A DNA stretch of 64,000 nucleotides from an uncultured Candidatus Saccharibacteria bacterium (GTDB taxonomy: Bacteria > Patescibacteriota > Saccharimonadia > CAZBQI01). Positions 1 through 64,000 of this stretch are shown here, one piece after another. The stretch lies in assembly GCA_964494105.1 (NCBI GenBank), contig CAZBQI010000003.1, positions 21,737 to 85,736 on the forward strand. Direction: 5' to 3'. The notes below the pieces were generated by a model. That model saw only the letters and a program-made list of their open reading frames with translations. It had not been told where the DNA came from and ran no database searches. Each line of letters begins with the position of its first letter. Within the stretch, counting starts at the first letter, position 1. A program made the translations under genes and the position numbers.

Positions 1-177
1 GCTGTCACAGAGTTGCTGGCAGAATCCTTGCCGGTGCCGGTAATTAGAATTGGCATTAATGACGAATTCGGTGAGTCCGGCACACCGCAAGAACTAGCGA
101 AGAAATTTGGACTAACAGCACCGCAAATTGCATTTACGGTCGACCAATTTATGAAAGGCAAGGAACATAAATCGTGA
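1..177 (+). CDS. transketolase C-terminal subunit, 3' end (partial; begins upstream of the window)
   Basis: Frame-1 translation ...IGINDEFGESGTPQELAKKFGLTAPQIAFTVDQFMKG* matches the conserved C-terminal end of transketolase (FGESG..EL..FG.T). Stop TGA at 175-177 overlaps the GTG start of the next gene. Confidence 0.5.
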   Translation, partial: AVTELLAESLPVPVIRIGINDEFGESGTPQELAKKFGLTAPQIAFTVDQFMKGKEHKS

Positions 178-1085
178 GCAAGGAAGAGATAAAAAGACGC
201 ACAATAAAAGCCAGGAGGGCGTTTCGACGTGCCCAGCGTAACGGCTATGCCTTGGGTGCCTTCAATATTGATAATCAAGAAACGCTAGTAGCGGTGGCCC
301 AAGCGATGGCCAACAAGCACGCAGTTGCCATGGTCGAAGTCAGCCATGGTGAAGCTGAGGCGATGGGCCTAGACAATATTAGAGACATGGTTGATAACTA
401 CATTGCCATGTTTGGGATTGAGCTTTATATCAATCTAGACCACTCTCCTTCTGTTTCAGCCGCTAAGGCAGGCATTGATGCAGGCTTTGAATTTATCCAC
501 ATCGATATCAGTCAGGCTGATCATGAGGCAAACGAGAAGGAAATTATAAAGGCCACCAAAGAGGTTGTTAAGTATGCGAAGAAGACCGGTGCTTTGGTAG
601 AAAGCGAACCACACTATTTTTCCGGCGGTTCGAATGTATTTGAAGAAACCATTGATTATAATGAAGTAAAAAAAAGCTTTACAAAGCCAGAAGAAGCTAG
701 GCGGTTTATTGAAGCTACCGGTATAGATACCTATGCTGCTGCAATTGGTAACCTTCACGGCAAGTACCCAGTGCCAAAAAAGCTGGATATTAAACTACTG
801 AAGCAAATTAGAAGTGCGATACCAAAGCAAGCGTTTATTAGTTTGCACGGTGGGAGCGGAACGCCGGAGCATTACTATCGCCAAGCAATAAAAAATGGAG
901 TATCCAAAGTAAATATAAATAGCGACTTACGCTATGTTTATCGAACCGAACTTGAAAAAGCGCTAGATGCGAATAAGAATGAGTTTGCGATTGTTAAGCT
1001 TATGCCAAAAGTGATTGAATCTTTACGAGAAGTGGTAGAAGAGAAGCTCGAGATGTTTGGAGCAACAAGAAAGGCCAAAACTTAA
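174..1085 (+). CDS. fba: class II fructose/tagatose-bisphosphate aldolase
   Basis: 303 aa. Motifs GAFNIDNQE, LDHS, SLHGGSG and the overall length are typical of class II (zinc) FBP aldolase. GTG start. Confidence 0.8.
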   Translation: MSKEEIKRRTIKARRAFRRAQRNGYALGAFNIDNQETLVAVAQAMANKHAVAMVEVSHGEAEAMGLDNIRDMVDNYIAMFGIELYINLDHSPSVSAAKAGIDAGFEFIHIDISQADHEANEKEIIKATKEVVKYAKKTGALVESEPHYFSGGSNVFEETIDYNEVKKSFTKPEEARRFIEATGIDTYAAAIGNLHGKYPVPKKLDIKLLKQIRSAIPKQAFISLHGGSGTPEHYYRQAIKNGVSKVNINSDLRYVYRTELEKALDANKNEFAIVKLMPKVIESLREVVEEKLEMFGATRKAKT

Positions 1086-2038
1086 TGCGAGTTATTACTG
1101 TTGGCACCGCAACACTGGATGTGTTTTTGGCAGGAGAAAACTTTCACGCCAAGCGAGACGTGCGAACACATGACTATATCGAGCAGTTCCCGTTGGGTGA
1201 AAAGATTGAAGTTGACCAAGTGGTTTTTAGTACGGGGGGTGATGCCACAAATGCTGCGGTAACTTTTGCTCGCCACGGTTTCGACACCTCATTTATGGGC
1301 AAAATTGGTGATGATCTACCCGGACGAGAAGTTGTAGCGGCACTCAAGAATGAAGGCATAAAAACATCACTAATGGCGGTTGACACAAACGGCAGCACTG
1401 ATTATTCGACACTTTTGTTGGCTCCGAATGGCGAGCGAACCGTCTTAGTATTTCATGGCTTGTCGCGTTCCCTGGCGACTATCGATTTTGATATGTCTAG
1501 GGTAAAAGGCGATTTGTTGTATGTTACATCTATGGGCGGCAATTTTAAGTTTCTGAGTGAAGTTCTTTTGGTTGCTAAGAAAGCCGGTATGAGAGTTGCA
1601 TATAACCCCGGTACAAAAGAAATTGCAGACCCAGCCAAGCTAAAAACAATGCTCAAAAATGTTGATATTCTATCCGCTAATCGAGAGGAGATGAATAAAA
1701 TTTTTGGCAAAGCCGAGCCCAAGGAATTACTGAAGAGCGCCTCTAGCTTTTGTGAATATGTACTGCTATCCGACGGATCAAAAGGAGCTTGGGCAACTGA
1801 CGGAAAACGGATATATCGAAGTGGAATTTACAAGCAAGTAAAGATTATTGATCGGACTGGTGCCGGTGATGCGTTTGGCTCTGGCTTCGTGGCCGCACTT
1901 TTAGTTAATAGGCCGATGGAACAAGCCCTAACATTTGCGAGCGCAAATTCAACTAGTGTTGTGCAGCACATTGGAGCCAAGCAAGGAATACTACACAGGA
2001 ACACCACGTTAGAACAGATGAAAATTGATGTTATCTAG
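1085..2038 (+). CDS. PfkB-family carbohydrate kinase (ribokinase/fructokinase-like)
   Basis: 317 aa. N-terminal GGDATNAAV and C-terminal DRTGAGDAF are PfkB signatures. ATGA overlap with the fba stop. Confidence 0.7.
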   Translation: MRVITVGTATLDVFLAGENFHAKRDVRTHDYIEQFPLGEKIEVDQVVFSTGGDATNAAVTFARHGFDTSFMGKIGDDLPGREVVAALKNEGIKTSLMAVDTNGSTDYSTLLLAPNGERTVLVFHGLSRSLATIDFDMSRVKGDLLYVTSMGGNFKFLSEVLLVAKKAGMRVAYNPGTKEIADPAKLKTMLKNVDILSANREEMNKIFGKAEPKELLKSASSFCEYVLLSDGSKGAWATDGKRIYRSGIYKQVKIIDRTGAGDAFGSGFVAALLVNRPMEQALTFASANSTSVVQHIGAKQGILHRNTTLEQMKIDVI

Positions 2039-2048
2039 GCTTTAGATG

Positions 2049-2618
2049 CTACCTGCCTCTAGAGAGAATAAGAAATGCGATAAGCGTATTGATTCCAAAT
2101 ATATAAATCGGGAAAGCTGCGCTAAATAAGTCCCAGCTATTTAGTGTAAGCAAGGTAATTAAGGCTGAAATGCTACCAGCAATAAATGTGTGATAGTTCT
2201 CGGTGTGAGGATGTGTAAATGATTTTCGAACCGTTGGAACTGCTGCAAATAGATCCGCAAGAAGACTAAACAACAAACCGTAGAGGGCATTATCAGTAAT
2301 TTGCCACAAAATAATTCCAATTGCTGCAAGGATGCCACAGATATAATCAAATTTAGTAAGTTTCCAATAGGCTTTTTTATCCCAGAATGAAGCTAGAAAA
2401 ATCATGAGGGGGCTAAGTGTGATCGCTAAGGTGAATATTGACTCCATGCCTACGCCTACGTCTAACTGTGAGAAAAATACAATCATTGGGGCTATAGCCC
2501 AAAGCAACCACGTGACCCTATTTGGTTTAGTTTTTCCTTTGAGCGTATCAAGGAAATAAGACACTGAGCCAAGTACAGCAATAGCTGCAGCTAAATATAT
2601 GAAATTTTCGCTTATCAT
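2049..2618 (-). CDS. hypothetical polytopic membrane protein
   Basis: 189 aa with about 6 hydrophobic helices and no recognisable catalytic motif. Confidence 0.5.
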   Translation of the reverse strand: MISENFIYLAAAIAVLGSVSYFLDTLKGKTKPNRVTWLLWAIAPMIVFFSQLDVGVGMESIFTLAITLSPLMIFLASFWDKKAYWKLTKFDYICGILAAIGIILWQITDNALYGLLFSLLADLFAAVPTVRKSFTHPHTENYHTFIAGSISALITLLTLNSWDLFSAAFPIYIFGINTLIAFLILSRGR

Positions 2619-2672
2619 TGCCTATATTATACAGACTGCCAAAAGCTTAAGCGTATTGCTATACTATCTGAT

Positions 2673-3908
2673 ATGTCACTCTTAACAAAATTACTCTTAG
2701 CGAAAGAGCCAACTATCGAGCTAGCCATTAAGCAACTTGAGGATAAAATTGGCCGCAAAGGGGTTGATACCGAACTAATTGGTGAAATTCTGCAAAAAGG
2801 CTTCAATCACGCCGCTCAGCTTGGGCTAGATTCTGACTTTAACGCCAAAGAACTATACTACTCACTTATTAATAGAGTAAAACTTGACGATGAAAGGTTG
2901 GCTCGAGCGATTGGTGGGAAAAACATTGATGATGTGGCCGAGATGATGCCGTTAATTATTAAAAAATTCGAGAGTCTAGATTTACCTCGAAAAGGGTGGT
3001 TTCTAAAAGAATCAATTGCGCGAAAGATGTTAAAAAACCATCCACCGAAAAACATTATGGCGCGATTGGGCTACAAAGATGTAACAGTGATGCTAGAAAA
3101 AGAAAATATTTTCGAAATATTTACGGCTATTCGTTTTGGCGAAAGTGGGGAATGGCTGGATAGCTTTAATCAGCAGTACAAGTCGGTCAAGTTTAAGGAC
3201 TTTGAAAACAGACGAATACATACAGTGGTATACGATTCCAAGAAGTGGGGAGATATTGCCATTCACTTTGTCCAGAAAAAGCTTCACAACATAACTCACA
3301 GCAAAGAACTTGGAGTAATTGTTGCTGTCCCGTTGCCTAAAAAAACAATGCGTGGCATTACACTCAAAGTGCTTCCACTACTTGTACACTACTGCTACGA
3401 AGTACATTTATACAGTGCGTACTTTCATTTAATTTCAGCTCAAAAAGACTTTGGCAAAAGACTTTGTGAGACGTTAATTGCCGATACTGCACGCGTACCG
3501 ATAATTGACGGTCGTCACCATGTTCATTGGCGCGTTATTCAGCGCTACTATGGCAAGCTAAAGGGCGAAGAGCATCCGGAGGTCTTCCAGCCACACGTTC
3601 AGCCAGAGGATCTGCATTGGCGTAAAGCCGAAGACGTACTATACAAGGTTGACCCTGAATTGGATTTTTGGCGAGGTATGGATTATGTGGCGCTGGATAT
3701 TGAAGGTGAGGTAGTGACATTCAACCTTATGGACGTCGAGTTTAATTATTCAAACGGAAACAGTTTTGAAGACCGTAATCTATACCACTTTCGTGAATCG
3801 CTTTGGAATGAACTCTTCGAGCGCTACATGGGGCAAAAAATATTAGAAAAAGAGATCCTGCAACAGCTTGATAACGACCTCATAGCGCCAGAAAGAATCA
3901 AGCTTTAA
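2673..3908 (+). CDS. hypothetical protein (411 aa)
   Basis: Long ORF with coding-like composition and no motif I recognise. A TATACT -10 lies 7 nt upstream of the ATG. Confidence 0.5.
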
Positions 3909-3948
3909 TTGCTTAAAAATAAATAGCGTCGCGGGTTATACTGGAGAG

Positions 3949-5910
3949 ATGCCCAAATTTATACTCAATTCTAAATATGCGCCAACCGGTGATCAGCCGG
4001 ATGCCATTGCCAAACTTACGGCCGGACTTGTCGACGGCAACAAAGAACAAACCTTATTGGGAGTAACCGGCTCCGGCAAAACGTTTACTATGGCGAATTT
4101 GGTTATGAACACGCAGAAGCCCACGCTTGTTATTAGCCACAACAAAACGCTAGCCGCCCAGTTATATAGCGAATTTAAGAGTTTCTTCCCAGATAATGCG
4201 GTCCACTATTTTGTTAGTTATTTCGATTATTATCAACCGGAAGCTTACATTCCGGGTAGCGATACATATATCGAGAAAGATTCTCAGATTAACGACGAGA
4301 TCGATAGGCTTCGACATGCTGCCACCAAGGCTTTGCTAACACGACGCGATGTTTTAATTGTGGCTAGTGTCAGCTGTATTTATGGCCTTGGTTCGGTAGA
4401 AGATTATGCAACATTGGCCATCAAGCTAAAGGCCGGTGAACAGCGCAAACGTGATAAATTCCTGCGCCAATTAACCGACATTCAATACGAACGCAACGAT
4501 GTTGGCTTTGAACGTGGTACTTTTCGAGCTCGTGGTGACATTGTAGATGTGTTCCCTATAGGAGATGACAATGCCTATCGAATTGAATTTTTTGGCGACG
4601 ACCTAGAGAAGATTCGCCCGCTTAATCCTCTTACCGGCGAACTAGAAAAAGAACTCCAGCAAGTAAGTATCTTCCCGGCTAGTCACTACGTAACCCCCGA
4701 AGAAAAACTAAAAAGCGCGGTGGTGAAGATCAAGTCAGAACTAGCCGAGCGCACTACATACTTGAACAAACACAATATGCTGCTCGAGGCGCAAAGGCTC
4801 CAACAACGGACTAAATACGACATTGAAATGATAGAGCAGACAGGTTTCGTGAAGGGAATAGAGAACTATTCTAGGTATTTGACAAACCGAGAGCCGGGTG
4901 ACCAACCAGCAACATTATTAGATTATTTTCCAGATGACGCCCTGTTCTTAATCGATGAAAGTCACATGACTATGCCGCAAATTCGTGGCATGTACAATGG
5001 CGACCGTGCTCGCAAACAGATGTTGGTAGATCACGGATTTCGTTTGCCTAGCGCGCTAGATAACCGCCCGCTAACATTTAGTGAATTTGAATCCCACATA
5101 AGCCAGGTTGTGTATGTATCAGCTACACCGACCGAGTACGAGCTAAATCGGTCGGCCCAGGTGGCCGAGCAAATTATCCGACCCACCGGCTTAATCGATC
5201 CGGTCATTGAAGTGCGCAAAACCGAAGGCCAAGTAGACGATTTAATTGCTGAAATTCGTGATCGAACGAGCAAACAACAACGGGTGCTTGTTACCACCTT
5301 GACCAAAAGAATGTCAGAAGACCTTAAGGATTATCTGGAAGAACTAGGCATCAAGGTTCAATATCTTCACTCGGAAGTTGAGACATTAGAACGTACTGAC
5401 ATATTAAAAGATTTACGGCTTGGCGTATACGATGTGTTGATTGGAATAAATCTATTACGCGAAGGTCTTGATTTGCCAGAGGTGAGTCTGGTGGCAATTC
5501 TTGATGCCGATAAGGAAGGTTTCTTGCGTAGCGAGCAGGCGTTAATTCAGACAATTGGCCGAGCAGCGCGCCATGTAGAAGGTAAGGTAATCATGTATGC
5601 CGATAGAATAACCGGCTCAATGGAACGAGCTATAAGTGAGACCAAGCGTCGCCGTAAAAAACAAAAAGCCTACAACGATGCCCACGGGATAACGCCAGCT
5701 GGTATAACTAAAGCCATCGACGGCGGTTTACGTGATCTCATTCCAAAAGAAGAAAAACCAGGAATTAATTTAAACAAAATACCAAAAACTGAATATGAAC
5801 ATCTTATTAAAGACCTAACGGCGCAAATGGACATGGCATCGGCAAACCTGCAGTTCGAGCATGCTGCCGAGCTTCGTGATCAGATAGCTGAAATTAAAAA
5901 AGCCCTTTAG
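3949..5910 (+). CDS. uvrB: excinuclease ABC subunit B
   Basis: 653 aa. Contains [10 protein letters not shown] Walker A, helicase motifs, and a C-terminal UVR coiled coil ([22 protein letters not shown]). Confidence 0.95.
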
Positions 5911-5959
5911 CTACTGTACTGTATATAAGAGAAGGCATATAATCTGTGCAAGAGATGCT

Positions 5960-7975
5960 ATGCATTATTTTGAAATCTATACAAACAAAGACGAATTAAA
6001 AAAAGAAGACTGGCAAAAGCTTTATACGGTGCTTGGCGCATATATTGGGCTGCTTGGTACCTTCGAGGTTATTGTCAAACTGCAAGATAATCTACTGCGG
6101 TTCTTTATCGCTTCGCAAAAAGATTTAGGCGCTGTGTCAAATAACGTCAAACTCGGCGTACTACAGGCAGTGGAACCAAGGATGGTCGGGTTACCGGAGC
6201 GAGCACACGGGAGAGAACGATTAGTCCGCCTGGTAACGGGAGGTAATATTCTTGCCTTGAAAGAGAAGATTCAGGTTAAGCGTGGCAAAGAGCTGGAATT
6301 CGTGCGAATCAAAATTCGTAGGCTAAATAATGACAAGTCTGTAACGCGAGCGTTTTTTTATTTTAAGGACGCAGCCGGGCAGTGGCAACTTGCTAAGAAG
6401 CTGATGCCAATGTTCCCGGCGCACCTACTAGCTATTGATTTCAAAAAAAGTAGTGGCTATCAGCGCAAATCACAGCCAAAATATTTAAATCTGGAAAAAT
6501 CGCTCCACATGCTTACCGGACAAAGTGATGGCGCACTCTTTCAGGTCGACGCATTCCCTTATTTTAATACGCCATACTATATAAATATTGCCAATTATGA
6601 GTTCGACAAGCACTCATTTATCGTTGGTGCCAGTGGAAGTGGAAAATCAAAATTCATAGAACTATTTGTAAAAACGCTACACGAGAGCCCATATAGAATG
6701 AACTACCGGGTGGTTGTAATCGATCCGCATGCGTCTTTGGGCGAGAGCTGGCATGATTTGCCAGACACAAAAATGATGAGTTTTAGTGATGATACGGCGG
6801 AACTCTTTCCTGGTGCTGGCACCGATATAACTGCCGGCACAGAGCTGACTACCACATTGTTCAAGTCTCTTTTAGCTGACCAGTTTAATCCACGGGCCGA
6901 GCGCGTAATTCGTTTTAGTCTATACGTGCTGATGACGGCACAGGCTATGACATTGTCGAACCTCAAGCGGTTTGTGAGCGATCTTGAGTATCGTGAGCAA
7001 ATTATGAACCATGTCAAAGATCACGTACCACCAAACATAGTCCAGTTCTTTGCCACAGACTTTAATGAGCTACGGACCAAATATCACAACGAATCAATTA
7101 CACCGGTAATTTCGCTGGTAGACGAGATGGAATTACAACCGGCATTTGTAAACCAAGGGGATCAATCACTGGCAAAACTTGTGAATGATAATTTCCTTAC
7201 GCTCTTTTCGCTAAACAAAGTTAGTATGGGCGAGAAAGTGGTAAAAACAGTTGCAGGGTTAATTATCCAGCAAGTCTTTCTATTGGCTCAGGCCAGGGCT
7301 TTTAACCAAAAAGTGATTTTAATCGTTGATGAGGTTTCTGTGGTGCAAAACCCAGCTATTGCGCAAATTTTAGCCGAGGCGCGCAAGTTTAATCTTTCAA
7401 TCTTTTTAACTCAGCAGTACTTTGGGCAAGTTGAAAAAGATTTGCAGGCAGCGATATTTAGTAATGTTATTAACTACTACAGCTTTAAGGTTTCAGAGGA
7501 AGACGCGCGAGTATTAGAAGGTAACCTGAATATTGAATTACCTAAAGAAATCGTTAAAAAAGAACACGACAAAGGTGTGAAAGAGTCGGACTACAAGGTT
7601 AAGATGCTGACGGCTCTTAGCAAGCAGGAGGCTATTGTGCGAATTTCCAGTGAAGGCAAGATTCTGCCGGCCATTAAGGCCAAGACTATGAAAGTTGAAG
7701 TTACAAAAGAGGCTAAGGCCACAGCTGAACAGTTGGTTGAGCTTGCTAAGAGTGCCGAGGGGCAGCATTTACCTGAGAAGTTTGTCGAAAAATCAATTGA
7801 TCAAGCCCCAGCACTACCATTAACCGAACAGCAGCAATCTGTTTCGGCAGTAGTACAGCAAGATGTGCAGCAGGAGCACTATGTGCCTGCTGCACAACCA
7901 GTCTCAAGCCAACCTACAAACTTGTCGGAGCTGTTGGCCCAGCATTCATCAAGTAGAGATAAACAAAAGGAGTAG
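5960..7975 (+). CDS. FtsK/HerA/VirB4-superfamily (DUF87-like) P-loop ATPase with Q-rich disordered C-terminal tail
   Basis: 671 aa. Walker A IVGASGSGKSKF, then the VVIDPHASLGESW 'DPHGEY'-like motif. Walker B VILIVDEVSVV. ARKFNLSIFLTQQ matches the (A/G)RKYG...TQ sensor motif of HerA/VirB4/TraG ATPases. An N-terminal domain of about 220 aa precedes the P-loop. Confidence 0.6.
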   Translation: MHYFEIYTNKDELKKEDWQKLYTVLGAYIGLLGTFEVIVKLQDNLLRFFIASQKDLGAVSNNVKLGVLQAVEPRMVGLPERAHGRERLVRLVTGGNILALKEKIQVKRGKELEFVRIKIRRLNNDKSVTRAFFYFKDAAGQWQLAKKLMPMFPAHLLAIDFKKSSGYQRKSQPKYLNLEKSLHMLTGQSDGALFQVDAFPYFNTPYYINIANYEFDKHSFIVGASGSGKSKFIELFVKTLHESPYRMNYRVVVIDPHASLGESWHDLPDTKMMSFSDDTAELFPGAGTDITAGTELTTTLFKSLLADQFNPRAERVIRFSLYVLMTAQAMTLSNLKRFVSDLEYREQIMNHVKDHVPPNIVQFFATDFNELRTKYHNESITPVISLVDEMELQPAFVNQGDQSLAKLVNDNFLTLFSLNKVSMGEKVVKTVAGLIIQQVFLLAQARAFNQKVILIVDEVSVVQNPAIAQILAEARKFNLSIFLTQQYFGQVEKDLQAAIFSNVINYYSFKVSEEDARVLEGNLNIELPKEIVKKEHDKGVKESDYKVKMLTALSKQEAIVRISSEGKILPAIKAKTMKVEVTKEAKATAEQLVELAKSAEGQHLPEKFVEKSIDQAPALPLTEQQQSVSAVVQQDVQQEHYVPAAQPVSSQPTNLSELLAQHSSSRDKQKE

Positions 7976-7977
7976 TT

Positions 7978-8673
7978 ATGGACGAAACGGCAAAACAAAT
8001 TATCGATCAAATAGTTGGACAGGTATTTGGCTACCAAAATCCCTTTACGCTTGATCAGTTTCGCCAAAAATTTGCTTTTGATGTACGTTTGCCAAGCCAA
8101 GTAAGTGACAGTACAACCGGTCAATCCACATGGGCTTCATCAATAAACCCACAGAAGTTTATGACAATGGAAAACGCGCGCAAGCGGGTAGAAGTAGATG
8201 ACTTTATGCCCAAGCCTCGGCCTCTGAATAGCATTCAAGACATGCTTTCAGCTTGGGAAGAGATAAACTACACCTCAACTGAACGACAAATTGATTCTAC
8301 AAAAGTGGGTGGTAGTGACTGTGTTTATAACTCAGAAGATGTTTATTATTCGCAAGATATTCGCCGTTCAAAGCACATAGTTTTTTCTGATAACACTGAA
8401 GAATGTGAATACGTAGTGGCCTCACAACGATCACTCACTTCAACCTATTGCATTAAGCTCGATGACAGTAAAGAATGCTCGAAAAGTTTTCAAGTTTCAT
8501 GGAGCGCCAAAGTAGCCAGCAGTATGTTTATTCATGATTGCTACGATATTTATGAGTGCATGTTTTGCTCGCACATTAGCTCAAAGAAATTTTGCATAGC
8601 AAATATGCAGTTTAGCGAAGAGGACTACAAAAGCTTAAAGCCGATGGTAGTGCAGTGGGTGCTTACACAGTAG
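7978..8673 (+). CDS. Cys-rich hypothetical protein, translationally coupled to the upstream ATPase
   Basis: 231 aa. Eight Cys in the C-terminal ~110 aa, including CMFCSH. The ATG lies 2 nt after the ATPase TAG stop. No recognisable domain. Confidence 0.5.
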   Translation: MDETAKQIIDQIVGQVFGYQNPFTLDQFRQKFAFDVRLPSQVSDSTTGQSTWASSINPQKFMTMENARKRVEVDDFMPKPRPLNSIQDMLSAWEEINYTSTERQIDSTKVGGSDCVYNSEDVYYSQDIRRSKHIVFSDNTEECEYVVASQRSLTSTYCIKLDDSKECSKSFQVSWSAKVASSMFIHDCYDIYECMFCSHISSKKFCIANMQFSEEDYKSLKPMVVQWVLTQ

Positions 8674-8674
8674 C

Positions 8675-9883
8675 TCAGGCCGCAACAAGCATATGTGGTC
8701 GAACTGTCCCATCGCTATTCACAAACGTATAGCCTTCGCTGGTATGGCCGGCTTGTGCTTGGCCAGTCTCTGTAATTTGATCATAAACTCGAAGTAGTCT
8801 ATCCATCATTTTATGATAACGAACAAGCTTCATGTGGCCTTCGTCTCCATATACAGCAAGATGTGAATTTGGCACTCGCCTAATAAAATCACGCAGAATT
8901 GCCTGTTGTGGTGCCACGTGATCTTTTTCACCGGCAATTATTTCGTGAGGGATGTCGCCGTATGCCTCGACTTCGTCCGACCCGATGGATTCATGGCTAA
9001 TCATAACTCCGAGTTTAAGTAAGGCTGCCAGCTCCTCAGGCTTAGCTGGCAGAGTTTCCAACAGTACTTTCAAGAAGTAGGGTAGCTTTTCTGGAGGGGT
9101 ACTAACTATTGACTCAACCAAATACATAAATTCTGGTAATCCAAAATCTTTGCCGAGCCCGAATAGCGACTCTTCTTCAATTCCGGCTGGTGAAATTTGT
9201 ATATCTCCAATTATTTTGATGCCATCAAAGCCGGCAGCATTTGCAGCTTGAAGGCCGCGTCTGGCGAAGATTGTACCCATTGATTCGCTGGCGAGTACAT
9301 ATTTATGCGGTAGGTCTGACCTGTTTGCCACTACCTCAGCAACAGCCTCTAGTCTGCGCAAGCCCAAGTCTGCAAAACTCACTTCATTATCTGTATACCA
9401 TTTTAACGACGGAGGTACTGTGTCAATGGCTTCTGTTCCCATGCCGATTATGGTAATACCAGGTCTGTTGCTTGAAACTTCGCCAAGACTTGCGCGAATC
9501 ATACCGCTGCGCAGACGCGTGCCCCAAGGATTAAGCCATAGAATTCCCGGCTGATCAGGATCTCCAGGCAAAACCATTACATCCCGTTGAATTCCGTCTG
9601 ATCCCTCAATATAGTTCCTTTTGCCGTCGACTATGTCTTTGAAAGCGGTAGATTCTGCTGAGGGATCACTGCTAATAAGCTGGTGCACCCCTCGTACAAA
9701 ATCAGCCTGACTCCTATATGGATGACGCAGCAAATGCAGACCGTTTTCTACAACGCTACTGCCCATTGCAATTGCTCCTAGTAGTAATTGGTGAGGCGGC
9801 ACAGGATGGTCAGATTGAAATTCGAACGCCGGATCAAATGATTCAGCGCCGGTATCTGTGCCGGGCGAAGCAACTGAAGTCAT
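8675..9883 (-). CDS. alpha/beta-hydrolase-fold protein (hypothetical)
   Basis: 402 aa. Putative nucleophile elbow S-E-S-M-G (VLASESMGT), with later Asp/His candidates (GDEGHMK). Convergent with the ATPase pair and visibly richer in Gly/Pro/Arg codons than its neighbours. Confidence 0.4.
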   Translation of the reverse strand: MTSVASPGTDTGAESFDPAFEFQSDHPVPPHQLLLGAIAMGSSVVENGLHLLRHPYRSQADFVRGVHQLISSDPSAESTAFKDIVDGKRNYIEGSDGIQRDVMVLPGDPDQPGILWLNPWGTRLRSGMIRASLGEVSSNRPGITIIGMGTEAIDTVPPSLKWYTDNEVSFADLGLRRLEAVAEVVANRSDLPHKYVLASESMGTIFARRGLQAANAAGFDGIKIIGDIQISPAGIEEESLFGLGKDFGLPEFMYLVESIVSTPPEKLPYFLKVLLETLPAKPEELAALLKLGVMISHESIGSDEVEAYGDIPHEIIAGEKDHVAPQQAILRDFIRRVPNSHLAVYGDEGHMKLVRYHKMMDRLLRVYDQITETGQAQAGHTSEGYTFVNSDGTVRPHMLVAA

Positions 9884-9999
9884 TTTAGTTGTTCCTCATC
9901 ACACTCTGATCATTTAAACACCATTAGTATAGGCTTAATAAATTTCAAACGCAATTCTAGTAGAAGAATCCATAAATTGTCGCTATACTTATCTGTAAT

Positions 10000-10290
10000 A
10001 TGGCAAAAATATCAAATGACTCAGCAAGTAAATTAGCCAAGCTTGCGCGACTGGCTATCACTGCTCGGCAAGCTAAGAAAATATCCGCAGAATTAGAAGC
10101 TATCCTTAACTATGTTGAACAGCTGGGTAAACTAGACGTTAGTAGCATCAATGAAGTTAGTCAGGTTACCGGTCTTGAAGATGTTTGGCGATCAGATACT
10201 GTCAAGCCTTCAAAGATTTCTCAGACGGACTTACTAGCGAATGCGCCGGCAATTGAAAATGGCTACATTAAAGTCAGGCGAGTATTGTAG
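10000..10290 (+). CDS. gatC: Asp-tRNA(Asn)/Glu-tRNA(Gln) amidotransferase subunit C
   Basis: 96 aa with typical GatC size and sequence (LAKLARL...LEAILNYVEQL...). Immediately precedes gatA and gatB. Confidence 0.85.
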   Translation: MAKISNDSASKLAKLARLAITARQAKKISAELEAILNYVEQLGKLDVSSINEVSQVTGLEDVWRSDTVKPSKISQTDLLANAPAIENGYIKVRRVL

Positions 10291-11687
10291 TGAAGTGGCC
10301 ACAGTTAACTGAACTAGTGGATGACTTACAGTCAGGTAAGCGTGACGTAGTAGAGTTGGTTCAAGGCTGTCTTGATCAGATTGAAGGGGCCAAGGATTAT
10401 AATGCTGTTCTTGAAATTAACCCGGATGCGCTAACAAATGCGAAAAAACTAAAGCAATCACCTAAAAAGGGGCGACTCTACGGTGTGCCCTTTATTGCTA
10501 AAGATAACTTTTTGACTAACAGTACCCATACAACGGCGGCGAGTAACATCTTGCGACCATTCAAGGCACCATTCCAGGCGACTGCGATAGAAAAGCTTGA
10601 GGCCGAGGGCGCAATATTATTAGGAAAGGCAAATTTAGATGCGTTTGCCCATGGCTCATCTACCGAAAACAGTGATTTTGGCCCCACAAAAAACCCTCAC
10701 GATAAAACGAAAGTGCCTGGTGGATCATCCGGTGGCTCAGCTGCTGCAGTTGCCCTGGGGCTATGTGGCTTCGCTATTGGCACCGATACCGGCGGCTCAA
10801 TTCGGCTACCTGCCAGCTTTTGTGGTGTTGTTGGATTGAAGCCAACTTATGGCTTAGTATCGCGCTACGGAGTAATCGCCATGGCTAGTAGTACCGATGT
10901 TATCGGGCCTTTAACTCGTAGTGTCAGCGATGCTGCATTGGTTCTGGATATAATGGCCGGGCAAGACGGCAAAGACGCTACGTTAATCGAGCGACAAAAT
11001 AACTATACAACCACAGATGCGCAAATTTCGGGTCTTAAGGTAGGAGTAATTAGGGAGCATACTGAGGGCTTATCAGCCGAAATGAAGGCAATTGTAGATT
11101 CGAACTTGGCAAAACTTAAAAGCCAAGGTGCAAAAATTATGGAGGTTAGTGTTCCTAGCTTTAATCAGGCATTGGCTGCTTACTACATAATTGTTCCAGC
11201 CGAGGTAAGCTCTAACTTGGCTCGGTTTGATGGAATACGATATGGCTTAAGCGAAGAAGGTGAGTCACTTTTTGACGTGTACGAAGCTACTAGGTCGCGA
11301 GGCTTTAATGCCGAAAATCAACGGCGAATACTCATCGGCACGTACGTTCTGTCGAGTGGATATTACGATGCATACTACAAACAAGCTCAAAAAGTACGGG
11401 GAAAACTGATTCAAGATGTAAGTTTGGCTTTTAAAGACGTAGATATTATGATCGGCCCGGCAGCTTCTGGCCCGGCGTTTAGTTTTGGATCAAAGAGCGA
11501 CCCGCTAGACATGTATATGGTAGATGTAATGACGGTCGGGATAAATTTGGTTGGGGTTCCGGCTGTGGTACTACCGGGTGGCAAAGTAGATGGCTTACCG
11601 GCTGGTATTCAGTTAATAGCCGCTCAAAAAGACGATGCTCGCTTGCTTGCAGTGGCGGAGAGTCTAGAGGAGCAGGGTGATGAATAA
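10290..11687 (+). CDS. gatA: Glu-tRNA(Gln) amidotransferase subunit A
   Basis: 465 aa. Amidase signature GGSSGGSAAAVA and GVPFIAKDNF. GTG start overlaps the gatC stop. Confidence 0.95.
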   Translation: MKWPQLTELVDDLQSGKRDVVELVQGCLDQIEGAKDYNAVLEINPDALTNAKKLKQSPKKGRLYGVPFIAKDNFLTNSTHTTAASNILRPFKAPFQATAIEKLEAEGAILLGKANLDAFAHGSSTENSDFGPTKNPHDKTKVPGGSSGGSAAAVALGLCGFAIGTDTGGSIRLPASFCGVVGLKPTYGLVSRYGVIAMASSTDVIGPLTRSVSDAALVLDIMAGQDGKDATLIERQNNYTTTDAQISGLKVGVIREHTEGLSAEMKAIVDSNLAKLKSQGAKIMEVSVPSFNQALAAYYIIVPAEVSSNLARFDGIRYGLSEEGESLFDVYEATRSRGFNAENQRRILIGTYVLSSGYYDAYYKQAQKVRGKLIQDVSLAFKDVDIMIGPAASGPAFSFGSKSDPLDMYMVDVMTVGINLVGVPAVVLPGGKVDGLPAGIQLIAAQKDDARLLAVAESLEEQGDE

Positions 11688-13128
11688 AACAGAAATTCGA
11701 AAAAAATACCAAGTAGATATAGGCATAGAGTGCCATGTACAACTGAAAACGAAATCTAAACTATTTTGTGGCTGTGGCAATGACGCGCGTGAGGCCGAGC
11801 CTAATACTCTGATATGCGAGATTTGCTTAGGTTTTCCCGGCACCCTACCTTATTTAAACGAACAGGCAGTTTGGTTGTCGCTACGGGCTGGCTTGGCCTT
11901 AAACGCTAAAATCCCCTCGATAACTAAGTTTGATCGTAAGAATTACTTTTACCCAGATCTACCGAAAGGTTACCAAATAACTCAGTTCGACCAGCCAATA
12001 GTTGGTCAGGGACATGTTGATGTTCCGCTGGGTGATGGTTCTTTTAAAGTAGGCATTACCAGGGCACATATGGAAGAGGATGCCGGCAAGCTGGTGCACC
12101 CACCAGCAAAAGACTACAGCCTAGTTGACTTAAATCGTGCTGGCACGCCACTGCTCGAGATTGTATCTGAGCCTGATATTCACTCACCGGCCGAGGCTAA
12201 GGCCTATGTTCAGGAATTATATAACCTGATGCGTTTTGCTGATGTTTCCGAAGTAAATTTATACTACGGCAACATGCGTTTCGACGTTAATACAAGTGTG
12301 CGGCTAAAGGATTCAAAAAAACTTGGCACCCGCACTGAAACCAAAAATATTAATTCTTTTCGTAATGTTGAGCGTGCAGCCGAGTTCGAGATTGAACGTC
12401 AAATAGTGCTACTAGAAAAAGGCGAGAAGATAACTCAAGAAACTCGCGGATGGGATGATGCTAAAGGCAAAACTACCTCTCAGCGGAGCAAAGAAGAAGC
12501 AGAAGACTATCGCTACTTTCCAGAGCCAGATTTACCACCTTTAAGAATTACAGGCGACATAATTGAAAAAGCAAAAAGTGCACAACTATTAAGCTTGCGA
12601 GCAATTAGGGACAAGCTTGCAAATACCGGCCTGAGACCGGATGAAGTTGAGGAATTTATTTCTATTGGACCTGGTTTTGTAAGCATTTATCTAGCTGATT
12701 TACTGCCAAAAGCCAGCCAGCGCGCAGCAAGTTTGATTGGGCGATCATGGATTGGAGCAACTGAAGAAGCGATAGATGAACTGATAAAACAGCTTCACTC
12801 GACTGCTAAAAAGCGCATAATTGATGAACTGGCTCTAGCAGCTGAAGCAACCATTAAGGGCGAACTGACAAATAATCAGTTTAGGAACTATTCATACGAA
12901 CAAATGCTAGGCAAAAAACCAACTATGCCAAAAGCCCAAATATCTGATACCAGTGAAGTCGAAAAAATTATCGAGTTGGTTATTGGCAGAAATCAAAAGG
13001 CTGTTACGGATTATCAAAATGGTAACGAAAACTCACTGAAATTCCTGATTGGTCAAGTAATGAAGGATTCACAAGGACAAGTTAATCCGAGTGTCGCTGC
13101 AGATTTGTTACACAAGAAACTAAAGTAG
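11677..13128 (+). CDS. gatB: Glu-tRNA(Gln) amidotransferase subunit B
   Basis: 483 aa. GatB N-terminal catalytic domain (GIECHVQL, CEICLGFPGTLP) and C-terminal YqeY-like tail. GTG/ATG start at 11677/11680. Confidence 0.95.
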   Translation: MMNKTEIRKKYQVDIGIECHVQLKTKSKLFCGCGNDAREAEPNTLICEICLGFPGTLPYLNEQAVWLSLRAGLALNAKIPSITKFDRKNYFYPDLPKGYQITQFDQPIVGQGHVDVPLGDGSFKVGITRAHMEEDAGKLVHPPAKDYSLVDLNRAGTPLLEIVSEPDIHSPAEAKAYVQELYNLMRFADVSEVNLYYGNMRFDVNTSVRLKDSKKLGTRTETKNINSFRNVERAAEFEIERQIVLLEKGEKITQETRGWDDAKGKTTSQRSKEEAEDYRYFPEPDLPPLRITGDIIEKAKSAQLLSLRAIRDKLANTGLRPDEVEEFISIGPGFVSIYLADLLPKASQRAASLIGRSWIGATEEAIDELIKQLHSTAKKRIIDELALAAEATIKGELTNNQFRNYSYEQMLGKKPTMPKAQISDTSEVEKIIELVIGRNQKAVTDYQNGNENSLKFLIGQVMKDSQGQVNPSVAADLLHKKLK

Positions 13129-13144
13129 TAGTATAGGGGTAGGC

Positions 13145-14032
13145 ATGTCACAAAAAATTACGAAAGCAATTATCCCGGCAGCTGGTTTTGGTACACGCTT
13201 TTTGCCACAAACCAAAGCTATGCCCAAGGAGATGCTCCCGGTGGTTGATAAACCGGTAATTCAGTACGTAGTAGAAGAGGCCGTCGCTTCTGGTATTAAA
13301 GATGTGGTGATTGTCACCGGTGCACTCAAGCGAGCGATTGAAGATCATTTTGATACGCCAAACGCAGATCTCATTCAAAATTTAAAAATGGGTGGAAAAG
13401 AAGAATTATTAAAGCAGACTCAGGCGATTTCAGATTTAGCAAATTTCATCTACATTCGTCAAAAAGGTATTTACGGCAACGGAACTCCCGTGTTGTCCGC
13501 AGAACCGGTAGTAGCTGGCGAGACTTTTGCGGTTCTTTGGGGCGATGAGTTTATTTACAGTAAGCCACCTCGTCTGGCGCAAATGATGAAGGTATATGAA
13601 AAATACGGCGGAGCGGTTATATCGAGTGTGCGGATTGAGCGCAAGGAAGATCTAAAGCGATATGGCATAGCCGAGATTGACCCCATAGAGGGCAATGTTT
13701 TCCGAATTAAGAAAATTGTGGAAAAACCGGAGCCGGAAGATGCTCCGTCAAATCTAGCTACTCATGGTGCATATATTTTGCCTCCGGAAATATTCGACAT
13801 CTTGCGTTCACAAAAGCCGGGCACGGGTGGTGAGCTTTACTTGCCCGAAGCGATTGATGCGCTAATAAAGACTGGCTATCCGGTGTACGGTTGTGAAATC
13901 GAAAATGGTCGCTACTTTGATACCGGCAACAAGGAAAGGTATTTGGAGACAATAGTCGAGATGGCTCTAGAAGATGCGAAGCTCGGACCGAAATTTCGTG
14001 AGTATTTAAATAACATATTGAAAAAGGTCTAA
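13145..14032 (+). CDS. galU: UTP--glucose-1-phosphate uridylyltransferase
   Basis: 295 aa. KAIIPAAGFGTRFLPQTKAMPKEMLPVVDKPVIQYVVEEA is the GalU N-terminal nucleotide-binding signature. Confidence 0.9.
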   Translation: MSQKITKAIIPAAGFGTRFLPQTKAMPKEMLPVVDKPVIQYVVEEAVASGIKDVVIVTGALKRAIEDHFDTPNADLIQNLKMGGKEELLKQTQAISDLANFIYIRQKGIYGNGTPVLSAEPVVAGETFAVLWGDEFIYSKPPRLAQMMKVYEKYGGAVISSVRIERKEDLKRYGIAEIDPIEGNVFRIKKIVEKPEPEDAPSNLATHGAYILPPEIFDILRSQKPGTGGELYLPEAIDALIKTGYPVYGCEIENGRYFDTGNKERYLETIVEMALEDAKLGPKFREYLNNILKKV

Positions 14033-14046
14033 CAAACTAGTATAAT
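14018..14046 (+). promoter_or_regulatory. sigma-70-type promoter TTGAAA-17-TATAAT, arranged for a leaderless transcript of the 14054 gene
   Basis: TTGAAA at 14018-14023, a 17-nt spacer, and TATAAT at 14041-14046. The ATG at 14054 is only 7 nt downstream of the -10, with no Shine-Dalgarno. Confidence 0.55.
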
Positions 14047-14053
14047 ATCACCT

Positions 14054-14302
14054 ATGGATGCTTTTGAAATATTAGTAATAATTTTAGCAACAGCACTAGC
14101 TGTTTTTATAGTTCTAGGTATTATTCTAACTTCAATTCTAATAAAAATTGCAAAACACGTTAAGGTTGTAACCGAAAAGGCCGAAGATGTTGCTAGTAAT
14201 GTGGCGGCCGCATCGCAGTACGTGAAGCCTGCTATGTTTTCAGCGGCTGCCTCCAACTTTGTGAAGAACATGATGAATAACAACAAAAAGAAAGGTGAAT
14301 AA
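14054..14302 (+). CDS. small membrane protein (DUF948-like N-terminal TM plus helical tail)
   Basis: 82 aa with one N-terminal TM helix and a charged C-terminus. Lies in a cluster with a YtxH-like gene. Confidence 0.4.
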   Translation: MDAFEILVIILATALAVFIVLGIILTSILIKIAKHVKVVTEKAEDVASNVAAASQYVKPAMFSAAASNFVKNMMNNNKKKGE

Positions 14303-14580
14303 TGGGTAAAAAATTTGTTAAAGGGACAATAATTGGCGCAATCGCCGGTGCAGTTGCAGGAGTTTTGTTTGCCCCAAAAAGTGGTAAAGAAACTCGCGAA
14401 GACATAAAGAAAGGCGCCAAAGCAACTAAGGAAAAAGCCGCAAAAAAGTACAGTGATGTCAAAAAAAGCACGGCCAAGGAAGTGACAAAGGCAAAGAAGG
14501 TTGGAAAAAAAGTTGTATCGGGTGCAGGTAAAGAGATAAACAAAGTAAAAAAGAACGTAAGCAAACGCGTAAACAGATAA
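14302..14580 (+). CDS. YtxH-family stress-associated protein
   Basis: 92 aa. GTIIGAIAGAVAGVLFAPKSGKETRED is the YtxH signature, followed by a Lys-rich tail. Confidence 0.6.
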   Translation: MGKKFVKGTIIGAIAGAVAGVLFAPKSGKETREDIKKGAKATKEKAAKKYSDVKKSTAKEVTKAKKVGKKVVSGAGKEINKVKKNVSKRVNR

Positions 14581-14583
14581 AAA

Positions 14584-14853
14584 ATGCCCACGAAATCACG
14601 TCCTAGTGATAAGGATTATCGAGCTTTAGGCAAGGCTGTTGAAAAAGCCTTAGTGACGGATTACTCTAGTTTTGTCGACCATAAGCGAAGCTTCTATTGG
14701 ATGAGCTTTTCGAGAGGACTACTTGCCGGTTTTGGTGGAGTTATCGGTGCTACGCTGGTGGTGGCGATTGTAATATGGCTATTGTCAATTTTTGGTAATC
14801 TACCGGTAATTGGAGATTTCTTTAACACAACCAAAGAAACCATCCAGCAGTAA
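14584..14853 (+). CDS. small membrane protein (hypothetical)
   Basis: 89 aa with a single TM helix near the C-terminus. Co-oriented with the YtxH-like genes. Confidence 0.4.
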   Translation: MPTKSRPSDKDYRALGKAVEKALVTDYSSFVDHKRSFYWMSFSRGLLAGFGGVIGATLVVAIVIWLLSIFGNLPVIGDFFNTTKETIQQ

Positions 14854-14854
14854 T

Positions 14855-15829
14855 ATGTCTATTGGATATCAAGAGATAGCAACAGCCATAATTCTTTTGG
14901 CGTTTGGTGGTATATTCATTGCCACCATTTGGCTTCAACTGTCCAAGTCATTTATAGCTGAAATAATCGGTAGCTTTCCGCTTCAATTATTCTTCGGCTT
15001 AACATCGGTTGCTACTGTACTTTTTATTTTCGCCCGCGCAATAGGGGTGAACGACAATATGTTTTGGTTAATAATGGCTTTTGCATTGCTACCGGTTTGT
15101 TTCATCGTGGTCAGAGTGCTAGCGTTTTCGTTTATTCATCCGAAGGAAACAAGAACTGAGCATAGCAATTTAAACATCGGCTCTTTCAATAAGCAGATTG
15201 GTACCGAAAACGCTCATTTAATTGTAGATTACGCTCAGCAAATTGGTTTGGATATTCTTGGAATTTCCGAAGTAAAAAGAATTGATTTTGCCAAACTGCT
15301 AACCGGCGAGTACCCGTATACGTTTAATAGCAATAAAAAGTATGGAATTGGCCAGGCTGAATTTTTGATTCTTAGTAAATATAAACTTGGAGAAGTTAAA
15401 AGCATTTCACTTGACAAATTTGGCAATGGAGTCAGAACAGAAGTTAATATTAAAGGCAAGCGAGTCGCGGTTTATTTAATTCACACAACTGCGCCGATAT
15501 CACCGGAGCTTTTTTTAAAGCGCAACGAAGGTTTTGCTAAGCTGACAGAAATACTGAAGGCAGAAAAGACGAAACGCATAATTGTGATGGGCGATCTAAA
15601 CATTACCCCCTATAGTTGGGAGTACCGTCATTCTCTAGGCAGCCTAAGGCACTTGATTTATAACGCTACAAAAGGATGGGGTATACATTTCACATGGGCA
15701 TTTTTTCAGCCACTTTCCACGCAACTGGATCACATATTCGCAAGTAAAAATATTCACACAAAACAATTCATAGTCGATAAAAATTTAAAGTCAGATCACA
15801 ATTTGATTTGGGCAAAACTAAAAGTCTAG
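14855..15829 (+). CDS. membrane-anchored endonuclease/exonuclease/phosphatase (EEP) family protein
   Basis: Three or four N-terminal TM helices. The C-terminal domain carries VMGDLNITPYSW and SDHNLIWAKLKV, typical of EEP enzymes. Start is moved to the ATG at 14855, just after the upstream stop, rather than the ORF-track 14810. Confidence 0.6.
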   Translation: MSIGYQEIATAIILLAFGGIFIATIWLQLSKSFIAEIIGSFPLQLFFGLTSVATVLFIFARAIGVNDNMFWLIMAFALLPVCFIVVRVLAFSFIHPKETRTEHSNLNIGSFNKQIGTENAHLIVDYAQQIGLDILGISEVKRIDFAKLLTGEYPYTFNSNKKYGIGQAEFLILSKYKLGEVKSISLDKFGNGVRTEVNIKGKRVAVYLIHTTAPISPELFLKRNEGFAKLTEILKAEKTKRIIVMGDLNITPYSWEYRHSLGSLRHLIYNATKGWGIHFTWAFFQPLSTQLDHIFASKNIHTKQFIVDKNLKSDHNLIWAKLKV

Positions 15830-15874
15830 CTTCGCATACATGTTAAAATTAGGGTAAATAACAAGAGGTATTGG

Positions 15875-18800
15875 GTGAGTAAAACATCCGCCGATATTGG
15901 CGTTGCAAATTTAAGTGAATCAAAATATACACCCAAAGACTTTGCGCATTTACATACCCATAGTCATTACAGCCTTCTAGATGGCTTGCAAAAAGTGCCC
16001 GAGTTACTCGATCGAGTAAAGTCGCTGGGAATGAACAGTGTGGCCATTACTGATCACGGAACTTTATCTGGGGCAATTGAGTTTTATAAGGAAGCGAAAG
16101 CACGGGGGATTGAACCGATAATTGGGATTGAAACGTATGTTGCTCCGCGAAAGCACACTGATAAAGACGGAAAAGAAGACGCCAATCCATTTCACTTGAT
16201 TTTGCTGGCTATGAATAATAACGGCTATCGCAACTTAATGAAGCTCAGCACGATTGCCAATTTAGATGGTTTTTATTACAAGCCGAGGATTGACCACGAC
16301 TTACTAGAGAAGCATAACGAAGGATTAATAGCTCTTTCGGCTTGTGCAAGTGGTGAAGTAGGGAACGCTATTCGTAACGATCAATACAAAGCAGCCAAAG
16401 AAATAGCCACATGGTACAAGAAAATCTTTGGCGACAGATACTATTTAGAGGTGCAAGATCATGCTCATCAGTGGGATGTCCAAAAAAAGATTAACGACAC
16501 GGTATTAAAAATTGGCAATGAACTAGATATCGATGTAGTAGTGACGGCTGACGCTCACTATACGATAGAGCCAGACCAAGAAGCACACGAAATTCTACTT
16601 TGCGTACAAACTGGGTCTCAACTTGACGATGATCGCAGAATGTCTCTACGAGATATGCACTTATTTATGTCAGATCCGAAAGAAATCCAAAAACGCTGGA
16701 AGTCGAATCCTGAGGTCTTAACCAACACAGCCAAAATCGCTAAGCGATGTCATGTAGATATTGAACTTGGCGGAATACTAATTCCGACATTTGATACCCC
16801 GCAGGGATACGATGAGTCATCATTACTGCGCGAAAAGGCAATTCAAGGTTTGGCTTGGCGCTACGCCAATCAGTCAAAAAAAGATTCAGAAAAAATGGGC
16901 GAGAAAGATGTGAAGGCAAGTGTTGAGCCACGACAATTTACAAGGCTTGAGTATGAGCTCGATGTAATAAATAAAATGGGTTTTGCCGGATACTTTCTAA
17001 TTGTGGCGGACTTTGTAAACTGGTCAAAAAAACAGGGAATCATCATCGGTCCGGGAAGAGGGAGCGGCGCAAGTTCGATAGTTGCCTATGCCCTAAACAT
17101 TACCAATATTGACCCGCTGAAATACGATCTATTATTTGAGCGCTTCCTGAACCCGGACAGAGTGAGCATGCCTGATTTTGATATAGATTTCCAAGATGAT
17201 CGTCGAGACGAAGTAATTGACTATGTTACCAAAAAGTATGGGGCAAATCGCGTTGCGCACATTGCCACCTTTGGCAAGATGGCGGCAAGGAACGCCATTA
17301 GAGACACTGCTCGAGTATTAGGTGTTTCTTATAACGATGCGGATCGGCTAGCGAAAATGGTTCCTCCGCCTGTCCAAGGACGTCACATACCATTAGCTAA
17401 AAGTATAAAAAGCGATAAACAATTAAAGCAAGAATACACTTCTAACGAGCAGTCGAAAAAAGTAATTGATTTGGCAATAAAACTTGAAGGTACAATTCGA
17501 TCCCATGGTGTTCACGCTGCCGGAGTAGTAATTGCGCCCGAAAGTATAACTCATTTTACGCCCTTGGAAATGGCTCAAAAAGGCGTTGTAGCAACGCAAT
17601 ACTCTATGGGCCCGGTAGAGGAACTGGGTTTGTTAAAGATGGACTTTTTGGGTTTATCAAATTTAACAATTATAAAAAACGCCTTGCGCATAATTCGCAA
17701 AGTTTACAAGAAAAACATCGATATCACTAAGTTGCCACTTGATGATAGAAAAACATACGAATTACTCAGCCGAGGCGAGACTACCGGAGTCTTTCAATTG
17801 GAATCGGCCGGCATGAAGCGCTACTTGAAACAACTTAAGCCAACAGAGTTTTCCGATATTATCGCAATGGGTGCGCTGTATCGACCAGGTCCAATGGCCG
17901 AGATACCTCGTTACATCGAAGGCAAGCACAATCCATTAAAAGCAACTTACCCGCACCCATTATTGGAGCCAATCCTGAAGGACACCTATGGTGTTATGGT
18001 TTATCAGGAACAAATTATTGCCATGTTGCAGTTGATTGCAGGCTATACTCCCGGTGAAGCTGATTTAGTGAGGAAGGCTATCGGGAAAAAGAAGCGAGAT
18101 ATTATGCAGGCCGAAGAACCAAGGTTTGTCGAAGGATGCGTAAAAAAGGGTATTGGCAAGCACCAGGCAAAAGCATTGTGGGCGCTGATTCAGCCATTCG
18201 CTGATTACTCATTTAATAAGGCCCATGCTGCGTGCTACGGATTAATTGCGTTTCAAACAGCTTATTTGAAGGCTCATTTCCCATCGGCATTAATGGCGGC
18301 CTTACTGACGAGCGATTTCGAAGACACTGATCGAATAGCTATTGAGTTGGCAGAATGTAAACAGATGGGCATTAAGGTATTGCCCCCGGATGTGAACGAG
18401 AGTTTTGTGGAATTTGCTGTCCAGCCAAAAACTGGAGCTATAAGATTCGGACTAAGCGCCATTAAAAACGTCGGCGTAAGTGCGGTCGAGGAAATTCTAA
18501 GGGCGCGTAGTGAGCGTTCGTTTAAATCTATCGAAGACTTTGCCCGTCGGGTAAGCCCGCGGAGTGTTAACAAGAAAACCTGGGAGAGCCTTATTAAAAC
18601 AGGGGCTTTTGATCAATTAGAAAATCGACAGAAGTTGTTAGCAAATATGGATTTGATTATTAGTTATGCATCAAAGTTCCACAAGAAGATCGGTAGTCCC
18701 CAAATAGATTTATTTGGCGCACACAGTAAGGCTGGCGAGTTACATAGCGAACTGGTTCTAGAGAATCCGAGTGAGTCAGCCGAAGAAACGGACCAATTGC

Positions 18801-19429
18801 TATGGGAGAAGCAACTACTGGGAGTGTACTTAAATGAACATCCGCTAGATAAATATCGGAAGGTTATGATGGCGGATAACATAGTTCCAATTAATGAAAT
18901 AAGCTCGGAACACGAGGGTAAGCAAATTGACATTGGTGGTTTGGTGACAACAGTCCGGCAAATTAAGACTAAGAACGGTGCCAACATGGCTTTCGTTACA
19001 ATTGAGGATTACACTGCCAGTCTTGAGTTGGTAGTTTTTCCAAAAACCTTTGAAACAGCAATTAACTTATGGCAAGAAGACACACTACTGCGTATCAGTG
19101 GCAAAGTAAGTAGTAAAGATAAGGATGGTGTGAACACTGGGGAACCAAAGATTCTGGTAGAGAGTGCGAGAGGCCTAAGTGATATTGACGACACAGGAGC
19201 ATCGCTGGACGAAATAACAATCACTTTGCGTGACACAAGCGATGCCGAACTTTTAAACGACTTAAAGAAAGTTCTTGTTGAGTATCCGGGAAAAACTAAA
19301 GTCATTATCGTTGTCGGTGATGCTGACGAAACTAAGATTAAGTTGCCATTTGGCGTTAACTTTTCTAGTGAACTCCAACAGCAAATTGATACGATTTTTG
19401 ACCCGTCGAAAGTAAAGGTGTCGATCTAG
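15875..19429 (+). CDS. dnaE: DNA polymerase III alpha subunit
   Basis: 1184 aa. PHP domain (HLHTHSHYSLLDG), polymerase core motifs and OB fold. GTG start with AAGAGG RBS. Confidence 0.95.
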   Translation: MSKTSADIGVANLSESKYTPKDFAHLHTHSHYSLLDGLQKVPELLDRVKSLGMNSVAITDHGTLSGAIEFYKEAKARGIEPIIGIETYVAPRKHTDKDGKEDANPFHLILLAMNNNGYRNLMKLSTIANLDGFYYKPRIDHDLLEKHNEGLIALSACASGEVGNAIRNDQYKAAKEIATWYKKIFGDRYYLEVQDHAHQWDVQKKINDTVLKIGNELDIDVVVTADAHYTIEPDQEAHEILLCVQTGSQLDDDRRMSLRDMHLFMSDPKEIQKRWKSNPEVLTNTAKIAKRCHVDIELGGILIPTFDTPQGYDESSLLREKAIQGLAWRYANQSKKDSEKMGEKDVKASVEPRQFTRLEYELDVINKMGFAGYFLIVADFVNWSKKQGIIIGPGRGSGASSIVAYALNITNIDPLKYDLLFERFLNPDRVSMPDFDIDFQDDRRDEVIDYVTKKYGANRVAHIATFGKMAARNAIRDTARVLGVSYNDADRLAKMVPPPVQGRHIPLAKSIKSDKQLKQEYTSNEQSKKVIDLAIKLEGTIRSHGVHAAGVVIAPESITHFTPLEMAQKGVVATQYSMGPVEELGLLKMDFLGLSNLTIIKNALRIIRKVYKKNIDITKLPLDDRKTYELLSRGETTGVFQLESAGMKRYLKQLKPTEFSDIIAMGALYRPGPMAEIPRYIEGKHNPLKATYPHPLLEPILKDTYGVMVYQEQIIAMLQLIAGYTPGEADLVRKAIGKKKRDIMQAEEPRFVEGCVKKGIGKHQAKALWALIQPFADYSFNKAHAACYGLIAFQTAYLKAHFPSALMAALLTSDFEDTDRIAIELAECKQMGIKVLPPDVNESFVEFAVQPKTGAIRFGLSAIKNVGVSAVEEILRARSERSFKSIEDFARRVSPRSVNKKTWESLIKTGAFDQLENRQKLLANMDLIISYASKFHKKIGSPQIDLFGAHSKAGELHSELVLENPSESAEETDQLLWEKQLLGVYLNEHPLDKYRKVMMADNIVPINEISSEHEGKQIDIGGLVTTVRQIKTKNGANMAFVTIEDYTASLELVVFPKTFETAINLWQEDTLLRISGKVSSKDKDGVNTGEPKILVESARGLSDIDDTGASLDEITITLRDTSDAELLNDLKKVLVEYPGKTKVIIVVGDADETKIKLPFGVNFSSELQQQIDTIFDPSKVKVSI

Positions 19430-19441
19430 CTAATTATTGAT

Positions 19442-19807
19442 TTGCTTGATGATTCAGCGCTATACATTCATACTTCGTATATAAAGATACCGGAGAGGCA
19501 ATTGCCGAAACGAAAAGTTCGAAGAACAACCAACTTTAGCCCAAATTTAAATTTGGCTTCTGCAAATGATCGGCTATTGTTCCTTGAGTGGATGGTGGTC
19601 TTTTCGATACCGCTCTTAATGATTGGCGCCATCAGGTTTATAGCAATATTTTACACTTTTGCCGCCACTCTAGTGCTGGTGGGCAGTTACCTAATTGTAG
19701 CTATAGTTGATGCCAATAAAGGGCATCCGTCGCTCCACCTCGTTGCCACAGTGAAGTATATTGTCATTGCAACGGCTTTAACTGTAGTTATTTATTACGC
19801 TCTATAA
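19442..19807 (+). CDS. small two-TM membrane protein, paralog A
   Basis: Shares LxxxEWLIVFAIP...IRHVAIFY-like core with the next ORF (LFLEWMVVFSIPLLMIGAIRFIAIFY). TTG start is uncertain; a shorter product from an internal Met is possible. Confidence 0.4.
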   Translation: MLDDSALYIHTSYIKIPERQLPKRKVRRTTNFSPNLNLASANDRLLFLEWMVVFSIPLLMIGAIRFIAIFYTFAATLVLVGSYLIVAIVDANKGHPSLHLVATVKYIVIATALTVVIYYAL

Positions 19808-19815
19808 ACATAATA

Positions 19816-19844
19816 TTGACTAAACCGCGAAAATAGTGTAAAAT
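19816..19844 (+). promoter_or_regulatory. sigma-70-type promoter TTGACT-17-TAAAAT for paralog B
   Basis: TTGACT at 19816-19821, a 17-nt spacer, and TAAAAT at 19839-19844. The ATG at 19866 is preceded by AAGAG. Confidence 0.5.
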
Positions 19845-19865
19845 CATAAGCGTTAAAAGCAAGAG

Positions 19866-20171
19866 ATGAATTCGATGCAACATTTGCTAAAATTGCGAAC
19901 TCAGTTGAACGTTGCTGAATGGCTAATTGTTTTTGCAATTCCATTTGTCATGATTGTGCCTATTCGGCATGTCGCAATATTCTACGTTGGCTTAGCTTTG
20001 ATTCTTGTCGTTATGGCTTATGCCGGCACGGCCTCTTACGACTATTTGCATACGAGAAAGATCAATCAAAAACGACGAAAGAATCTGGTTGAGCCACAAT
20101 TTCATTACCTGAAGATGCTTCTGTACGGGCTTGTGAGTTTTATGCTGTCGTTTATGTACCTAATGCGATAA
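19866..20171 (+). CDS. small two-TM membrane protein, paralog B
   Basis: 101 aa, paralogous to 19442-19807, with an ATG start. Confidence 0.5.
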   Translation: MNSMQHLLKLRTQLNVAEWLIVFAIPFVMIVPIRHVAIFYVGLALILVVMAYAGTASYDYLHTRKINQKRRKNLVEPQFHYLKMLLYGLVSFMLSFMYLMR

Positions 20172-20690
20172 TTCGTATAGCGCTATACCAGTTGCGACAC
20201 TTACATTTAGCGACTCTTTTTTTCCGAATTGTGCAATTTCGAGTACGGAGTCGCACATCTTTAAAGATTCGTCCGAAATTCCGTTGACTTCATTGCCAAG
20301 AATAAGTGCGCAGGGGAGTTTAGGGGAAAAGCCTTCTATTGGTACAGAGTCTTTGGTCTGCTCGAGCGCATAGATTGTGTAGTGGGTTGCCATTAATTGC
20401 AGAATAGCATTTTTGGTAGTATCCACATGCAAAGATTTAACGTTTTTTTCGGCTCCAAGCGATGTTTTGGTAATCTGGGTCAATACTTTTTGCTGTATGT
20501 GCGGTAAACGCTCATCATTTGCTTCTGGTAAGTATGGGGTTATTCCGCAGCAGTAAATTGTGCCGATGCCAAAAATATCGCAAGTGCGAAGTATTGAACC
20601 AACATTATGAATACTGCGAATGTTATCTAAAACAACCACTATTTCATTTGCTGGTTTTACTTTTTGGAAATTAGTGATTGGTGAGTTCAT
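20160..20690 (-). CDS. SpoU/TrmH-family RNA 2'-O-methyltransferase
   Basis: 176 aa. VVVLDNIRSIHNVGSILRTCD and LILGNEVNGIS...SLNVSVATGIALYEL are SPOUT class motifs. Confidence 0.8.
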   Translation of the reverse strand: MNSPITNFQKVKPANEIVVVLDNIRSIHNVGSILRTCDIFGIGTIYCCGITPYLPEANDERLPHIQQKVLTQITKTSLGAEKNVKSLHVDTTKNAILQLMATHYTIYALEQTKDSVPIEGFSPKLPCALILGNEVNGISDESLKMCDSVLEIAQFGKKESLNVSVATGIALYELSH

Positions 20691-20762
20691 AAGTATATGG
20701 TAGCACTATATCTCAGTTGCTTGTTTACAGTGGTGGCTAAGATGTGGTACAGTATTGTGTCT

Positions 20763-21311
20763 ATGGATGTGACAATTAAAAAATTTGAACAGAAATACCT
20801 CAAACCAAGTATTGGCGAGATTCGCTCAGGTGATAATGTTCGCGTACATCAAACTATTCGCGAAGGTGGCAAGACCCGAGTTCAGGTATTTGAGGGCATG
20901 GTTATTCGGACTCGCAAAATGGGATCTTTGCAGGCCAGCATAACTGTAAGGCGAATTGCCAGTGGTATTGGAGTGGAAAAACTATTCGTATTGCATTCGC
21001 CAAATGTTGTTAAGGTAGACGTTGTACGTCGAAATAAAGTACGACGAAACTTACTTAGTTACATGCGACAACGCAGCGGTAAGTCAACCAGATTGACAGA
21101 GCAGAAGTTCGATGTTGAAAAATCCGGAGTTACTGAACAAAAGAAAAAGGCTCCTAAAGAAGACAATACTAAAGACCAGATGAAAGATGATAGCGAAACA
21201 GATAATCAGGCAAAAGAACAAAAAGACCAAGCCGATGATGCTAAAGCAAAAGAGAAGAAAGAAAAAGCCGAAGCTTTCCGCAAGGCCCAGGCCGAAAAAA
21301 CAAACAAATAG
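20763..21311 (+). CDS. rplS: 50S ribosomal protein L19 with Lys/Glu-rich C-terminal extension
   Basis: The core GDNVRVHQTIREGGKTRVQVFEGMVIRTRK...ITVRRIASGIGVEKLFVLHSP matches L19. Start is moved to the ATG at 20763 (MDVTIKKFE). About 70 extra residues of KE-rich tail follow. Confidence 0.85.
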   Translation: MDVTIKKFEQKYLKPSIGEIRSGDNVRVHQTIREGGKTRVQVFEGMVIRTRKMGSLQASITVRRIASGIGVEKLFVLHSPNVVKVDVVRRNKVRRNLLSYMRQRSGKSTRLTEQKFDVEKSGVTEQKKKAPKEDNTKDQMKDDSETDNQAKEQKDQADDAKAKEKKEKAEAFRKAQAEKTNK

Positions 21312-21345
21312 CATCTAAAGTTCTGCTCGGTGCTAAAATATTTAT

Positions 21346-21909
21346 GTGAATAGAATAGTGATCGGAGTAGATGAGGTCGGCCGTGGACCATGGGCCGGCC
21401 CACTGGTTTCTTGTGCGGTTGCTTTTCGGTCGGAACACTTTATATGGGGCCTCACCGATTCGAAAAAGCTAAGAAAAAGGGCGCGCGAGAGGCTATCGAT
21501 GATTATTAAAGAACAGGCCTTGGCTATTGGCATTGGTTGGGTAGAGTCAGCTACTATCGATGAATTTGGACTGACCAAGGCTACCAGCATCAGTATGCAT
21601 AGGGCGATATCACAAATAAAGCTGGTAGCAAGCGAGACGGTTATCGATGGCAACATTGATTATTTGAATACGCCGAGCTCGCACTGTGTAGTGAAAGCGG
21701 ACTCTCTTTACCCAAGCGTAGCAGCAGCTTCAGTAATCGCGAAAGTTGCTCGAGATGCCTACATGTCCCATATAGCAATACTCTACCCTGCCTATGGTTT
21801 TGCGCAACATGCTGGTTATGGCACGAAAATGCACCAGGAGGCTCTTTCGGAGCATGGTATTTCTCCGCTTCACCGCCGTAGTTTCGCCCCGGTTAGGGCG
21901 CTATTGTGA
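21346..21909 (+). CDS. rnhB: ribonuclease HII
   Basis: 187 aa. GVDEVGRGPWAGPLV N-terminal catalytic motif and DSKKL. GTG start. Confidence 0.9.
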   Translation: MNRIVIGVDEVGRGPWAGPLVSCAVAFRSEHFIWGLTDSKKLRKRARERLSMIIKEQALAIGIGWVESATIDEFGLTKATSISMHRAISQIKLVASETVIDGNIDYLNTPSSHCVVKADSLYPSVAAASVIAKVARDAYMSHIAILYPAYGFAQHAGYGTKMHQEALSEHGISPLHRRSFAPVRALL

Positions 21910-22256
21910 TGTCGAACCTCAAAGGCCACGAGGCTGAACTACTGGCAGGATTGTACTTGGAAAATATAGGATTCAAAATACTTGATCGAAATTGGCGAAA
22001 CCGCTTCTGCGAAATCGATATAGTGGCGACTCGGAATGATGCGGTGCACTTTGTCGAGGTAAAGTACCGTGCCAGCTCAGTCGCTGGGGTAGCCCTGGAA
22101 TACATAACGCCAACAAAGCTAGCACAGATGAAGCGTGGAGCTCAGTATTGGCTTATAGAGCATGAATGGGATGGTGACTGGATGCTCGATGCAATTGCGA
22201 TTACCGGAGAAATTAGCTTCACTAATTTGGAATTTATTCAGAATGTTTCCAACTAA
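21906..22256 (+). CDS. yraN: YraN-family (UPF0102) endonuclease
   Basis: 116 aa. AELLAGLYLENIGFKILDRNWR...EIDIVA...FVEVKYR is the YraN signature. Overlaps the rnhB stop. Confidence 0.8.
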   Translation: MMSNLKGHEAELLAGLYLENIGFKILDRNWRNRFCEIDIVATRNDAVHFVEVKYRASSVAGVALEYITPTKLAQMKRGAQYWLIEHEWDGDWMLDAIAITGEISFTNLEFIQNVSN

Positions 22257-24801
22257 AGTTTTCTAGGTACTCAATAAGTTTCGCATGCTCTCGCTGTTTA
22301 AATGCGGAGCGGTACTTGATGATATCAAGGCCGTTCCTAAGTCCCTGTGAATAAAGGGAGGTATCTTTGGTGGCAAAAAAATTACGTGCACGTCGTGCCA
22401 GGCGGTTATCACTATAACTTCCTAATATTGATTCAACCAAACCACTCTTCACAATTGTCCCGGCGTAGTTATCGTGAAACCATTGCCAGTTCTTTTCTAT
22501 ATATTCCCACATATAACTTTGAGTATGACGATTCCGACAAAGGTATATTACCCAAACATAAGCATCCTGCACGCGCACCTCTTTGCGCATGAATTCGAGC
22601 GCCTTTTTCCCAAGGCTTGGCTGATGAAAATTAGTCATAGCGCGAGCAATTCGGCGTTGCTCCTCACTATTATCAGTACCGCGATGCCACTTAATTAATT
22701 GGGCAAACTCTTTTCGACCACCATGTCTGGCTACAGTGCTTAGGGTGATGTCACGAATATCAGGGTTAATGTTCTTATTATTTAGGAGTTGTTTGTAGAT
22801 ATTTTGGATATTGGCCACTGCATCGCCATACTCGAATCTAGCGGCCAGATTAAGGACAGTTAATTGCAGTTTTATTTCGTTATGCGAAGCATTTTTGCCA
22901 ATCTTCCATACCAGTCTTGGGTAATGGTAAGAAATTAAGTGATGAATATAGGGCTGCAAAAGTTTATCAAATTTGTCACTACCGAAAGTTAAGTTAAGAG
23001 TACCGATACCAGAGCCAATTTGTTCCCACACCTCAGCAACATTTGATTTTCTTGCACTAATAAAGAGCTTCAAAAGCTCGGGCAAATGCGAGTAACCCGC
23101 AATTGCGAGATCAAGCTGGTCGCCTAAGAGCCCGATAGCTTCCAGTTCGTCTAGGCTGTTTTGTGAAATTTTCGCATCTAGCTTCAGTAGGTCTTCTCGA
23201 GGATAGGCGACTCGGTAAAAACCACTTTGACCAACGTTTAGATTCATAAAAGATTCAGGTTTGATTTTCAATTCGATTGTTTTCGATATAGTTTTTAGTT
23301 CTAGTTTATATGTTTTGGCATCGACTTGAATGTGCAGGGGGACTGGCCAAATAACATGTGGTAATTTTGATTTGTTATTATACCTAAAAATTGATTGATT
23401 AAACTCAATTTTACCTTGTTTTTGGCTATAGCTGATAATCGGATGACCCGGCTGATGTACCCATTTATGCATGAACTCTTTTACCGGTTTTTTTGCTACT
23501 TTTTCCAATTCCGACCATAAATCATTGCGAGTTGCATTTTTGTATGAGAAGCGAGTGAGGTATTGTTTTAGGCCGCGCCGGAAAGTCTCCTCACCCAAGT
23601 ATGATTCGAGCATTCGAATGGCACTAGAACCCTTGCGATAGGTAATTGCGTCAAACTTCTGAGCTATCTCACCCGGGTGATTAATCGTGGCATAGATTGC
23701 GTGGGTAGTTGAGTAGCTGTCGCTACGCAAAGCCCCAAACATATCTGAACTAACGTATTCCCGCCACATATGCCAATTTGGCCTGATATGATTGCTGCAT
23801 TTATACTCAATCCAGCTAGCAAAGCCCTCATTTAACCACAGATCATCCCACCACTGCATGGTTACTAAATTTCCGAACCACATATGAGCGAGCTCATGTG
23901 TAACTACAATCGTGTTGTAGATAAGCATGTCTTGAGACGTGGTTTTCGGATCTACCAAAAGCGAATCAGCTCGATATACAACACAGCCCCAGTTTTCCAT
24001 CGCTCCCACGCCCGGTTCCATATCGGGTATGGCAATCTGGTTTAAGTTTTCCAGGGGGTAGTTTATTCCAAAGTAATTCTCGTAGTATTCCAGAGCTTTC
24101 TTTGCCAGATACAGCGATTCGTCAACAAACTTAATTTGACTTGGAATTGCGTAGGTGCGAATAATAACGCCTCGTCTGGTTTTCGTCTGCTTGTACTTCC
24201 AGTCTCCCGCTGATATTGCCAGTAGGTAGCTAGACATTTTTGGTGTAGGTTTAAATACTGTGACTTTTTTAGAATCGTTTATTTCTTCAGATTCAGACAG
24301 AGTGTTGCTAATTACCACATCATCTTTAGGTGTCGTAATTGTTAGCTGAAAAACCGCTTTCGCAGCAGGCTCATCAATACAAGGCAAGAGCTGACGAGCA
24401 TAGGTGCTTTCAAGCTGACTGGTTAACAGGTATTTTTCTTTGCCCTTTTCAGTATAAGTGCTGCGGTATATTCCATGGGGGTGTTTATTAATCTTACCGC
24501 TGTATGATATTTTAAATTCGCACTTGCCAATACTAAGTTTTTTGGAAAAAACTATTTTCACTTCCTCTTTTTCTGTATCAAAGACAACTGACTTGCATGA
24601 GTTTGTAACTTTATTCTGAGTAACCTCGACTGAATTAAGCTGTAAATTCTTACTGTGCAAAGTAACCTGCTTTGTGATTTTTGGTAAGTGGCCACGTATT
24701 ACTAGCTCTGAAGTAAAAGACAGTTTATTAATATTCGGGGCCAAATTCAGGCTGTAGCGGACCGGTTGAAATTCGGGTAAAAGCTGACGGACTTTTGTCA
24801 T
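22234..24801 (-). CDS. pepN: aminopeptidase N (M1 family)
   Basis: HELAHMWFGNLVTMQWWDDLWLNEGFASW zinc-binding HExxH...E motif, and GAMEN (GVGAMENWG). Start is moved to the internal Met MTKVRQ at 24801; the upstream extension overlaps nusA. Confidence 0.9.
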   Translation of the reverse strand: MTKVRQLLPEFQPVRYSLNLAPNINKLSFTSELVIRGHLPKITKQVTLHSKNLQLNSVEVTQNKVTNSCKSVVFDTEKEEVKIVFSKKLSIGKCEFKISYSGKINKHPHGIYRSTYTEKGKEKYLLTSQLESTYARQLLPCIDEPAAKAVFQLTITTPKDDVVISNTLSESEEINDSKKVTVFKPTPKMSSYLLAISAGDWKYKQTKTRRGVIIRTYAIPSQIKFVDESLYLAKKALEYYENYFGINYPLENLNQIAIPDMEPGVGAMENWGCVVYRADSLLVDPKTTSQDMLIYNTIVVTHELAHMWFGNLVTMQWWDDLWLNEGFASWIEYKCSNHIRPNWHMWREYVSSDMFGALRSDSYSTTHAIYATINHPGEIAQKFDAITYRKGSSAIRMLESYLGEETFRRGLKQYLTRFSYKNATRNDLWSELEKVAKKPVKEFMHKWVHQPGHPIISYSQKQGKIEFNQSIFRYNNKSKLPHVIWPVPLHIQVDAKTYKLELKTISKTIELKIKPESFMNLNVGQSGFYRVAYPREDLLKLDAKISQNSLDELEAIGLLGDQLDLAIAGYSHLPELLKLFISARKSNVAEVWEQIGSGIGTLNLTFGSDKFDKLLQPYIHHLISYHYPRLVWKIGKNASHNEIKLQLTVLNLAARFEYGDAVANIQNIYKQLLNNKNINPDIRDITLSTVARHGGRKEFAQLIKWHRGTDNSEEQRRIARAMTNFHQPSLGKKALEFMRKEVRVQDAYVWVIYLCRNRHTQSYMWEYIEKNWQWFHDNYAGTIVKSGLVESILGSYSDNRLARRARNFFATKDTSLYSQGLRNGLDIIKYRSAFKQREHAKLIEYLENFSWKHSE

Positions 24802-24922
24802 GAAGACTATTGTAACATATGGGGTAGAATTGACATTTTGGCTATGGTTTGCTATCGTTATAGTCAACAAAGGTCGGCCAAGCAGGTCGGCTTTTTTAAT
24901 AGCTAGGAGTAAAGAAAAAGAT

Positions 24923-26209
24923 ATGGATGATCAGATTGACCCAAAATTATTTATCGCTACAATGCGGCAAATTGCCGAAGAAAAGAATTTGCCGTTCGAA
25001 GTTGTGCAAGATGCACTCGAGCAAGCTTTAGCTGCTGCTTATCGTAAAGACCACGGTACGCGTGACCAGCTGATACGAGTGGAATTAAATACGAAAAGTG
25101 GAGATTACAAAGTATTTGTTGTGCACAACGTAGTTGATGAGGTAGAGAACGAAGAAACCGACCTGTTACTAGATGAGGCCAAGATAATAGACAAAGACGC
25201 CAAGATTGGCGGGACTGTAGAACAAGAAGAAGAAGTTAAGCCATTTGGTCGCGTAGCAGCCCAAACTGCTAAACAAGTTATTTTACAAAAGCTACGTGAA
25301 GCTGAGCGGGATGTTGTACAAGAAGAGTTTAGCGGTAGAATTGGGAGTTTATTGAATGGCACAGTACAACGCATTGAGCCAAAAGTTGTGTATGTGGATC
25401 TTGGCAAAGCCCAAGGGATTTTACCGGGTAGCGAGCAAATTCAGGGTGAGCACTATAGCAACGGGCAACGCCTGAAAGTATTCTTGAGAGACGTAGAAAG
25501 CTCAGCTCGCGGACCGCAACTTGTGCTTTCGCGGGCAAATCCGGAGTTCGTTTCACTACTATTTGAGCGCGAAGTACCAGAAATGGAAAACAATGCTGTA
25601 GAGATTAAGGCGATTGCGCGTGAAGCAGGCGTTCGCACCAAAATTGCTGTGGCTTCAACCGTTCCTGGAGTTGACCCTGTTGGTACGTTCGTTGGTGGTC
25701 ATGGTACGCGGGTGCAGGCGGTAATGAATGAAATCGGCGAAGAAAAAATCGATATTGTAATGTATAGCGACGATATTATTACACTCATAACAAATGCGCT
25801 GTCTCCGACTAAAATTACTAAAGTTACACTTGACGAGAAAGAACACAAAGCCTCAGTAGAAGTGCCTGAGGACCAATTGTCGATCGCAATTGGTAAGAAT
25901 GGTCAAAATGTACGCCTGGCATCAAAACTTACCGGTTGGCAGATAGACATTGTTGGCGCCAGTGGCGACAGACGAGAAGCACAAGATGTACCAGAAGCAC
26001 CTACAAAAGCCGTGGCACCTAAGCGACCGGCTAGCAAGTCTGACCTAGAAGCAGCTTTAATTGGAGCTGTTGATGAGCACGGTGAAGAGCCAGCTGTTGA
26101 CGAAGCTCCAAAAACATCAGATGAGCAGTCAGAAAAACCTGTAGCTAGCGGTGACACGGAAGCTGCTAAAGATAGTTCCGAAGGCGTGACAGAAGCGAAG
26201 AAATCATAG
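24923..26209 (+). CDS. nusA: transcription termination/antitermination factor NusA
   Basis: N-terminal domain, S1 and tandem KH domains (GVDPVGTFVGGHGTRVQAVMNEIGEEKIDIV, SIAIGKNGQNVRLASKLTGWQIDI), plus an acidic C-terminal tail. Start is moved to the ATG at 24923 with AGGAGT RBS. Confidence 0.9.
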   Translation: MDDQIDPKLFIATMRQIAEEKNLPFEVVQDALEQALAAAYRKDHGTRDQLIRVELNTKSGDYKVFVVHNVVDEVENEETDLLLDEAKIIDKDAKIGGTVEQEEEVKPFGRVAAQTAKQVILQKLREAERDVVQEEFSGRIGSLLNGTVQRIEPKVVYVDLGKAQGILPGSEQIQGEHYSNGQRLKVFLRDVESSARGPQLVLSRANPEFVSLLFEREVPEMENNAVEIKAIAREAGVRTKIAVASTVPGVDPVGTFVGGHGTRVQAVMNEIGEEKIDIVMYSDDIITLITNALSPTKITKVTLDEKEHKASVEVPEDQLSIAIGKNGQNVRLASKLTGWQIDIVGASGDRREAQDVPEAPTKAVAPKRPASKSDLEAALIGAVDEHGEEPAVDEAPKTSDEQSEKPVASGDTEAAKDSSEGVTEAKKS

Positions 26210-26255
26210 GATTCATTAGCCGGTAAGCACGACTATAGTTATTAAGGAAAAATAC

Positions 26256-26290
26256 TTGACACCAGTATACTAGCATGCTAGTATACTAAA
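26256..26290 (+). promoter_or_regulatory. promoter plus perfect 24-bp palindromic operator (AGTATACTAGCATGCTAGTATACT) for the TrpR-like regulator
   Basis: TTGACA at 26256-26261. The palindrome at 26264-26287 is a perfect reverse complement of itself, contains CTAG half-sites, and covers the spacer and -10 (TAGTAT 26279-26284). The ATG follows at 26293. Confidence 0.55.
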
Positions 26291-26292
26291 TT

Positions 26293-26595
26293 ATGTTATC
26301 AAAACATGATCAAGAACTAGTTACATTATTTACAAAGACAACAGATTACAATCTGATGGAGAACTTATTGTCTGGTATTTTAACGCCCGGCGAACGCACA
26401 GAAATAGCGCAGCGGCTGCAGATTATAAAGTTGCTACTTGATGGCGTGCCACAAGCAAAAATCGCTAAAGACCTCGGAGTTGGAATTGCGACCGTAACAC
26501 GGGGTTCACGTGCAGTAAAAAGCGGCTATTTTAAGGTGTTACAACAAAAAAGTGATCAAAAAATAACGGAGCACTCGCTTCGTTGGCGCTCATAG
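26293..26595 (+). CDS. TrpR-like (YerC/YecD family) DNA-binding protein
   Basis: 100 aa. TPGERTEIAQRLQIIKLLLDGVPQAKIAKDLGVGIATVTRGSR matches the Trp-repressor-like HTH of YerC/YecD proteins. Confidence 0.7.
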   Translation: MLSKHDQELVTLFTKTTDYNLMENLLSGILTPGERTEIAQRLQIIKLLLDGVPQAKIAKDLGVGIATVTRGSRAVKSGYFKVLQQKSDQKITEHSLRWRS

Positions 26596-26654
26596 CTAAA
26601 ACATTTATTTAATAACAATAATTTTACCAAGGGTGGGGTAGAGGAGTTTTAGAT

Positions 26655-29384
26655 ATGAGTGGAATAGAAAGTGCGCACGCAGAGTCCGCAACATCAGCTG
26701 GCATTAATAGAGCTTATGCCTCGGAGTTTGTTTTAACCCTGAGTGATGCCAAATGCCAAGATACAGAATTGGCGGGTGGAAAAGCGGCAAACTTATCGAT
26801 ATTAGTGCGAAACGGAGTGGATGTGCCCGAAGGTTTCGTGCTTACGACCGAAGCATACGATGTGATCACAAGGGATCCTTATTATTATGATCTGGGAATA
26901 GCGTACGATATGTTGTCAGGCACTAGCTATGTCTCAAACGGCAATACAGAAGGCAAAGAGCCAAGTGGACAGATGCTTGATATATTGGAAGAAGCATCCA
27001 GAGCTGCGAATTACTTTGAGGATGCAATAGCATTGCGAAGCTCAGCAACAGTTGAGGACGGATCAAGAACAAGTCTTGCAGGTGTATTTGATACGCATTA
27101 TGTCAATAGAGAATCTGCTAGTACACCTGGCTTGGTAATGAATACTATTCTAGGGATATATAAACAAGCTCAATCAGAAACAACTCGGCGGGCATTGATT
27201 GAGCACGGAATTAATCCTGATGATTTAAAAATGGCAATAATTATTCAACGCTTGGTAAAGGCTGAATACTCTGGTGTTATGTATACAAGAGCGAGTGGAG
27301 ATGGTCGCTTGGTTCAGTACACTCAAGGAATGGGGGATCGTTTGGTAGACGGGGTTACTACAGGTACTTCGATCATCATAGAACCCGAAACTGGTGTAAT
27401 CACTCGTTCATTTGATTTTGAATCACGTGCCATGCCACGTGAAAACGTGAAGGAGTTAGAAAGGGTTGCCTCAGAAGTCGAGTCAGTTTTTGGCGGCACA
27501 CCTCAGGATGTTGAATTCGCTATCGATGAGCGACGCAGTGTAAAAGTTGTTCAGTCCAGACCAATGACACGAGAAGTAGAAGGTATCTCTCAGGAAATTA
27601 CGACACTCGAAGCGGTTGATATGATCAAGGCTCGAGCTGAGGCAGTTATGCAACATGAGATGTCTAGGCTGAAGACTCAAAATTCTATTCTATTTCAAGC
27701 TAACTTTTCCGAATTACTGCCAAACCCGTCACCAATGGACGTTGGGGTGTTCCAGTACATTTTCCCTGGCAGGGACGAGGTAGATGGAGCAATTCAGATT
27801 GGGCGTCGTGACATGGGGTACCCATTAAAAGATGGTTCCACTGGTTACTTGCATTATATTGGTGGCAGAGCTTACGAGAGTTTAGCTGGCGACGCACTAA
27901 CCTATTTTGGAGGATTTCCTGAGAGTGAAGCGGAGTATGTAGAAACGCTCGTAGCTGAGTATTTGAGAAAAGTACAAGAAGACCCAGATCTTGCTTCCTA
28001 CCCGGAGATGGGATTATACCTGCAGGATCCTACTCTAGAAGATTTGCAAACAAGATACGGTGATCGCGCACCAAAACTCTTTGATGTCTATCATCAACTC
28101 AGACAAAAGCTCAAGTACTCGGCAGAAGTGTTTAAGGATAATTTTGGGCAGACTGGAAATATTGAAAACGAACAGTTTATCGAATCGTTGTCAGATCAGG
28201 AACTTGACGAGCTTGACGATGATGCACTGCTATATTCCACAGTCCTGATATTGGAGCATTTGAGACAAAAATCATGTGTAGACTTTGTTCATGCAGCTAG
28301 ACTTGGCTTCTACTATACCCAAAGACTTCAATCATTTCTCGCCGATACACTTGGTTTAGCACCTGATGAAATGCAAGAGACACTAGCAACTTTAGGCCAA
28401 GGCCTCGAAGGCAGTAGTGTAACAGAAACTAACATAGCAATTAGTGAAGCAGATGATCTGGATACTGCTCTAGCGATAGCAAGACAAAGGATATCTCATT
28501 ATCCCGCGATTGGAGAAATGTTAGAAATTAGGCATCCTAGACTTAGTGAGGACCCCGATGCATTGCGGGCATATGTTGAGGAGATACGAATTAATAGAGA
28601 CTTTAGGTTTAAACATGAGGCGCAGACGAAAGAGCGCAGAGTAGCGGAGCAATCATTAACTGAGATGCTACCTCTAGAACTACAAGCTGAATTTAGAGAA
28701 GTAGCAAAAAACGCGCAAACTTACATGGCTTTGCGAGAAACCATAAAGGACCAATTTGGTCGTGAGTACGGTCTACTAAGGGAGAGATTAGTTGAAATCG
28801 AATCACGCTTGGGTATTGTGCCAGAGGGGATTTTTTATCTTTATCCGCGAGAACTACCCGAAGTTATGCTCGATCCCAGTTCGTACTATCATATAATCGA
28901 AGCGCGCAAAGCCGAATTTACAGCTTTTCAGAAGGTGAGTATGCCTACGGTGATCACTCCGAGTAGCATTAGTTCTATAGAAGTTGGCGTAAGTAATAAT
29001 AGAAAGTTAGTCGAAGAAAAAGGCAGGTTTCTTTCGCACGGCACTGCTGTTCAGGGGGTAGTTATTAAGTTAGATGACTATGGTGAACTCGAGGATGACC
29101 CACAACACACAAGGGCTGCTTTACATCAGAGGATTCAAGAACTGAAAGGCAAAGGAGTAAAAGTAATTCTAGCTGCGCGTCAGGTTAATCTTACCGATGA
29201 CCCACTTATCAATCTCGCAGATGGTTTAATATTGCAGAAAGCGGGCATTGTATCTCATGGGGCTCAAAGGGCTCGTGAACTTGGGATAGGCGCACTATCT
29301 GGTATAGATATATCTATAATAGATTCTGGTATGAAGATAATATTTGATCCGCATAACAGAATGGTAAGGAGGATTGATGAGTAG
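26655..29384 (+). CDS. PEP-utilising-enzyme-family phosphotransferase with rifampin-phosphotransferase-like architecture (N-terminal ATP-grasp/PPDK_N domain, C-terminal mobile His domain)
   Basis: 909 aa. N-terminus has GGKAANL and RSSATVEDG. The extreme C-terminus has GIVSHGAQRARELGIGALSGI (swivelling phospho-His motif). No C-terminal PEP-binding TIM barrel, so not a bona fide PpsA. Confidence 0.65.
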   Translation: MSGIESAHAESATSAGINRAYASEFVLTLSDAKCQDTELAGGKAANLSILVRNGVDVPEGFVLTTEAYDVITRDPYYYDLGIAYDMLSGTSYVSNGNTEGKEPSGQMLDILEEASRAANYFEDAIALRSSATVEDGSRTSLAGVFDTHYVNRESASTPGLVMNTILGIYKQAQSETTRRALIEHGINPDDLKMAIIIQRLVKAEYSGVMYTRASGDGRLVQYTQGMGDRLVDGVTTGTSIIIEPETGVITRSFDFESRAMPRENVKELERVASEVESVFGGTPQDVEFAIDERRSVKVVQSRPMTREVEGISQEITTLEAVDMIKARAEAVMQHEMSRLKTQNSILFQANFSELLPNPSPMDVGVFQYIFPGRDEVDGAIQIGRRDMGYPLKDGSTGYLHYIGGRAYESLAGDALTYFGGFPESEAEYVETLVAEYLRKVQEDPDLASYPEMGLYLQDPTLEDLQTRYGDRAPKLFDVYHQLRQKLKYSAEVFKDNFGQTGNIENEQFIESLSDQELDELDDDALLYSTVLILEHLRQKSCVDFVHAARLGFYYTQRLQSFLADTLGLAPDEMQETLATLGQGLEGSSVTETNIAISEADDLDTALAIARQRISHYPAIGEMLEIRHPRLSEDPDALRAYVEEIRINRDFRFKHEAQTKERRVAEQSLTEMLPLELQAEFREVAKNAQTYMALRETIKDQFGREYGLLRERLVEIESRLGIVPEGIFYLYPRELPEVMLDPSSYYHIIEARKAEFTAFQKVSMPTVITPSSISSIEVGVSNNRKLVEEKGRFLSHGTAVQGVVIKLDDYGELEDDPQHTRAALHQRIQELKGKGVKVILAARQVNLTDDPLINLADGLILQKAGIVSHGAQRARELGIGALSGIDISIIDSGMKIIFDPHNRMVRRIDE

Positions 29385-29988
29385 AGTGACTTTTCTGCGT
29401 CATGGTATTCTTCAGAATCCATATAACGACTATACTCAACTAACATTAATGCAGCTAAATGAATTAGCCGAGCAGAAAACACAGCCACATATCAACCAGG
29501 CGCAATCAACGCATCTTATCAGCAAAAAAATTGAAAGTCTCAAAAGTATAGAAGCTATTTACTGTGCCACTAATCGTCGTTCGGCTGAGACAGCTGCCTT
29601 ACTAGCACAGAGCTTAAATAAGCCATTTCCAATAGAAGCAACAGCATTATTAAATGAAATTGTTTTTAGCCCAGCTAAGATGATAGCTGAAGCTCAGTAT
29701 AAATTAGCAGGCATGGATGCAATTAGGGAGAGTTTATTTATGTCTATAGTCTCAGGGGACGGCAAAGCTGAAAGCCTGAGCGATATTTACAATCGGGTCA
29801 ATAGAATAGATGGTTTAATTAAAAAATCTAGATACGGGGATGTGCTTGTTGTAACGCATGGATTCTTAATGCGCTTTTTACAGGTACATTATTTACAAGA
29901 ACAAGTAAATTTTATGCATATAAAAGCAGAAGATATCGCACAACAGAAAAATTACTATTATTTAGATGGCTTTACTACAAAAATATAG
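29377..29988 (+). CDS. histidine phosphatase superfamily protein (phosphoglycerate-mutase-like)
   Basis: FLRHG (RHG catalytic His), RRSAETA and VVTHG motifs. AAGGAGG RBS. Overlaps the upstream gene by 8 nt. Confidence 0.7.
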   Translation: MSRVTFLRHGILQNPYNDYTQLTLMQLNELAEQKTQPHINQAQSTHLISKKIESLKSIEAIYCATNRRSAETAALLAQSLNKPFPIEATALLNEIVFSPAKMIAEAQYKLAGMDAIRESLFMSIVSGDGKAESLSDIYNRVNRIDGLIKKSRYGDVLVVTHGFLMRFLQVHYLQEQVNFMHIKAEDIAQQKNYYYLDGFTTKI

Positions 29989-29990
29989 CA

Positions 29991-30421
29991 CTAAACTTTG
30001 CGGTGGTGTCGGCGTCTAAGTTCGGCAACTTTTAGCTGCGCTAAGTGGCGTTCAATTAAGCCGGTGGCATCGGCCAGGGCTACTTGGTCTTTGGCGTTCT
30101 TCTGCATGTCTTTGGCGCGCTCTAGAGCTTCTTTGACTTCCATTTCGTTAATATCATCTGCTGCTTCAGCGGCATTAGCTAATAGGCGAACCCTCGTGCC
30201 TGAGATTTCAATTACGCCACCATCACTGGCAAAATGATCTAGCTTAGAGTCCGGATCGTTCTGTGACCTGCGCACACTCACAACGCCGGGGACAGCGATG
30301 GAAATCAGCGGTATGTGATGAGGCATGATTGTAATGATTCCAGATGGAGTAGGGAGTGAAATAGAATAGCACTCTTCGGTAAACTTTACGCCTTCTAGTG
30401 TTACAAGCTCAAATGTCAGCA

Positions 30422-30422
<1 letters not shown>
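29991..30422 (-). CDS. atpC: F1 ATP synthase epsilon subunit
   Basis: 143 aa with epsilon beta-sandwich plus helical hairpin. Last gene of the atp operon. Confidence 0.85.
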
Positions 30423-31807
<1,385 letters not shown>

Positions 31808-31817
31808 TCATGCCTCC

Positions 31818-32693
31818 TTAATTAATTGCCGCTGCACCGCCGGTTATTTCGGCTAATTCCTGGGTGATACCAGCCTGGCGAGCAGAGTTAAATGCTAGGG
31901 TTAAATCGTCGGTTAGTTCGTTGGCATTATCTGTAGCGTTTTTCATAGCCATCATTCGCATTGAATGCTCGCTGGCGATAGCTTCTAGAATTGCCTGGTA
32001 AAGCTGAGATTCTATCAGTCGTGGCACCACCAGGTTCATGACGTCTTCAACTGATGGTTCAAACTCTGCGTTTTCAATGTCTGATGCCTCGGAATCTTTG
32101 GCCATCTCTTCGAGCCTCGCTGGTAATAATACTTCGGTGCGAGCGATTTGGTTGATACTCGAAACGTATTCGGTGTAGAGCAAAACAACTTCATCGACTT
32201 TGTTTTCTAAAAAACTTTCCATAGCGGTTTTTACAAGTGGCTGAATATCACGTGCACTTGGAGCGTCCGGCCACTTTTCGTAAACACCTAATAGTTCTAA
32301 ACCCTCAAGTTTTGAGGAAAATATACTTCCTTTTCTTCCGATTACCACAGCCGAAGAAATAATGCCCTGAGCTTTATCGTCAGTTAGTTTTCGTGTAAAG
32401 AGTTTTAAGACATTACTGTTGTAGGCACCCGCAAGCCCGCGATCACTTGTAAAAACAATATACAGACGTTTCTTTACTTCGCGCCGTGCAAAGTAAGGGT
32501 ACGACTTTGCACGTGGCAGTTGTGATAACCGACCCAAAATGGAACGCCCGGTATTGCGGAATGCACGTGCTTTTAAAGTTGCTTCCTGAGCTTTACGCAT
32601 TTTGCTGGCGCTAACAAGCTCCATAGCCTTGGTGATCTGCTTGGTACTTGAAACCGATCGTATACGGCGTTTAATCACCTGAATCTGCGCCAT
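31818..32693 (-). CDS. atpG: F1 ATP synthase gamma subunit
   Basis: 291 aa with gamma-subunit N- and C-terminal helices. 1-nt TAATG overlap with atpA. Confidence 0.9.
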   Translation of the reverse strand: MAQIQVIKRRIRSVSSTKQITKAMELVSASKMRKAQEATLKARAFRNTGRSILGRLSQLPRAKSYPYFARREVKKRLYIVFTSDRGLAGAYNSNVLKLFTRKLTDDKAQGIISSAVVIGRKGSIFSSKLEGLELLGVYEKWPDAPSARDIQPLVKTAMESFLENKVDEVVLLYTEYVSSINQIARTEVLLPARLEEMAKDSEASDIENAEFEPSVEDVMNLVVPRLIESQLYQAILEAIASEHSMRMMAMKNATDNANELTDDLTLAFNSARQAGITQELAEITGGAAAIN

Positions 32694-34255
32694 TAGGCTT
32701 TAACCTCACTCTTATTTTCAGAATCTTCCGCTATGTAATCTTTGGTAATACTCTCGGCAATTTTTACAATTTCTTCTTTTTGTTTCTCGTTTAATTTTTC
32801 ACCCTTGGCCAGTGCGCCAACCATTGCTTTATTTTGAGCGTGTATGTGTTGGAGGAATTTACCTTGCGCTTCTTTAACTTTGGTAACTGGGACTTTGTCG
32901 AAAGCACCGCCGGTACCGACCACCAATACCGCCACTTGGTCGCCAACACCAAGGGGTGAATATTGCGGCTGCTTTAGTAACTCCGTTAATCGTTGACCAC
33001 GATCAATTCGTTGCGTTGTCTCGGCGTCAAGATCTGTCGAAAGTTGGGCAAAGGCAGCAAGTTCACGGTATTGGGCTAGCTCTAAGCGAAGTGAGCCAGC
33101 AACTTGTTTCATACTGGCCATTTGAGCAGCACCACCCACACGTGATACCGAGAGGCCAACGTTTACGGCTGGTCGAATTCCTTGGTAAAAAAGGTCGGTT
33201 TCGAGGAATATCTGACCATCGGTAATCGAAATAACGTTTGTTGGTATGTAGGCCGACACGTCACCGGCTTGGGTTTCAATAATTGGCAGCGCTGTTAGCG
33301 AACCTGCGCCGTTGGCATCACTCATTTTAGCAGCACGCTCTAATAGGCGAGAGTGTAGGTAAAATACGTCACCGGGGTAGGCTTCACGTCCGGGAGGACG
33401 CCGTAATAGTAAAGACATTTGTCGATAGGCCTGGGCGTGCTTGGTTAAATCGTCAAAAATAATTAGCGCATGTTGCTTGTTGTCGCGGAAGAATTCTCCC
33501 ATGGCCGCACCGGTGTAAGGCGCGAGGAACTGCAAAGAGGCAGGGTCGGAAGCGCTGGTGGCTACAACAATAGACTGATCCATAACGTCTTCTTGGCGCA
33601 AGCGCTCGACAATCTTTGCTACAGTTGAAAACTTTTGCCCAATGGCAACGTAAATATTTATCACGCCACTGTTTTGCTTGTGCTGATTTATCATGGTATC
33701 GATTGCAATGGCCGTTTTACCGGTTTTTCGATCTCCGATAATTAGTTCGCGTTGTCCGCGTCCGATTGGAATCATTGAGTCAATCGATGCAATACCGGTC
33801 ATTAGAGGTTCGTGAACGCTTTTGCGTTCGATAACGCCGGGAGCCTTTCGCTCTACCTGTGCAGTTTCCTTAGCGTTAATCGGACCTTTACCGTCAAGTG
33901 GCTCACCCAGCGGGTTAACGACTCGCCCTATCAGCTCTTTGCCTACAGGTACTTCGAGTACTTTGCCGGTGAGGTGTACTTTGGCTCCGGCTTTAACTTC
34001 GACTTCGTCACCGAGCAAGACCACACCGATTTCATCTTCCATGAGGTTGAGGGCGAAGGCGCTAATGCGTTCGGTACTGTGAGTTTCTATCTCTACCATT
34101 TCGTTAAATCCGCATTCTCGCAGTCCATATACCCAGGCGATACCATCTCCGACACGAGTGACGACACCGACTTTTTGTACATTTCCAGTGTGTTTAAGCT
34201 CTGAAATAGCCGCCTTTAGTTCATTAGAAATGTCTTTGATAGATATGTCGCTCAT
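32693..34255 (-). CDS. atpA: F1 ATP synthase alpha subunit
   Basis: [14 protein letters not shown] Walker A, 520 aa. Confidence 0.97.
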
Positions 34256-34644
34256 ACTCGTAACTCCTGTAGTTTAGTTGCTAATGAAAAGTCGAATTCG
34301 TGACTTGGGGTTTGAGCAATAAGTCCACCAATTATCTTTTTGTCAATTTCGGTGTGTAGATGTACCTGTTTTGCTCCGGTTTGTGTTTTTATCAGCTTGA
34401 TTAAGTCGTGCCTGATTGAGTCATTTAGCTCGTTGACGGCAACAACATCAACGTCAATTCGCCCACGTTGACGCAATAACTCTAGATTAATGTCATTGAG
34501 CAACAGTTCAACATTATTAGTCATTTTGTTTTTCACAACATAGTGAGCTAAGACGAGGTTGAGCCGACTGGCCGGGTATTTATCTAAGAGAGAAACGTAG
34601 GCTTTGGCTAATTGAGATCGAGTTACCTTACTCATGGTGAGCAC
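34252..34644 (-). CDS. atpH: F1 ATP synthase delta (OSCP) subunit, short form
   Basis: 130 aa. Sits between atpF and atpA, overlapping both. Confidence 0.65.
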
Positions 34645-35161
34645 CTTTGCTCAGGGCTTTTTCGATGAGGCGATGATCACGACGAACATCAAGTTTCTCC
34701 TCAATAATGCTCTGCGTAGCACCAATAACTAAATCGATAGTCTCTTGCTTGAGAGCGCGTTTGGCCGCTTTTACATCTTCTTCGATGTGAACACGAGCTT
34801 CCTTTACTAACTGTTCACCACGTGCAGCGGCTTTTTCTTCGGCCGCCTTAACCAACACAGCAGCCTCGGTTTTGGCTTGCACTATGACTTTATCGGCTTC
34901 AGCGCGACTGCGGGCAAGCATCTTTTCGTGTTCAACAGCAGCTTTTTCAGACTGCTCCTCAAGCTCTTTAGCTGTTTTTAAACCTTCCTCAATTGTAAGA
35001 CGTCGATCCTCGAGCGCCTTGAGTATAGGAGCAAAAGCATATTTCTTGAGCACAAAAAACACCAACAAAAAAGTAGCTAGTTGGAGCAAAAACGACTTAA
35101 GGTCGATCCCCAGTGCTGCTACACCGCCAGCAGTCTCTTCACCACCCTCACTGGCGAACAT
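34628..35161 (-). CDS. atpF: Fo ATP synthase subunit b
   Basis: An N-terminal TM helix followed by a long charged helix rich in A/E/K/R. Confidence 0.8.
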   Translation of the reverse strand: MFASEGGEETAGGVAALGIDLKSFLLQLATFLLVFFVLKKYAFAPILKALEDRRLTIEEGLKTAKELEEQSEKAAVEHEKMLARSRAEADKVIVQAKTEAAVLVKAAEEKAAARGEQLVKEARVHIEEDVKAAKRALKQETIDLVIGATQSIIEEKLDVRRDHRLIEKALSKGAHHE

Positions 35162-35216
35162 TTTAGCTAGTAATAGTAAACTCGTATCCAGAATTTCCCC
35201 CGCAGATTACCAATAT

Positions 35217-35489
35217 TTATGAAATCGTAAAGGCGATAACCAGCACGTAAATAGCCAAAGCCTCAACCAATGCGGCCGAGATCAATAGAATTGGCAAAAT
35301 CTTTCCGGCGAGCTCCGGATTACGTCCGAGCGCCTTCATAGTATTAGAACCGATCCAGCCTAAGCTTACTGCTGGCATTAATGCACCTAGTGCAATTGTC
35401 ATACCCTTGACGAAATTCGGGTCTGTCAAAGGTGACGCGGTTGCTGCCTCGGTAGTTTCGGCCGCGAAAGTTGTTAATAGATCTACCAT
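35217..35489 (-). CDS. atpE: Fo ATP synthase subunit c
   Basis: A two-helix hairpin with a conserved carboxylate in helix 2 (LVEALAIY), plus a short N-terminal extension. Confidence 0.85.
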   Translation of the reverse strand: MVDLLTTFAAETTEAATASPLTDPNFVKGMTIALGALMPAVSLGWIGSNTMKALGRNPELAGKILPILLISAALVEALAIYVLVIAFTIS

Positions 35490-35510
35490 TTTAACTCCTT
35501 ATATTATTAA

Positions 35511-36338
35511 TTACGTATTTATACCATTCGCTTGGCCATTAGCCAAGACCTTTTCTTTACTAGACGAATGGTCAGCTTGGGTTTCGGCGCTATCTTCGCC
35601 ACTATGATGAGTCGCTACGCTGAGGTAAACAATTGTTAACATTGTAAAAACAAATGCCTGAATTAGGCCGACAAACAGTTCCATAAAATAAAACGGAAGA
35701 GTAGTAATTGGAGACAGATAGCCGCTGATCTTTGCGATAGTTACCAGCAAAACCTCTCCAGCAAATACGTTTCCAAAAAGACGCAAAGAAAGTGATGCCA
35801 TGCGTGTGAATTCACCCAAGACTTCAAGAATACCTACGAATAAATTTATCGGGTTCCAGGGTTTATCAGAAAAGTAGTGTTTTAAGTGACCCATAACCCC
35901 AAGTTCCTTTATTGCATAAATTTGAACCAAAATAATTGTAAAAACAGCCAGAGCAAGCGTACCGTTTAGATCAGCTGTAAAGCCACGAAAAAGCGGAGCT
36001 CCGTTGGCTTGAATTGAGCCAACACCCGGCAGTAAGCCAAACCAGTTACTCATTAAAATGAACAAAAAAACGCTCAAAATGAGCGGTGCAAAACGAATGG
36101 CTTTTTTGCGGTCGTGCATGATATTGGCCGCAGTATCAATTACGTATTCGACAGCTACTTCCACCAGACTGGCAAAGGTGCCACCCGGCTTTTTTTTGAT
36201 TCTTTTAGCAGCTGCCAGCAGCAATACGATGACGGCCGCCGCCGAAAGCAACCCGTATAAGTATGAGTTACTGATTGATAGCGGGCCGATTTCAATTACT
36301 TTCTCGGCTGATAATGATGTAGCGAATAGTTCTAGCAC
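35511..36338 (-). CDS. atpB: Fo ATP synthase subunit a
   Basis: 275 aa polytopic protein. C-terminal SLSLRLFGNVFAGE contains the essential Arg. Confidence 0.85.
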   Translation of the reverse strand: MLELFATSLSAEKVIEIGPLSISNSYLYGLLSAAAVIVLLLAAAKRIKKKPGGTFASLVEVAVEYVIDTAANIMHDRKKAIRFAPLILSVFLFILMSNWFGLLPGVGSIQANGAPLFRGFTADLNGTLALAVFTIILVQIYAIKELGVMGHLKHYFSDKPWNPINLFVGILEVLGEFTRMASLSLRLFGNVFAGEVLLVTIAKISGYLSPITTLPFYFMELFVGLIQAFVFTMLTIVYLSVATHHSGEDSAETQADHSSSKEKVLANGQANGINT

Positions 36339-36610
36339 TATTTTCCTCCAAACATTCCTGGGAAGTTCTCTTTAATGTAGCGGTATATCAGCAACGTTGC
36401 AAATGCCAGTGACAGTAAAAGCCCAGTAACTGAAAGAAGTGGGTTTAGTCCAAAGTGCTGATCTAGCCGAATACCACCAATTGTGAGCACAAGTATGGGG
36501 ATAGCAACCCGCCACGTTACTTCGCCCAAATGTTGTGGCAGTCGAGCAAATTCTTCGTCGCTAGCCGATGGTTTATCGGTTTTCTTGGAGTCTTTATTCT
36601 CAGTACTCAT
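36338..36610 (-). CDS. AtpZ/AtpI-like small membrane protein, first gene of the atp operon
   Basis: Two TM helices, placed directly upstream of atpB. Start is moved to MSTENK at 36610. A TTGTGA-18-TGg-TATAGT promoter on the minus strand ends 7 nt before this ATG. Confidence 0.45.
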   Translation of the reverse strand: MSTENKDSKKTDKPSASDEEFARLPQHLGEVTWRVAIPILVLTIGGIRLDQHFGLNPLLSVTGLLLSLAFATLLIYRYIKENFPGMFGGK

Positions 36611-36688
36611 TTTACTTACTATACCATAAATGTTTACTACGTCACAAGAAGCTGACAGATACAAGGTTCTACCGTAGAATGGTCGTAT

Positions 36689-37138
36689 ATGGGTTTTACG
36701 CTTGAGATTTTAGATAAAGCTGGTCCGACTGAATATAAAGATATACAAAAGTTGGCTATTCAATTAGGCGAGAATCATTTAGGTAAAGTTAGCGGTGAGC
36801 AGAAATACATAGAACATGTAATAGATAATCACTTCGCCAAAATTGTAGTAGCTCGGGACGAAAACGCTCGTATTGTCGGGATGGCTACGGTTATTTTAGT
36901 AACCAAAATCGCTTACGACGAAGCGCACATAGAGGATGTCGTAGTGGACGAATCTATGCGTGGTCAGGGTCTTGGAAAGGCCATAATGCAAATGGCCATA
37001 GAAACGGCGTGGTCTATGGGCGCGGATAAAATTGAGCTGACATCACGCGCTAGTCGTGAGGCGGCCAACGCTTTGTACCAAAAACTGGGGTTTAAACTTC
37101 GCAAAACTAACGTTTACATTTTAAAAAAAGGTAATTAG
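36689..37138 (+). CDS. GNAT-family N-acetyltransferase
   Basis: 149 aa. RGQGLGKAIMQMAIETAWSMGADKIELTS...NALYQKLGF is the acetyl-CoA-binding motif A/B region. Confidence 0.8.
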   Translation: MGFTLEILDKAGPTEYKDIQKLAIQLGENHLGKVSGEQKYIEHVIDNHFAKIVVARDENARIVGMATVILVTKIAYDEAHIEDVVVDESMRGQGLGKAIMQMAIETAWSMGADKIELTSRASREAANALYQKLGFKLRKTNVYILKKGN

Positions 37139-37139
37139 C

Positions 37140-38309
37140 ATGGCTCGTGTTAGCATTTCTGAATACCGAGCAAAAAAGCTGCTACTTGGTGATGATTACG
37201 TGGGTTGGCAGTTAAGCGTCAAGAATGCTCGAGCCATAATTTCCAAGCTTCCACGAACAGCAACATATGTAGTTAAAGTTGATCAGGGTGTAAAGAAACG
37301 TTTCAAGCAGGGATTGCTTTCTGTAAATGTTGCCAAAGATCAGTTAGAAAGACATATTAAAAACTATGCCGCCAAAGGGTACGGACAGTTTTTAATAGAG
37401 ACGTACATACCGCACTTGCAAACGGCCGAACGCTACCTTTCGCTCGAGCGAGTGCGCCAAGGCATCAAGATATTATATTCGCTTAAAGGTGGCGTTGATA
37501 TCGAAGACAGTAGCGATTCCGTTTTGCAGGCTACTTATAGTGGTAAGCAAGTGATTCTGGAGGATATTGAGCGCGCATTAGAGGTAGAAACCGGATTTTT
37601 AGCGGGCATTGTCGATAAAATGAACGCACTACACATTAGTTTTATAGAAATTAACCCTTTGCTTGTTGTTGAGAGAAAGCCAATTCTGCTAGATTGTGCA
37701 ACTATGGTAGATTCTACCGCCAGTTGGTTTGTTGGTGGCGAATGGAGCGAGGATGATCTAATAGAGAGCGGCGGTGGTAACCCGCAGGAATTAGCTGTTC
37801 GCGAATTAAGCAAAAACTCTCCTTCGTCACTAACATTACGAGTGCTCAATCCGGATGGTTCGTTGTTTATGTTGCTCTCTGGTGGAGGCGCTAGTATCGC
37901 TTTGGCAGATGAAGCCTTTAACCTTGGCTTTGGAGCGCAAATTGCTAATTACGGGGAATATAGCGGCAACCCAACGCTAGAGGAAACTTATCTGTATACC
38001 AAACAAATTTTAAGCTTGTTACTAGAATCGGAGACTAAAAAGAAAGCTCTGGTAATCGCCGGCGGTGTAGCCAACTTTACCGACGTTTCTGCTACCTTTA
38101 AGGGGATAATTCAAGCGCTGGATGAGTGTAAAACCAAGTTAAAGAATCAGAAAATTAAAGTCTACGTGCGCCGGGGCGGGCCTAATGAGGCCAAGGGCTT
38201 GGCGATGATGAAAGATTTCTTGGAACACGCCGGCATTTTAGGCTCGGTAGCAGGCTCCGAGGAGCTCTTGGTAACACCGGTACGCGCGGCAGTAGCGAGT
38301 ATTAAATGA
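37140..38309 (+). CDS. aclB: ATP-citrate lyase beta-type subunit (ATP-grasp; AclB-like)
   Basis: 389 aa. FIEINPL, LNPDGSLFMLLSGGGASI, ANYGEYSGNPT, TFKGI and VYVRRGGPN align closely with motifs of the ATP-grasp half of ATP-citrate lyase (LEINPL, LNPKGRIW..GGGASV, ANYGEYSGAPSE, TFKGI, VRRGGPN). Confidence 0.7.
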   Translation: MARVSISEYRAKKLLLGDDYVGWQLSVKNARAIISKLPRTATYVVKVDQGVKKRFKQGLLSVNVAKDQLERHIKNYAAKGYGQFLIETYIPHLQTAERYLSLERVRQGIKILYSLKGGVDIEDSSDSVLQATYSGKQVILEDIERALEVETGFLAGIVDKMNALHISFIEINPLLVVERKPILLDCATMVDSTASWFVGGEWSEDDLIESGGGNPQELAVRELSKNSPSSLTLRVLNPDGSLFMLLSGGGASIALADEAFNLGFGAQIANYGEYSGNPTLEETYLYTKQILSLLLESETKKKALVIAGGVANFTDVSATFKGIIQALDECKTKLKNQKIKVYVRRGGPNEAKGLAMMKDFLEHAGILGSVAGSEELLVTPVRAAVASIK

Positions 38310-40081
38310 TAAACGTATCAGCCCTTCGCAAAGCCAAAAAAGGTATAGTAACGCTAGGGAGCCATCCTGGCATTATTCAGTCTATTTTAGACTTCGATTA
38401 TCTTAGCGGTGAAAGCGATCCTAGTGTGGTCGCTATTATTACCGCTAGTGCCAAAACGCAAAAATACTTTTGGGGGAATAGGGAGGTGCTGATTCCGTGC
38501 TATCCGCGGCTCGCGAGTATTCCCCGCGATAAAAAAGCCAATGTGAATCTGGCTATAAATTTAAATTCAGCCCGCCGAGTTTACGATTCAACTGTAGAAT
38601 TGTTTGAATTGTTTCCCGAAGCCTTTGGAGTACATATTTTTGCCGAGGATGTACCTGAACTGGCAGCTATCGAACTTTTTAATGCTTACCAAAAGAAGCA
38701 TTTTATTGTGGGCCCTTCAGGGGTTGGATTGGTTATAGCAAATTCCCTCAAGCTTGGTGCTGTCGGTGGGACTGACTATCAGCAGTTGCTAAAGTCTCAC
38801 TTATTTACCGAGGGCAATACGGCAGTTCTTTCGGCCTCGGGTGGCATGATAAACGAAATCATCAGGATGGTGGCAAATGGAGGCAAGCGAGTCTCGTTTG
38901 CTCTTACCCTTGGCGGGGATCGCTTTCCAGTTACGGCCCCCCTAGAAGCATTTCTGGCAGCCGAAGCCGACACGCAGACTGATCAGATTGTGTACTACGG
39001 CGAACTAGGTGGGTACGACGAATATGACCTAGTTGAGCTAATAAAAGCTAAGGAAGTTACCAAGCCGGTTGTCGCCTACATCGCGGGTAGTATTGCCGAG
39101 CAGTTCGACACGCCAGTGCAATTTGGCCATGCTAAAGCGCTCGCTGGCAACAAAAGCGAATCTGCTAGTGCCAAGCGGGCAGCGCTCGCGGAAGTTGGCG
39201 TGCAAGTTGCAGATTCACTCGAAAGCTTCCATACTTTAATAAGTAAGATGAAGAAACCAAACAATCCTGATCCAGAGGTAGATGCGGGTGAACTTAGCGG
39301 TCGTCGCAAAAGTTTGTTTAGTACTCAAATTGGGCGCGAGTCCGAGACTGGCTATGAATTTAGTGGCAAGTCGCTTGAAGCTTGGGAGCGCCGGGGCGAC
39401 TTTATAGCTATGGTGCTGGCTGGACTGCTTGGACGCCCGGCAAAATCGAAGCTACTAGAGGAATTCACCAAGACTGTGTTTATTTTGGGTCTAGACCATG
39501 GCCCGCAGGTTTCAGGAGCGCTAAATACCATTATTACTGCCCGCGCTGGCAAAGATATGGTGTCCTCATTAAGCGCTGGGTTATTGGCAATTGGCCCCCG
39601 CTTTGGTGGCGCTGGTAACGAGGCAGCGGGCAATTGGTTTGAAGGTGCAACATCGGGGGTAGAAGCCAGTGAGTTTGTAGAGAACTTAGCCAAGCAGAAG
39701 AAGCTAATTCTTGGCATTGGTCACAAGAAATATCGCCTTGGCTACCCAGACCCACGCGTTGTACGCTTGCTTGCCTTTGCCAAGCAATTAAAAGCTCATC
39801 GCTACCTGGATTTTGCCCAGGCAGTAGAGGATATTACAACCTCTAAAAAGGGTAATCTGATCTTAAATTTTGACGGAGCATTTGCAGCGATTCTTTTAGA
39901 TATTTTAGAGCTAGAAGAAAAGATGAGTGAAGATGAGATAAAAGAACTTATAGATGCCGAGTTTTTCAACGCATTCTTTGTAATTCCACGTTCAGTGGGC
40001 TTTGTTAGCCACTTCCTCGACCAAAAACGGCTTGATGAAGGCCTTTTCCGACTGCCTGACGAGTTATTGTACGCAAATTAA
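38306..40081 (+). CDS. aclA: ATP-citrate lyase alpha-type subunit (CoA-binding, phospho-His and citrate-synthase-like domains; AclA-like)
   Basis: 591 aa. QFGHAKA matches the catalytic phospho-His loop QFGHAG of ACL. GIGHKKYRLGYPDPRV and ITTSKKGNLILNFDGA match GIGHRVKS..PD.RV and ITTSKKPNLILNVDG. ATGA overlap with aclB. Confidence 0.75.
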   Translation: MINVSALRKAKKGIVTLGSHPGIIQSILDFDYLSGESDPSVVAIITASAKTQKYFWGNREVLIPCYPRLASIPRDKKANVNLAINLNSARRVYDSTVELFELFPEAFGVHIFAEDVPELAAIELFNAYQKKHFIVGPSGVGLVIANSLKLGAVGGTDYQQLLKSHLFTEGNTAVLSASGGMINEIIRMVANGGKRVSFALTLGGDRFPVTAPLEAFLAAEADTQTDQIVYYGELGGYDEYDLVELIKAKEVTKPVVAYIAGSIAEQFDTPVQFGHAKALAGNKSESASAKRAALAEVGVQVADSLESFHTLISKMKKPNNPDPEVDAGELSGRRKSLFSTQIGRESETGYEFSGKSLEAWERRGDFIAMVLAGLLGRPAKSKLLEEFTKTVFILGLDHGPQVSGALNTIITARAGKDMVSSLSAGLLAIGPRFGGAGNEAAGNWFEGATSGVEASEFVENLAKQKKLILGIGHKKYRLGYPDPRVVRLLAFAKQLKAHRYLDFAQAVEDITTSKKGNLILNFDGAFAAILLDILELEEKMSEDEIKELIDAEFFNAFFVIPRSVGFVSHFLDQKRLDEGLFRLPDELLYAN

Positions 40082-40120
40082 TTAGCACTCTTGACGGTAG
40101 AGTGCTAATGGCTTTATAAT
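40082..40120 (+). promoter_or_regulatory. stem-loop directly after the aclA stop, overlapping a TTGACG-18-TATAAT promoter for clpC
   Basis: 9-bp stem TTAGCACTC / GAGTGCTAA (40082-40090 and 40100-40108) with a 9-nt loop containing TTGACG (40091-40096). TATAAT at 40115-40120. The clpC TTG start at 40210 gives a roughly 85-nt leader. Confidence 0.45.
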
Positions 40121-40209
40121 CTTTTTATAGGCAAACCCAGTCCAACAGAGATAAAAACTCATGTACCAGACGCAGTTTTGTCGGTAAAATAGTAGTGGGA
40201 GAATAATTT

Positions 40210-42693
40210 TTGAAAGATTTCAGTAGTTTTAAAGCCTTTAGCGAACGACTTACCGAGAATGCTCGGCTAAGTTTGGACCGTGCTAATGATATTGCCAGAG
40301 CCATGGGCTCTACCTATATTGGTACCGAACACATTTTGCTTGGTGTTCTGGCGCAAGAAGGTTCGATTGGTTCCAAAGTACTAAAAAGTGCCGGTGTAAC
40401 CTTGGATCGCGCAAAGTTGGCATTAAGCCTAACGCCAAAAGTTCTTACCAACACCTCGTCTCGTGGATTGAGCGAAACGGCTAAGTTAACACTTACTTTA
40501 AGCTGGAAGATCGCCAAAGAATTTGGCCAAGACTACTGCGGTACCGAGCACATTTTATTCGCAACCCTCAACCAAAAGAATGCGCGCGCAACCATATTAT
40601 TGCGAGATATGAATGCCGATCTAGAAGTTGTGCGCGGCGAACTAGAACAATACCTATCGAACCAGCAGTATTTTTATGAAGAGCGAGCAAAGCGTAGTAA
40701 TACCAAAACACGCGCCAAAAAGAGCAAAACACCAACAATTGATTACTTTGGGGTGGATATTACCGCTCAAGCTCGCAAAGGCAAGCTTGATCCGGTAGTT
40801 GGTCGTGAGGTGCAAATAAAACGCATGATAACCATACTTAATCGCCGGACCAAGAATAATCCGGTGCTAATTGGCGAACCGGGAGTAGGTAAAACTGCCA
40901 TCGTAGAGGGTTTAGCTCAGCGAATCGTTACCGAGGAAGTTCCCGATAGTTTGCTCGACAAGCGCATTGTAAATATCGATCTATCGAGCCTTATAGCAGG
41001 TACCAAATATCGTGGTGAGTTCGAGGATCGCTTAAAGCGAATGCTCGAAGAGCTTAAAAAGAACGACAACATCATGTTATTTATTGACGAGCTACATCTG
41101 ATTGTTGGTGCTGGTGCAGCCGAAGGCGCAATAGATGCCGGTAACATTTTAAAGCCAGCTTTGGCACGTGGGCTTATTCGCGTAATTGGCGCAACCACAA
41201 TTGATGAATACCGCAAACATGTCGAAAAAGATGCCGCCCTTGAAAGACGCTTTCAAACAATTATAGTGCCAGAAGCCACGCCCGAGGAGACTGCTCAAAT
41301 TTTACGTGGGCTCAAGAAGCACTACGAGCACTTTCACGGCGTAAAAATTAGCGACGAGATTGTGGACGAGACTGTGAAATTATCTAAGCGCTACCTAAAC
41401 GATCGCTATTTGCCAGATAAGGCCATAGATATTTTGGACGAGGCAGCAGCCCAGTTACGCATTGATAAGGGTGGTAAATCTAGTGTTGAGACTAAAAAGA
41501 TGTATCGCAACCTGCGCGAGCTCACCAAGCGCATGGATGAAGCAGTAGAAAACGAAGACTACGAGAGCGCAGCTAAGCTTAAAACTCAAGTAAGCCTACT
41601 AGAGCAAAAGCTTGAACAGGCTCGCATGCGCCAAGACTTAAAAGGTAAGGCCTTAGAAATTACTAGCGAGAACCTGGCGGCAGTGATTGCCTCAATTACC
41701 GGTGTGCCGGTGAAAAAGTTAGTTAAGTCCGAGGCCAACCAGCTCATGAAACTCGAGGGCGCTTTGGCGCGTAATGTAATTGGCCAGCGCGAAGCTATTG
41801 CTGCTGTGGCGCGTTCGATTCGGCGAAACCGCTCTGGCATATCCGATGCCAAACGGCCGATTGGATCATTCTTGTTTATGGGCCCAACCGGTGTTGGAAA
41901 AACCGAACTAGCCAGAGTATTAGCGCGCGAACTATTCCATAGCGATGATGCATTGATAAAGATCGATATGAGTGAATTTATGGAGCGCCACAATGTGTCG
42001 CGATTACTTGGTGCGCCAGCCGGTTACGTGGGGTACGAAGAAGGTGGCCAACTAACTGAGAAAATTCGGCGTCAGCCATATTCGCTTATTTTGTTCGACG
42101 AGATTGAAAAGGCTCATCCCGATGTATTTAATATGTTGCTTCAAATTCTGGAAGACGGGCACGTGAGTGATGCGAAGGGTCGCAAAGTCGACTTTACTAA
42201 TACGGTGATAATTATGACTTCAAATATTGGTGCCGAGCGGTTGTACAAAGAAGCCGTTCTAGGTTTTAGAGCGGAAAAGACCGGTAGTGCCCAAGAGCTT
42301 ACCAGTCTACATGCAGAAATTGAAGACAGAGTGCGCGAAGATCTAAAGGAAACCATGCGACCAGAAATGCTTAATCGCATAGATAAGATTGTGGTGTTCA
42401 GAGCACTTTCGCATGCCAATGTGCGTAAGATCTTGCAGTTGCGCTTAAATGAACTAACAGAACGCCTAGCTGAAAAAGGCTTGGGTATCACTATGAGCCC
42501 GGCTGCTCGCAAGCACATAATAGATGAAGGCTACGAACCAAGCATGGGGGTGCGCCCCCTCCGCCGAGTCCTGGAAGAGAAGGTAGAGGATCCAATTGCC
42601 ACCGGCATATTAGACGGCACTTACAATGAGGGCGATTTAATTCACGTAGGTTTAAGGAATAAAGAACTTTCTTTCGAAGTAGCGAAAGAGTAA
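40210..42693 (+). CDS. clpC: ATP-dependent Clp protease ATP-binding subunit ClpC
   Basis: 827 aa. Two Clp_N repeats ([20 protein letters not shown]), AAA1 [10 protein letters not shown], a UVR-like linker, AAA2 [11 protein letters not shown] and the sensor region. TTG start with GGGAGA RBS. Confidence 0.9.
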
Positions 42694-42697
42694 AACC

Positions 42698-43039
42698 ATG
42701 CCAGAGCAAATTGATGCTAACGCAAGCGGAAAAGAAAACCCGGCGTTTACATCGCCCGACTGCATCATAATTGCTATTGATCCAGCTACAGATTTCATGC
42801 TACTAGAGACTAAGGAGCCAGAACCAAGGAGGGTATTGTTTGGGCTTAGCCGATACGCAAGTGCTTCTGGAGTGGAGGCAAACAGATTTGAGCCTGGTGC
42901 TGTAATTAGCTGGAGAGAACCTGATAATGAGGCAGATTTAACCGGCAAAATTAAAATAACTCCGCCAGCGGATGCTAGTAAAGATGAAGATACTAGTGCG
43001 ATCATAGCGGAATTTTTGAATGCTGGAACAATAAAATAG
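42698..43039 (+). CDS. hypothetical acidic protein (113 aa)
   Basis: ORF with no recognisable motif. First of three small ORFans after clpC. Confidence 0.4.
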   Translation: MPEQIDANASGKENPAFTSPDCIIIAIDPATDFMLLETKEPEPRRVLFGLSRYASASGVEANRFEPGAVISWREPDNEADLTGKIKITPPADASKDEDTSAIIAEFLNAGTIK

Positions 43040-43097
43040 TTGTTGTAAAACGCACTGTTTAAAGAGTAAGATGCCTTTATAACTGAGGTCTTATTCT

Positions 43098-43409
43098 TTG
43101 TCGATTGATCGAGATCCGACGCCAAGTCGGGAGCAGCTAGCATTTGAAGCTTATGAAGTAACAGGCGTAGATACTGTTGCTTCAATGGTACATGTTATTG
43201 GGTTTGAGGATGGAGCTCAGATAGATATGCGAATACCTGTTTTTCGTATAGAGTCTGCTAATCCCGGTGTTGTTGAGGAGTTAGCACCTGGTGATTATAT
43301 TATTTACACATTGGTGCGTGTTGGTGAGCTACGGGGTTTAAGTCCACCAATAATGACTGAAAGCTATCAGAGGATTCCGCCTGTAGATGTTGAGACAGAT
43401 TTCTCTTGA
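43098..43409 (+). CDS. hypothetical acidic protein (103 aa)
   Basis: Apparent TTG start; no recognisable motif. Confidence 0.35.
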   Translation: MSIDRDPTPSREQLAFEAYEVTGVDTVASMVHVIGFEDGAQIDMRIPVFRIESANPGVVEELAPGDYIIYTLVRVGELRGLSPPIMTESYQRIPPVDVETDFS

Positions 43410-43472
43410 GCGTAAGATATATTTCAAATAGAATACGGGTGTTAATAACTTATAGGAGGCTTGGAGATAGGC

Positions 43473-43967
43473 ATGGGTACAGATATTCAATCGGGTAGCA
43501 TTGATCCATCGATACGCGTCGGGAATGAGGTGGTTGGTGCTGATGTTATTCGGTCATTTCTTGACCGCAACGACGTATCTCCTTTTTTTGCAGGGTTTGG
43601 AGATGTATTGTCTGCCCAAACGCATTCGTATCACGAAATAGTCGAGCTAAACTCAGGTGGCAATATATTGTTTGCAATTCGGACTGGCAGATTTGACCAT
43701 TCAGGCGCGACAGATGCAGACGTAGATACGGCTGACCTTGACACAATTCTATTTGACTCTGCCGACTTAGTGTCCGATTATAGGTCTTTTGCGGGTTCAC
43801 GTGGGTTAGTGGAGTTACCGTTAAGTGGACCTAGTAGAGTGGCTCATTTTGCGTCAGGTGATAAGGTTTATGTTATCGCGGAAACTAACACCAAAATTCC
43901 ATCACTCAGCGCAGACTTCGATCCCGATGCCACAATACCCACGCCCCCGGTGTCGGCACACTCATAA
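43473..43967 (+). CDS. hypothetical acidic protein (about 165 aa)
   Basis: AGGAGG at 43455-43460 with ATG at 43473. Asp-rich (DADVDTADLDTILFDSADLVSD). No recognisable motif. Confidence 0.4.
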   Translation: MGTDIQSGSIDPSIRVGNEVVGADVIRSFLDRNDVSPFFAGFGDVLSAQTHSYHEIVELNSGGNILFAIRTGRFDHSGATDADVDTADLDTILFDSADLVSDYRSFAGSRGLVELPLSGPSRVAHFASGDKVYVIAETNTKIPSLSADFDPDATIPTPPVSAHS

Positions 43968-43986
43968 GGTTGGTATAATAGTGTCA

Positions 43987-44232
43987 ATGATATGGCAGGA
44001 TTTAGTTTTCGGCATTGGGAGTTTTATATTTTCAATTGCATTAGTGCCAAGCATTATCGGTAAAGATAAACCAGCAATCGGGACGAGTTTAAGTACAGCT
44101 CTGGTTTTAACAACATTTGTTATTGCATACATTACATTGAGCTTCTGGCTAGCAGTCATTGCAATTAGTATGACTATGATGGCTTGGTACATTCTAGCTT
44201 TTCAAAAATATTTACAAACAAAGCAAAAATGA
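43987..44232 (+). CDS. small two-TM membrane protein
   Basis: Start moved to an internal ATG (MIWQDLVFGIG...). ATGA overlap with the downstream IMPase-family gene. Confidence 0.4.
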   Translation: MIWQDLVFGIGSFIFSIALVPSIIGKDKPAIGTSLSTALVLTTFVIAYITLSFWLAVIAISMTMMAWYILAFQKYLQTKQK

Positions 44233-45023
44233 CACAAGATCTAGTATCGCTACAGAAACACGCTGAACAGATCGTTAAAACTGCTGCCGACAAGCTAAAG
44301 CCATACTTTGGCAATGTTAAGTACGAACAGAAGTCCAATGCTGATTATTTTGATGTAGTAACCGAATTAGACAAATCAACAGAGAAAACAATTTCATCAG
44401 AACTTGAAAAGGTTGACCCCAGCTTTGGTTTTTACGGAGAAGAATTTGGCCAGGCAAGAAAAGGTAAACGGCAATGGATACTAGACCCAATTGACGGAAC
44501 ATCACTGTTTATTCGTGGCATTCCGTTTTGTAGCACGATGTTGGCGTTGGCTGAAGGCCCCGATGTGCTCATATCTATAATAGTGAATATTGCCAATGGG
44601 GATGTATACACTGCCATTAAAGATGGCGGGGCTAAGAAGAACGGTAAAGCTATTAAGGTCAGTACTCGAAGTTTGAATGAAGCTTACATTGGCTTTGAAA
44701 TAAATCGAAGTATTGCTGGCAATAATGAAATTGCAGAGCGGTTTAGCTCCTTAAGTGCTCCGTATAAAACAATGAACAGCGGATGGGAATTTTGCATGAC
44801 AGCCGAAGGCAAGCTGGATGGTCGCATCCAAAAAGACCCTTGGGGCGGTATTTACGACTTCGCGCCTGGTTCCTTATTGGTGCGCGAGGCTGGAGGCATA
44901 GTTAATAATATAGGCGAATCTACCTTCGATTATCGAAATTTAAATATTATTGCTACAAATAAGCGAATTTATAGTGAGTTGACAGAGGGCAGAGATGCCC
45001 TTTTCCCGGTAAGCAAGAAATGA
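44229..45023 (+). CDS. inositol-monophosphatase/FBPase-family phosphatase
   Basis: WILDPIDGT metal-binding motif and FYGEE. Start moved to the ATG at 44229. Confidence 0.8.
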   Translation: MTQDLVSLQKHAEQIVKTAADKLKPYFGNVKYEQKSNADYFDVVTELDKSTEKTISSELEKVDPSFGFYGEEFGQARKGKRQWILDPIDGTSLFIRGIPFCSTMLALAEGPDVLISIIVNIANGDVYTAIKDGGAKKNGKAIKVSTRSLNEAYIGFEINRSIAGNNEIAERFSSLSAPYKTMNSGWEFCMTAEGKLDGRIQKDPWGGIYDFAPGSLLVREAGGIVNNIGESTFDYRNLNIIATNKRIYSELTEGRDALFPVSKK

Positions 45024-45550
45024 AGATAGCTGTCGGTTCAGAAAATCCGATTAAGCTAGAGGCTGTAGAAGATGGCTTTCGTAAGGTGTTTCCACAAGAA
45101 AAAATAGATGTTATTGGAGTCAATGCAAAAAGTGGCGTCAGCGAACAGCCACTTAGTGACGCCGAGATGATGAGAGGCGCCAAGAATCGCGCTAAGTCTG
45201 CTATCAAGAAAGTTGCAGGAGCTGATTACGGCGTGGGCTTAGAGGGCGGGCTAAACGAGCATGATGGTGAATGGTATGGACGTAGCTGGATGTCGATTAT
45301 AGATAAAAAAGGTACTCGTGGAATGGGATCGAGTGTTAGCTGTTATATTCCTCCCAAAATGATGGAGCTTGTGCATAAGGGTAAAGACCTTAAGACGGTT
45401 TGCGAAGAGCTATTTGGTATCGAAGACATCGGTCGCAAAGAGGGCTACTTTGGCTTACTTACTAATAATGCCATTACCCGTACCAGCGGCTATAGCGACG
45501 GTATTGTTATGGCTCTATCTAATTTTGTGCGACCGAAAAACGTACGTTAA
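45020..45550 (+). CDS. inosine/xanthosine triphosphatase (YjjX-like, Maf/Ham1 superfamily)
   Basis: 176 aa. SENPIKLEAV...GVSEQPLSDAEMMRGAKNRA resembles the YjjX N-terminus (NPAK...GVPEQP...E...GA.NRA). Confidence 0.65.
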   Translation: MKIAVGSENPIKLEAVEDGFRKVFPQEKIDVIGVNAKSGVSEQPLSDAEMMRGAKNRAKSAIKKVAGADYGVGLEGGLNEHDGEWYGRSWMSIIDKKGTRGMGSSVSCYIPPKMMELVHKGKDLKTVCEELFGIEDIGRKEGYFGLLTNNAITRTSGYSDGIVMALSNFVRPKNVR

Positions 45551-45564
45551 TTCGCTATAATATA

Positions 45565-46512
45565 GTGATGAAGCGACTTTGGGCACTGCTACCAATAGTA
45601 ATTGTACTGATAATGGCTACGCAGTACCAAGCAATTATCGATTGGTATAACTTACAAACTTTTCAGCCGAGCGCTCAAGTGCAGGCAATTGCCGAGCAAA
45701 CCACTATGACTCCAGAAGGCAAGCGATATTTTTATTTAGCCAGGCCTCAGCTTGATAATAAAACAACGTTTAATCAGCACTGTCCTACCGGTGAGCTTAC
45801 TCAGGTTTTGGGTTGTTACAACCGAAATAGAATATATATTTTAGATGTAGATAAAGCCGAGCTAGAGAAAGTAGAAGACGTCACCGGTGCACACGAAATG
45901 CTTCATGCTGCTTACGACCGCCTTACTGCTGGTGAAAAATCTAAAGTAGATGAAGAACTTGAAAGTTATTACGCCACAGTTATCGACCCAAAACTGCGTG
46001 AGCTAATAGCTCAATATGATCGAGCCGAGCCGGGCGAACGGCTCAATGAGCTTCATTCAATTTTACCGACTCAGGTAGAGACACTAAGCCCGACACTTGA
46101 GGAATACTACAAGCGGTATTTCACAAACCGCCAAGCGATTGTGGCAAGCTATAAGCAGTACGAAGGTGTTTTTGATAGCTTGCAGTCACGTTACGATACG
46201 CTGAAAAACGAGATAGACTCGTTGAAAAAAGAGATTGATGTTGCCAAAGCAGAATATGAAGATGCAGCTGCCGAAGCGGATAGACTTACCGCTCAAATTA
46301 CTAGTTTGCGTAACAGAGGTAAGAGCGCCGAATCTAATCAGCTGGTACCCGCCCAAAATGCAGCGGTAAATAAGGTTAACGCGTTGGCTAATGAGATAAA
46401 AGTAATGGTAAACACCTATAATGCCGACGTAGATGAGGTCAATCGCCTGGCGCTAGAGCAAAATGAGCTTGTGCAGTCGCTGAATAGTAGTCAGCTTGCG
46501 CCAGCAAGATAG
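45565..46512 (+). CDS. membrane-anchored HExxH (zincin-like) protein with C-terminal coiled coil
   Basis: N-terminal TM helix, HEMLHAAYDRL, two Cys pairs, and a roughly 120-aa heptad-rich tail. Confidence 0.45.
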   Translation: MMKRLWALLPIVIVLIMATQYQAIIDWYNLQTFQPSAQVQAIAEQTTMTPEGKRYFYLARPQLDNKTTFNQHCPTGELTQVLGCYNRNRIYILDVDKAELEKVEDVTGAHEMLHAAYDRLTAGEKSKVDEELESYYATVIDPKLRELIAQYDRAEPGERLNELHSILPTQVETLSPTLEEYYKRYFTNRQAIVASYKQYEGVFDSLQSRYDTLKNEIDSLKKEIDVAKAEYEDAAAEADRLTAQITSLRNRGKSAESNQLVPAQNAAVNKVNALANEIKVMVNTYNADVDEVNRLALEQNELVQSLNSSQLAPAR

Positions 46513-46544
46513 CATAATACGTCCTACTCTCGTAAGATTAAATA

Positions 46545-47156
46545 ATGACAGATACAGTAAATCAAGAATCGAGCAATCCGCCTAACGGCCCTGAGTTTTT
46601 CGATGTCTTAGCGGTGCACAAGGCGATTGATGAGGCTAGAAGGGTGGGAATTGGTCATGGTCATGGTTTTCTTCGATCGGGTTTAGCCTTACCTGGAGTC
46701 AAAGACTATATAAGTGCAAGCAAAAAGCGTAGCGATACGAGACAATTTCCAGCAACTAAAAATATGATTGTTGATAATCCCCTGGTTCTTACATTCAAAA
46801 ATGGTTTTTCTCTAGATCCAATTATTGCAGCATTAGATAGCGCAGTCGCAGTGCACTATAATGTTGAAAATCTTCAGACGGAATCCTCAAGTATGGTTAT
46901 ATATGAACCAAGTGGACATACGCCAATGCATTCAGATCCTGCAATACTTAGGCTAGTTCTTACTCTGGCTGGTGAAGGTACAGAGGAGTATCGTGAATGG
47001 GGTGAAAACAGAACTGAGCACCACCACGCTTCACCTGGCAACATTACTGCTATGATGGCGATCCCAGGAGAAGAATTCCTACCATTACACGGAGTTTTGC
47101 CTGTGACAGAAGGGCGTGCAATAGTTGAGACTTCATATAAACTACAGAGAACTTAA
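46545..47156 (+). CDS. putative Fe(II)/2-oxoglutarate dioxygenase (PhyH-like), tentative
   Basis: PSGHTPMHSDP resembles the PhyH GGTPWHQD HxD facial-triad motif. Distal His (LPLHGV) and Arg (TEGRAIV) candidates are present. Confidence 0.35.
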   Translation: MTDTVNQESSNPPNGPEFFDVLAVHKAIDEARRVGIGHGHGFLRSGLALPGVKDYISASKKRSDTRQFPATKNMIVDNPLVLTFKNGFSLDPIIAALDSAVAVHYNVENLQTESSSMVIYEPSGHTPMHSDPAILRLVLTLAGEGTEEYREWGENRTEHHHASPGNITAMMAIPGEEFLPLHGVLPVTEGRAIVETSYKLQRT

Positions 47157-47164
47157 GGGGTAAA

Positions 47165-48475
47165 ATGGCTAAAAACAGCGCTAGATTTGTCTGTCAAGAG
47201 TGCGGTAATGTTGAATCCAAATGGAGTGGTAAGTGTGGCAACTGCGGCTCGTGGAATAGTTTTGTCGAAGAAAAGGCTGTAACGAACTCGGCCGGAATAG
47301 CCAGTGGCGCTAAGCTCCAGGCAACACCGGCAACGAAAATAAAAGCCAATACGCAAACAGCTCGTTTAAGTTCTGACATCGACGAGGTTGATCAAGTTTT
47401 AGGCGGAGGCATTATTCCCGGTAGTGTTATCTTGTTAGCTGGTGAGCCTGGGATTGGCAAATCTACACTTCTATTGCAGCTTGCAAACTCTTTAGCTCAG
47501 AAATCTCGTGTGCTTTATGTCAGTGGCGAAGAATCGTTGAATCAGATAAAATTGCGGGCTGATCGGCTGAATACTCTAAACGTGATGCTTGAATTGGCGA
47601 CATCTACCAGTAGTGATGATATAGCGGTGACTATTTCTAGCGGTGAATATCAGCTGGTAGTTGTGGATTCTATTCAAACGATGGCAACGGCGGGTGTGTC
47701 TTCCAGCGCTGGTACGGTTAGTCAAATTACCAACAGTGCGCAGTTACTGCAAAATGCCGCCAAAAATAGCCATACGGCCGTATTAATTGTTGGTCATGTC
47801 ACCAAAGAAGGCAACATTGCGGGCCCGAAAATACTCGAGCACCTGGTAGACGTAGTACTGCATCTAGAGGGCGAGCGTTTTGGAGGGTTCAAGTTGTTGA
47901 GGGGCGTAAAGAACCGCTTTGGTTCTACCAATGAAGTCGGTATTTTTGAGATGAATTCTGATGGCATGAAACCGGTGCAGAACCCGTCTGAGGCATTTTT
48001 GGCCGAACGCAGTGGAGGTGATGGTTCCGTAGTGTTCCCAAGTCTAGAAGGCTCCCGAGCGGTGCTTGTAGAGGTTCAAGCGTTAGTGAGCGCCAGTCCT
48101 TTTGGCTACCCCAAACGTACAGCCGTTGGTTTTGACTTAAATCGGTTAAATCTACTCGTAGCCGTTTTAAGCCGTCGCGCCGGACTAAATCTGGGCACAC
48201 AAGACATATACGTAAATATAGTTGGTGGCTTAAGGCTGGCTGAGCCAGCGGCCGACTTAGCCGTGTGTATGGCAATCGCATCCGCTTTTCGTAAAAAGCC
48301 ACTAATAGACAAAACAGTTGTTTTTGGCGAAGTTGGCTTAAGCGGAGAAGTAAGGCGTGTAGAACAACCGGAAAAGCGTCTGTCTGAAGCTAAGAAGTTG
48401 AAGTTTACAAATTATATTAGCGTGGCTAACACAAGGACTATTGTAGAGGCCATCAAGAAAGGAATTACTACATGA
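47165..48475 (+). CDS. radA: DNA repair protein RadA/Sms
   Basis: C4 zinc finger CQECGNVESKWSGKCGNCGSW, RecA-like GEPGIGKSTLLLQ with KNRFG motif, and a Lon-like C-terminal domain. Confidence 0.95.
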   Translation: MAKNSARFVCQECGNVESKWSGKCGNCGSWNSFVEEKAVTNSAGIASGAKLQATPATKIKANTQTARLSSDIDEVDQVLGGGIIPGSVILLAGEPGIGKSTLLLQLANSLAQKSRVLYVSGEESLNQIKLRADRLNTLNVMLELATSTSSDDIAVTISSGEYQLVVVDSIQTMATAGVSSSAGTVSQITNSAQLLQNAAKNSHTAVLIVGHVTKEGNIAGPKILEHLVDVVLHLEGERFGGFKLLRGVKNRFGSTNEVGIFEMNSDGMKPVQNPSEAFLAERSGGDGSVVFPSLEGSRAVLVEVQALVSASPFGYPKRTAVGFDLNRLNLLVAVLSRRAGLNLGTQDIYVNIVGGLRLAEPAADLAVCMAIASAFRKKPLIDKTVVFGEVGLSGEVRRVEQPEKRLSEAKKLKFTNYISVANTRTIVEAIKKGITT

Positions 48476-49170
48476 TAATTGTTATTTTACTATTACAGCT
48501 ACTAACCATCATTTTAGTTATTTGGCTGAGAGGAAGAATGCAAACTAGTACTGCAGGGAATGTGCCAAAATACGTGGTCGATACGTCCGCCCTAATTGAT
48601 GGTCGCATGGAAAACGTAGCCAAACATGGTTTTATGCCAGGAACCATATTTATCCCAAAGTTCGTCTTGGCAGAGTTGCAACACATTGCCGACAGTACAA
48701 ACGAACTAAGACGTTCTCGCGGGCGATTTGGCCTTGAGCTTGTGCGCACATTACAAGCATCATCTGAAACTGACGTTATCATTATTAATGATAACCCAAC
48801 CAAAATAGCCAAAGTAGACGACAAGTTAGTAGAGGTGGCGAAAAAAAGGCGCGCCGCCATTATTACTACCGATTTTAACTTAAATCGAGTAGCCGTAATT
48901 CAGGATGTAACAGTGTTAAACGTTAATGAACTGGCTCATGCCTTAAGACCCATCGTTTTGCCCGGGGAAGAAGTTGTAATTAAGCTTGTTCAAAAAGGAA
49001 GCGATGCTCATCAAGGGGTTGGCTATCTAGAGGATGGAACAATGGTCGTGGTTGATCATGCCAATCGCTTAATTGGGCGCGAAGTAAAAGTAAATGTAAC
49101 CAGAATAATGCAAACAGTAGCAGGTAAAATGCTATTCGCTAGTTTGGTTAAAAGAGCGCAAAAAGATTAA
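48472..49170 (+). CDS. PIN/TRAM-domain protein (YacL-like)
   Basis: N-terminal TM, PIN domain (VVDTSALIDGR, TTDFNL) and a C-terminal TRAM-like beta domain. The radA-yacL adjacency is as in Bacillus. Confidence 0.7.
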   Translation: MIIVILLLQLLTIILVIWLRGRMQTSTAGNVPKYVVDTSALIDGRMENVAKHGFMPGTIFIPKFVLAELQHIADSTNELRRSRGRFGLELVRTLQASSETDVIIINDNPTKIAKVDDKLVEVAKKRRAAIITTDFNLNRVAVIQDVTVLNVNELAHALRPIVLPGEEVVIKLVQKGSDAHQGVGYLEDGTMVVVDHANRLIGREVKVNVTRIMQTVAGKMLFASLVKRAQKD

Positions 49171-51898
49171 ATAGCTCTTGAAAGACTGGCATGTTCTGAA
49201 TTCTTCTTAGTGTTGTTGGTGCTTGGGTGTAGTCGATACTAACAGTTGCCGCTCCACTGTATAGCGCGGCATCAGTGACTTCTGCTGTGAATGTATAGTT
49301 GCCTGTGGCTGTGGGAGTATAGGTAGTTACAAAAGTACCACTTCCGTTGATGGCCGGTGAGTTTATTACCTGGCCGTTGTATTTAATTTCAAGCTTGTTA
49401 GCAATATGTGTGCCGCTACTAACGCTAGTGGTTATCTGGATTGTGTTACCAGATGTTTGTGCAGTTAAGCTCACTGTTGGTTTTACGTCAGTACATTTGT
49501 GCAAGTCGTCGGTTGCCGAACCGGCGGGCACATTGCCACCACCGCCGATACCCAGGCCGAGTGTAGCTCCCAGTTGCTGAACCGGCGGGTTCCAACGAGC
49601 AAAAGCCGGATCGCTGGGTGGAATCTCGGCCTCAAGTCCTTGCCCGGTAACTGTTTGTTTGGCGGCCTCGGGCGTACATGCCGTTGCAATCTTGTTTGAT
49701 ACTTTGTCGATTACTACCGTTTGACTACCTGCTGGTGGTTTGGCTGTGTACCAAGAAGGAAAAACATCGGTATGTCGCACACGAGTATTTGGCCCGGGCA
49801 TTTTGCCGGTGAAAGAATCAAGTGTAACCTGCTTAATGCCTGCGGGCTTATCGAACTGCTTATTTGGTACCCCTTCTAGTGCTTTCTTCATAAAGGCCGC
49901 CCAAGTTGTACCGGTTAAACGACTGGTAATACCTGACATGCTGCGGTTTTGTGTATGGCCAACCCAAACTCCAGTGACCAAATCAGGTGAATAGCCTATC
50001 ATCCAGCCGTCTTTATTTTTATCGGTAGTTCCGGTTTTAACTGCCGTTACATGGCCAGGTATGTTCATGTCCGGGTTGTTGCGACCAAACGTAGTTGTAC
50101 GGGTACTGTCGTCGCTGAGGATGTTATTAATTAAATACGAAACCTGGGGGTCTAGAACTCTTTTGCCTTTTGGATTTGAATTATCAATTAGAGTTTTGCC
50201 CTGAGGATTAGTGACTTTTAGAATCGGTGTTTGTGGATAGTGCATGCCACCGTTGGCAAATGATTGGTAAGCATTGACGTGATCTGCCAGTTTAATTTCA
50301 CCGGCGCCAAGCACCAGGCTTAACCCGAAATCACTTGGATTCTGCAGAGTGGTTATCCCCATGCTGTGGGCTGTATCTAAGGCTGCCTGCAAACCGACAA
50401 TATACAGCATTTTTACGGCTGGAATATTAAATGAGTTGTTTATTGCACTTCTTATGGTCATTTGGCCATGAAAGCGGTTGTCGTAGTTATTTGGAACGTA
50501 GCCGCCAAAATCGGTTCTGACGTCATACATAACGCTTCCTGGACCCCAGTTATTTGTTTTAAACCCAGTTGCATATACGTATGGCTTAAAGCTCGAACCC
50601 GGCTGTCTCCGTGCTAGTGCCGCATTAAATGTACCGAACTCCGGATAGTTGAAGTCCCGACTTCCAACCATAGCGAGGACTTGTCCGTTCTTTGGATCAC
50701 CAGCAACAAGCGCGATATTGTTTCCGCCGGCTCTATCTACCACACCAATACCATTTTTAACTGCTTCCTCGGCTTTTGCTTGTTTATCAAGATCAAGGGT
50801 AGTAATAACTTTTAGACCACCTTCGGTAACCTGCTTGTTGCCAAGTTTTTCTTCTAATACCGATTGGGCATGTAGCACAAAGTGGGGTGCGGTCATGTCA
50901 CGGTAGAGGTTGGGCGTATTGTTGACTTTGGCCAGAGTATCGGTAGCTTTAGCGGTTTTCGCCTGATCGGCTGTAATATAGCCTTGTTCTTGCATTTGAG
51001 TAATAACTAAATCACGACGGTTTTTGAGGTCTTCGGTATTTGCACCGTATGGAGAGTAGTAGCTTGGAGCTCTCGGTAGGGCCGCAAGCATGGCCGCCTC
51101 ATCAATCGTTAAGTCTTTGGCCGGTTTAGAAAAATACGTCTTTGAGGCCGCTTGTACGCCATAGGCCAATGTGCCGTAGGGTATTTCATTTAAATAAAGT
51201 TCTAGGATGTCGTCTTTGCTGTAGAGCTGCTCAATTTGAATCGATAAAATTAGCTCTTTTATTTTTCGAGAAAAGGTTCGCTCTGGCGATAACAAGGCAT
51301 TCTTGACGTACTGCTGGGTAATGGTAGAGCCACCCTGAATGGTATCGCTACTTTTAAAGACATTATTAACGGCAGCGCGCAGTATCCCAAAACTACTAAA
51401 AGCCCCATGATTATAAAAATCCTTATCTTCTATCGCAATTGTCGCGTGCTTGATGTTGTCGTTCATATCATTTAGGTCGACAACGGTGCGATTTTTATCG
51501 CCGTATACCTCATATAACAATTTTTGCCCTGTGCGGTCATAAAATCGAGTTGTTTGAGCGAGTCCAAGACTATTTACTTTACCCGGGCTCGGCAAGTCCT
51601 TGGCAAAGAACAGGAATAAACCGGCAATACTAATGAATAGCAATCCTGCGCTCACGCCGGCAATTTTGAGTGCTGTTATTTTACCTTCATGGGTAAACCA
51701 AAAATCGGTAAACCGTTTCGGATTCATGTACCACAGCCATCGGCGATACCATTTATTCGGTGGGTTCACATTGGCATGCGCGCGGAGTTTGCGTGCGACT
51801 CTAGCTGAGTCCGCAGTACTCTTGAAACGTTTTACCGGAGATTTTAGGATGCGCTTTATTCGACTCATAAGGTTGTTATATTCTACCCCAAATATCAC
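49148..51898 (-). CDS. class A penicillin-binding protein (transglycosylase plus transpeptidase) with C-terminal Ig-like extension
   Basis: GT51 motifs (IAIEDKDFYNHGA, GGSTITQQYVKN), transpeptidase SxxK/SxN/KTG (KTGTTD), and a C-terminal Thr/Gly-rich beta domain of about 170 aa. Confidence 0.9.
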   Translation of the reverse strand: MIFGVEYNNLMSRIKRILKSPVKRFKSTADSARVARKLRAHANVNPPNKWYRRWLWYMNPKRFTDFWFTHEGKITALKIAGVSAGLLFISIAGLFLFFAKDLPSPGKVNSLGLAQTTRFYDRTGQKLLYEVYGDKNRTVVDLNDMNDNIKHATIAIEDKDFYNHGAFSSFGILRAAVNNVFKSSDTIQGGSTITQQYVKNALLSPERTFSRKIKELILSIQIEQLYSKDDILELYLNEIPYGTLAYGVQAASKTYFSKPAKDLTIDEAAMLAALPRAPSYYSPYGANTEDLKNRRDLVITQMQEQGYITADQAKTAKATDTLAKVNNTPNLYRDMTAPHFVLHAQSVLEEKLGNKQVTEGGLKVITTLDLDKQAKAEEAVKNGIGVVDRAGGNNIALVAGDPKNGQVLAMVGSRDFNYPEFGTFNAALARRQPGSSFKPYVYATGFKTNNWGPGSVMYDVRTDFGGYVPNNYDNRFHGQMTIRSAINNSFNIPAVKMLYIVGLQAALDTAHSMGITTLQNPSDFGLSLVLGAGEIKLADHVNAYQSFANGGMHYPQTPILKVTNPQGKTLIDNSNPKGKRVLDPQVSYLINNILSDDSTRTTTFGRNNPDMNIPGHVTAVKTGTTDKNKDGWMIGYSPDLVTGVWVGHTQNRSMSGITSRLTGTTWAAFMKKALEGVPNKQFDKPAGIKQVTLDSFTGKMPGPNTRVRHTDVFPSWYTAKPPAGSQTVVIDKVSNKIATACTPEAAKQTVTGQGLEAEIPPSDPAFARWNPPVQQLGATLGLGIGGGGNVPAGSATDDLHKCTDVKPTVSLTAQTSGNTIQITTSVSSGTHIANKLEIKYNGQVINSPAINGSGTFVTTYTPTATGNYTFTAEVTDAALYSGAATVSIDYTQAPTTLRRIQNMPVFQELFNLFALF

Positions 51899-51984
51899 TC
51901 CATTATAGCGAAAAACTGGCCATTTTGGAACTGATTAGTCTATACTCATAAAGAATCGAACTACCCCTATAAAAATGGAGAGAC

Positions 51985-53160
51985 ATGAGTAATAATACCG
52001 AAATTTTAACCCGTCGAGTAGCCAATGTTCTCCCAGGTGGCGATGGACTGGCCAAATTAATGGCTAAGCGTAAGATTCGCCTTTACCAGGGTTTTGACGC
52101 TACGGCGCCTAGACTGCACCTAGGGCACGCCGTCGGGTTAAAAAAACTGATGGAATTCGCAGACGCCGGCCATGAGGTAATTTTTCTTTTCGGCACTGGT
52201 ACAGTAGTTGTAGGTGATCCCTCACAGCGCGATACTGGCCGAAAGCTCATTACTCAAGAGGAGATTGATACAAACATCAAAGACTGGCAGCGCCAAGCAG
52301 CTAAGGTTGTTGATCTTAAAAAAGTTCAAGTTAAGCGCAATGGAGATTGGCTGCTTAAGCTTGGTTTAACAGATATAGTTAAGATTGCTTCAAATATTTC
52401 TGCAATTCAGTTATTTAAACGCGATTCGTTTCAGCGCCGGCTTGATAAGGGTGAAACAGTTTGGTATCACGAAACCATGTACCCGCTTTTACAGGGTTAT
52501 GACTCAGTAGTTATGGATGTTGATCTTGAAATTGGTGGAACTGATCAGGAATTTAACATGCTTATTGGCCGTGAACTACAGAAGAAAATGAACCATAAAG
52601 ACAAGTACGTTCTAACAGTGCCTATGATTGTAGGAACAGATGGACAGCCGATGAGTAAAAGTCGTGGCAACTGCGTGTGGTTAGATGACGAGCCAAACGA
52701 AATGTATGGAAAGCTCATGCGTCTGCCAGACAGCGAAGTTATGAGTTACTTTACTAATGTTACCGATGTTTCGTATGAGGAACTTAAATTGCTCGAGGCA
52801 GACCTAAAAGCAGGTATAAATCCACGCGATATCAAAGCACGGCTGGCGAGCGAAGTCGTTGCAATGTTGCACGGCCAGGAGGCTGCTACAGCTGCTGCTA
52901 GCGCTTTTGACGCTCAGTTTAAGGATGGCAATATTCCAGCCGATATTCCCGAAATAGCGCTCTCTAAAGCCAATTGGACGCCTGCAGAGCTACTTACGGA
53001 AGCAAAACTAGTGAATAGTAAATCCGAAGCCAGAAGAGTTATAGAGCAAAACGGCGCTAAGTTGAATGGTGAAACTATAAAAGACAAAGAAATCGCAGTT
53101 AAGTCTGGCGATGTGCTTCAGGTAGGCAAGCGAAAATTTGTAAAAATTAGTACTAAATAA
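51985..53160 (+). CDS. tyrS: tyrosine--tRNA ligase
   Basis: HLGH (PRLHLGHAVG), KMSKS (PMSKSRGN) and a C-terminal S4 domain. Confidence 0.95.
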   Translation: MSNNTEILTRRVANVLPGGDGLAKLMAKRKIRLYQGFDATAPRLHLGHAVGLKKLMEFADAGHEVIFLFGTGTVVVGDPSQRDTGRKLITQEEIDTNIKDWQRQAAKVVDLKKVQVKRNGDWLLKLGLTDIVKIASNISAIQLFKRDSFQRRLDKGETVWYHETMYPLLQGYDSVVMDVDLEIGGTDQEFNMLIGRELQKKMNHKDKYVLTVPMIVGTDGQPMSKSRGNCVWLDDEPNEMYGKLMRLPDSEVMSYFTNVTDVSYEELKLLEADLKAGINPRDIKARLASEVVAMLHGQEAATAAASAFDAQFKDGNIPADIPEIALSKANWTPAELLTEAKLVNSKSEARRVIEQNGAKLNGETIKDKEIAVKSGDVLQVGKRKFVKISTK

Positions 53161-53215
53161 TACTATTGCAAATAAGTACATAATATAGTAGAGTATCTCC
53201 ATATAAGGGGATTGT

Positions 53216-54859
53216 ATGTCTGATATTCCGGGAGCAAATATGGGTGCGGGTGAAATCGTCGCTGGTAGCCGGCCAGAATTAGCATTCCGTACCAGTAGTA
53301 GCGAATTTGAGCAGGGTCATCAAGTGGTAGAAATACCGCTAATTCGAAGTGATCTTGAGTTAACCGCAACAACACAAATAGTTAGGCCAAACGGAGAGGT
53401 TATTGACCCTCTAGGTACAGATGAGCAGCGATTTGAAGCAGTGCGCTCGACTGGTGCGGACCTTAGTTATACATTGAGGTCTAGCGAGGAGACACCAACA
53501 TTCCTGACTGCCCTCAGGGCTTATGACGGTTGGAGATATTCGCGTACTAGTGAGGTAGCAACCGCACCGCTTGAAGGTAACGAGGCTAATGGCTATCGCC
53601 CTCAGCACGTGTTTGAAATACCTCTGAGCGCAGTTAATTTTAGTGGCTTAGCAAGCAGTATTATGTCTACAGGTGACCGCGCTATTTATGCACACACGGA
53701 AGACCTAAACCCAGATGGTTCAGACGCTCATATTGGAGTGGCAATGTACGGCGTTGATATCTCTACAGATGGGATTTCTATTTCAGCCGTCGAGCCTGAT
53801 GATGCTGGAGAGCTTCATGTGGCAAAAATAACTGCAGAAGACTCAAGTAAGCGCAGTGGCGTTGATTTATATCTTGAGCTAAACGAAGCCGAAGATACAC
53901 TAAGAATTATAATCCAAAGCGCAAGTGAACAGCTTATCTCAAAAATAGCCTCGCGCGTTGCCAGAGTGTATGCCGGAGGAGTAGGTTCCATTACTGGGAA
54001 TAGATTAGGTGACTATACCCAACCGCTTAAAGATGCACTACCGGGGCGAATTAAGTATGTACCATTTCAAGATAGAGTTGTTAGTAGCCGGGAAGCTGAG
54101 ATTAAGCGTCGACTAATGGATGGCTATAGGCCTGACCAAGGTATTGAATGGCCAAAGTTACCAGAAATACCCTGGGGAACCCTAGGTAAAATTGGTGGTG
54201 TAGTTGCCGTAATCGCTTTGTTAAGTATGCTGCGTTCATGTGATTTCGATTTTGATTTTAGTGGTCCTGAGCCAAAGGCGCAGGCACCCGACTTGCTTAG
54301 TTGTGCTGCAACGGACTTTGAAGTACCAGGTGACTTTTCATCTCAAGTTGCAAATATGACGCCGGATGAGTTTACCGAAAGTCTACGCCGACAAGGTTTG
54401 AGTGCGGCGGATGCAGACGAATTACAGCAGTTAGCCGGTGTCGTATTAAGCCTTGATGGAGAGAGCGAAACCACAAGTCAATTGAATGCGTTAAATGCGC
54501 TTGGTGTAATCGCTGACCACGCTCAGAATATCGATAGTGGTTCTTTATTGGAAGAGAAAACCGGTGTCTTGGTAACTGCTGTGTGTCATATTAATGGCTT
54601 GCCACTACATAAAAGCTTTACAGTTGAGGCAAGTGGACCATGGTTACTAAGTTCATTGCATGATTTAGACACAGAGGGCGTTTTAAGCGAACAACAAAAA
54701 GTCGCTATTGTCCGATTACTAATGGCTGTGAGAAATCCGGTCGAAATGGACCCAGATACCAATGGCAACCCAACCATCAGCGATTGGCAGGGAATTACAA
54801 CCGAAAATAGCCACATTCAGGTTGGCCAAAACGGCCGAGTTGCCATTTTCCCTAATTAA
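53216..54859 (+). CDS. hypothetical bitopic membrane protein (547 aa)
   Basis: No signal peptide. One central TM helix (LGKIGGVVAVIALLSML) between two soluble domains of 310 and 210 aa. Acidic; no known motif. Confidence 0.45.
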   Translation: MSDIPGANMGAGEIVAGSRPELAFRTSSSEFEQGHQVVEIPLIRSDLELTATTQIVRPNGEVIDPLGTDEQRFEAVRSTGADLSYTLRSSEETPTFLTALRAYDGWRYSRTSEVATAPLEGNEANGYRPQHVFEIPLSAVNFSGLASSIMSTGDRAIYAHTEDLNPDGSDAHIGVAMYGVDISTDGISISAVEPDDAGELHVAKITAEDSSKRSGVDLYLELNEAEDTLRIIIQSASEQLISKIASRVARVYAGGVGSITGNRLGDYTQPLKDALPGRIKYVPFQDRVVSSREAEIKRRLMDGYRPDQGIEWPKLPEIPWGTLGKIGGVVAVIALLSMLRSCDFDFDFSGPEPKAQAPDLLSCAATDFEVPGDFSSQVANMTPDEFTESLRRQGLSAADADELQQLAGVVLSLDGESETTSQLNALNALGVIADHAQNIDSGSLLEEKTGVLVTAVCHINGLPLHKSFTVEASGPWLLSSLHDLDTEGVLSEQQKVAIVRLLMAVRNPVEMDPDTNGNPTISDWQGITTENSHIQVGQNGRVAIFPN

Positions 54860-55062
54860 AAAGAGTCTTCTGATAAGCCCAAGGTTGGAATCGAGTTTTA
54901 GTAAAGCGAAAACGGGAACGACACAGCCCAAGCATTAGCGATTGATAAGATTTACCTGCAACTACGAAATTAAATCGTAACTCACAAACTGGAGTGTTCT
55001 CGCTCGAGCCAGCTTTACATTAATCCGTGTAATAGCTAATTAGCTGTAAAATAAAAGCAATA

Positions 55063-57090
55063 ATGAAGTTGTCTGACGAAGTGAAGTTTCTAAAAGGTGT
55101 TGGTAATGCGCAAGCTAATAAATTAGCTAAGCTCGGCATTGTGAGTGTCGAGGACCTAATAAATCACTACCCACGACGTTATGATGATTTTTCGCAAATA
55201 ACTCCAATTTCTGAACTTAAGCCTGGACAGGTAACTGTAAAAGGGGAAATTACACGCTCTGCTATGCGTAGGTCTCGTCGCGGTACCTCTATTACAGAGG
55301 CACTAATTGAAGATGGCTCCTCAGCCGTAAAAGCCGTTTGGTTCAACCAGCCATATCTGGCAAAGAGTTTACTCAAAAATGAACCGGTTTATGTCTCTGG
55401 CGTTCTAGAATTTAAATATAATCAGTTTGCGCTACAGAGTCCAAGCGTAGAGCGCGTAAGCGATTTTCCCAAAAATACAGCCCGAATAGTACCTGTATAT
55501 GGTGAAACTGCCGGTTTAAGCACAAAGCAGATTAGAAGCTTAATTCTGCAAGTAATTCCAGCAATAAAGAAACAGCCAGAGAATTTGCCAGCAGAAGTGG
55601 TTAAGGCCTCAAAACTCATGAGTCATGCAGAAGCATTGACACAAATACACTATCCAGAGAGTAATAAACTACTTGATGAAGCCAAAAGACGCATTGCTTT
55701 CGAGGAATTATTCTTCTTAATTCTAACTGGGCTAATTATTAAGCGCGAAGTTAAAACGGAATCTAGTGTGCAGATTGCCTTTAAAGAGGACGCTGCCAAG
55801 GCTTTTACGTTGAAATTACCGTTTAAGCTAACCAACGCGCAGCGCAAAAGCGCTTGGGATATTCTGCAAGATATTGATAGCAAAAGTCCTATGAATAGGT
55901 TACTCGAAGGTGATGTTGGTAGTGGAAAAACAGTGGTGGCGGCTATGGCAATGGAAATGGCCTTAGCAAATGGCTACCAGAGCGTATTAATGGCACCTAC
56001 CGAGGTTTTGGCCAGGCAACATTTAGCTACATTTACTAATTTAAAGTTGTTTGGCAAGCAGGTTGTGTTTTTGGCTTCAGGTGTATCAAAAAATGAAAAA
56101 GGCGAGGTTTATCAGTCACTCCAATCAGGCGAAGCAAGCATCGCTATTGGCACGCATGCATTGCTAGAGGACACAGTTAAGTTTAAAAATCTCGGACTGG
56201 TAATTATTGATGAACAGCATCGGTTTGGTGTTAAGCAGCGTCAAGCGCTAAGAGCGAAAGCCAAGCACCAACCTCATTTATTGGCTATGAGCGCTACGCC
56301 GATCCCGCGAAGTCTGGCATTGACTGTTTATGGTGACTTAGATGTAACTGTTATTAACGAGATGCCACCGGGGCGCATGCCAGTGGAAACAAACATCGCT
56401 ACAACCTATCAGCGTGATGAGGTCTATACGCACATTGATGCTGAAATAAACAAAGGCAGGCAGGTGTTCGTAATTTGTCCAATGATCTCGGATTCCGACA
56501 CGCTAGGAGTAAAAAGCGTAGAGTCTGAAGCCAATCGGTTAAAGAGAGGCATATTCAGGCACCGAAAAATAGCAGTCGTACACGGCAAAATGAAGCCAGC
56601 CGAAAAACAGCAGGTGATGGATGATTTTAAGGGTCGAAAGTCAGATATATTGGTCGCAACAACTGTGATTGAAGTTGGTGTAGATATACCCAATGCCACC
56701 ATTATGTTAGTTGAAGGCGCAGAGCGCTTTGGCTTGGCTACACTACATCAGTTACGTGGTCGAGTTGGCCGCGGTAAAGCTAAGGGTTACTGCTACTTAA
56801 TTTCAAGTGTCGATAGGCAATCAAGGCAGCGACTTGAGCTTCTAGAGCAGTACAAGGATGGATTCGTTTTAGCGCAAAAAGACCTCGAACTCAGGGGTCC
56901 GGGCCAATTATATGGGCAGTTGCAGCATGGGCTGCTAGATTTACGCATGGCCGATATTGGCGATACCAAACTTATTGCCGAAGTGCGAAAGAGTGCGCAG
57001 AGTTTCATAGAAGCAAATGCAAGTCTGGTAAAATACCCACAAGTATTGGAGCGAGTGAACAAACTAAAAAACCTAACCTCACTTGATTAA
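55063..57090 (+). CDS. recG: ATP-dependent DNA helicase RecG
   Basis: Wedge/OB N-terminal domain and SF2 helicase motifs (GDVGSGKTVVA, DEQHRFG, SATPIPR). Confidence 0.95.
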   Translation: MKLSDEVKFLKGVGNAQANKLAKLGIVSVEDLINHYPRRYDDFSQITPISELKPGQVTVKGEITRSAMRRSRRGTSITEALIEDGSSAVKAVWFNQPYLAKSLLKNEPVYVSGVLEFKYNQFALQSPSVERVSDFPKNTARIVPVYGETAGLSTKQIRSLILQVIPAIKKQPENLPAEVVKASKLMSHAEALTQIHYPESNKLLDEAKRRIAFEELFFLILTGLIIKREVKTESSVQIAFKEDAAKAFTLKLPFKLTNAQRKSAWDILQDIDSKSPMNRLLEGDVGSGKTVVAAMAMEMALANGYQSVLMAPTEVLARQHLATFTNLKLFGKQVVFLASGVSKNEKGEVYQSLQSGEASIAIGTHALLEDTVKFKNLGLVIIDEQHRFGVKQRQALRAKAKHQPHLLAMSATPIPRSLALTVYGDLDVTVINEMPPGRMPVETNIATTYQRDEVYTHIDAEINKGRQVFVICPMISDSDTLGVKSVESEANRLKRGIFRHRKIAVVHGKMKPAEKQQVMDDFKGRKSDILVATTVIEVGVDIPNATIMLVEGAERFGLATLHQLRGRVGRGKAKGYCYLISSVDRQSRQRLELLEQYKDGFVLAQKDLELRGPGQLYGQLQHGLLDLRMADIGDTKLIAEVRKSAQSFIEANASLVKYPQVLERVNKLKNLTSLD

Positions 57091-57093
57091 TTA

Positions 57094-57924
57094 ATGTATC
57101 CAGGCCTGACACTCACTAAACATTCCGGTAGTTGGATTGGCGCCCACCAGCGGCTGAATCGCATTGCTTATCGAGTAATCGCTCCGGAAGTGAAAGCTAA
57201 ATCATTTCCGGCACTTAAGCAAATAAACTATTTTGAGGGTACGAATGGCCCGGACGGCTTGAAACGAAAATCCTCGGGCAAGCACGAACCACTGCATTTT
57301 TATGATCCGGCAACCGACAAGGGGGGCGTGAAAGCTGAAATTACCAACCACTACAATCAGCTTGTAATCGCCTTGAAACAGCGCGACGGTATTCGCTCAG
57401 CATTCGAGGCTAGCTGGTTGGCTCATGCTGTTACTGACGGCTTAACACCGGCACACCATTACCCGTACGTTGAAAAGATGAACGAATTGCTAGAAAACAG
57501 CAATCACGAGGTTAATCGGTTTAAAGACAAGGCAATTGTGCACGGCAACACCAAGCGTGAGACGGTAAAGCAGACGTGGAAGTTGGTAGGTTCAAAGGGG
57601 TTAATTTCGATGCATGCCCATTTTGAAATCGGTTTTTCCGCGGTTTTACTTGGCAAAAAAATAACCGTTCGTTTGGATCGGCTAGAGCTTGAGAGAGCCC
57701 GAAAGATCGGGGCACTTGGGTTTTTTAAAGAACAGGCAAGAATGGTAGCAGAGTTAAAAATGTACGAACGTTTTTATCAAAAAGCTTGGACAGTCGGTTT
57801 GGCTCGTCAGGCACGTAATGTCCTGGCGCCCACTATTGCTCAAACAGTAGCCATTATATGGTTGTTAGCTTACGAAGAGGCCGGGTATCAGCTAAAGAGT
57901 TCTCTTCTCGGAAGAATAGGGTAA
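57094..57924 (+). CDS. zinc-dependent phospholipase C / S1-P1 nuclease superfamily-like protein, tentative
   Basis: AHAVTDGLTPAHH fits the HxxxDxxxPxH zinc-ligand motif of the PLC/P1-nuclease fold, with additional conserved His residues. Otherwise unannotatable. Confidence 0.35.
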   Translation: MYPGLTLTKHSGSWIGAHQRLNRIAYRVIAPEVKAKSFPALKQINYFEGTNGPDGLKRKSSGKHEPLHFYDPATDKGGVKAEITNHYNQLVIALKQRDGIRSAFEASWLAHAVTDGLTPAHHYPYVEKMNELLENSNHEVNRFKDKAIVHGNTKRETVKQTWKLVGSKGLISMHAHFEIGFSAVLLGKKITVRLDRLELERARKIGALGFFKEQARMVAELKMYERFYQKAWTVGLARQARNVLAPTIAQTVAIIWLLAYEEAGYQLKSSLLGRIG

Positions 57925-57930
57925 GGGGCG

Positions 57931-58467
57931 GTGCGTATTACCGGTGGTGAACTGCGCGGACAAGAGATATCATTTCCAAAAAGCGATAAGACTCGACCGC
58001 TAACTGATCGTGGAAGGTCTGGACTATTTAGCGCTCTTGGTGATGTTTCAGATTTAAAGATGATAGACGCGTATGCTGGTAGCGGCGCGGTTGGTTTAGA
58101 TGCCATTAGCCGTGGAGTTAAGCATGTAATTGGTATCGAAAAATATTATGCTATAGCACAAAATTTGTCTAAGAATATACAGAAATTGCAATGCAAAGAC
58201 AAATATTCGTTAGAGCAAATGACGGTTGAAAAATGGGCGAGAGTAAATACTGAAAAACACGGCGATTTTGACCTTATTTTTGCCGGTCCACCGTTTGAAC
58301 AACTAAGCGTTAGCGAACTTAATTTATTGGTGCCATATCTTAGGAAGGGTGGCATGTTAGTGGTTGAGCATTATAAGAAATTACCAATATCGGAATTGAC
58401 CGGCGCAGTTCACCTGGATAACCGTCAATTCGGTGAAAGTGTATTAAGCTTTTACCGTAAACAGTAA
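57931..58467 (+). CDS. rsmD: 16S rRNA (guanine966-N2)-methyltransferase
   Basis: Size and motifs (DAYAGSGAVGLDAISRG, FAGPPF) match RsmD. GTG start with AAGGGG RBS. Confidence 0.8.
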   Translation: MRITGGELRGQEISFPKSDKTRPLTDRGRSGLFSALGDVSDLKMIDAYAGSGAVGLDAISRGVKHVIGIEKYYAIAQNLSKNIQKLQCKDKYSLEQMTVEKWARVNTEKHGDFDLIFAGPPFEQLSVSELNLLVPYLRKGGMLVVEHYKKLPISELTGAVHLDNRQFGESVLSFYRKQ

Positions 58468-58496
58468 ATAATCTATAATCAATTAAGTTGGTGCTA

Positions 58497-58583
58497 GCCG
58501 CGGTGGCGGAATTGGCAGACGCGCTAGGTTTAGGACCTAGTGAGGTTACACTCGTGAGAGTTCGAGTCTCTCCCGCGGCACCA
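58497..58583 (+). tRNA. tRNA-Leu (anticodon TAG), type II with long variable arm and encoded CCA
   Basis: 7-bp acceptor stem GCCGCGG/CCGCGGC. Anticodon stem CTAGG/CCTAG with loop TTTAGGA. T arm GAGAG-TTCGAGT-CTCTC. Discriminator A plus CCA. TATAAT at 58474-58479 lies upstream. Confidence 0.85.
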
Positions 58584-58711
58584 TTGACAAACATAGTATT
58601 TATGTTTATTATTACTTTTATGTTAAAACTTACAGCTAATCAGTTGCATGCACATATCGAGCCGGAGGCTATTGGCTAGATATTCCTATTGTAATTTTTT
58701 GGATACATTTC

Positions 58712-58736
58712 GCCGGTAGCAACACCGGCTTTTTTT
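58712..58736 (+). terminator. rho-independent terminator (GCCGGT-agcaac-ACCGGC followed by T7)
   Basis: 6-bp GC-rich stem with a 6-nt loop, followed by TTTTTTT at 58730-58736. Downstream of tRNA-Leu. Confidence 0.6.
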
Positions 58737-58738
58737 AT

Positions 58739-58761
58739 GCCCTGATTCATTGAATCAGGGC
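58739..58761 (+). terminator. second hairpin (10-bp stem GCCCTGATTC/GAATCAGGGC) with weak U-tract
   Basis: Perfect 10-bp inverted repeat immediately after the first terminator, followed by GTTTGTATT. Confidence 0.35.
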
Positions 58762-58798
58762 GTTTGTATTCAATTAATTTAACAAGAAGGAATTTATA

Positions 58799-60124
58799 AT
58801 GAGAATTTTAGATATTACAGATACGGACAAAGTTCCCTACCAAGCTACAGATGTGTGGCGGGAGGCATTTAGTCGACCGCCTTATATGGAACAATATACT
58901 CCTGCAGAGGCTCAGGATATTTTGATCGATTTAGTTGGCCAAAACGGCGATTTATTGCTTGGCCAGGTAGACGGAGAAATTATTGCTGTTGCAGGTGGTC
59001 AATTTGATGGTGAATCAACATATTGGCTAGAAGAATTAGCAGTAAAACCAGAGCTACAGGGTCGTGGTTTAGGAAGAGAAATCTTTAGAGCCCTAATTGA
59101 TCGCGCATTAAATAAAGTACCGGAAAATTTAGCTCTTCGTACCAGTACCGAAAACTCAAAGGCACTTCAGCTTTATGAGTCCGAAGGTTTTACGCCTAAT
59201 GGCAAAAAAATTGTCGTGCCAAGTCGTAGAACAGATGGGCGAATTCGCTTAGACGAAAGAGTATATTTAACCAAACCAAATCAGGAGGTAGATGTGAAGG
59301 AGCCAATAACACTAAATAGACTGGCCGTTGTCTACCCGTCGGGCAATACAACGGCTCTAGTTTTCGATCAACTACTAGATAGCAATAGGCAAGAGCTAAA
59401 CGAGGGAATAATGCAGGCATGGAAAATTGAACACCCTGAGGAATCAGAAATTGAACAATGTTGTTTTGTGACTATACCAAATGATTCACTTTCAATAGCG
59501 CGAGTGGAAATGTTCGGCGGAGAGTTTTGCGGCAATGCGACTCGTAGTGTAATTGCACTACTAACAAAAGGCCAAAACTACAGAGGCTTTATCGAAGTTT
59601 CTGGCGTGACTAAACCATTGCAATTTAAAGTTAAAGACGGAGATATAGAGCTAGAGATGCCCTTACCACCAGCGAATAAAGTATCTAAGGTAATAAATGA
59701 AGGAACGCTTGTAACTCTTGACGGAATTACTCAGCTTGTTGTTATAGATCCTGAACAGCGTGAATCGCAGACAGCTAGAGAACTTCTGGAGTCACTCTTG
59801 GCAGAAAATAAATACGGTCTAGGTGGACAGCCGGCTGTAGGAGTGAGCTACTACGATGAAGACTCAAAGAAAGCTAACTTCTGTGTTTGGGTTAAAGAGA
59901 TCAATACAATATTTGACGAGACTGCATGTGGTAGTGGCACCTGTTCGATAGGAGTGGCGGTGGCCACTAGCCAGGGTGAAGATGTCGCGCTTGAAGTTGT
60001 TCAACCTTCTGGGGAAATCATCGCTACTTCTGCAACTGTTGCTAACGGAACAGAATTAGTAACATCTTCTAAAATTTCAGGCCCTGTTAGTGTCATGTAC
60101 GATGGTAGGATGGAGATCGCATGA
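58799..60124 (+). CDS. fusion protein: N-terminal GNAT acetyltransferase plus C-terminal DapF/PhzF-fold (diaminopimelate-epimerase-like) domain
   Basis: The N-terminal ~160 aa carry a GNAT motif (LAVKPELQGRGLGREIFRALIDRA). The C-terminal ~270 aa carry two DapF-type active-site Cys motifs, FGGEFCGNATRSV (cf. MCGNGxRC) and ETACGSGTCSIGVA (cf. ETxACGTGxxA). Confidence 0.55.
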   Translation: MRILDITDTDKVPYQATDVWREAFSRPPYMEQYTPAEAQDILIDLVGQNGDLLLGQVDGEIIAVAGGQFDGESTYWLEELAVKPELQGRGLGREIFRALIDRALNKVPENLALRTSTENSKALQLYESEGFTPNGKKIVVPSRRTDGRIRLDERVYLTKPNQEVDVKEPITLNRLAVVYPSGNTTALVFDQLLDSNRQELNEGIMQAWKIEHPEESEIEQCCFVTIPNDSLSIARVEMFGGEFCGNATRSVIALLTKGQNYRGFIEVSGVTKPLQFKVKDGDIELEMPLPPANKVSKVINEGTLVTLDGITQLVVIDPEQRESQTARELLESLLAENKYGLGGQPAVGVSYYDEDSKKANFCVWVKEINTIFDETACGSGTCSIGVAVATSQGEDVALEVVQPSGEIIATSATVANGTELVTSSKISGPVSVMYDGRMEIA

Positions 60125-60807
60125 GGAAGAGTGAAATTTACTCTCTGCTCAGACGAAAAGTAGTTCAGTACAAAGATTTGGTAGATGTCGATGTTAAGGA
60201 CTGCGGAGAAGGCCTGGCGGCTATCAGAAAAACGCAGATGCTTAGTGGGCTACAGACCGATCAAGACATGGTAGATTTTACGGGCAAGAAAGTATATGTC
60301 CGACAAACAGTTTCTCGTTTGCTTTTACTAGCCGCTAAGTCATTAAGGCAGGTGGATGGGCGATTGAGCTTACAGGTTGTTTATGGCTATCGCGCAAACA
60401 GCGTGCAAAAAGCTATGTTTAGTTCGGCACTAAAACAACTTAACAAGAAATATGCTGGCGACGAGCTTTATTCCGAAGCACACAAGCTCATCGCTGTACC
60501 AGATGTAGCTGGGCACCCTACTGGCGGAGCTGTTGATATACGTATTTTAAAAAGTGGAGTACCTGTTGATATGGGGACCGAGGTCGACGCATTTAACAGC
60601 CCAGATATTTTGGTGTTCTCTCCGTTTATTTCTAAAAATGCGTGGCGCAACCGAATGCTTCTTCGTCGCGTGATGATGAATGTTGGGTTTGCGCCTTTTG
60701 ATGGCGAGTGGTGGCACTTTTGTTACGGCGATAAAGAATGGGCGAAATATTATGCCAAGCCAAATGCAATTTACGAGCAAGTCGAGTTCAGTGAAATCAG
60801 TAAGTGA
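60121..60807 (+). CDS. D-alanyl-D-alanine dipeptidase-like (VanX/DdpX, M15D) protein
   Basis: VPDVAGHPTGGAVD (SxHxxGxAxD zinc site) and FDGEWWHF (catalytic E-W-W-H), with VanX-like size. ATGA overlap with the upstream fusion gene. Confidence 0.7.
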   Translation: MRKSEIYSLLRRKVVQYKDLVDVDVKDCGEGLAAIRKTQMLSGLQTDQDMVDFTGKKVYVRQTVSRLLLLAAKSLRQVDGRLSLQVVYGYRANSVQKAMFSSALKQLNKKYAGDELYSEAHKLIAVPDVAGHPTGGAVDIRILKSGVPVDMGTEVDAFNSPDILVFSPFISKNAWRNRMLLRRVMMNVGFAPFDGEWWHFCYGDKEWAKYYAKPNAIYEQVEFSEISK

Positions 60808-60841
60808 AAACATTATCTGATACACTCAGAAGGAGAAGAAA

Positions 60842-62119
60842 ATGGCAAAGCTAAGTACACAACCATATAAGGGCGCTCGGGACTTTTACCCCGAGGATAT
60901 GCGTCTGCAGAAGTACATCTTTAACACCTGGCGAGCAGTAGCCGAACGCTACGGTTTCGAGGAATACGATGCACCACTACTTGAGCCAACAGATATGTAC
61001 CGGGCTAAAACTGGTGAGGAGATAGTAAATGACCAAACCTATAGCTTTACAGACCGCGGTGGTCGCGAAGTAACAATCCGGCCGGAAATGACACCCTCGG
61101 TAGCTCGACTAGTTGCCGCCCGCCAGCAGGAATTACCGTATCCGTTACGCTGGTATAACATAGGCACGCGTTGGCGGTACGAACGCCCGCAGCGCGGACG
61201 CTTGCGTGAATTTTACCAATTCGATGCTGATATTTTTGGTGTTGAAAGTATAGACGCCGAGTTTGAGCTGATAAAAATGGCGTCGAACATGATGAAGGCC
61301 TTTAAAGCACAGGATGACATGTTCAAAATTCGTATCAATAGCCGAAAACTATTTAGCTTGCTGATGGGTGAGTTCTTAAGTCTTGGGATTGAAGACTCGC
61401 ACAAGCTTTCAAAGTTGTTAGATCGTAAAGCTAAAATGACCGACGATGCGTTTGAGAGCCAGGCAAAAGTAATTTTAGGTGATAACACCGTGAAGCTGAT
61501 GGAGCTTATAAGTGTGAAAGACATAAATGAACTTCCTTCAAGTGTAGTCGAAAGCGGACTGGTAGAAGAGTTGCGATCGTTATTTGCCCAGCTTGAAGCA
61601 CATGAAGTTACGAATTTTGAGTTCGACCTAACTCTGATGCGCGGGTTTGATTACTATACCGGCATAGTATTTGAAATATTCGATACCAGCCCCGAAAATA
61701 ATCGCTCGTTGTTTGGTGGCGGTCGTTACGACGAGTTGACTTCAATTTTTGACGCTCCGGCAGTGCCGGCCATTGGCTTTGCTGTGTCAGACGCCGTGAT
61801 TACTAACTTTTTGGAAACTCACCAGCTGTTACCGGCTTTTCCATCAACCACGCAGGTTTATATTGCGACCGTTGGAGATTTTGACGAGCAGGCTCAGGCA
61901 TTAGCGTCAGAATTGCGCAAAGAGGGCATTAACGCGGCGGTAGACGTAACTGACCGCAAGCCAGCCACAAAGATTCGTCAGGCGGATAAGCAAGACATTG
62001 GCTTGGTAATTTTTGTAGGTGAAAATGAAATTAGTGAGGAAAAGTATACTCTCAAGAATTTAAATAGCGGTGATGAACAAAAATTGAGTGTGTCTGACCT
62101 TGCCAAGGCGATAAAATAA
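60842..62119 (+). CDS. hisS: histidine--tRNA ligase
   Basis: Class II aaRS motifs (RDFYPEDM, TIRPEMTP, GGGRYDEL) and a C-terminal anticodon-binding domain. AAGGAG RBS. Confidence 0.95.
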   Translation: MAKLSTQPYKGARDFYPEDMRLQKYIFNTWRAVAERYGFEEYDAPLLEPTDMYRAKTGEEIVNDQTYSFTDRGGREVTIRPEMTPSVARLVAARQQELPYPLRWYNIGTRWRYERPQRGRLREFYQFDADIFGVESIDAEFELIKMASNMMKAFKAQDDMFKIRINSRKLFSLLMGEFLSLGIEDSHKLSKLLDRKAKMTDDAFESQAKVILGDNTVKLMELISVKDINELPSSVVESGLVEELRSLFAQLEAHEVTNFEFDLTLMRGFDYYTGIVFEIFDTSPENNRSLFGGGRYDELTSIFDAPAVPAIGFAVSDAVITNFLETHQLLPAFPSTTQVYIATVGDFDEQAQALASELRKEGINAAVDVTDRKPATKIRQADKQDIGLVIFVGENEISEEKYTLKNLNSGDEQKLSVSDLAKAIK

Positions 62120-62178
62120 TTACTCCTGTGTAGGCCGCTTAGTTTTATTAGATTCGTATATCTGTATAATAGACAACC

Positions 62179-63456
62179 ATGAAACACGTAATTCAAAAAC
62201 AAGAAGATACCGAAGTAGTTCTAAGTGTAAATCTCGACAAAGCTGATCTAGATGTTATTGTTGATCACGTTTTCGACGAATTACGACCAAAAGTAAAAGC
62301 AGCTGGTTTCCGCCCAGGCAAAGCGCCGAATAACATTGTGGAGCGCGAGCTAGGTGCTGAGCAAGTACAGGGCGAGGTCATAGAGCACGCGGCCAGTGAA
62401 CACTACGCCAAGGCTGTAGACAAGCTAGATGTTCGCCCGTTAAGTCGGCCAAAAGTTGACCTAAAAAAATTCGTTCCGTATAGCGAGCTAGAATTTACCG
62501 CAACCGTCGAGGTAATGCCTCCAGTTAAGCTGGCTGACTACAAAAAGATCAAAAAAACTTTGCTAAAAGTAGATGTTACAGATAAAGAAATTGATGATGT
62601 AATTGAAGGCTTGCGTAGTCGGGCTGCAGAAAAGTCCGAAGTGTCGCGAGTGGCTAAAGATGGGGATGAAGCAACTATAGACTTCGCCGGTGAACTTAAT
62701 GGCAAAGCTGTGCCAGGTGCCGATGGCAAAGGCTACCCGCTACTGCTTGGTTCTGGTCGGTTTATTCCCGGCTTTGAGGATGAAATTATTGGCATGAAGC
62801 CCGAGGGCAAGAAGAGTTTTGATATCACTTTTCCCAAAGACTATGCCGAAGCTACTTTGCGAGGGAAAAAAGTAAAATTTAGCGTAACACTACGCAAGCT
62901 CAATGAACTTAAACTACCAAAAGTAGATGATGCTTTTGCCAAAACTGTTGGGCCCTTTGCAGACCTGAGCGCGCTCAAGGCCGACATAAAAAAGCAGATT
63001 ATGAACGAAAAAACCACTAAGGAACGCCAAGCACTAGAGAACGAAATATTAGACGAGATTGTAAAGAAATCAAAGTTGTCTTTGCCGGCGCGCATGGTTG
63101 AAAACCAGCTGGAACAACTAAAGGCCGACTTTGAGCGGTCGTTAAAGAGCCGCAACATTACCCGCGAAGAGTACCTAGTGCAACAGAAACAAACCGAAAA
63201 AGATTTGGCCAAGGAATTCGAGCAAGAAGCCGAGCGCCGGGTTAAGCTGTCGCTAATACTTACCGAAATCGCCCATGTCGAAAAGCTAGAAGTTACCCCC
63301 AGTGAATTTGAAATACGCATGCAACTACTGCAAGGCCAATACCAAGACCCGCAAATGCAGGCCGAGCTAGGTAAGTTAGAAGCCAGACGAGAGATTGCCA
63401 ATCAGCTATTAGCCGAAAAAACGGTGGCTAAGTTGGTGGACTACGCCACAAAGTAA
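62179..63456 (+). CDS. tig: trigger factor
   Basis: N-terminal ribosome-binding domain (GFRPGKAP), FKBP-type PPIase (DFAGELNGKAVPG...) and C-terminal arm. A TATAAT lies 8 nt upstream of the ATG. Confidence 0.9.
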   Translation: MKHVIQKQEDTEVVLSVNLDKADLDVIVDHVFDELRPKVKAAGFRPGKAPNNIVERELGAEQVQGEVIEHAASEHYAKAVDKLDVRPLSRPKVDLKKFVPYSELEFTATVEVMPPVKLADYKKIKKTLLKVDVTDKEIDDVIEGLRSRAAEKSEVSRVAKDGDEATIDFAGELNGKAVPGADGKGYPLLLGSGRFIPGFEDEIIGMKPEGKKSFDITFPKDYAEATLRGKKVKFSVTLRKLNELKLPKVDDAFAKTVGPFADLSALKADIKKQIMNEKTTKERQALENEILDEIVKKSKLSLPARMVENQLEQLKADFERSLKSRNITREEYLVQQKQTEKDLAKEFEQEAERRVKLSLILTEIAHVEKLEVTPSEFEIRMQLLQGQYQDPQMQAELGKLEARREIANQLLAEKTVAKLVDYATK

Positions 63457-63497
63457 TATTGCTGTATAAGCAAAAAGATGTTAATATAACTCTGTTT

Positions 63498-64000
63498 ATG
63501 AGTGACGTTGTTACTGTAGCTGAAGCCCCGCATTTAGATCGTGCCAACGAGCTGCTTACTGCTGAGGCGATAAGTACGATTGACCAGCTTGCCAGTCGAT
63601 TTAGCGGAGTTAATCAGTTTGATGGTCATCTTGAATCTTTGGAAGCATTAAGCGAAATATTAGAAGACCCACATAGACAAACCGAATTTTCAGAAAAACT
63701 GCCACTGACAGAAAGAACGCAACATCAGCTTGGCGAACTGGGTGAGGTGCTATTTACTGCTTCTCCCGACACTATTTATGATGCGAGCGAACCTGATTCT
63801 ACTCATACTGATGCAGCAGTTGTTGTGCGTGATGCCGCCTACGCAGTACAAAACGTACGCTCACCCATAAGATCATCAGGTTATGATGTAGTTGCGAAAA
63901 TAAGAGAGCCAATTGAGCCGGGGCTTGTTGATGCTAGTGAGGTTATCCGGATTCTTAAAGATGACTCGACGTCATACGGTGAAGTAGCTCAAGCGATTAA
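63498..64000 (+). CDS. hypothetical acidic protein (partial; continues past the window end)
   Basis: Open frame from the ATG at 63498 to the window end (167+ codons), with coding-like composition and no known motif. Confidence 0.35.
   Translation, partial: MSDVVTVAEAPHLDRANELLTAEAISTIDQLASRFSGVNQFDGHLESLEALSEILEDPHRQTEFSEKLPLTERTQHQLGELGEVLFTASPDTIYDASEPDSTHTDAAVVVRDAAYAVQNVRSPIRSSGYDVVAKIREPIEPGLVDASEVIRILKDDSTSYGEVAQAI

Follow-up and report, generated by a model that had tools for sequence, protein, structure and literature searches.

The GNAT-aclB-aclA Locus

Three intact open reading frames (ORFs) lie tightly packed on the forward strand of the window, by which we mean the whole 64-kb stretch of DNA that was analyzed. 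With the coordinates of the program-made ORF list, the first (36689-37138, 149 aa) encodes a GNAT-fold protein, and the second and third, aclB (37140-38309, 389 aa) and aclA (38306-40081, 591 aa), match the two subunits of an ATP-citrate lyase (ACL). The TAG stop of the GNAT gene (37136-37138) is one base from the ATG of aclB, and aclB and aclA overlap by 4 nt (ATGA). These ORFs, their coordinates, and the overlap had been predicted and are borne out by both the list and the sequence; the motifs cited with that prediction, LNPDGSLFMLLSGGGAS, ANYGEYSG, VRRGGPN, QFGHAKA, and ITTSKKGNLILNFDG, are likewise all present, and the resemblance is much stronger than chance would give. The trio is flanked by ATP synthase and ClpC genes, and the gene content of the window consists of housekeeping and glycolytic genes only.

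A consensus scan returned a promoter-like site on the same strand, CTGACA-17 nt-TAGAAT (36652..36680, a 10/12 match), which ends 8 nt upstream of the GNAT ATG. Judged from this consensus match, it is a candidate promoter for a GNAT-aclB-aclA unit; lying only 8 nt from the start codon, it would leave a leader that is very short or absent. The gene after aclA has a separate promoter-like site of its own in the same scan. Given the 1-nt spacing, the 4-nt overlap, the site upstream, and the separate site for the next gene, we consider it probable, jointly with the interpretation developed below, that the three genes form one transcription unit, a three-gene operon.

In AclB, an ATP-grasp domain (approximately residues 40-202, nt 37257-37745; Pfam Citrate_synth_N, 89.9 bits against a cut-off of 83) is followed by a citrate-binding domain (residues 215-385, nt 37782-38294; Pfam Citrate_bind, E 5.8e-51, 173 bits, cut-off 26.8). 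AclA, as a single 591-aa ORF, joins a CoA-ligase/phosphohistidine part (approximately residues 16-315, nt 38351-39250; Pfam Ligase_CoA and Succ_CoA_lig) to a citrate-synthase-homology (CSH), citryl-CoA-lyase-like domain (residues 363-588, nt 39392-40069; Pfam Citrate_synt). The Pfam matches themselves cover residues 175-298 for Ligase_CoA and 367-582 for Citrate_synt, and Citrate_synth_N, Ligase_CoA, and Citrate_synt each score over their curated Pfam cut-offs. In phmmer searches of the PDB, residues 16-587 of AclA match human ACLY (E 2e-101), with which the subunit aligns end to end over human residues 501-1091; the best PDB match of AclB is human ACLY as well (E 8e-59).

Residue conservation was checked across 83-121 relatives. 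AclA E114, H275, H398, H473, D523, and R562 align with human E599, H760, H900, H975, D1026, and R1065, and all six are invariant among relatives. Similarly, 83 clade members show little or no variation in the AclB motifs VKxDQ, EINP, GGGAS, YGEYSG, ANFT, and RRGGP. Three of these, YGEYSG, ANFT, and RRGGP, align with the corresponding motifs of human ACLY, whose G309, N346, T348, and R379 we take to be the citrate-binding residues of the beta part (3MWD work). The roles in ACLY of the catalytic Glu and the CSH-domain residues have been described (PMC10115795), as has that of the phosphohistidine mobile loop (PMC11365397). At the level of sequence, AclBA is confirmed as a heteromeric ATP-citrate lyase with intact catalytic residues.

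Enzyme Type and Distribution

Two related systems were compared: succinyl-CoA synthetase (SCS) and the pair of citryl-CoA synthetase (CCS) and citryl-CoA lyase (CCL). Among PDB entries, human ACLY scores 343 bits with AclA and 203 with AclB, Methanosaeta ACLY 318 and 191, and Chlorobium ACL 209 and 124; citryl-CoA synthetase reaches 73 bits (AclA) and 45 bits (AclB), and citryl-CoA lyase 55 bits. SCS (SucCD) was rejected, with 36.8 bits for sucCoAbeta against a cut-off of 375.55 and 98.8 for SucD against 336. CCS/CCL was rejected in the same way (NCBIfam citryl-CoA lyase models, 46-73 bits against cut-offs of 193-409), and so was its layout with a separate lyase: here AclA itself carries the lyase-like domain, and this C-terminal CSH fusion sets ACL apart from CCS/CCL. 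The trees, which are neighbor-joining (NJ) only and lack a CCS or SCS outgroup, place the pair among ACL representatives. The domain architecture, the catalytic residues, and the far higher scores to ACLs all uphold the prediction of a two-subunit ACL with an upstream GNAT, rather than CCS/CCL or SCS.

Identity is 54% or more for the top 120 homologues, and all of those named by organism come from Candidatus Saccharibacteria or Saccharimonadales. The host is thus a Candidatus Saccharibacteria bacterium of the CPR (Patescibacteria), and a reduced genome had been guessed correctly. ACL had also been expected to be sporadic, which is not so in this lineage: relatives are present in 409 species-level genomes across the CPR, labeled Saccharibacteria, Paceibacterota, Levyibacteriota, Kaiserbacteria, and Dojkabacteria. 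They form a CPR-only ACL clade with 100/100 bootstrap support in the NJ tree, where Chlorobiaceae ACL is a distant, separate branch, itself 100% supported. By sequence comparison, the enzyme type is nearer to the eukaryotic, Methanosaeta, and DPANN enzymes than to that of Chlorobium; of the earlier statement that the motifs track eukaryotic and Chlorobium ACL closely, only the eukaryotic half survives these scores and branches.

Among characterized systems, Methanosaeta (Methanothrix) concilii ACLY-A/B (6hxi/6znw) and human ACLY (6hxh, 6uuz, 6poe) have the same domain order, an ATP-grasp and citrate-binding part and then a CoA-ligase and CSH part. They align over the full length, yet identity to these fused and archaeal-type representatives is only ~35-40%, and their loop reads GHAGA whereas the one here reads GHAKA. 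In addition, human ACLY is fused, whereas the enzyme here has two subunits, lacks the eukaryotic regulatory linker, and belongs to a CPR host without lipogenesis. The AclBA of Chlorobium limicola/tepidum (6hxj) is likewise a bacterial two-subunit aclB-aclA pair with the same catalytic scheme, but it serves an autotrophic reverse TCA (rTCA) cycle, for which we have no evidence here. Hydrogenobacter thermophilus CcsAB and Ccl (6hxq, 6hxp) use homologous domains for the same chemistry, divided over two enzymes, with Ccl separate where the lyase-like domain is here fused to the alpha subunit.

It is important to remember that ACL in Saccharibacteria and citrate-cleaving ACL in CPR bacteria were both known beforehand; the find is only moderately new. 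A CPR Gracilibacterium has a two-subunit, archaeal-like ACL with a GHAGA loop, described as "rarely detected in CPR" and read as converting external citrate to acetyl-CoA and oxaloacetate (PMC6851277), and aclAB is enriched in Saccharimonadia MAGs (PMC12577380). Like these cases, the present one is an ACL in CPR bacteria without a TCA cycle. Unlike the Gracilibacterium enzyme, it belongs to a clade that spans the CPR and has the GHAKA loop, and whose genes regularly keep company with those for an acetyltransferase or Kbl; we found no description of this clade and its linkage in the literature.

Genes Beside aclB

The adjacency of aclB and aclA holds in 82/84 loci. Of the 80 related loci that could be tested, 25 have a GNAT orthologue immediately upstream of aclB. 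For any GNAT-fold gene no more than 200 bp away, the figure is at least 41 of 81, spread over several kinds of flanking context; about half of the loci have no GNAT. Elsewhere the trio is flanked by TsaE/type IV pilus genes, PRPP synthetase/MltG, or RecO. In otherwise syntenic loci a non-orthologous GNAT-like family fills the same slot, and in one sister-clade locus a hexapeptide-repeat (LbH) sugar acetyltransferase is directly upstream of aclB. In seven CPR loci the immediate neighbors of aclBA are genes for threonine dehydrogenase and glycine C-acetyltransferase (tdh-kbl), and in a DPANN archaeon Kbl adjoins aclBA independently, together with an untyped Zn-ADH. The gene beside aclB is usually acetyl-CoA-linked. 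Within 2.5 kb, GlmS occurs in 9/84 loci and MurB in 11.

The GNAT itself is a clear family member (Pfam Acetyltransf_1, E 1.6e-19, 70.7 bits, cut-off 20.7), and its acetyl-CoA-binding motif A (R/Q-x-x-G-x-G/A) reads RGQGLG and is conserved in orthologues. It reaches no NCBIfam equivalog cut-off. The best of these models is RimI (ribosomal protein S18-alanine N-acetyltransferase), an identity that was rejected, as TIGR01575 gives 53.5 bits against 86.4 and 18/18 orthologues match below the cut-off. A profile of the family, searched against the PDB, matches uncharacterized, polyamine, N-terminal, and GlcN6P acetyltransferases alike; GNA1 structures (E 1e-10 to 5e-7) do no better than polyamine or N-terminal acetyltransferases, and there is no GlmS in the 64-kb window.

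The adjacency of GNAT and aclBA could also be inherited gene order without functional meaning, the GNAT being, for example, a RimI-like housekeeping enzyme. RimI is, after all, its best family match, albeit below cut-off, and a tsaE and a tsaB-like gene, the classic rimI surroundings, adjoin the GNAT in many Saccharibacteria loci, in one subclade only. The family is also common without ACL: aclB is adjacent in only 8/70 GNAT-family metagenome loci, and among contigs with CPR-like GC it adjoins the GNAT in about 8 of 17. Set against this, the trio is retained while its flanks vary, and three non-orthologous acetyltransferase families and Kbl fill the aclB-side slot across lineages. We regard mere inheritance as somewhat unlikely, while giving it serious weight.

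Probable Acetyl-CoA Supply and the Loop Lysine

The Saccharibacteria genomes that have been published contain virtually no TCA cycle and neither PDH nor PFOR, and "acetyl-CoA metabolism appears to be lacking" in them (PMC6031116). With PDH and PFOR missing, the best reading of the locus is an anabolic module from citrate to acetyl-CoA. It is probable, in our estimation, that the operon supplies acetyl-CoA from scavenged citrate and takes no part in an rTCA cycle. That imported citrate is the source is the best-supported reading we can infer, and the same idea has been published for Gracilibacterium (PMC6851277). As judged from the family, the ATP-grasp domain of AclB would bind ATP and the citrate-binding domain citrate. 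In AclA, the mobile-loop residue His275 would be phosphorylated and pass the phosphoryl group to citrate; attack by CoA would give citryl-CoA, which would be cleaved to acetyl-CoA and oxaloacetate. Where PDH and PFOR are absent, ACL would serve both as acetyl-CoA supplier and as a means of re-charging free CoA. Either the host or the environment would provide the citrate to be scavenged, and the acetyl groups would be transferred, for example by the co-transcribed GNAT, to acceptors that are possibly amino-sugars or the cell envelope, or to proteins or amines by N-acetylation. Neither the 64-kb window nor conserved linkage holds a citrate transporter, Pta/AckA, or an oxaloacetate-using enzyme.

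ACL catalyzes a near-equilibrium reaction, and the direction of flux is therefore not fixed by gene content alone. Run in reverse, ACL would be an ATP-yielding citrate synthase (acetyl-CoA + oxaloacetate + ADP + Pi -> citrate + CoA + ATP), conserving the thioester energy of acetyl-CoA derived, for example, from threonine via Tdh/Kbl. Desulfobacter postgatei, with its ATP-forming use of ACL, is a precedent. The tdh-kbl pairs of the seven CPR loci and the Kbl and Zn-ADH of the DPANN locus speak for this direction, as does the reversibility of the retro-aldol step in ACLY (PMC10115795). Oxaloacetate would, however, have to be supplied and citrate exported, this direction leaves the linkage to acetyl-CoA-consuming GNAT and LbH acetyltransferases unexplained, and the neighbor in this window is a GNAT, not Kbl. 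We judge it unlikely. Please note that the product of the Tdh/Kbl neighbors is acetyl-CoA, and the reverse direction accounts for this just as well.

Citrate cleavage, the direction that we favor, would depend on the phosphohistidine loop QFGHAKA (39119..39139, forward strand), where the catalytic His275 (nt 39128-39130, aligned with human H760) is kept and the canonical GHAGA is altered at +2, Lys277 (nt 39134-39136) standing for Gly762 of human ACLY. This lysine is found in 121/121 close homologues and 100/100 CPR-clade sequences, and glycine in 30/30 other ACLs; to our knowledge, the loop glycine is conserved also across SCS, CCS, and ACD. GHAKA had been pointed out as a variant of this sequence: it is indeed present, but it is no one-off, being a near-universal mark of the whole CPR clade. 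A single nested member has reverted to GHAGA, which suggests that the two loop forms are interchangeable. Lys277 presumably adjusts how the swinging phosphohistidine loop is charged or how it moves. A lysine in an otherwise-Gly loop might also alter catalysis beyond what the sequence reveals.

A wider version of the citrate-supply reading, which we hold to be improbable as a whole, would see in the clade an ancient ACL subfamily of the CPR's own, marked by the loop Lys and placed at the center of a minimal acetyl-CoA economy. Host citrate would be the sole or main source of acetyl groups, and ACL would be coupled, physically or transcriptionally, to whichever acetyltransferase or acetyl-CoA enzyme a lineage requires (GNAT, GNAT-like, LbH sugar acetyltransferase, or Kbl). 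Lys277 would either alter the chemistry of the loop or be a regulatory acetylation site of the GNAT, giving product feedback. If true, prokaryotes would have a counterpart of the eukaryotic ACLY-acetyltransferase axis, and the clade, whose nearby relations include the ACLs of DPANN and eukaryotes, could also bear on the origin of eukaryotic ACLY.

Compatible with the citrate-supply reading, but in our view very doubtful, is the idea that the GNAT regulates ACL by acetylating a lysine of AclA or AclB, with Lys277 as a candidate. Acetylation control of acyl-CoA-forming enzymes is known, for example Pat/AcuA on acetyl-CoA synthetase, and here the GNAT-aclBA operon is conserved and an invariant Lys lies close to the catalytic His. 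Yet Lys277 is clade-universal while roughly every second locus has no GNAT, and the GNAT shows no similarity that is specific to protein lysine acetyltransferases.

Since the Gly of all 30 other ACLs is here a Lys, the GHAKA clade might have drifted to other chemistry, for example a CoA-transfer or ligase role, or to a different substrate, for example a hydroxy-tricarboxylate other than citrate or a dicarboxylate, and be ACL in name only. This is highly improbable: the strict clade signatures in AclA are K277 and Q160 only, YGEYSG, ANFT, RRGGP, and the catalytic His, Glu, and Asp are invariant, and the nested revertant points to interchangeable loops. Finally, that ACL, which metagenome pipelines use as an rTCA marker, is here the key enzyme of that cycle in a CO2-fixing organism is almost certainly not the case, as the partner genes (2-oxoglutarate:ferredoxin oxidoreductase, PFOR, fumarate reductase, and other TCA enzymes) are absent from the 64-kb window and from conserved linkage, published genomes of Saccharibacteria contain virtually no TCA genes and lack PFOR (PMC6031116), and the clade is phylogenetically far from Chlorobiaceae ACL.

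Identity and operon layout of the ATP-citrate lyase genes

Three tightly packed open reading frames (ORFs) had been predicted on the plus strand, and they were found at exactly those coordinates: a small N-acetyltransferase (GNAT) gene at 36689-37138 (149 aa), aclB, for the beta subunit of ATP-citrate lyase (ACL), at 37140-38309 (389 aa), and aclA, for the alpha subunit, at 38306-40081 (591 aa). All the motifs quoted in the original prediction are present in these ORFs, with QFGHAKA encoded at nt 39119-39139. One base separates the GNAT stop codon from the aclB ATG, and a 4-nt ATGA forms the aclB/aclA overlap. A promoter-like site on the plus strand (CTGACA-17-TAGAAT) starts at 36652 and stops 8 nt short of the GNAT ATG. 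The next gene after aclA, clpC (40210-42693, a ClpC-type AAA+ chaperone), has a separate strong promoter-like site (40091-40120, 11/12 sigma-70-like). Given the tight packing, the upstream site, and the separate one for clpC, GNAT, aclB, and aclA look like one transcription unit. No obvious Shine-Dalgarno was seen at 36652-36688, before the GNAT ATG; taken with the position of the candidate -10 end, this points to a transcript with little or no leader. A divergent atpI-like gene (minus strand) starts at 36664, only 24 bp from this unit.

In Pfam, AclB comprises an ACL ATP-grasp domain and an ACL citrate-binding domain (E 5.8e-51); in AclA, a citrate-synthase-type domain comes after a CoA-ligase domain. 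In a search of all PDB sequences, human ACLY aligns to residues 16-587 of AclA (E 2e-101, 343 bits) and the two-subunit Methanosaeta concilii ACLY also matches (E 1e-93), with Chlorobium limicola AclA reaching only 1e-60; the scores for the citryl-CoA synthetase (CCS) small subunit, citryl-CoA lyase (CCL), and succinyl-CoA synthetase (SCS) alpha are 73, 55, and ≤74 bits. AclB gives the same order in PDB: 203 bits for human ACLY, 191 for M. concilii, 124 for Chlorobium, and 45 for citryl-CoA synthetase. The NCBIfam SCS and citryl-CoA-lyase models match far below their cut-offs. The predicted ACL identity, as opposed to placement in SCS or CCS/CCL, is thus upheld on scores and fused architecture, which is what the separation rests on, our trees containing no CCS or SCS outgroup.

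AclA residues E114, H275, H398, H473, D523, and R562 align with human ACLY E599, H760, H900, H975, D1026, and R1065 and are invariant among relatives. The roles of these ACLY residues, and the swinging of the His760 loop between the ATP and citrate pockets, have been described (PMC10115795, PMC11365397). Similarly, the AclB motifs VKxDQ, EINP, GGGAS, YGEYSG, ANFT, and RRGGP are invariant or nearly so across 83 clade members. Nothing in the sequence of either subunit suggests a pseudo-enzyme.

Distribution, phylogeny, and the phosphohistidine loop

The best 120 homologues are all ≥54% identical, and all those with organism names are Candidatus Saccharibacteria or Saccharimonadales. Their product names include "ATP citrate synthase," and some NCBI and JGI entries are named ATP citrate synthase or lyase; many homologues are misnamed "citrate/2-methylcitrate synthase," "succinyl-CoA synthetase alpha," or "hypothetical." When one genome per GTDB species was scanned with an alignment profile, relatives were found in at least 409 genomes; a scan with a single AclA protein as query gave zero matches.

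The 80 loci that were fetched are labelled Saccharibacteria, Paceibacterota/Parcubacteria, Kaiserbacteria, Levyibacteriota, "Patescibacteria group," and, in some cases, "uncultured Gammaproteobacteria"; one Dojkabacteria sequence also falls in the Patescibacteria (CPR) clade. The "Gammaproteobacteria" metagenome-assembled genomes (L031, L037, L043, L046, L048, L056, L058, L059, L064, L066, L069, L072, L078, L081, and L082) include a 1.61-Mb chromosome (L064, OZ246394.1). We reject a gammaproteobacterial origin: these loci have synteny and a GC content of ~37-40% in common with Levyibacteriota- and Patescibacteria-labelled loci, and show 72-90% identity to them in EF-G. Almost certainly, the deposited taxon is in error.

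A neighbour-joining tree built from representatives at 50% identity puts the window enzyme in a clade with 100/100 bootstrap. Beside this clade, though with only 64-65% support, stand unnamed two-subunit ACLs, a DPANN archaeon, and another Saccharibacteria-labelled ACL type, whose loop is GHAGA. Methanosaeta-like and eukaryotic ACLs lie farther out, and Chlorobiaceae ACL forms a separate, distant branch (100% support). This placement fits the published branching of eukaryotic ACLA/B with DPANN (PMC11976288).

The loop itself reads GHAKA, with Lys277 at +2 from His275. Lys277 is present in all 121 close homologues, and Lys occupies this position in 100/100 CPR-clade sequences versus Gly in 30/30 other ACL representatives. 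The count in close homologues and the loop readings of the representative proteins are independent of the QFGHAKAL pattern, with which the locus set was partly retrieved, so that its own count of 85/85 is not independent. Inside the CPR clade one member has GHAGA, an apparent reversion, and one GHAKS (representatives P0123 and P0127); these are natural variants for probing the role of the Lys. The only other strict clade signature in AclA is Q160 (Asn in most other ACLs), and a search among the clade signatures for residues co-varying with Lys277 gave nothing beyond it. Judged from the alignments, Lys277 is a fixed clade character in a mobile catalytic loop. The fixed replacement of Gly by Lys, where all other sampled ACLs keep the loop conserved, is a natural experiment on the mechanics of the phosphohistidine loop.

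ACL in CPR (PMC6851277) and aclAB enrichment in Saccharimonadia (PMC12577380) are already published. In the literature searched we found no description of the CPR-wide ACL clade, the GHAKA loop, or the acetyltransferase/Kbl linkage (Kbl, glycine C-acetyltransferase), and a text search for "GHAKA" returned irrelevant matches only. Some features of the find are worth following up.

Gene neighbours and physiological role

Across loci, aclB and aclA are adjacent in 82/84, the remaining two being cut by contig ends. GNAT is the only widely recurrent neighbour family beyond lineage-specific synteny (33 loci), and an orthologous GNAT lies directly upstream of aclB in 25 of the 80 testable loci. The flanks vary: ATP synthase/ClpC (the window and L002), TsaE/TsaB-like genes with type IV pilus genes, PRPP synthetase/MltG, or RecO. 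At 13 further loci (including L036, L044, L050, L051, L055, L057, L065, L067, L071, L074, L076, and L082) the slot upstream of aclB is taken by a ~195-aa protein (e.g., L057:6615-7205) with a conserved RGKG motif and no Pfam or NCBIfam match, which sometimes replaces GNAT in otherwise syntenic loci (L076 vs. L053 and L060). Its GNAT likeness is visible only by profile-profile comparison: in HHalign, motif A/B aligns at 95% probability, and an alignment to another GNAT cluster spans 157 columns at 93%. On this basis we class it as an unannotated acetyltransferase-like family. A GNAT-fold gene lies within 200 bp in at least 41/81 loci.

Levyibacteriota-type loci have Kbl and L-threonine dehydrogenase (Tdh) beside aclBA instead of GNAT, directly so in L043 (e.g., L043:6600-8818), L045, L047, L064, L073, L077, and L078. 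Independently of the CPR loci, a Kbl above the curated cut-off, with an untyped Zn-ADH beside it, adjoins aclBA in a DPANN locus (L087:7340-9779, Candidatus Norongarragalinales). In a locus of the GHAGA sister clade (L086:2040-7755), aclBA is directly downstream of a hexapeptide-repeat sugar acetyltransferase, with a DegT-aminotransferase/GFO_IDH-oxidoreductase fusion also upstream, the whole set inside a glycosyltransferase/methyltransferase/flippase cluster. GlmS occurs within 2.5 kb in nine loci, MurB directly downstream in six, and Ddl directly upstream in four. The common denominator of the neighbours is acetyl-CoA/CoA chemistry, and the cell-envelope theme is secondary. The repeated acetyltransferase/Kbl linkage leads to testable hypotheses on acetylation targets.

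Pfam identifies the 149-aa protein as a GNAT acetyltransferase. Its best curated match, RimI, is below cut-off, and no NCBIfam cut-off is reached; PDB profile matches spread over uncharacterised GNATs, polyamine/diamine acetyltransferases, N-terminal acetyltransferases, and GNA1, so that neither search singled out a substrate class. The view that it is simply RimI beside tsaE/tsaB holds for one Saccharibacteria subclade only. The reading as a dedicated ACL partner is also rejected: about half of the ACL loci do without this GNAT, and members of its family often occur where there is no ACL. Viewed from the GNAT side, aclB is adjacent in only 8/70 metagenome loci with room downstream, in a scan with a 5-sequence alignment that drew in many high-GC non-CPR GNATs and is no clean orthologue test. 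Most GNAT-only loci have 57-73% GC and so lie outside CPR; on contigs ≥4 kb with GC ≤0.55, aclB is adjacent in ~8/17. From these counts, GNAT is a general small acetyltransferase that frequently, though not necessarily, shares an operon with ACL.

In published complete Saccharibacteria genomes neither pyruvate dehydrogenase nor PFOR is present and the TCA cycle is essentially missing; in the published wording, "acetyl-CoA metabolism appears to be lacking" (PMC6031116). The simplest reading of an intact ACL that is co-transcribed with acetyl-CoA users, or lies beside them, is that it supplies the cell with acetyl-CoA and re-charges its CoA; the citrate would come from the host or environment. 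The published reading of the Gracilibacterium ACL is likewise acetyl-CoA supply from external citrate (PMC6851277). The chief alternative is that the enzyme runs in reverse and yields ATP; the Tdh/Kbl linkage would fit this equally well, and gene content is compatible with either direction. No TCA enzyme, citrate carrier, or Pta/AckA was found within the 64-kb window. Autotrophy by the reverse TCA cycle (rTCA) is very unlikely and is rejected, as none of its partner genes was found in the 64-kb window or in conserved linkage.

If acetyl-CoA supply is the role, ACL fed by host citrate would fill the Saccharibacteria acetyl-CoA gap (PMC6031116); such a supply, if true, would be a concrete metabolite dependency of these episymbionts and could aid cultivation. 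Metagenome pipelines take ACL as an rTCA marker, so that a CPR-wide clade in at least 409 species-level genomes systematically gives rise to false autotrophy calls.

Other genes in the window

The remainder of the window is housekeeping: the F-type ATP synthase operon divergent from GNAT, ClpC, PBP1, DnaE, GatAB, tRNA synthetases, a class II aldolase, and others. Upstream of clpC, a perfect CIRCE-type inverted repeat, TTAGCACTC-N9-GAGTGCTAA (40082-40108), which we take to be the HrcA operator consensus, overlaps the -35 of the promoter-like site; the gene here is clpC, not groESL or dnaK.

A 909-aa protein (26655-29384, plus strand) has a PPDK_N ATP-binding domain and, at its C-terminus, a PEP-utilizers mobile His domain without the PEP-utilizers_C barrel, an arrangement that resembles PEP-synthase-like or rifampicin-phosphotransferase-like architecture. 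After it comes a histidine phosphatase-family gene (29374-29988).

A second GNAT gene (58799-60124, plus strand; 441 aa, with a GNAT domain at the N-terminus and no annotation for the C-terminal ~300 aa) has a 4-nt overlap with a D-Ala-D-Ala dipeptidase gene (Peptidase_M15, 60121-60807, plus strand), which suggests a cell-wall-related pair.

No Pfam match was obtained, at the thresholds used, for ORFs of 103-547 aa at 2673-3908, 43098-43967, 46545-47156, 53216-54859, and 57094-57924, typical CPR "dark" proteins; 45565-46512 (315 aa) gave only a weak coiled-coil-type match. Finally, a 671-aa homologue of HerA/DUF87 and TrwB-like coupling ATPases (5960-7975, plus strand) is followed by 231- and 402-aa ORFs with no Pfam match (7978-8673, plus strand, and 8675-9883, minus strand), and may with these neighbours belong to a module for DNA translocation or secretion.

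Follow-up and report, generated by a model that had tools for sequence, protein, structure and literature searches.

What would a bacterium gain from joining an acetyltransferase to an amino-acid racemase and coupling both to a VanX-like peptidase? The question is raised by two overlapping genes in the window, a 64,000-nt stretch of DNA from an uncultured Candidatus Saccharibacteria bacterium, for which an earlier note had put forward a compact pathway dealing with D-amino acids. Our analysis supports that idea. The explanation we favor, and to which we give an even chance of being right, is that of a histidine-starvation-induced operon for D-histidine salvage or detoxification, comprising a leader with an attenuator, a GNAT-racemase fusion, a VanX-like D-specific amidase and hisS (Table 1).

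Table 1. Features of the module and its surroundings (window positions)
Feature	Position	Strand	Remarks
tRNA-Leu	58497-58583		upstream of the module
Promoter-like site TTGACA-17-TATTAT	58584..58612	+	11/12 consensus; directly after tRNA-Leu
Leader ORF (19 codons), MLKLTANQLHAHIEPEAIG then stop	58620..58679	+	His codons 58647-58649, 58653-58655
Predicted attenuator	58659..58736	+	leader-ORF 3′ end vs terminator T1
T2, second 12-bp hairpin	58737..58763	+	weak U-tail; terminator scan
GNAT/histidine-racemase-like bifunctional protein gene	58799..60124	+	441 aa
GNAT N-acyltransferase domain	58799..59293	+	aa 1-165; Pfam PF00583/PF13508
CntK/HisR-type two-cysteine racemase domain	59306..60121	+	aa 170-441
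VanX-family (M15D) predicted zinc amidase/dipeptidase gene	60121..60807	+	228 aa
hisS (histidine-tRNA ligase)	60842..62119	+	TIGR00442, 368 bits vs cutoff 286.75

A recurrent fusion gene followed by a VanX-family gene

Both ORFs, the racemase cysteine motifs and the 4-nt overlap described in the earlier note are all present. The overlap is the ATGA at 60121-60124, where the start codon of the peptidase lies on the stop codon of the fusion, and, judging from the sequence, the two genes are translationally coupled. In our comparative set of about 80 loci, for the most part from CPR bacteria, 43 have an M15 gene directly 3′ of the racemase gene, and at 25 of 41 junctions the gap is -4 nt to the nucleotide. 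Among racemase-GNAT fusions with room downstream, 31/34 are directly followed by M15: 19/21 in the GNAT-RAC order and 12/13 in the reversed order (RAC-GNAT), which Pfam confirmed on locus L048. With phmmer, the fusion architecture was recovered in 69 clusters (50% identity) at E ≤ 1e-30, and about 100 full-length fusions were among the matches listed in the first homolog search, so that the architecture is far beyond chance. Among CPR bacteria the module is common, with examples from Saccharibacteria, Microgenomates and other groups; elsewhere it is sporadic.

The fusion had not been recognized from characterized enzymes, and we likewise found no characterized equivalent: literature searches on histidine racemases with acetyltransferase or HisRS yielded no report of a GNAT-histidine racemase fusion, the one relevant paper being silent on it, a plasmid search gave no copies of it, PADLOC gave no defense-system match, and no relative of it above 57% identity turned up when metagenomes were scanned. 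The racemase and M15 genes also occur without GNAT in the His-regulated loci L020, L023, L027 and L030, a retention of the two-enzyme core that fits salvage. In L031, L033 and L037, a protein that we call c29 stands in the place of GNAT; it has a weak TyrRS-like fold match (HUP/TyrRS-like) and a PP-loop-like TSLGGYDG, and no match in Pfam, NCBIfam or PDB sequences.

The racemase domain resembles histidine racemases

Of the two catalytic cysteines noted earlier, C244 lies in FCGNATRSV and C377 in ETACGSGTCS; both are conserved, varying little or not at all among 26 aligned homologs, and are kept, along with E219, E242 and E374, in 46-47 of 47 M15-linked homologs. The AlphaFold2 model of the 441-aa protein (pLDDT 92.9, pTM 0.90) agrees with the predicted superfamily fold of the C-terminal domain: it displays the two-domain fold of the DapF superfamily, with one catalytic Cys at a helix N terminus in each domain, and its Foldseek matches within the superfamily are CntK, HisR, YddE, PhzF and HypE. 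This two-Cys fold is common to the whole superfamily rather than specific to DapF. Thus, of the DapF-type domain that had been proposed, the superfamily fold and the Cys pair stand, while the DapF identity was rejected: TIGR00652 scored 19.6 bits against a cutoff of 114.65, PF01678 scored 15.6 bits against 34.7 and covered only aa 375-410, and no DapF structure was found among the top 50 Foldseek matches.

The best NCBIfam matches are CntK (NF033599, 2e-22) and the HisR racemase (NF052224, 2e-14), both below the equivalog cutoffs (79.8 vs 300 and 53.7 vs 400 bits, respectively). A PDB sequence search at E ≤ 1e-3 returned only CntK (3e-14) and the HisR racemase (2e-10), Foldseek ranks 1-8 are all CntK/HisR racemases (6jis at 7e-19, 9cr6/9cr1 at about 1e-16), and the precomputed Pfam assignment is PF26317 (CntK_N). 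G182-N183 correspond to the N-terminal G-N motif of the racemase domain, as in CntK and the HisR racemase. Imidazole-binding glutamates have been proposed for histidine racemases (HisR E49/E65/E206, CntK E46/E208; PMC11602996), and E219, E242 and E374 align with E49/E65/E206 of the HisR racemase and E46/E70/E208 of CntK. By these alignments and the model, the domain is a racemase of the CntK/HisR histidine-racemase type; with scores that lie far below the NCBIfam CntK and HisR cutoffs, histidine is its predicted substrate.

By the same scores, the domain belongs to a subfamily distinct from both. It shares the fold, the Cys pair, the glutamates and the G-N motif with CntK of the Staphylococcus aureus staphylopine pathway and with HisR/FN1732 of Fusobacterium nucleatum, but is only 23-25% identical to them and is fused to GNAT, in a module that is linked to M15 and hisS, is predicted to be histidine-regulated, and lacks cntL/cntM. 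No cntL/cntM neighbors, as in a staphylopine-type cluster, were found in the window or as a recurrent cluster in the 80 loci. To our knowledge, only two cofactor-independent histidine racemases have been characterized so far.

The acetyltransferase and the VanX-like enzyme

A Pfam comparison confirmed the acetyltransferase half of the fusion, PF00583 (Acetyltransf_1) matching aa 27-131 at 4e-14 (53.3 bits vs cutoff 20.7). The acetyl-CoA motif reads Q87-G-R-G-L-G92, with Q87, G90 and G92 invariant in 26 aligned sequences; F24, P28, Y29, E31, E79, Y126, D152 and R154 are further family invariants, the last two being carried by a conserved beta-hairpin (aa 132-160), and the domain retains its predicted acyl-CoA site. 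On the AlphaFold2 model, Foldseek found GNAT matches at TM(target) 0.7-0.8. The structural neighbors are the amino-acid-analogue N-acetyltransferases PAT (1yr0), PA4866 and YncA, and also RimI; structural and HMM neighbors together further include ArsN1/2 and streptothricin acetyltransferases.

The second protein matches Peptidase_M15 (PF01427, 5e-19, 69.2 bits vs cutoff 27). Its R91, H132, D139, E196 and H199 align with VanX R71, H116, D123, E181 and H184, and across 43 racemase-linked homologs the conservation of all five catalytic residues is 98% or higher. The VanX zinc site seen earlier is therefore complete, except that its “SxH” is in fact A130-G-H132, lacking the Ser. The equivalog models were missed (VanX 38.8 vs 320 bits; DdpX, PRK10178, 55 vs 176 bits), conserved VanX positions carry substitutions specific to the family (for example, Y109 to A125, S115 to G131 and L180 to G195), and H121, E206 and R61 are new. 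Within the VanX family (M15D) the protein is thus a divergent member that keeps a full predicted catalytic set; its D-specificity is predicted from the family and a D-His-containing substrate from the context. It has the Zn ligands, the catalytic Glu and the Arg in common with VanX/DdpX (MEROPS M15D), and differs from them by its family-specific substitutions and by having no van or ddp neighbors.

Together, the three activities recall an operon of Geobacillus kaustophilus in which, as Sakai et al. reportedly described in 2006, a GNAT succinyltransferase, an N-succinylamino-acid racemase and an M20 hydrolase carry out D-to-L conversion. The pathway of Sakai et al. is cited in PMC12006748. There, as here, one operon unites an N-acyltransferase and a racemase with a stereospecific metallo-amidohydrolase, and by the same logic the module could perform an acyl-dependent, irreversible stereoinversion, in which GNAT would acylate one enantiomer, the racemase would act on N-acyl-His, and a stereospecific M15 amidase would release the other enantiomer. 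Such a scheme would give all three enzymes a non-futile role and explain the fusion, and the M20 amidohydrolases found in 8 loci would suit it. We nevertheless regard it as very unlikely. The racemase here has the DapF fold, not the enolase fold, and its G-N motif and pocket are those of the free-amino-acid racemases CntK/HisR; the hydrolase is of M15, a D-specific family, rather than M20; and the module is fused and, by prediction, histidine-specific. We know of no DapF-fold enzyme that uses N-acyl substrates. Moreover, racemase-M15 loci without GNAT could not work in this way, and a D-specific M15 would impose a net flux from L to D, at odds with induction by His starvation.

The genomic context points to histidine

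In 80 loci, the recurrent neighbors are hisS, the hisR repressor gene, hisG, M20 peptidases and transporters. In the window, a 34-nt spacer with an SD-like AGGAG and no terminator separates the peptidase gene from hisS. Of 41 M15-linked loci, 19, from several phyla, have a genuine HisRS gene no more than 2.5 kb away, each scoring above the TIGR00442 cutoff, and cassettes of Nocardia and Nitriliruptoraceae carry hisG plus a xenologous second HisRS, which in Nocardia has only two close relatives, the next best match being 57% identical. A single “cassette HisRS” clade was rejected, as the module-linked HisRS are 27-36% identical between types.

A gene for the YerC/YecD repressor lies directly 5′ of the module in 28 loci. 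This protein has been identified as HisR, a repressor that depends on L-His (PMC9413887) and whose operator is a 20-bp palindrome, cacTTTAnnnnnnTAAAgtg, located upstream. In 14 loci, the operator tACTTTACTTTGaTAAAGTa matches this published consensus, scoring 26-33 bits where the 99th percentile of the background is 11.4. In the window, no HisR-repressor gene was found upstream, the best operator PWM score was -3.6 and pattern matches were at chance level; the YerC/TrpR-like gene that the window does contain (26294-26592) has a different palindrome, occurring there only. Four independent features thus point to histidine, namely hisS, hisG, the HisR/YerC repressor and the His-codon attenuator described below.

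These neighbors bear on the theme suggested earlier, that a DapF-like epimerase/acetyltransferase and a dipeptidase, inserted at the tRNA-Leu, act on stem peptides of peptidoglycan or on a D-Ala-D-Ala-like compound; a vanC-like remodeling set of racemase and D,D-dipeptidase would be a variant. D-Ala-D-Ala is the only characterized M15D substrate (by Pfam and NCBIfam names), the racemase fold is within the DapF superfamily, and a class A PBP, encoded at 49148-51898, shows that the organism makes peptidoglycan. Clusters of the vanC, vanE and vanG type, which consist of a VanT racemase, a D-Ala-D-Ser ligase and a VanXY D,D-peptidase, likewise couple an amino-acid racemase genetically to an M15 D,D-peptidase. 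However, VanT is PLP-dependent and Ser/Ala-specific, whereas the window module has neither an ATP-grasp ligase nor VanRS and is predicted to be regulated by histidine. With the DapF model far under its cutoff and DapF missing from the top structures, with no mur, ddl or van genes in the conserved neighborhood, and with hisS, hisG, the HisR/YerC repressor and a His attenuator in their place, we find a peptidoglycan or DAP role extremely unlikely. The tRNA-Leu does lie upstream of the module and no integrase is nearby (window ORFs, Pfam), both as stated before. An integration hotspot is contradicted by synteny, the order RsmD-tRNA-Leu-module-hisS-tig being repeated in L002 and L033, and by a GC content that stays flat throughout (0.40-0.48). 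A genomic or defense island was rejected on these grounds, together with the lack of an integrase, a plasmid copy and a PADLOC match.

A third reading, suggested by GNAT neighbors that detoxify antimetabolites (PAT, PA4866, YncA, ArsN1/2 and the streptothricin acetyltransferases), is immunity to a histidine antimetabolite or HisRS inhibitor, in the manner of MccE/MccF. The peptidase would cleave the compound, GNAT would acetylate the alpha-amine of the warhead and the racemase would invert the warhead, while the extra HisRS (and HisG) would outcompete the compound and induction would follow a drop in tRNA-His charging. In MccE/MccF (microcin C) and yeast Hpa3/Dnt1, which share the GNAT fold, alpha-amine acetylation neutralizes a toxic amino-acid derivative, and in MccE/MccF, as in the window module, GNAT is accompanied by a peptidase, with an aaRS as the target; neither system has anything like the racemase domain, and there is no known toxin here. 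The foreign second HisRS of Nocardia is a usual hallmark of target-based resistance, and the attenuator would sense tRNA charging, not free His alone. This reading still seems quite unlikely to us, as the module HisRS are not of one clade and in CPR genomes have housekeeping genes around them, the racemase has lost no residue of a free-histidine racemase, and the HisR-repressor operator answers to L-His itself. We know of no natural HisRS inhibitor of such a kind.

A predicted His-codon attenuator precedes the module

Returning to salvage and its proposed induction, we found that the leader ORF of the window has homologues in L002 (ending in LHTHIEPEAIG), L026 (ending in NQHHAHILPERIG) and L033 (ending in NQHHLHISPEPVG). 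The promoter-like site, a candidate from its sequence, is the likely start of the leader transcript; the 215-nt spacer that holds it is 89-94% identical to that of L002, compared with 62-78% for the flanking CDS. According to the terminator scan, T1 is a stem-loop at 58712-58729 with a T-run to 58736, and nucleotides 58659-58676, at the 3′ end of the leader ORF, are able to pair with it in an antiterminator. The MFE fold of the leader is this antiterminator form (-58 kcal/mol, z = -5.65), and in the identical element of L002 the ORF-tail:terminator duplex reaches -24.1 kcal/mol against a shuffle median of -10.0. L002 also has T2, with an A-to-G change that leaves a G-U pair in the stem, and the scan found no terminator-like site from 58917 to 61765. 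The “tandem terminators” of the earlier note thus exist as two terminator-like hairpins, but as parts of a conserved leader/attenuator.

The same attenuator logic, with lineage-specific complementary sequences, was found in 17/22 leader-bearing loci, the window included: a terminator follows 22-34 nt after a His-rich leader peptide or HisR-repressor tail, and the 3′ end of the ORF can sequester it. The window leader has the features of a leader-peptide His attenuator, which is its predicted function, with only two His codons. Since a metagenome scan for the leader sequence gave no match and no metagenomic relative of the fusion exceeds 57% identity, covariation of the window leader is comparable with L002 only; Rfam gave the tRNA only, with sub-threshold sRNA matches for the leader. 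In 9 other loci, the leader-peptide motif is the C-terminal tail of a HisR/YerC-like repressor, suggesting that in many operons the repressor gene, with its tail, supplies the His-codon leader of the attenuator. We have not seen a leader formed by a repressor's own C-terminal tail described before. The operator consensus, His-codon leader and terminator/antiterminator are like those of the HisR (YerC) regulon and his-operon attenuators; in contrast to these, the genes regulated here are not those of his biosynthesis or transport. Overall, the operon appears to be switched on when histidine is short.

A model for D-histidine salvage or detoxification

We propose that low His-tRNA(His), caused by L-His scarcity or by D-His interfering with charging, would stall ribosomes at the leader His codons, so that the antiterminator would form and the operon be transcribed. 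The M15 enzyme would then act on X-D-His dipeptides or N-acyl-D-His, cleaving the amide bond at the amino group of D-His, the racemase domain would convert D-His to L-His, and the extra HisRS would charge the L-His made, D-His sources being salvaged in this way. The fused GNAT would most likely N-acylate the alpha-amine of D-His, as a cap or an overflow for a D-amino acid that inhibits the growth of some bacteria. CPR bacteria generally lack amino-acid biosynthesis, and the organism is probably unable to make histidine. Of 15 D-amino acids, D-His inhibited the growth of Streptococcus mutans most (PMC12269051).

The weakest steps of this mechanism are the role of GNAT and the direction of net flux. 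A GNAT that acetylates D-His and is joined to a reversible racemase would draw off L-His just when it is scarce, and hydrolysis of the GNAT product by M15 would make the three enzymes a futile cycle. Also against salvage, the window has no HisR repressor gene or operator, and its leader has two His codons only; and we know of no natural source of X-D-His compounds. Furthermore, two independent fusions suggest that the racemase product feeds GNAT, and hence a biosynthetic direction, as do hisG in the actinobacterial cassettes and P0104, a KR-ACP-GNAT-racemase protein.

In such a direction, L-His would be racemized and D-His captured by the fused GNAT to give a wanted N-acetyl- or N-acyl-D-histidine, serving as a signal, a metal ligand, or an effector directed at host or competitors, while M15 would recycle the product or protect the producer and hisS and hisG would secure the histidine supply. 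The occurrence of both domain orders is a classic sign of consecutive reactions; in P0104, GNAT-racemase follows KR-ACP, where an acyl chain would pass to the amine; and a Nocardia cluster combines hisG and the xenologous HisRS with an EgtD-like methyltransferase, a GT4 glycosyltransferase and a carbamoyltransferase. The bioactivity of D-His (PMC12269051) and, weakly, the replacement of GNAT by c29, a putative amide-forming enzyme, are consistent with it. We consider biosynthesis unlikely all the same, because predicted induction by histidine shortage and repression by L-His would be odd for a histidine-consuming pathway, several His-regulated loci do without GNAT, the product would be destroyed by a D-specific amidase expressed alongside in the cytoplasm, and a literature search found no mention of N-acetyl-D-histidine. 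Equally doubtful is the broader proposal that CPR episymbionts, some chlamydiae, predatory alphaproteobacteria and actinomycetes, many of whose operons have the repressor-tail attenuator, make D-His or N-acyl-D-His deliberately under histidine starvation. This would be a new effector or signal, for instance one that perturbs host or competitors to free histidine, with the VanX-like enzyme and the co-transcribed HisRS shielding the producer.

D-Histidine biology is almost unexplored, and the operon described here is conserved, uncharacterized and found mostly in uncultivated, host-dependent bacteria. In it, a histidine racemase is fused to an N-acyltransferase and its gene is coupled to hisS and the gene of a D-specific peptidase, while regulation appears to tie the whole to the supply of histidine. 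If salvage or detoxification is true, the operon reveals how auxotrophs for amino acids, with their tiny genomes, exploit or withstand D-amino acids; biosynthesis, if true, points to a new metabolite. Either would extend the VanX family past D-Ala-D-Ala, and the HisR regulon past biosynthesis and transport.

A histidine-racemase-like fusion translationally coupled to a VanX-type peptidase

The earlier note had described two overlapping ORFs, and both were recovered as described, together with the two motifs read in their products: a GNAT-racemase fusion protein (hereafter the fusion) and the VanX-type protein M15, which share an ATGA as stop and start codon (60121-60124), with an SD-like GGAG directly upstream. 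The first domain of the fusion was borne out as a GNAT (PF00583, aa 27-131, 53 bits against a threshold of 20.7) that retains Q87-x-x-G90-x-G92 in a homolog alignment; RimI and amino-acid-analogue N-acetyltransferases (PAT, PA4866 and YncA) are among its structural neighbours.

The second domain had been called DapF-like. Its superfamily fold held up, as an AlphaFold2 model of the fusion, built on an input alignment of 26 homologs, was confident (pLDDT 92.9, pTM 0.90) and Foldseek returned CntK/HisR as matches 1-8, followed by YddE, PhzF and hydroxyproline epimerase, with DapF structures absent from the best 50 matches. The DapF identity did not: the top NCBIfam matches of aa 178-437 are the histidine racemases CntK (2e-22) and Fusobacterium nucleatum HisR (2e-14), also the only finds of a PDB sequence search, whereas the DapF model, with its cutoff of 114.65 bits, gave 19.6 and the Pfam DapF match was sub-threshold and confined to aa 375-410. 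In the HisR racemase, the imidazole of histidine is proposed to be bound by Glu65 (E-x-C67), Glu206 (E-x-x-C209) and Glu49, equivalent to CntK Glu46 (PMC11602996). Residue-level alignments place E242-F-C244, E374-T-A-C377 and E219 of the fusion onto these positions, and G182-N183 onto the N-terminal G-N motif. All are retained in 46-47 of 47 peptidase-linked homologs, including both cysteines that had been called catalytic (C244 and C377), which upholds that part of the claim. Because CntK and HisR are the best matches, DapF falls under its cutoff and the pocket residues are kept, the domain is, as judged from sequence and predicted structure, histidine-racemase-like rather than DapF.

M15 passes the Peptidase_M15 threshold (PF01427, 69 bits against 27), and its R91, H132, D139, E196 and H199 align with VanX R71, H116, D123, E181 and H184, in agreement with the zinc site first noticed; these five residues are at least 98% conserved among 43 homologs. 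The VanX sequence used as reference is consistent with the PDB alignment. The SxHxxGxAxD motif is present except for its leading Ser, which is Ala here (A130-G-H132). All parts thus belong to known superfamilies, yet every curated equivalog test failed: the racemase domain scores well under the CntK and HisR cutoffs, and M15 far under those of VanX and DdpX.

Features of the module and its leader in the window
Feature	Position	Strand	Remark
tRNA-Leu	58497-58583		
Near-consensus promoter	58584-58612		in 215-nt spacer
Leader ORF	58620-58679		in 215-nt spacer; 19 codons, MLKLTANQLHAHIEPEAIG*
Terminator T1	58712-58729 plus T7		in 215-nt spacer; terminator-like hairpin
Second hairpin	58737-58763		terminator-like hairpin
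Fusion ORF	58799-60124	+	441 aa
M15 ORF	60121-60807	+	228 aa
hisS	60842-62119		first gene after M15; TIGR00442, 368 bits against 286.75

Conservation of the module

A first homolog search returned ~100 full-length relatives of the fusion (43-70% identity), mainly from Saccharibacteria and other Patescibacteria, plus Nocardia, and an exhaustive phmmer search gave 69 clusters (50% identity) at E<=1e-30. Across 79 loci from a genome scan, with architectures called by locally built HMMs, the GNAT-racemase order occurs in 24 loci, with M15 directly downstream in 19 of the 21 having downstream room; the reversed order, racemase-GNAT, occurs in 13, with M15 directly downstream in 12, and forms one single ORF in 11 (the C-terminal GNAT was verified by Pfam in a Levybacteria locus, L048). 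The racemase stands alone in 43 loci, 12 of them with M15 directly downstream. The distance from racemase stop to M15 start is exactly -4 nt at 25 of 41 junctions. Two independent fusions and a retained translational coupling therefore show that the three activities belong together.

Other contexts were also seen. In Clostridia MAGs (L052, L058, L064, L069, L072, L074), a stand-alone CntK/HisR-like racemase, ~33% identical, is part of a conserved row of glycolytic genes, flanked by pgk and tpiA-gpmI and without M15 or hisS. Genes for M20-family amidohydrolases/dipeptidases adjoin the racemase in eight loci (L029, L061, L065, L066, L067, L081 and L082 among them). L021 (Parachlamydiales) and L025 have a sodium:solute symporter ahead of the racemase, and 10 Microgenomates-type loci have an EamA transporter after hisS.

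The tRNA-Leu locus had been taken for an integration hotspot, a reading that synteny speaks against: L002, whose fusion is 70% identical, and L033 (Saccharibacteria UBA5150) share with the window the order RsmD, tRNA-Leu, module, hisS, tig, clpP. GC content is flat across the locus, at which no integrase and no defence-system match was found, and no plasmid copies of the fusion were found. The RsmD-tRNA-Leu spacer measures 29 nt in the window (58468-58496) and 712 nt in L002 (4990-5701), where it encodes a 201-aa ORF, yet the tRNA and the leader after it hardly differ; the change in length has the look of a local indel upstream of the tRNA. Two conserved ORFs in the window, 57094-57924 (276 aa) and 53216-54859 (547 aa), gave no significant Pfam match; the former, also without a PADLOC match, is syntenic in L002 and L033.

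Ties of the module to histidine

The module is tied to histidine by hisS, hisG, the HisR repressor and an attenuator, four mutually independent links. The window hisS encodes a genuine HisRS and follows M15 after a terminator-free 34-nt spacer. Of 41 M15-linked loci, 19 carry HisRS genes within 2.5 kb, all of them above cutoff; Saccharibacteria, Microgenomates-group phyla, Actinomycetota, and alpha- and gammaproteobacterial MAGs are represented. A single travelling hisS cassette is ruled out, because the module-linked HisRS proteins are of different types (27-36% mutual identity). In Actinomycetota hisG joins the module, in the order HisRS(-), fusion, M15, HisG in Nocardia sp. NPDC050697 and fusion-M15-HisRS-HisG in a Nitriliruptoraceae MAG. 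The Nocardia HisRS has two close relatives only, the next best being 57% identical and from unrelated phyla, so it is an extra, foreign copy; a second Nocardia retains M15-HisG...HisRS, with the fusion absent. In Nocardia spp. (L001:3449-13275, L083:3546-13964), the fusion, M15, HisG and foreign-HisRS genes sit inside a variable cluster with an EgtD-like histidine methyltransferase (PF10017), GT4 glycosyltransferase, carbamoyltransferase, nucleoside hydrolase, HAD phosphatase and MFS transporters; the cluster may make a histidine-derived natural product and confer self-resistance of the target type.

A ~106-aa YerC/YecD gene of the TrpR family (TIGR02531) lies directly upstream in 28 loci. YerC is HisR, a repressor dependent on L-histidine that targets his biosynthesis and transport genes at the operator consensus cacTTTAnnnnnnTAAAgtg (PMC9413887), and tACTTTACTTTGaTAAAGTa occurs at the 5′ end of the YerC/YecD gene in 14 loci, with scores of 26-33 bits (99th percentile of the background, 11.4). 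Elsewhere in the window there is another YerC/TrpR-family gene (26294-26592; PF01371, 1.5e-19), with a 909-aa PPDK_N/PEP-utiliser protein after it. Ahead of this gene stands a perfect 22-nt palindrome, GTATACTAGCATGCTAGTATAC (26265-26286), which is found nowhere else in the window and more closely resembles a TrpR-type than a HisR-type operator.

A predicted histidine attenuator

tRNA-Leu and the fusion are separated by a 215-nt spacer that shares 89-94% identity with its L002 counterpart, the flanking genes showing just 62-78% DNA identity. In its minimum free energy fold (z = -5.65), the last codons of the leader ORF (58659-58676) pair with T1 to form an antiterminator. What had been read as tandem terminators is thus part of this attenuator. 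Homologous leaders precede the module in L002, L026 (..NQHHAHILPERIG*) and L033 (..NQHHLHISPEPVG*), and unrelated His-rich leaders in L010/L018 (..SHHTH..), L047, L061 and L077 (HHH/HHHH). In nine loci (L004, L007, L009, L011, L014, L023, L027, L030, L031; e.g., L004:1151-1483), the same motif, ..HH(S/G/D)HI.PARA*, forms the C-terminal tail of the HisR-like protein, and one short gene is there predicted to encode a His-sensing repressor and, in its last codons, a tRNA-His-sensing attenuator of the operon downstream.

Of 22 loci with such leaders or tails, 17 have a terminator 22-34 nt past the stop codon, with which the final 33 nt of the ORF pair far more strongly than shuffled controls do, at -16 to -29 kcal/mol against medians of -8 to -13 (fraction of shuffles at or below the observed energy, 0-0.015). 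Different lineages use different complementary sequences (GCCGG.., CGCCGGA.., GCCAGC.., CCCGC.., CCCTCTC.., CCCCGC..), so that the pairing in effect covaries. The window leader and its relatives have the classic his-leader design, which predicts read-through into the operon under a shortage of His-tRNA(His). Between T1 and the fusion start codon lies another strong 12-bp hairpin, kept in L002 with a G-U-compatible change; the model leaves it aside, and it could be a second terminator, a stability element or a processing site.

Proposed role

The loci display the domain identities, catalytic residues, coupling, histidine-specific context and regulatory elements; the substrates and direction of flux we infer. 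Amino-acid-specific repression or attenuation normally controls genes that raise that amino acid or its charged tRNA, and CPR bacteria are generally amino-acid auxotrophs. On these grounds, and because four His-regulated loci (L020, L023, L027, L030) keep a racemase and M15 core without GNAT, we favour D-histidine salvage or detoxification, at about an even chance. M15 would free D-His from X-D-His or N-acyl-D-His, the racemase domain would convert it to L-His for use by HisRS, and the GNAT would cap D-His, a compound that inhibits the growth of at least one bacterium (PMC12269051).

If the GNAT acetylated D-His beside a reversible racemase, L-His would be lost just when the cell is starved of it, which is hard to fit with salvage. 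Fusion in both domain orders and hisG in the actinobacterial cassettes better suit the biosynthetic direction, with N-acyl-D-His as product, as does P0104 (L084:1-2169, JGI metagenome), a 722-aa protein with KR and acyl-carrier (PP-binding) domains before a GNAT-racemase unit, whose layout suggests release of a polyketide-type acyl chain onto (D-)histidine. We nonetheless consider biosynthesis rather unlikely. In L031 (4635-5999), L033 (2113-3414) and L037, the place of GNAT is taken by a 430-500-aa protein family, c29 (P0244-P0256), encoded directly upstream of the racemase, its stop codon overlapping the racemase start codon. It has no Pfam, NCBIfam or PDB sequence match and just 13 relatives among 5.8 billion proteins; its AF2 model (pLDDT 85) gives weak TyrRS/TrpRS-like (HUP-like) fold matches, and it carries a PP-loop-like TSLGGYDG motif. 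Should it be a ligase, it would be a further sign that D-His is joined through an amide bond.

Immunity to a histidine antimetabolite, MccE/MccF-like, seems improbable to us. We see a slim chance of acylation-dependent stereoinversion like the Sakai 2006 pathway. The D-amino-acid pathway proposed at the outset is supported, but its peptidoglycan/DAP theme is highly improbable given the histidine-type racemase residues and the hisS, hisG, HisR and attenuator context.

The closest functional analogues are CntK and HisR for the racemase chemistry, VanX and DdpX for the amidase chemistry, the Geobacillus GNAT, racemase and hydrolase operon and vanC-type racemase and D,D-peptidase clusters for the pathway logic, and his attenuators and the HisR regulon for the control. 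In the literature searches, no account was found of the fusion, its pairing with M15 and hisS, or N-acetyl-D-histidine. What is unexpected in the module is its histidine substrate theme, and what is unusual is its regulatory layout.
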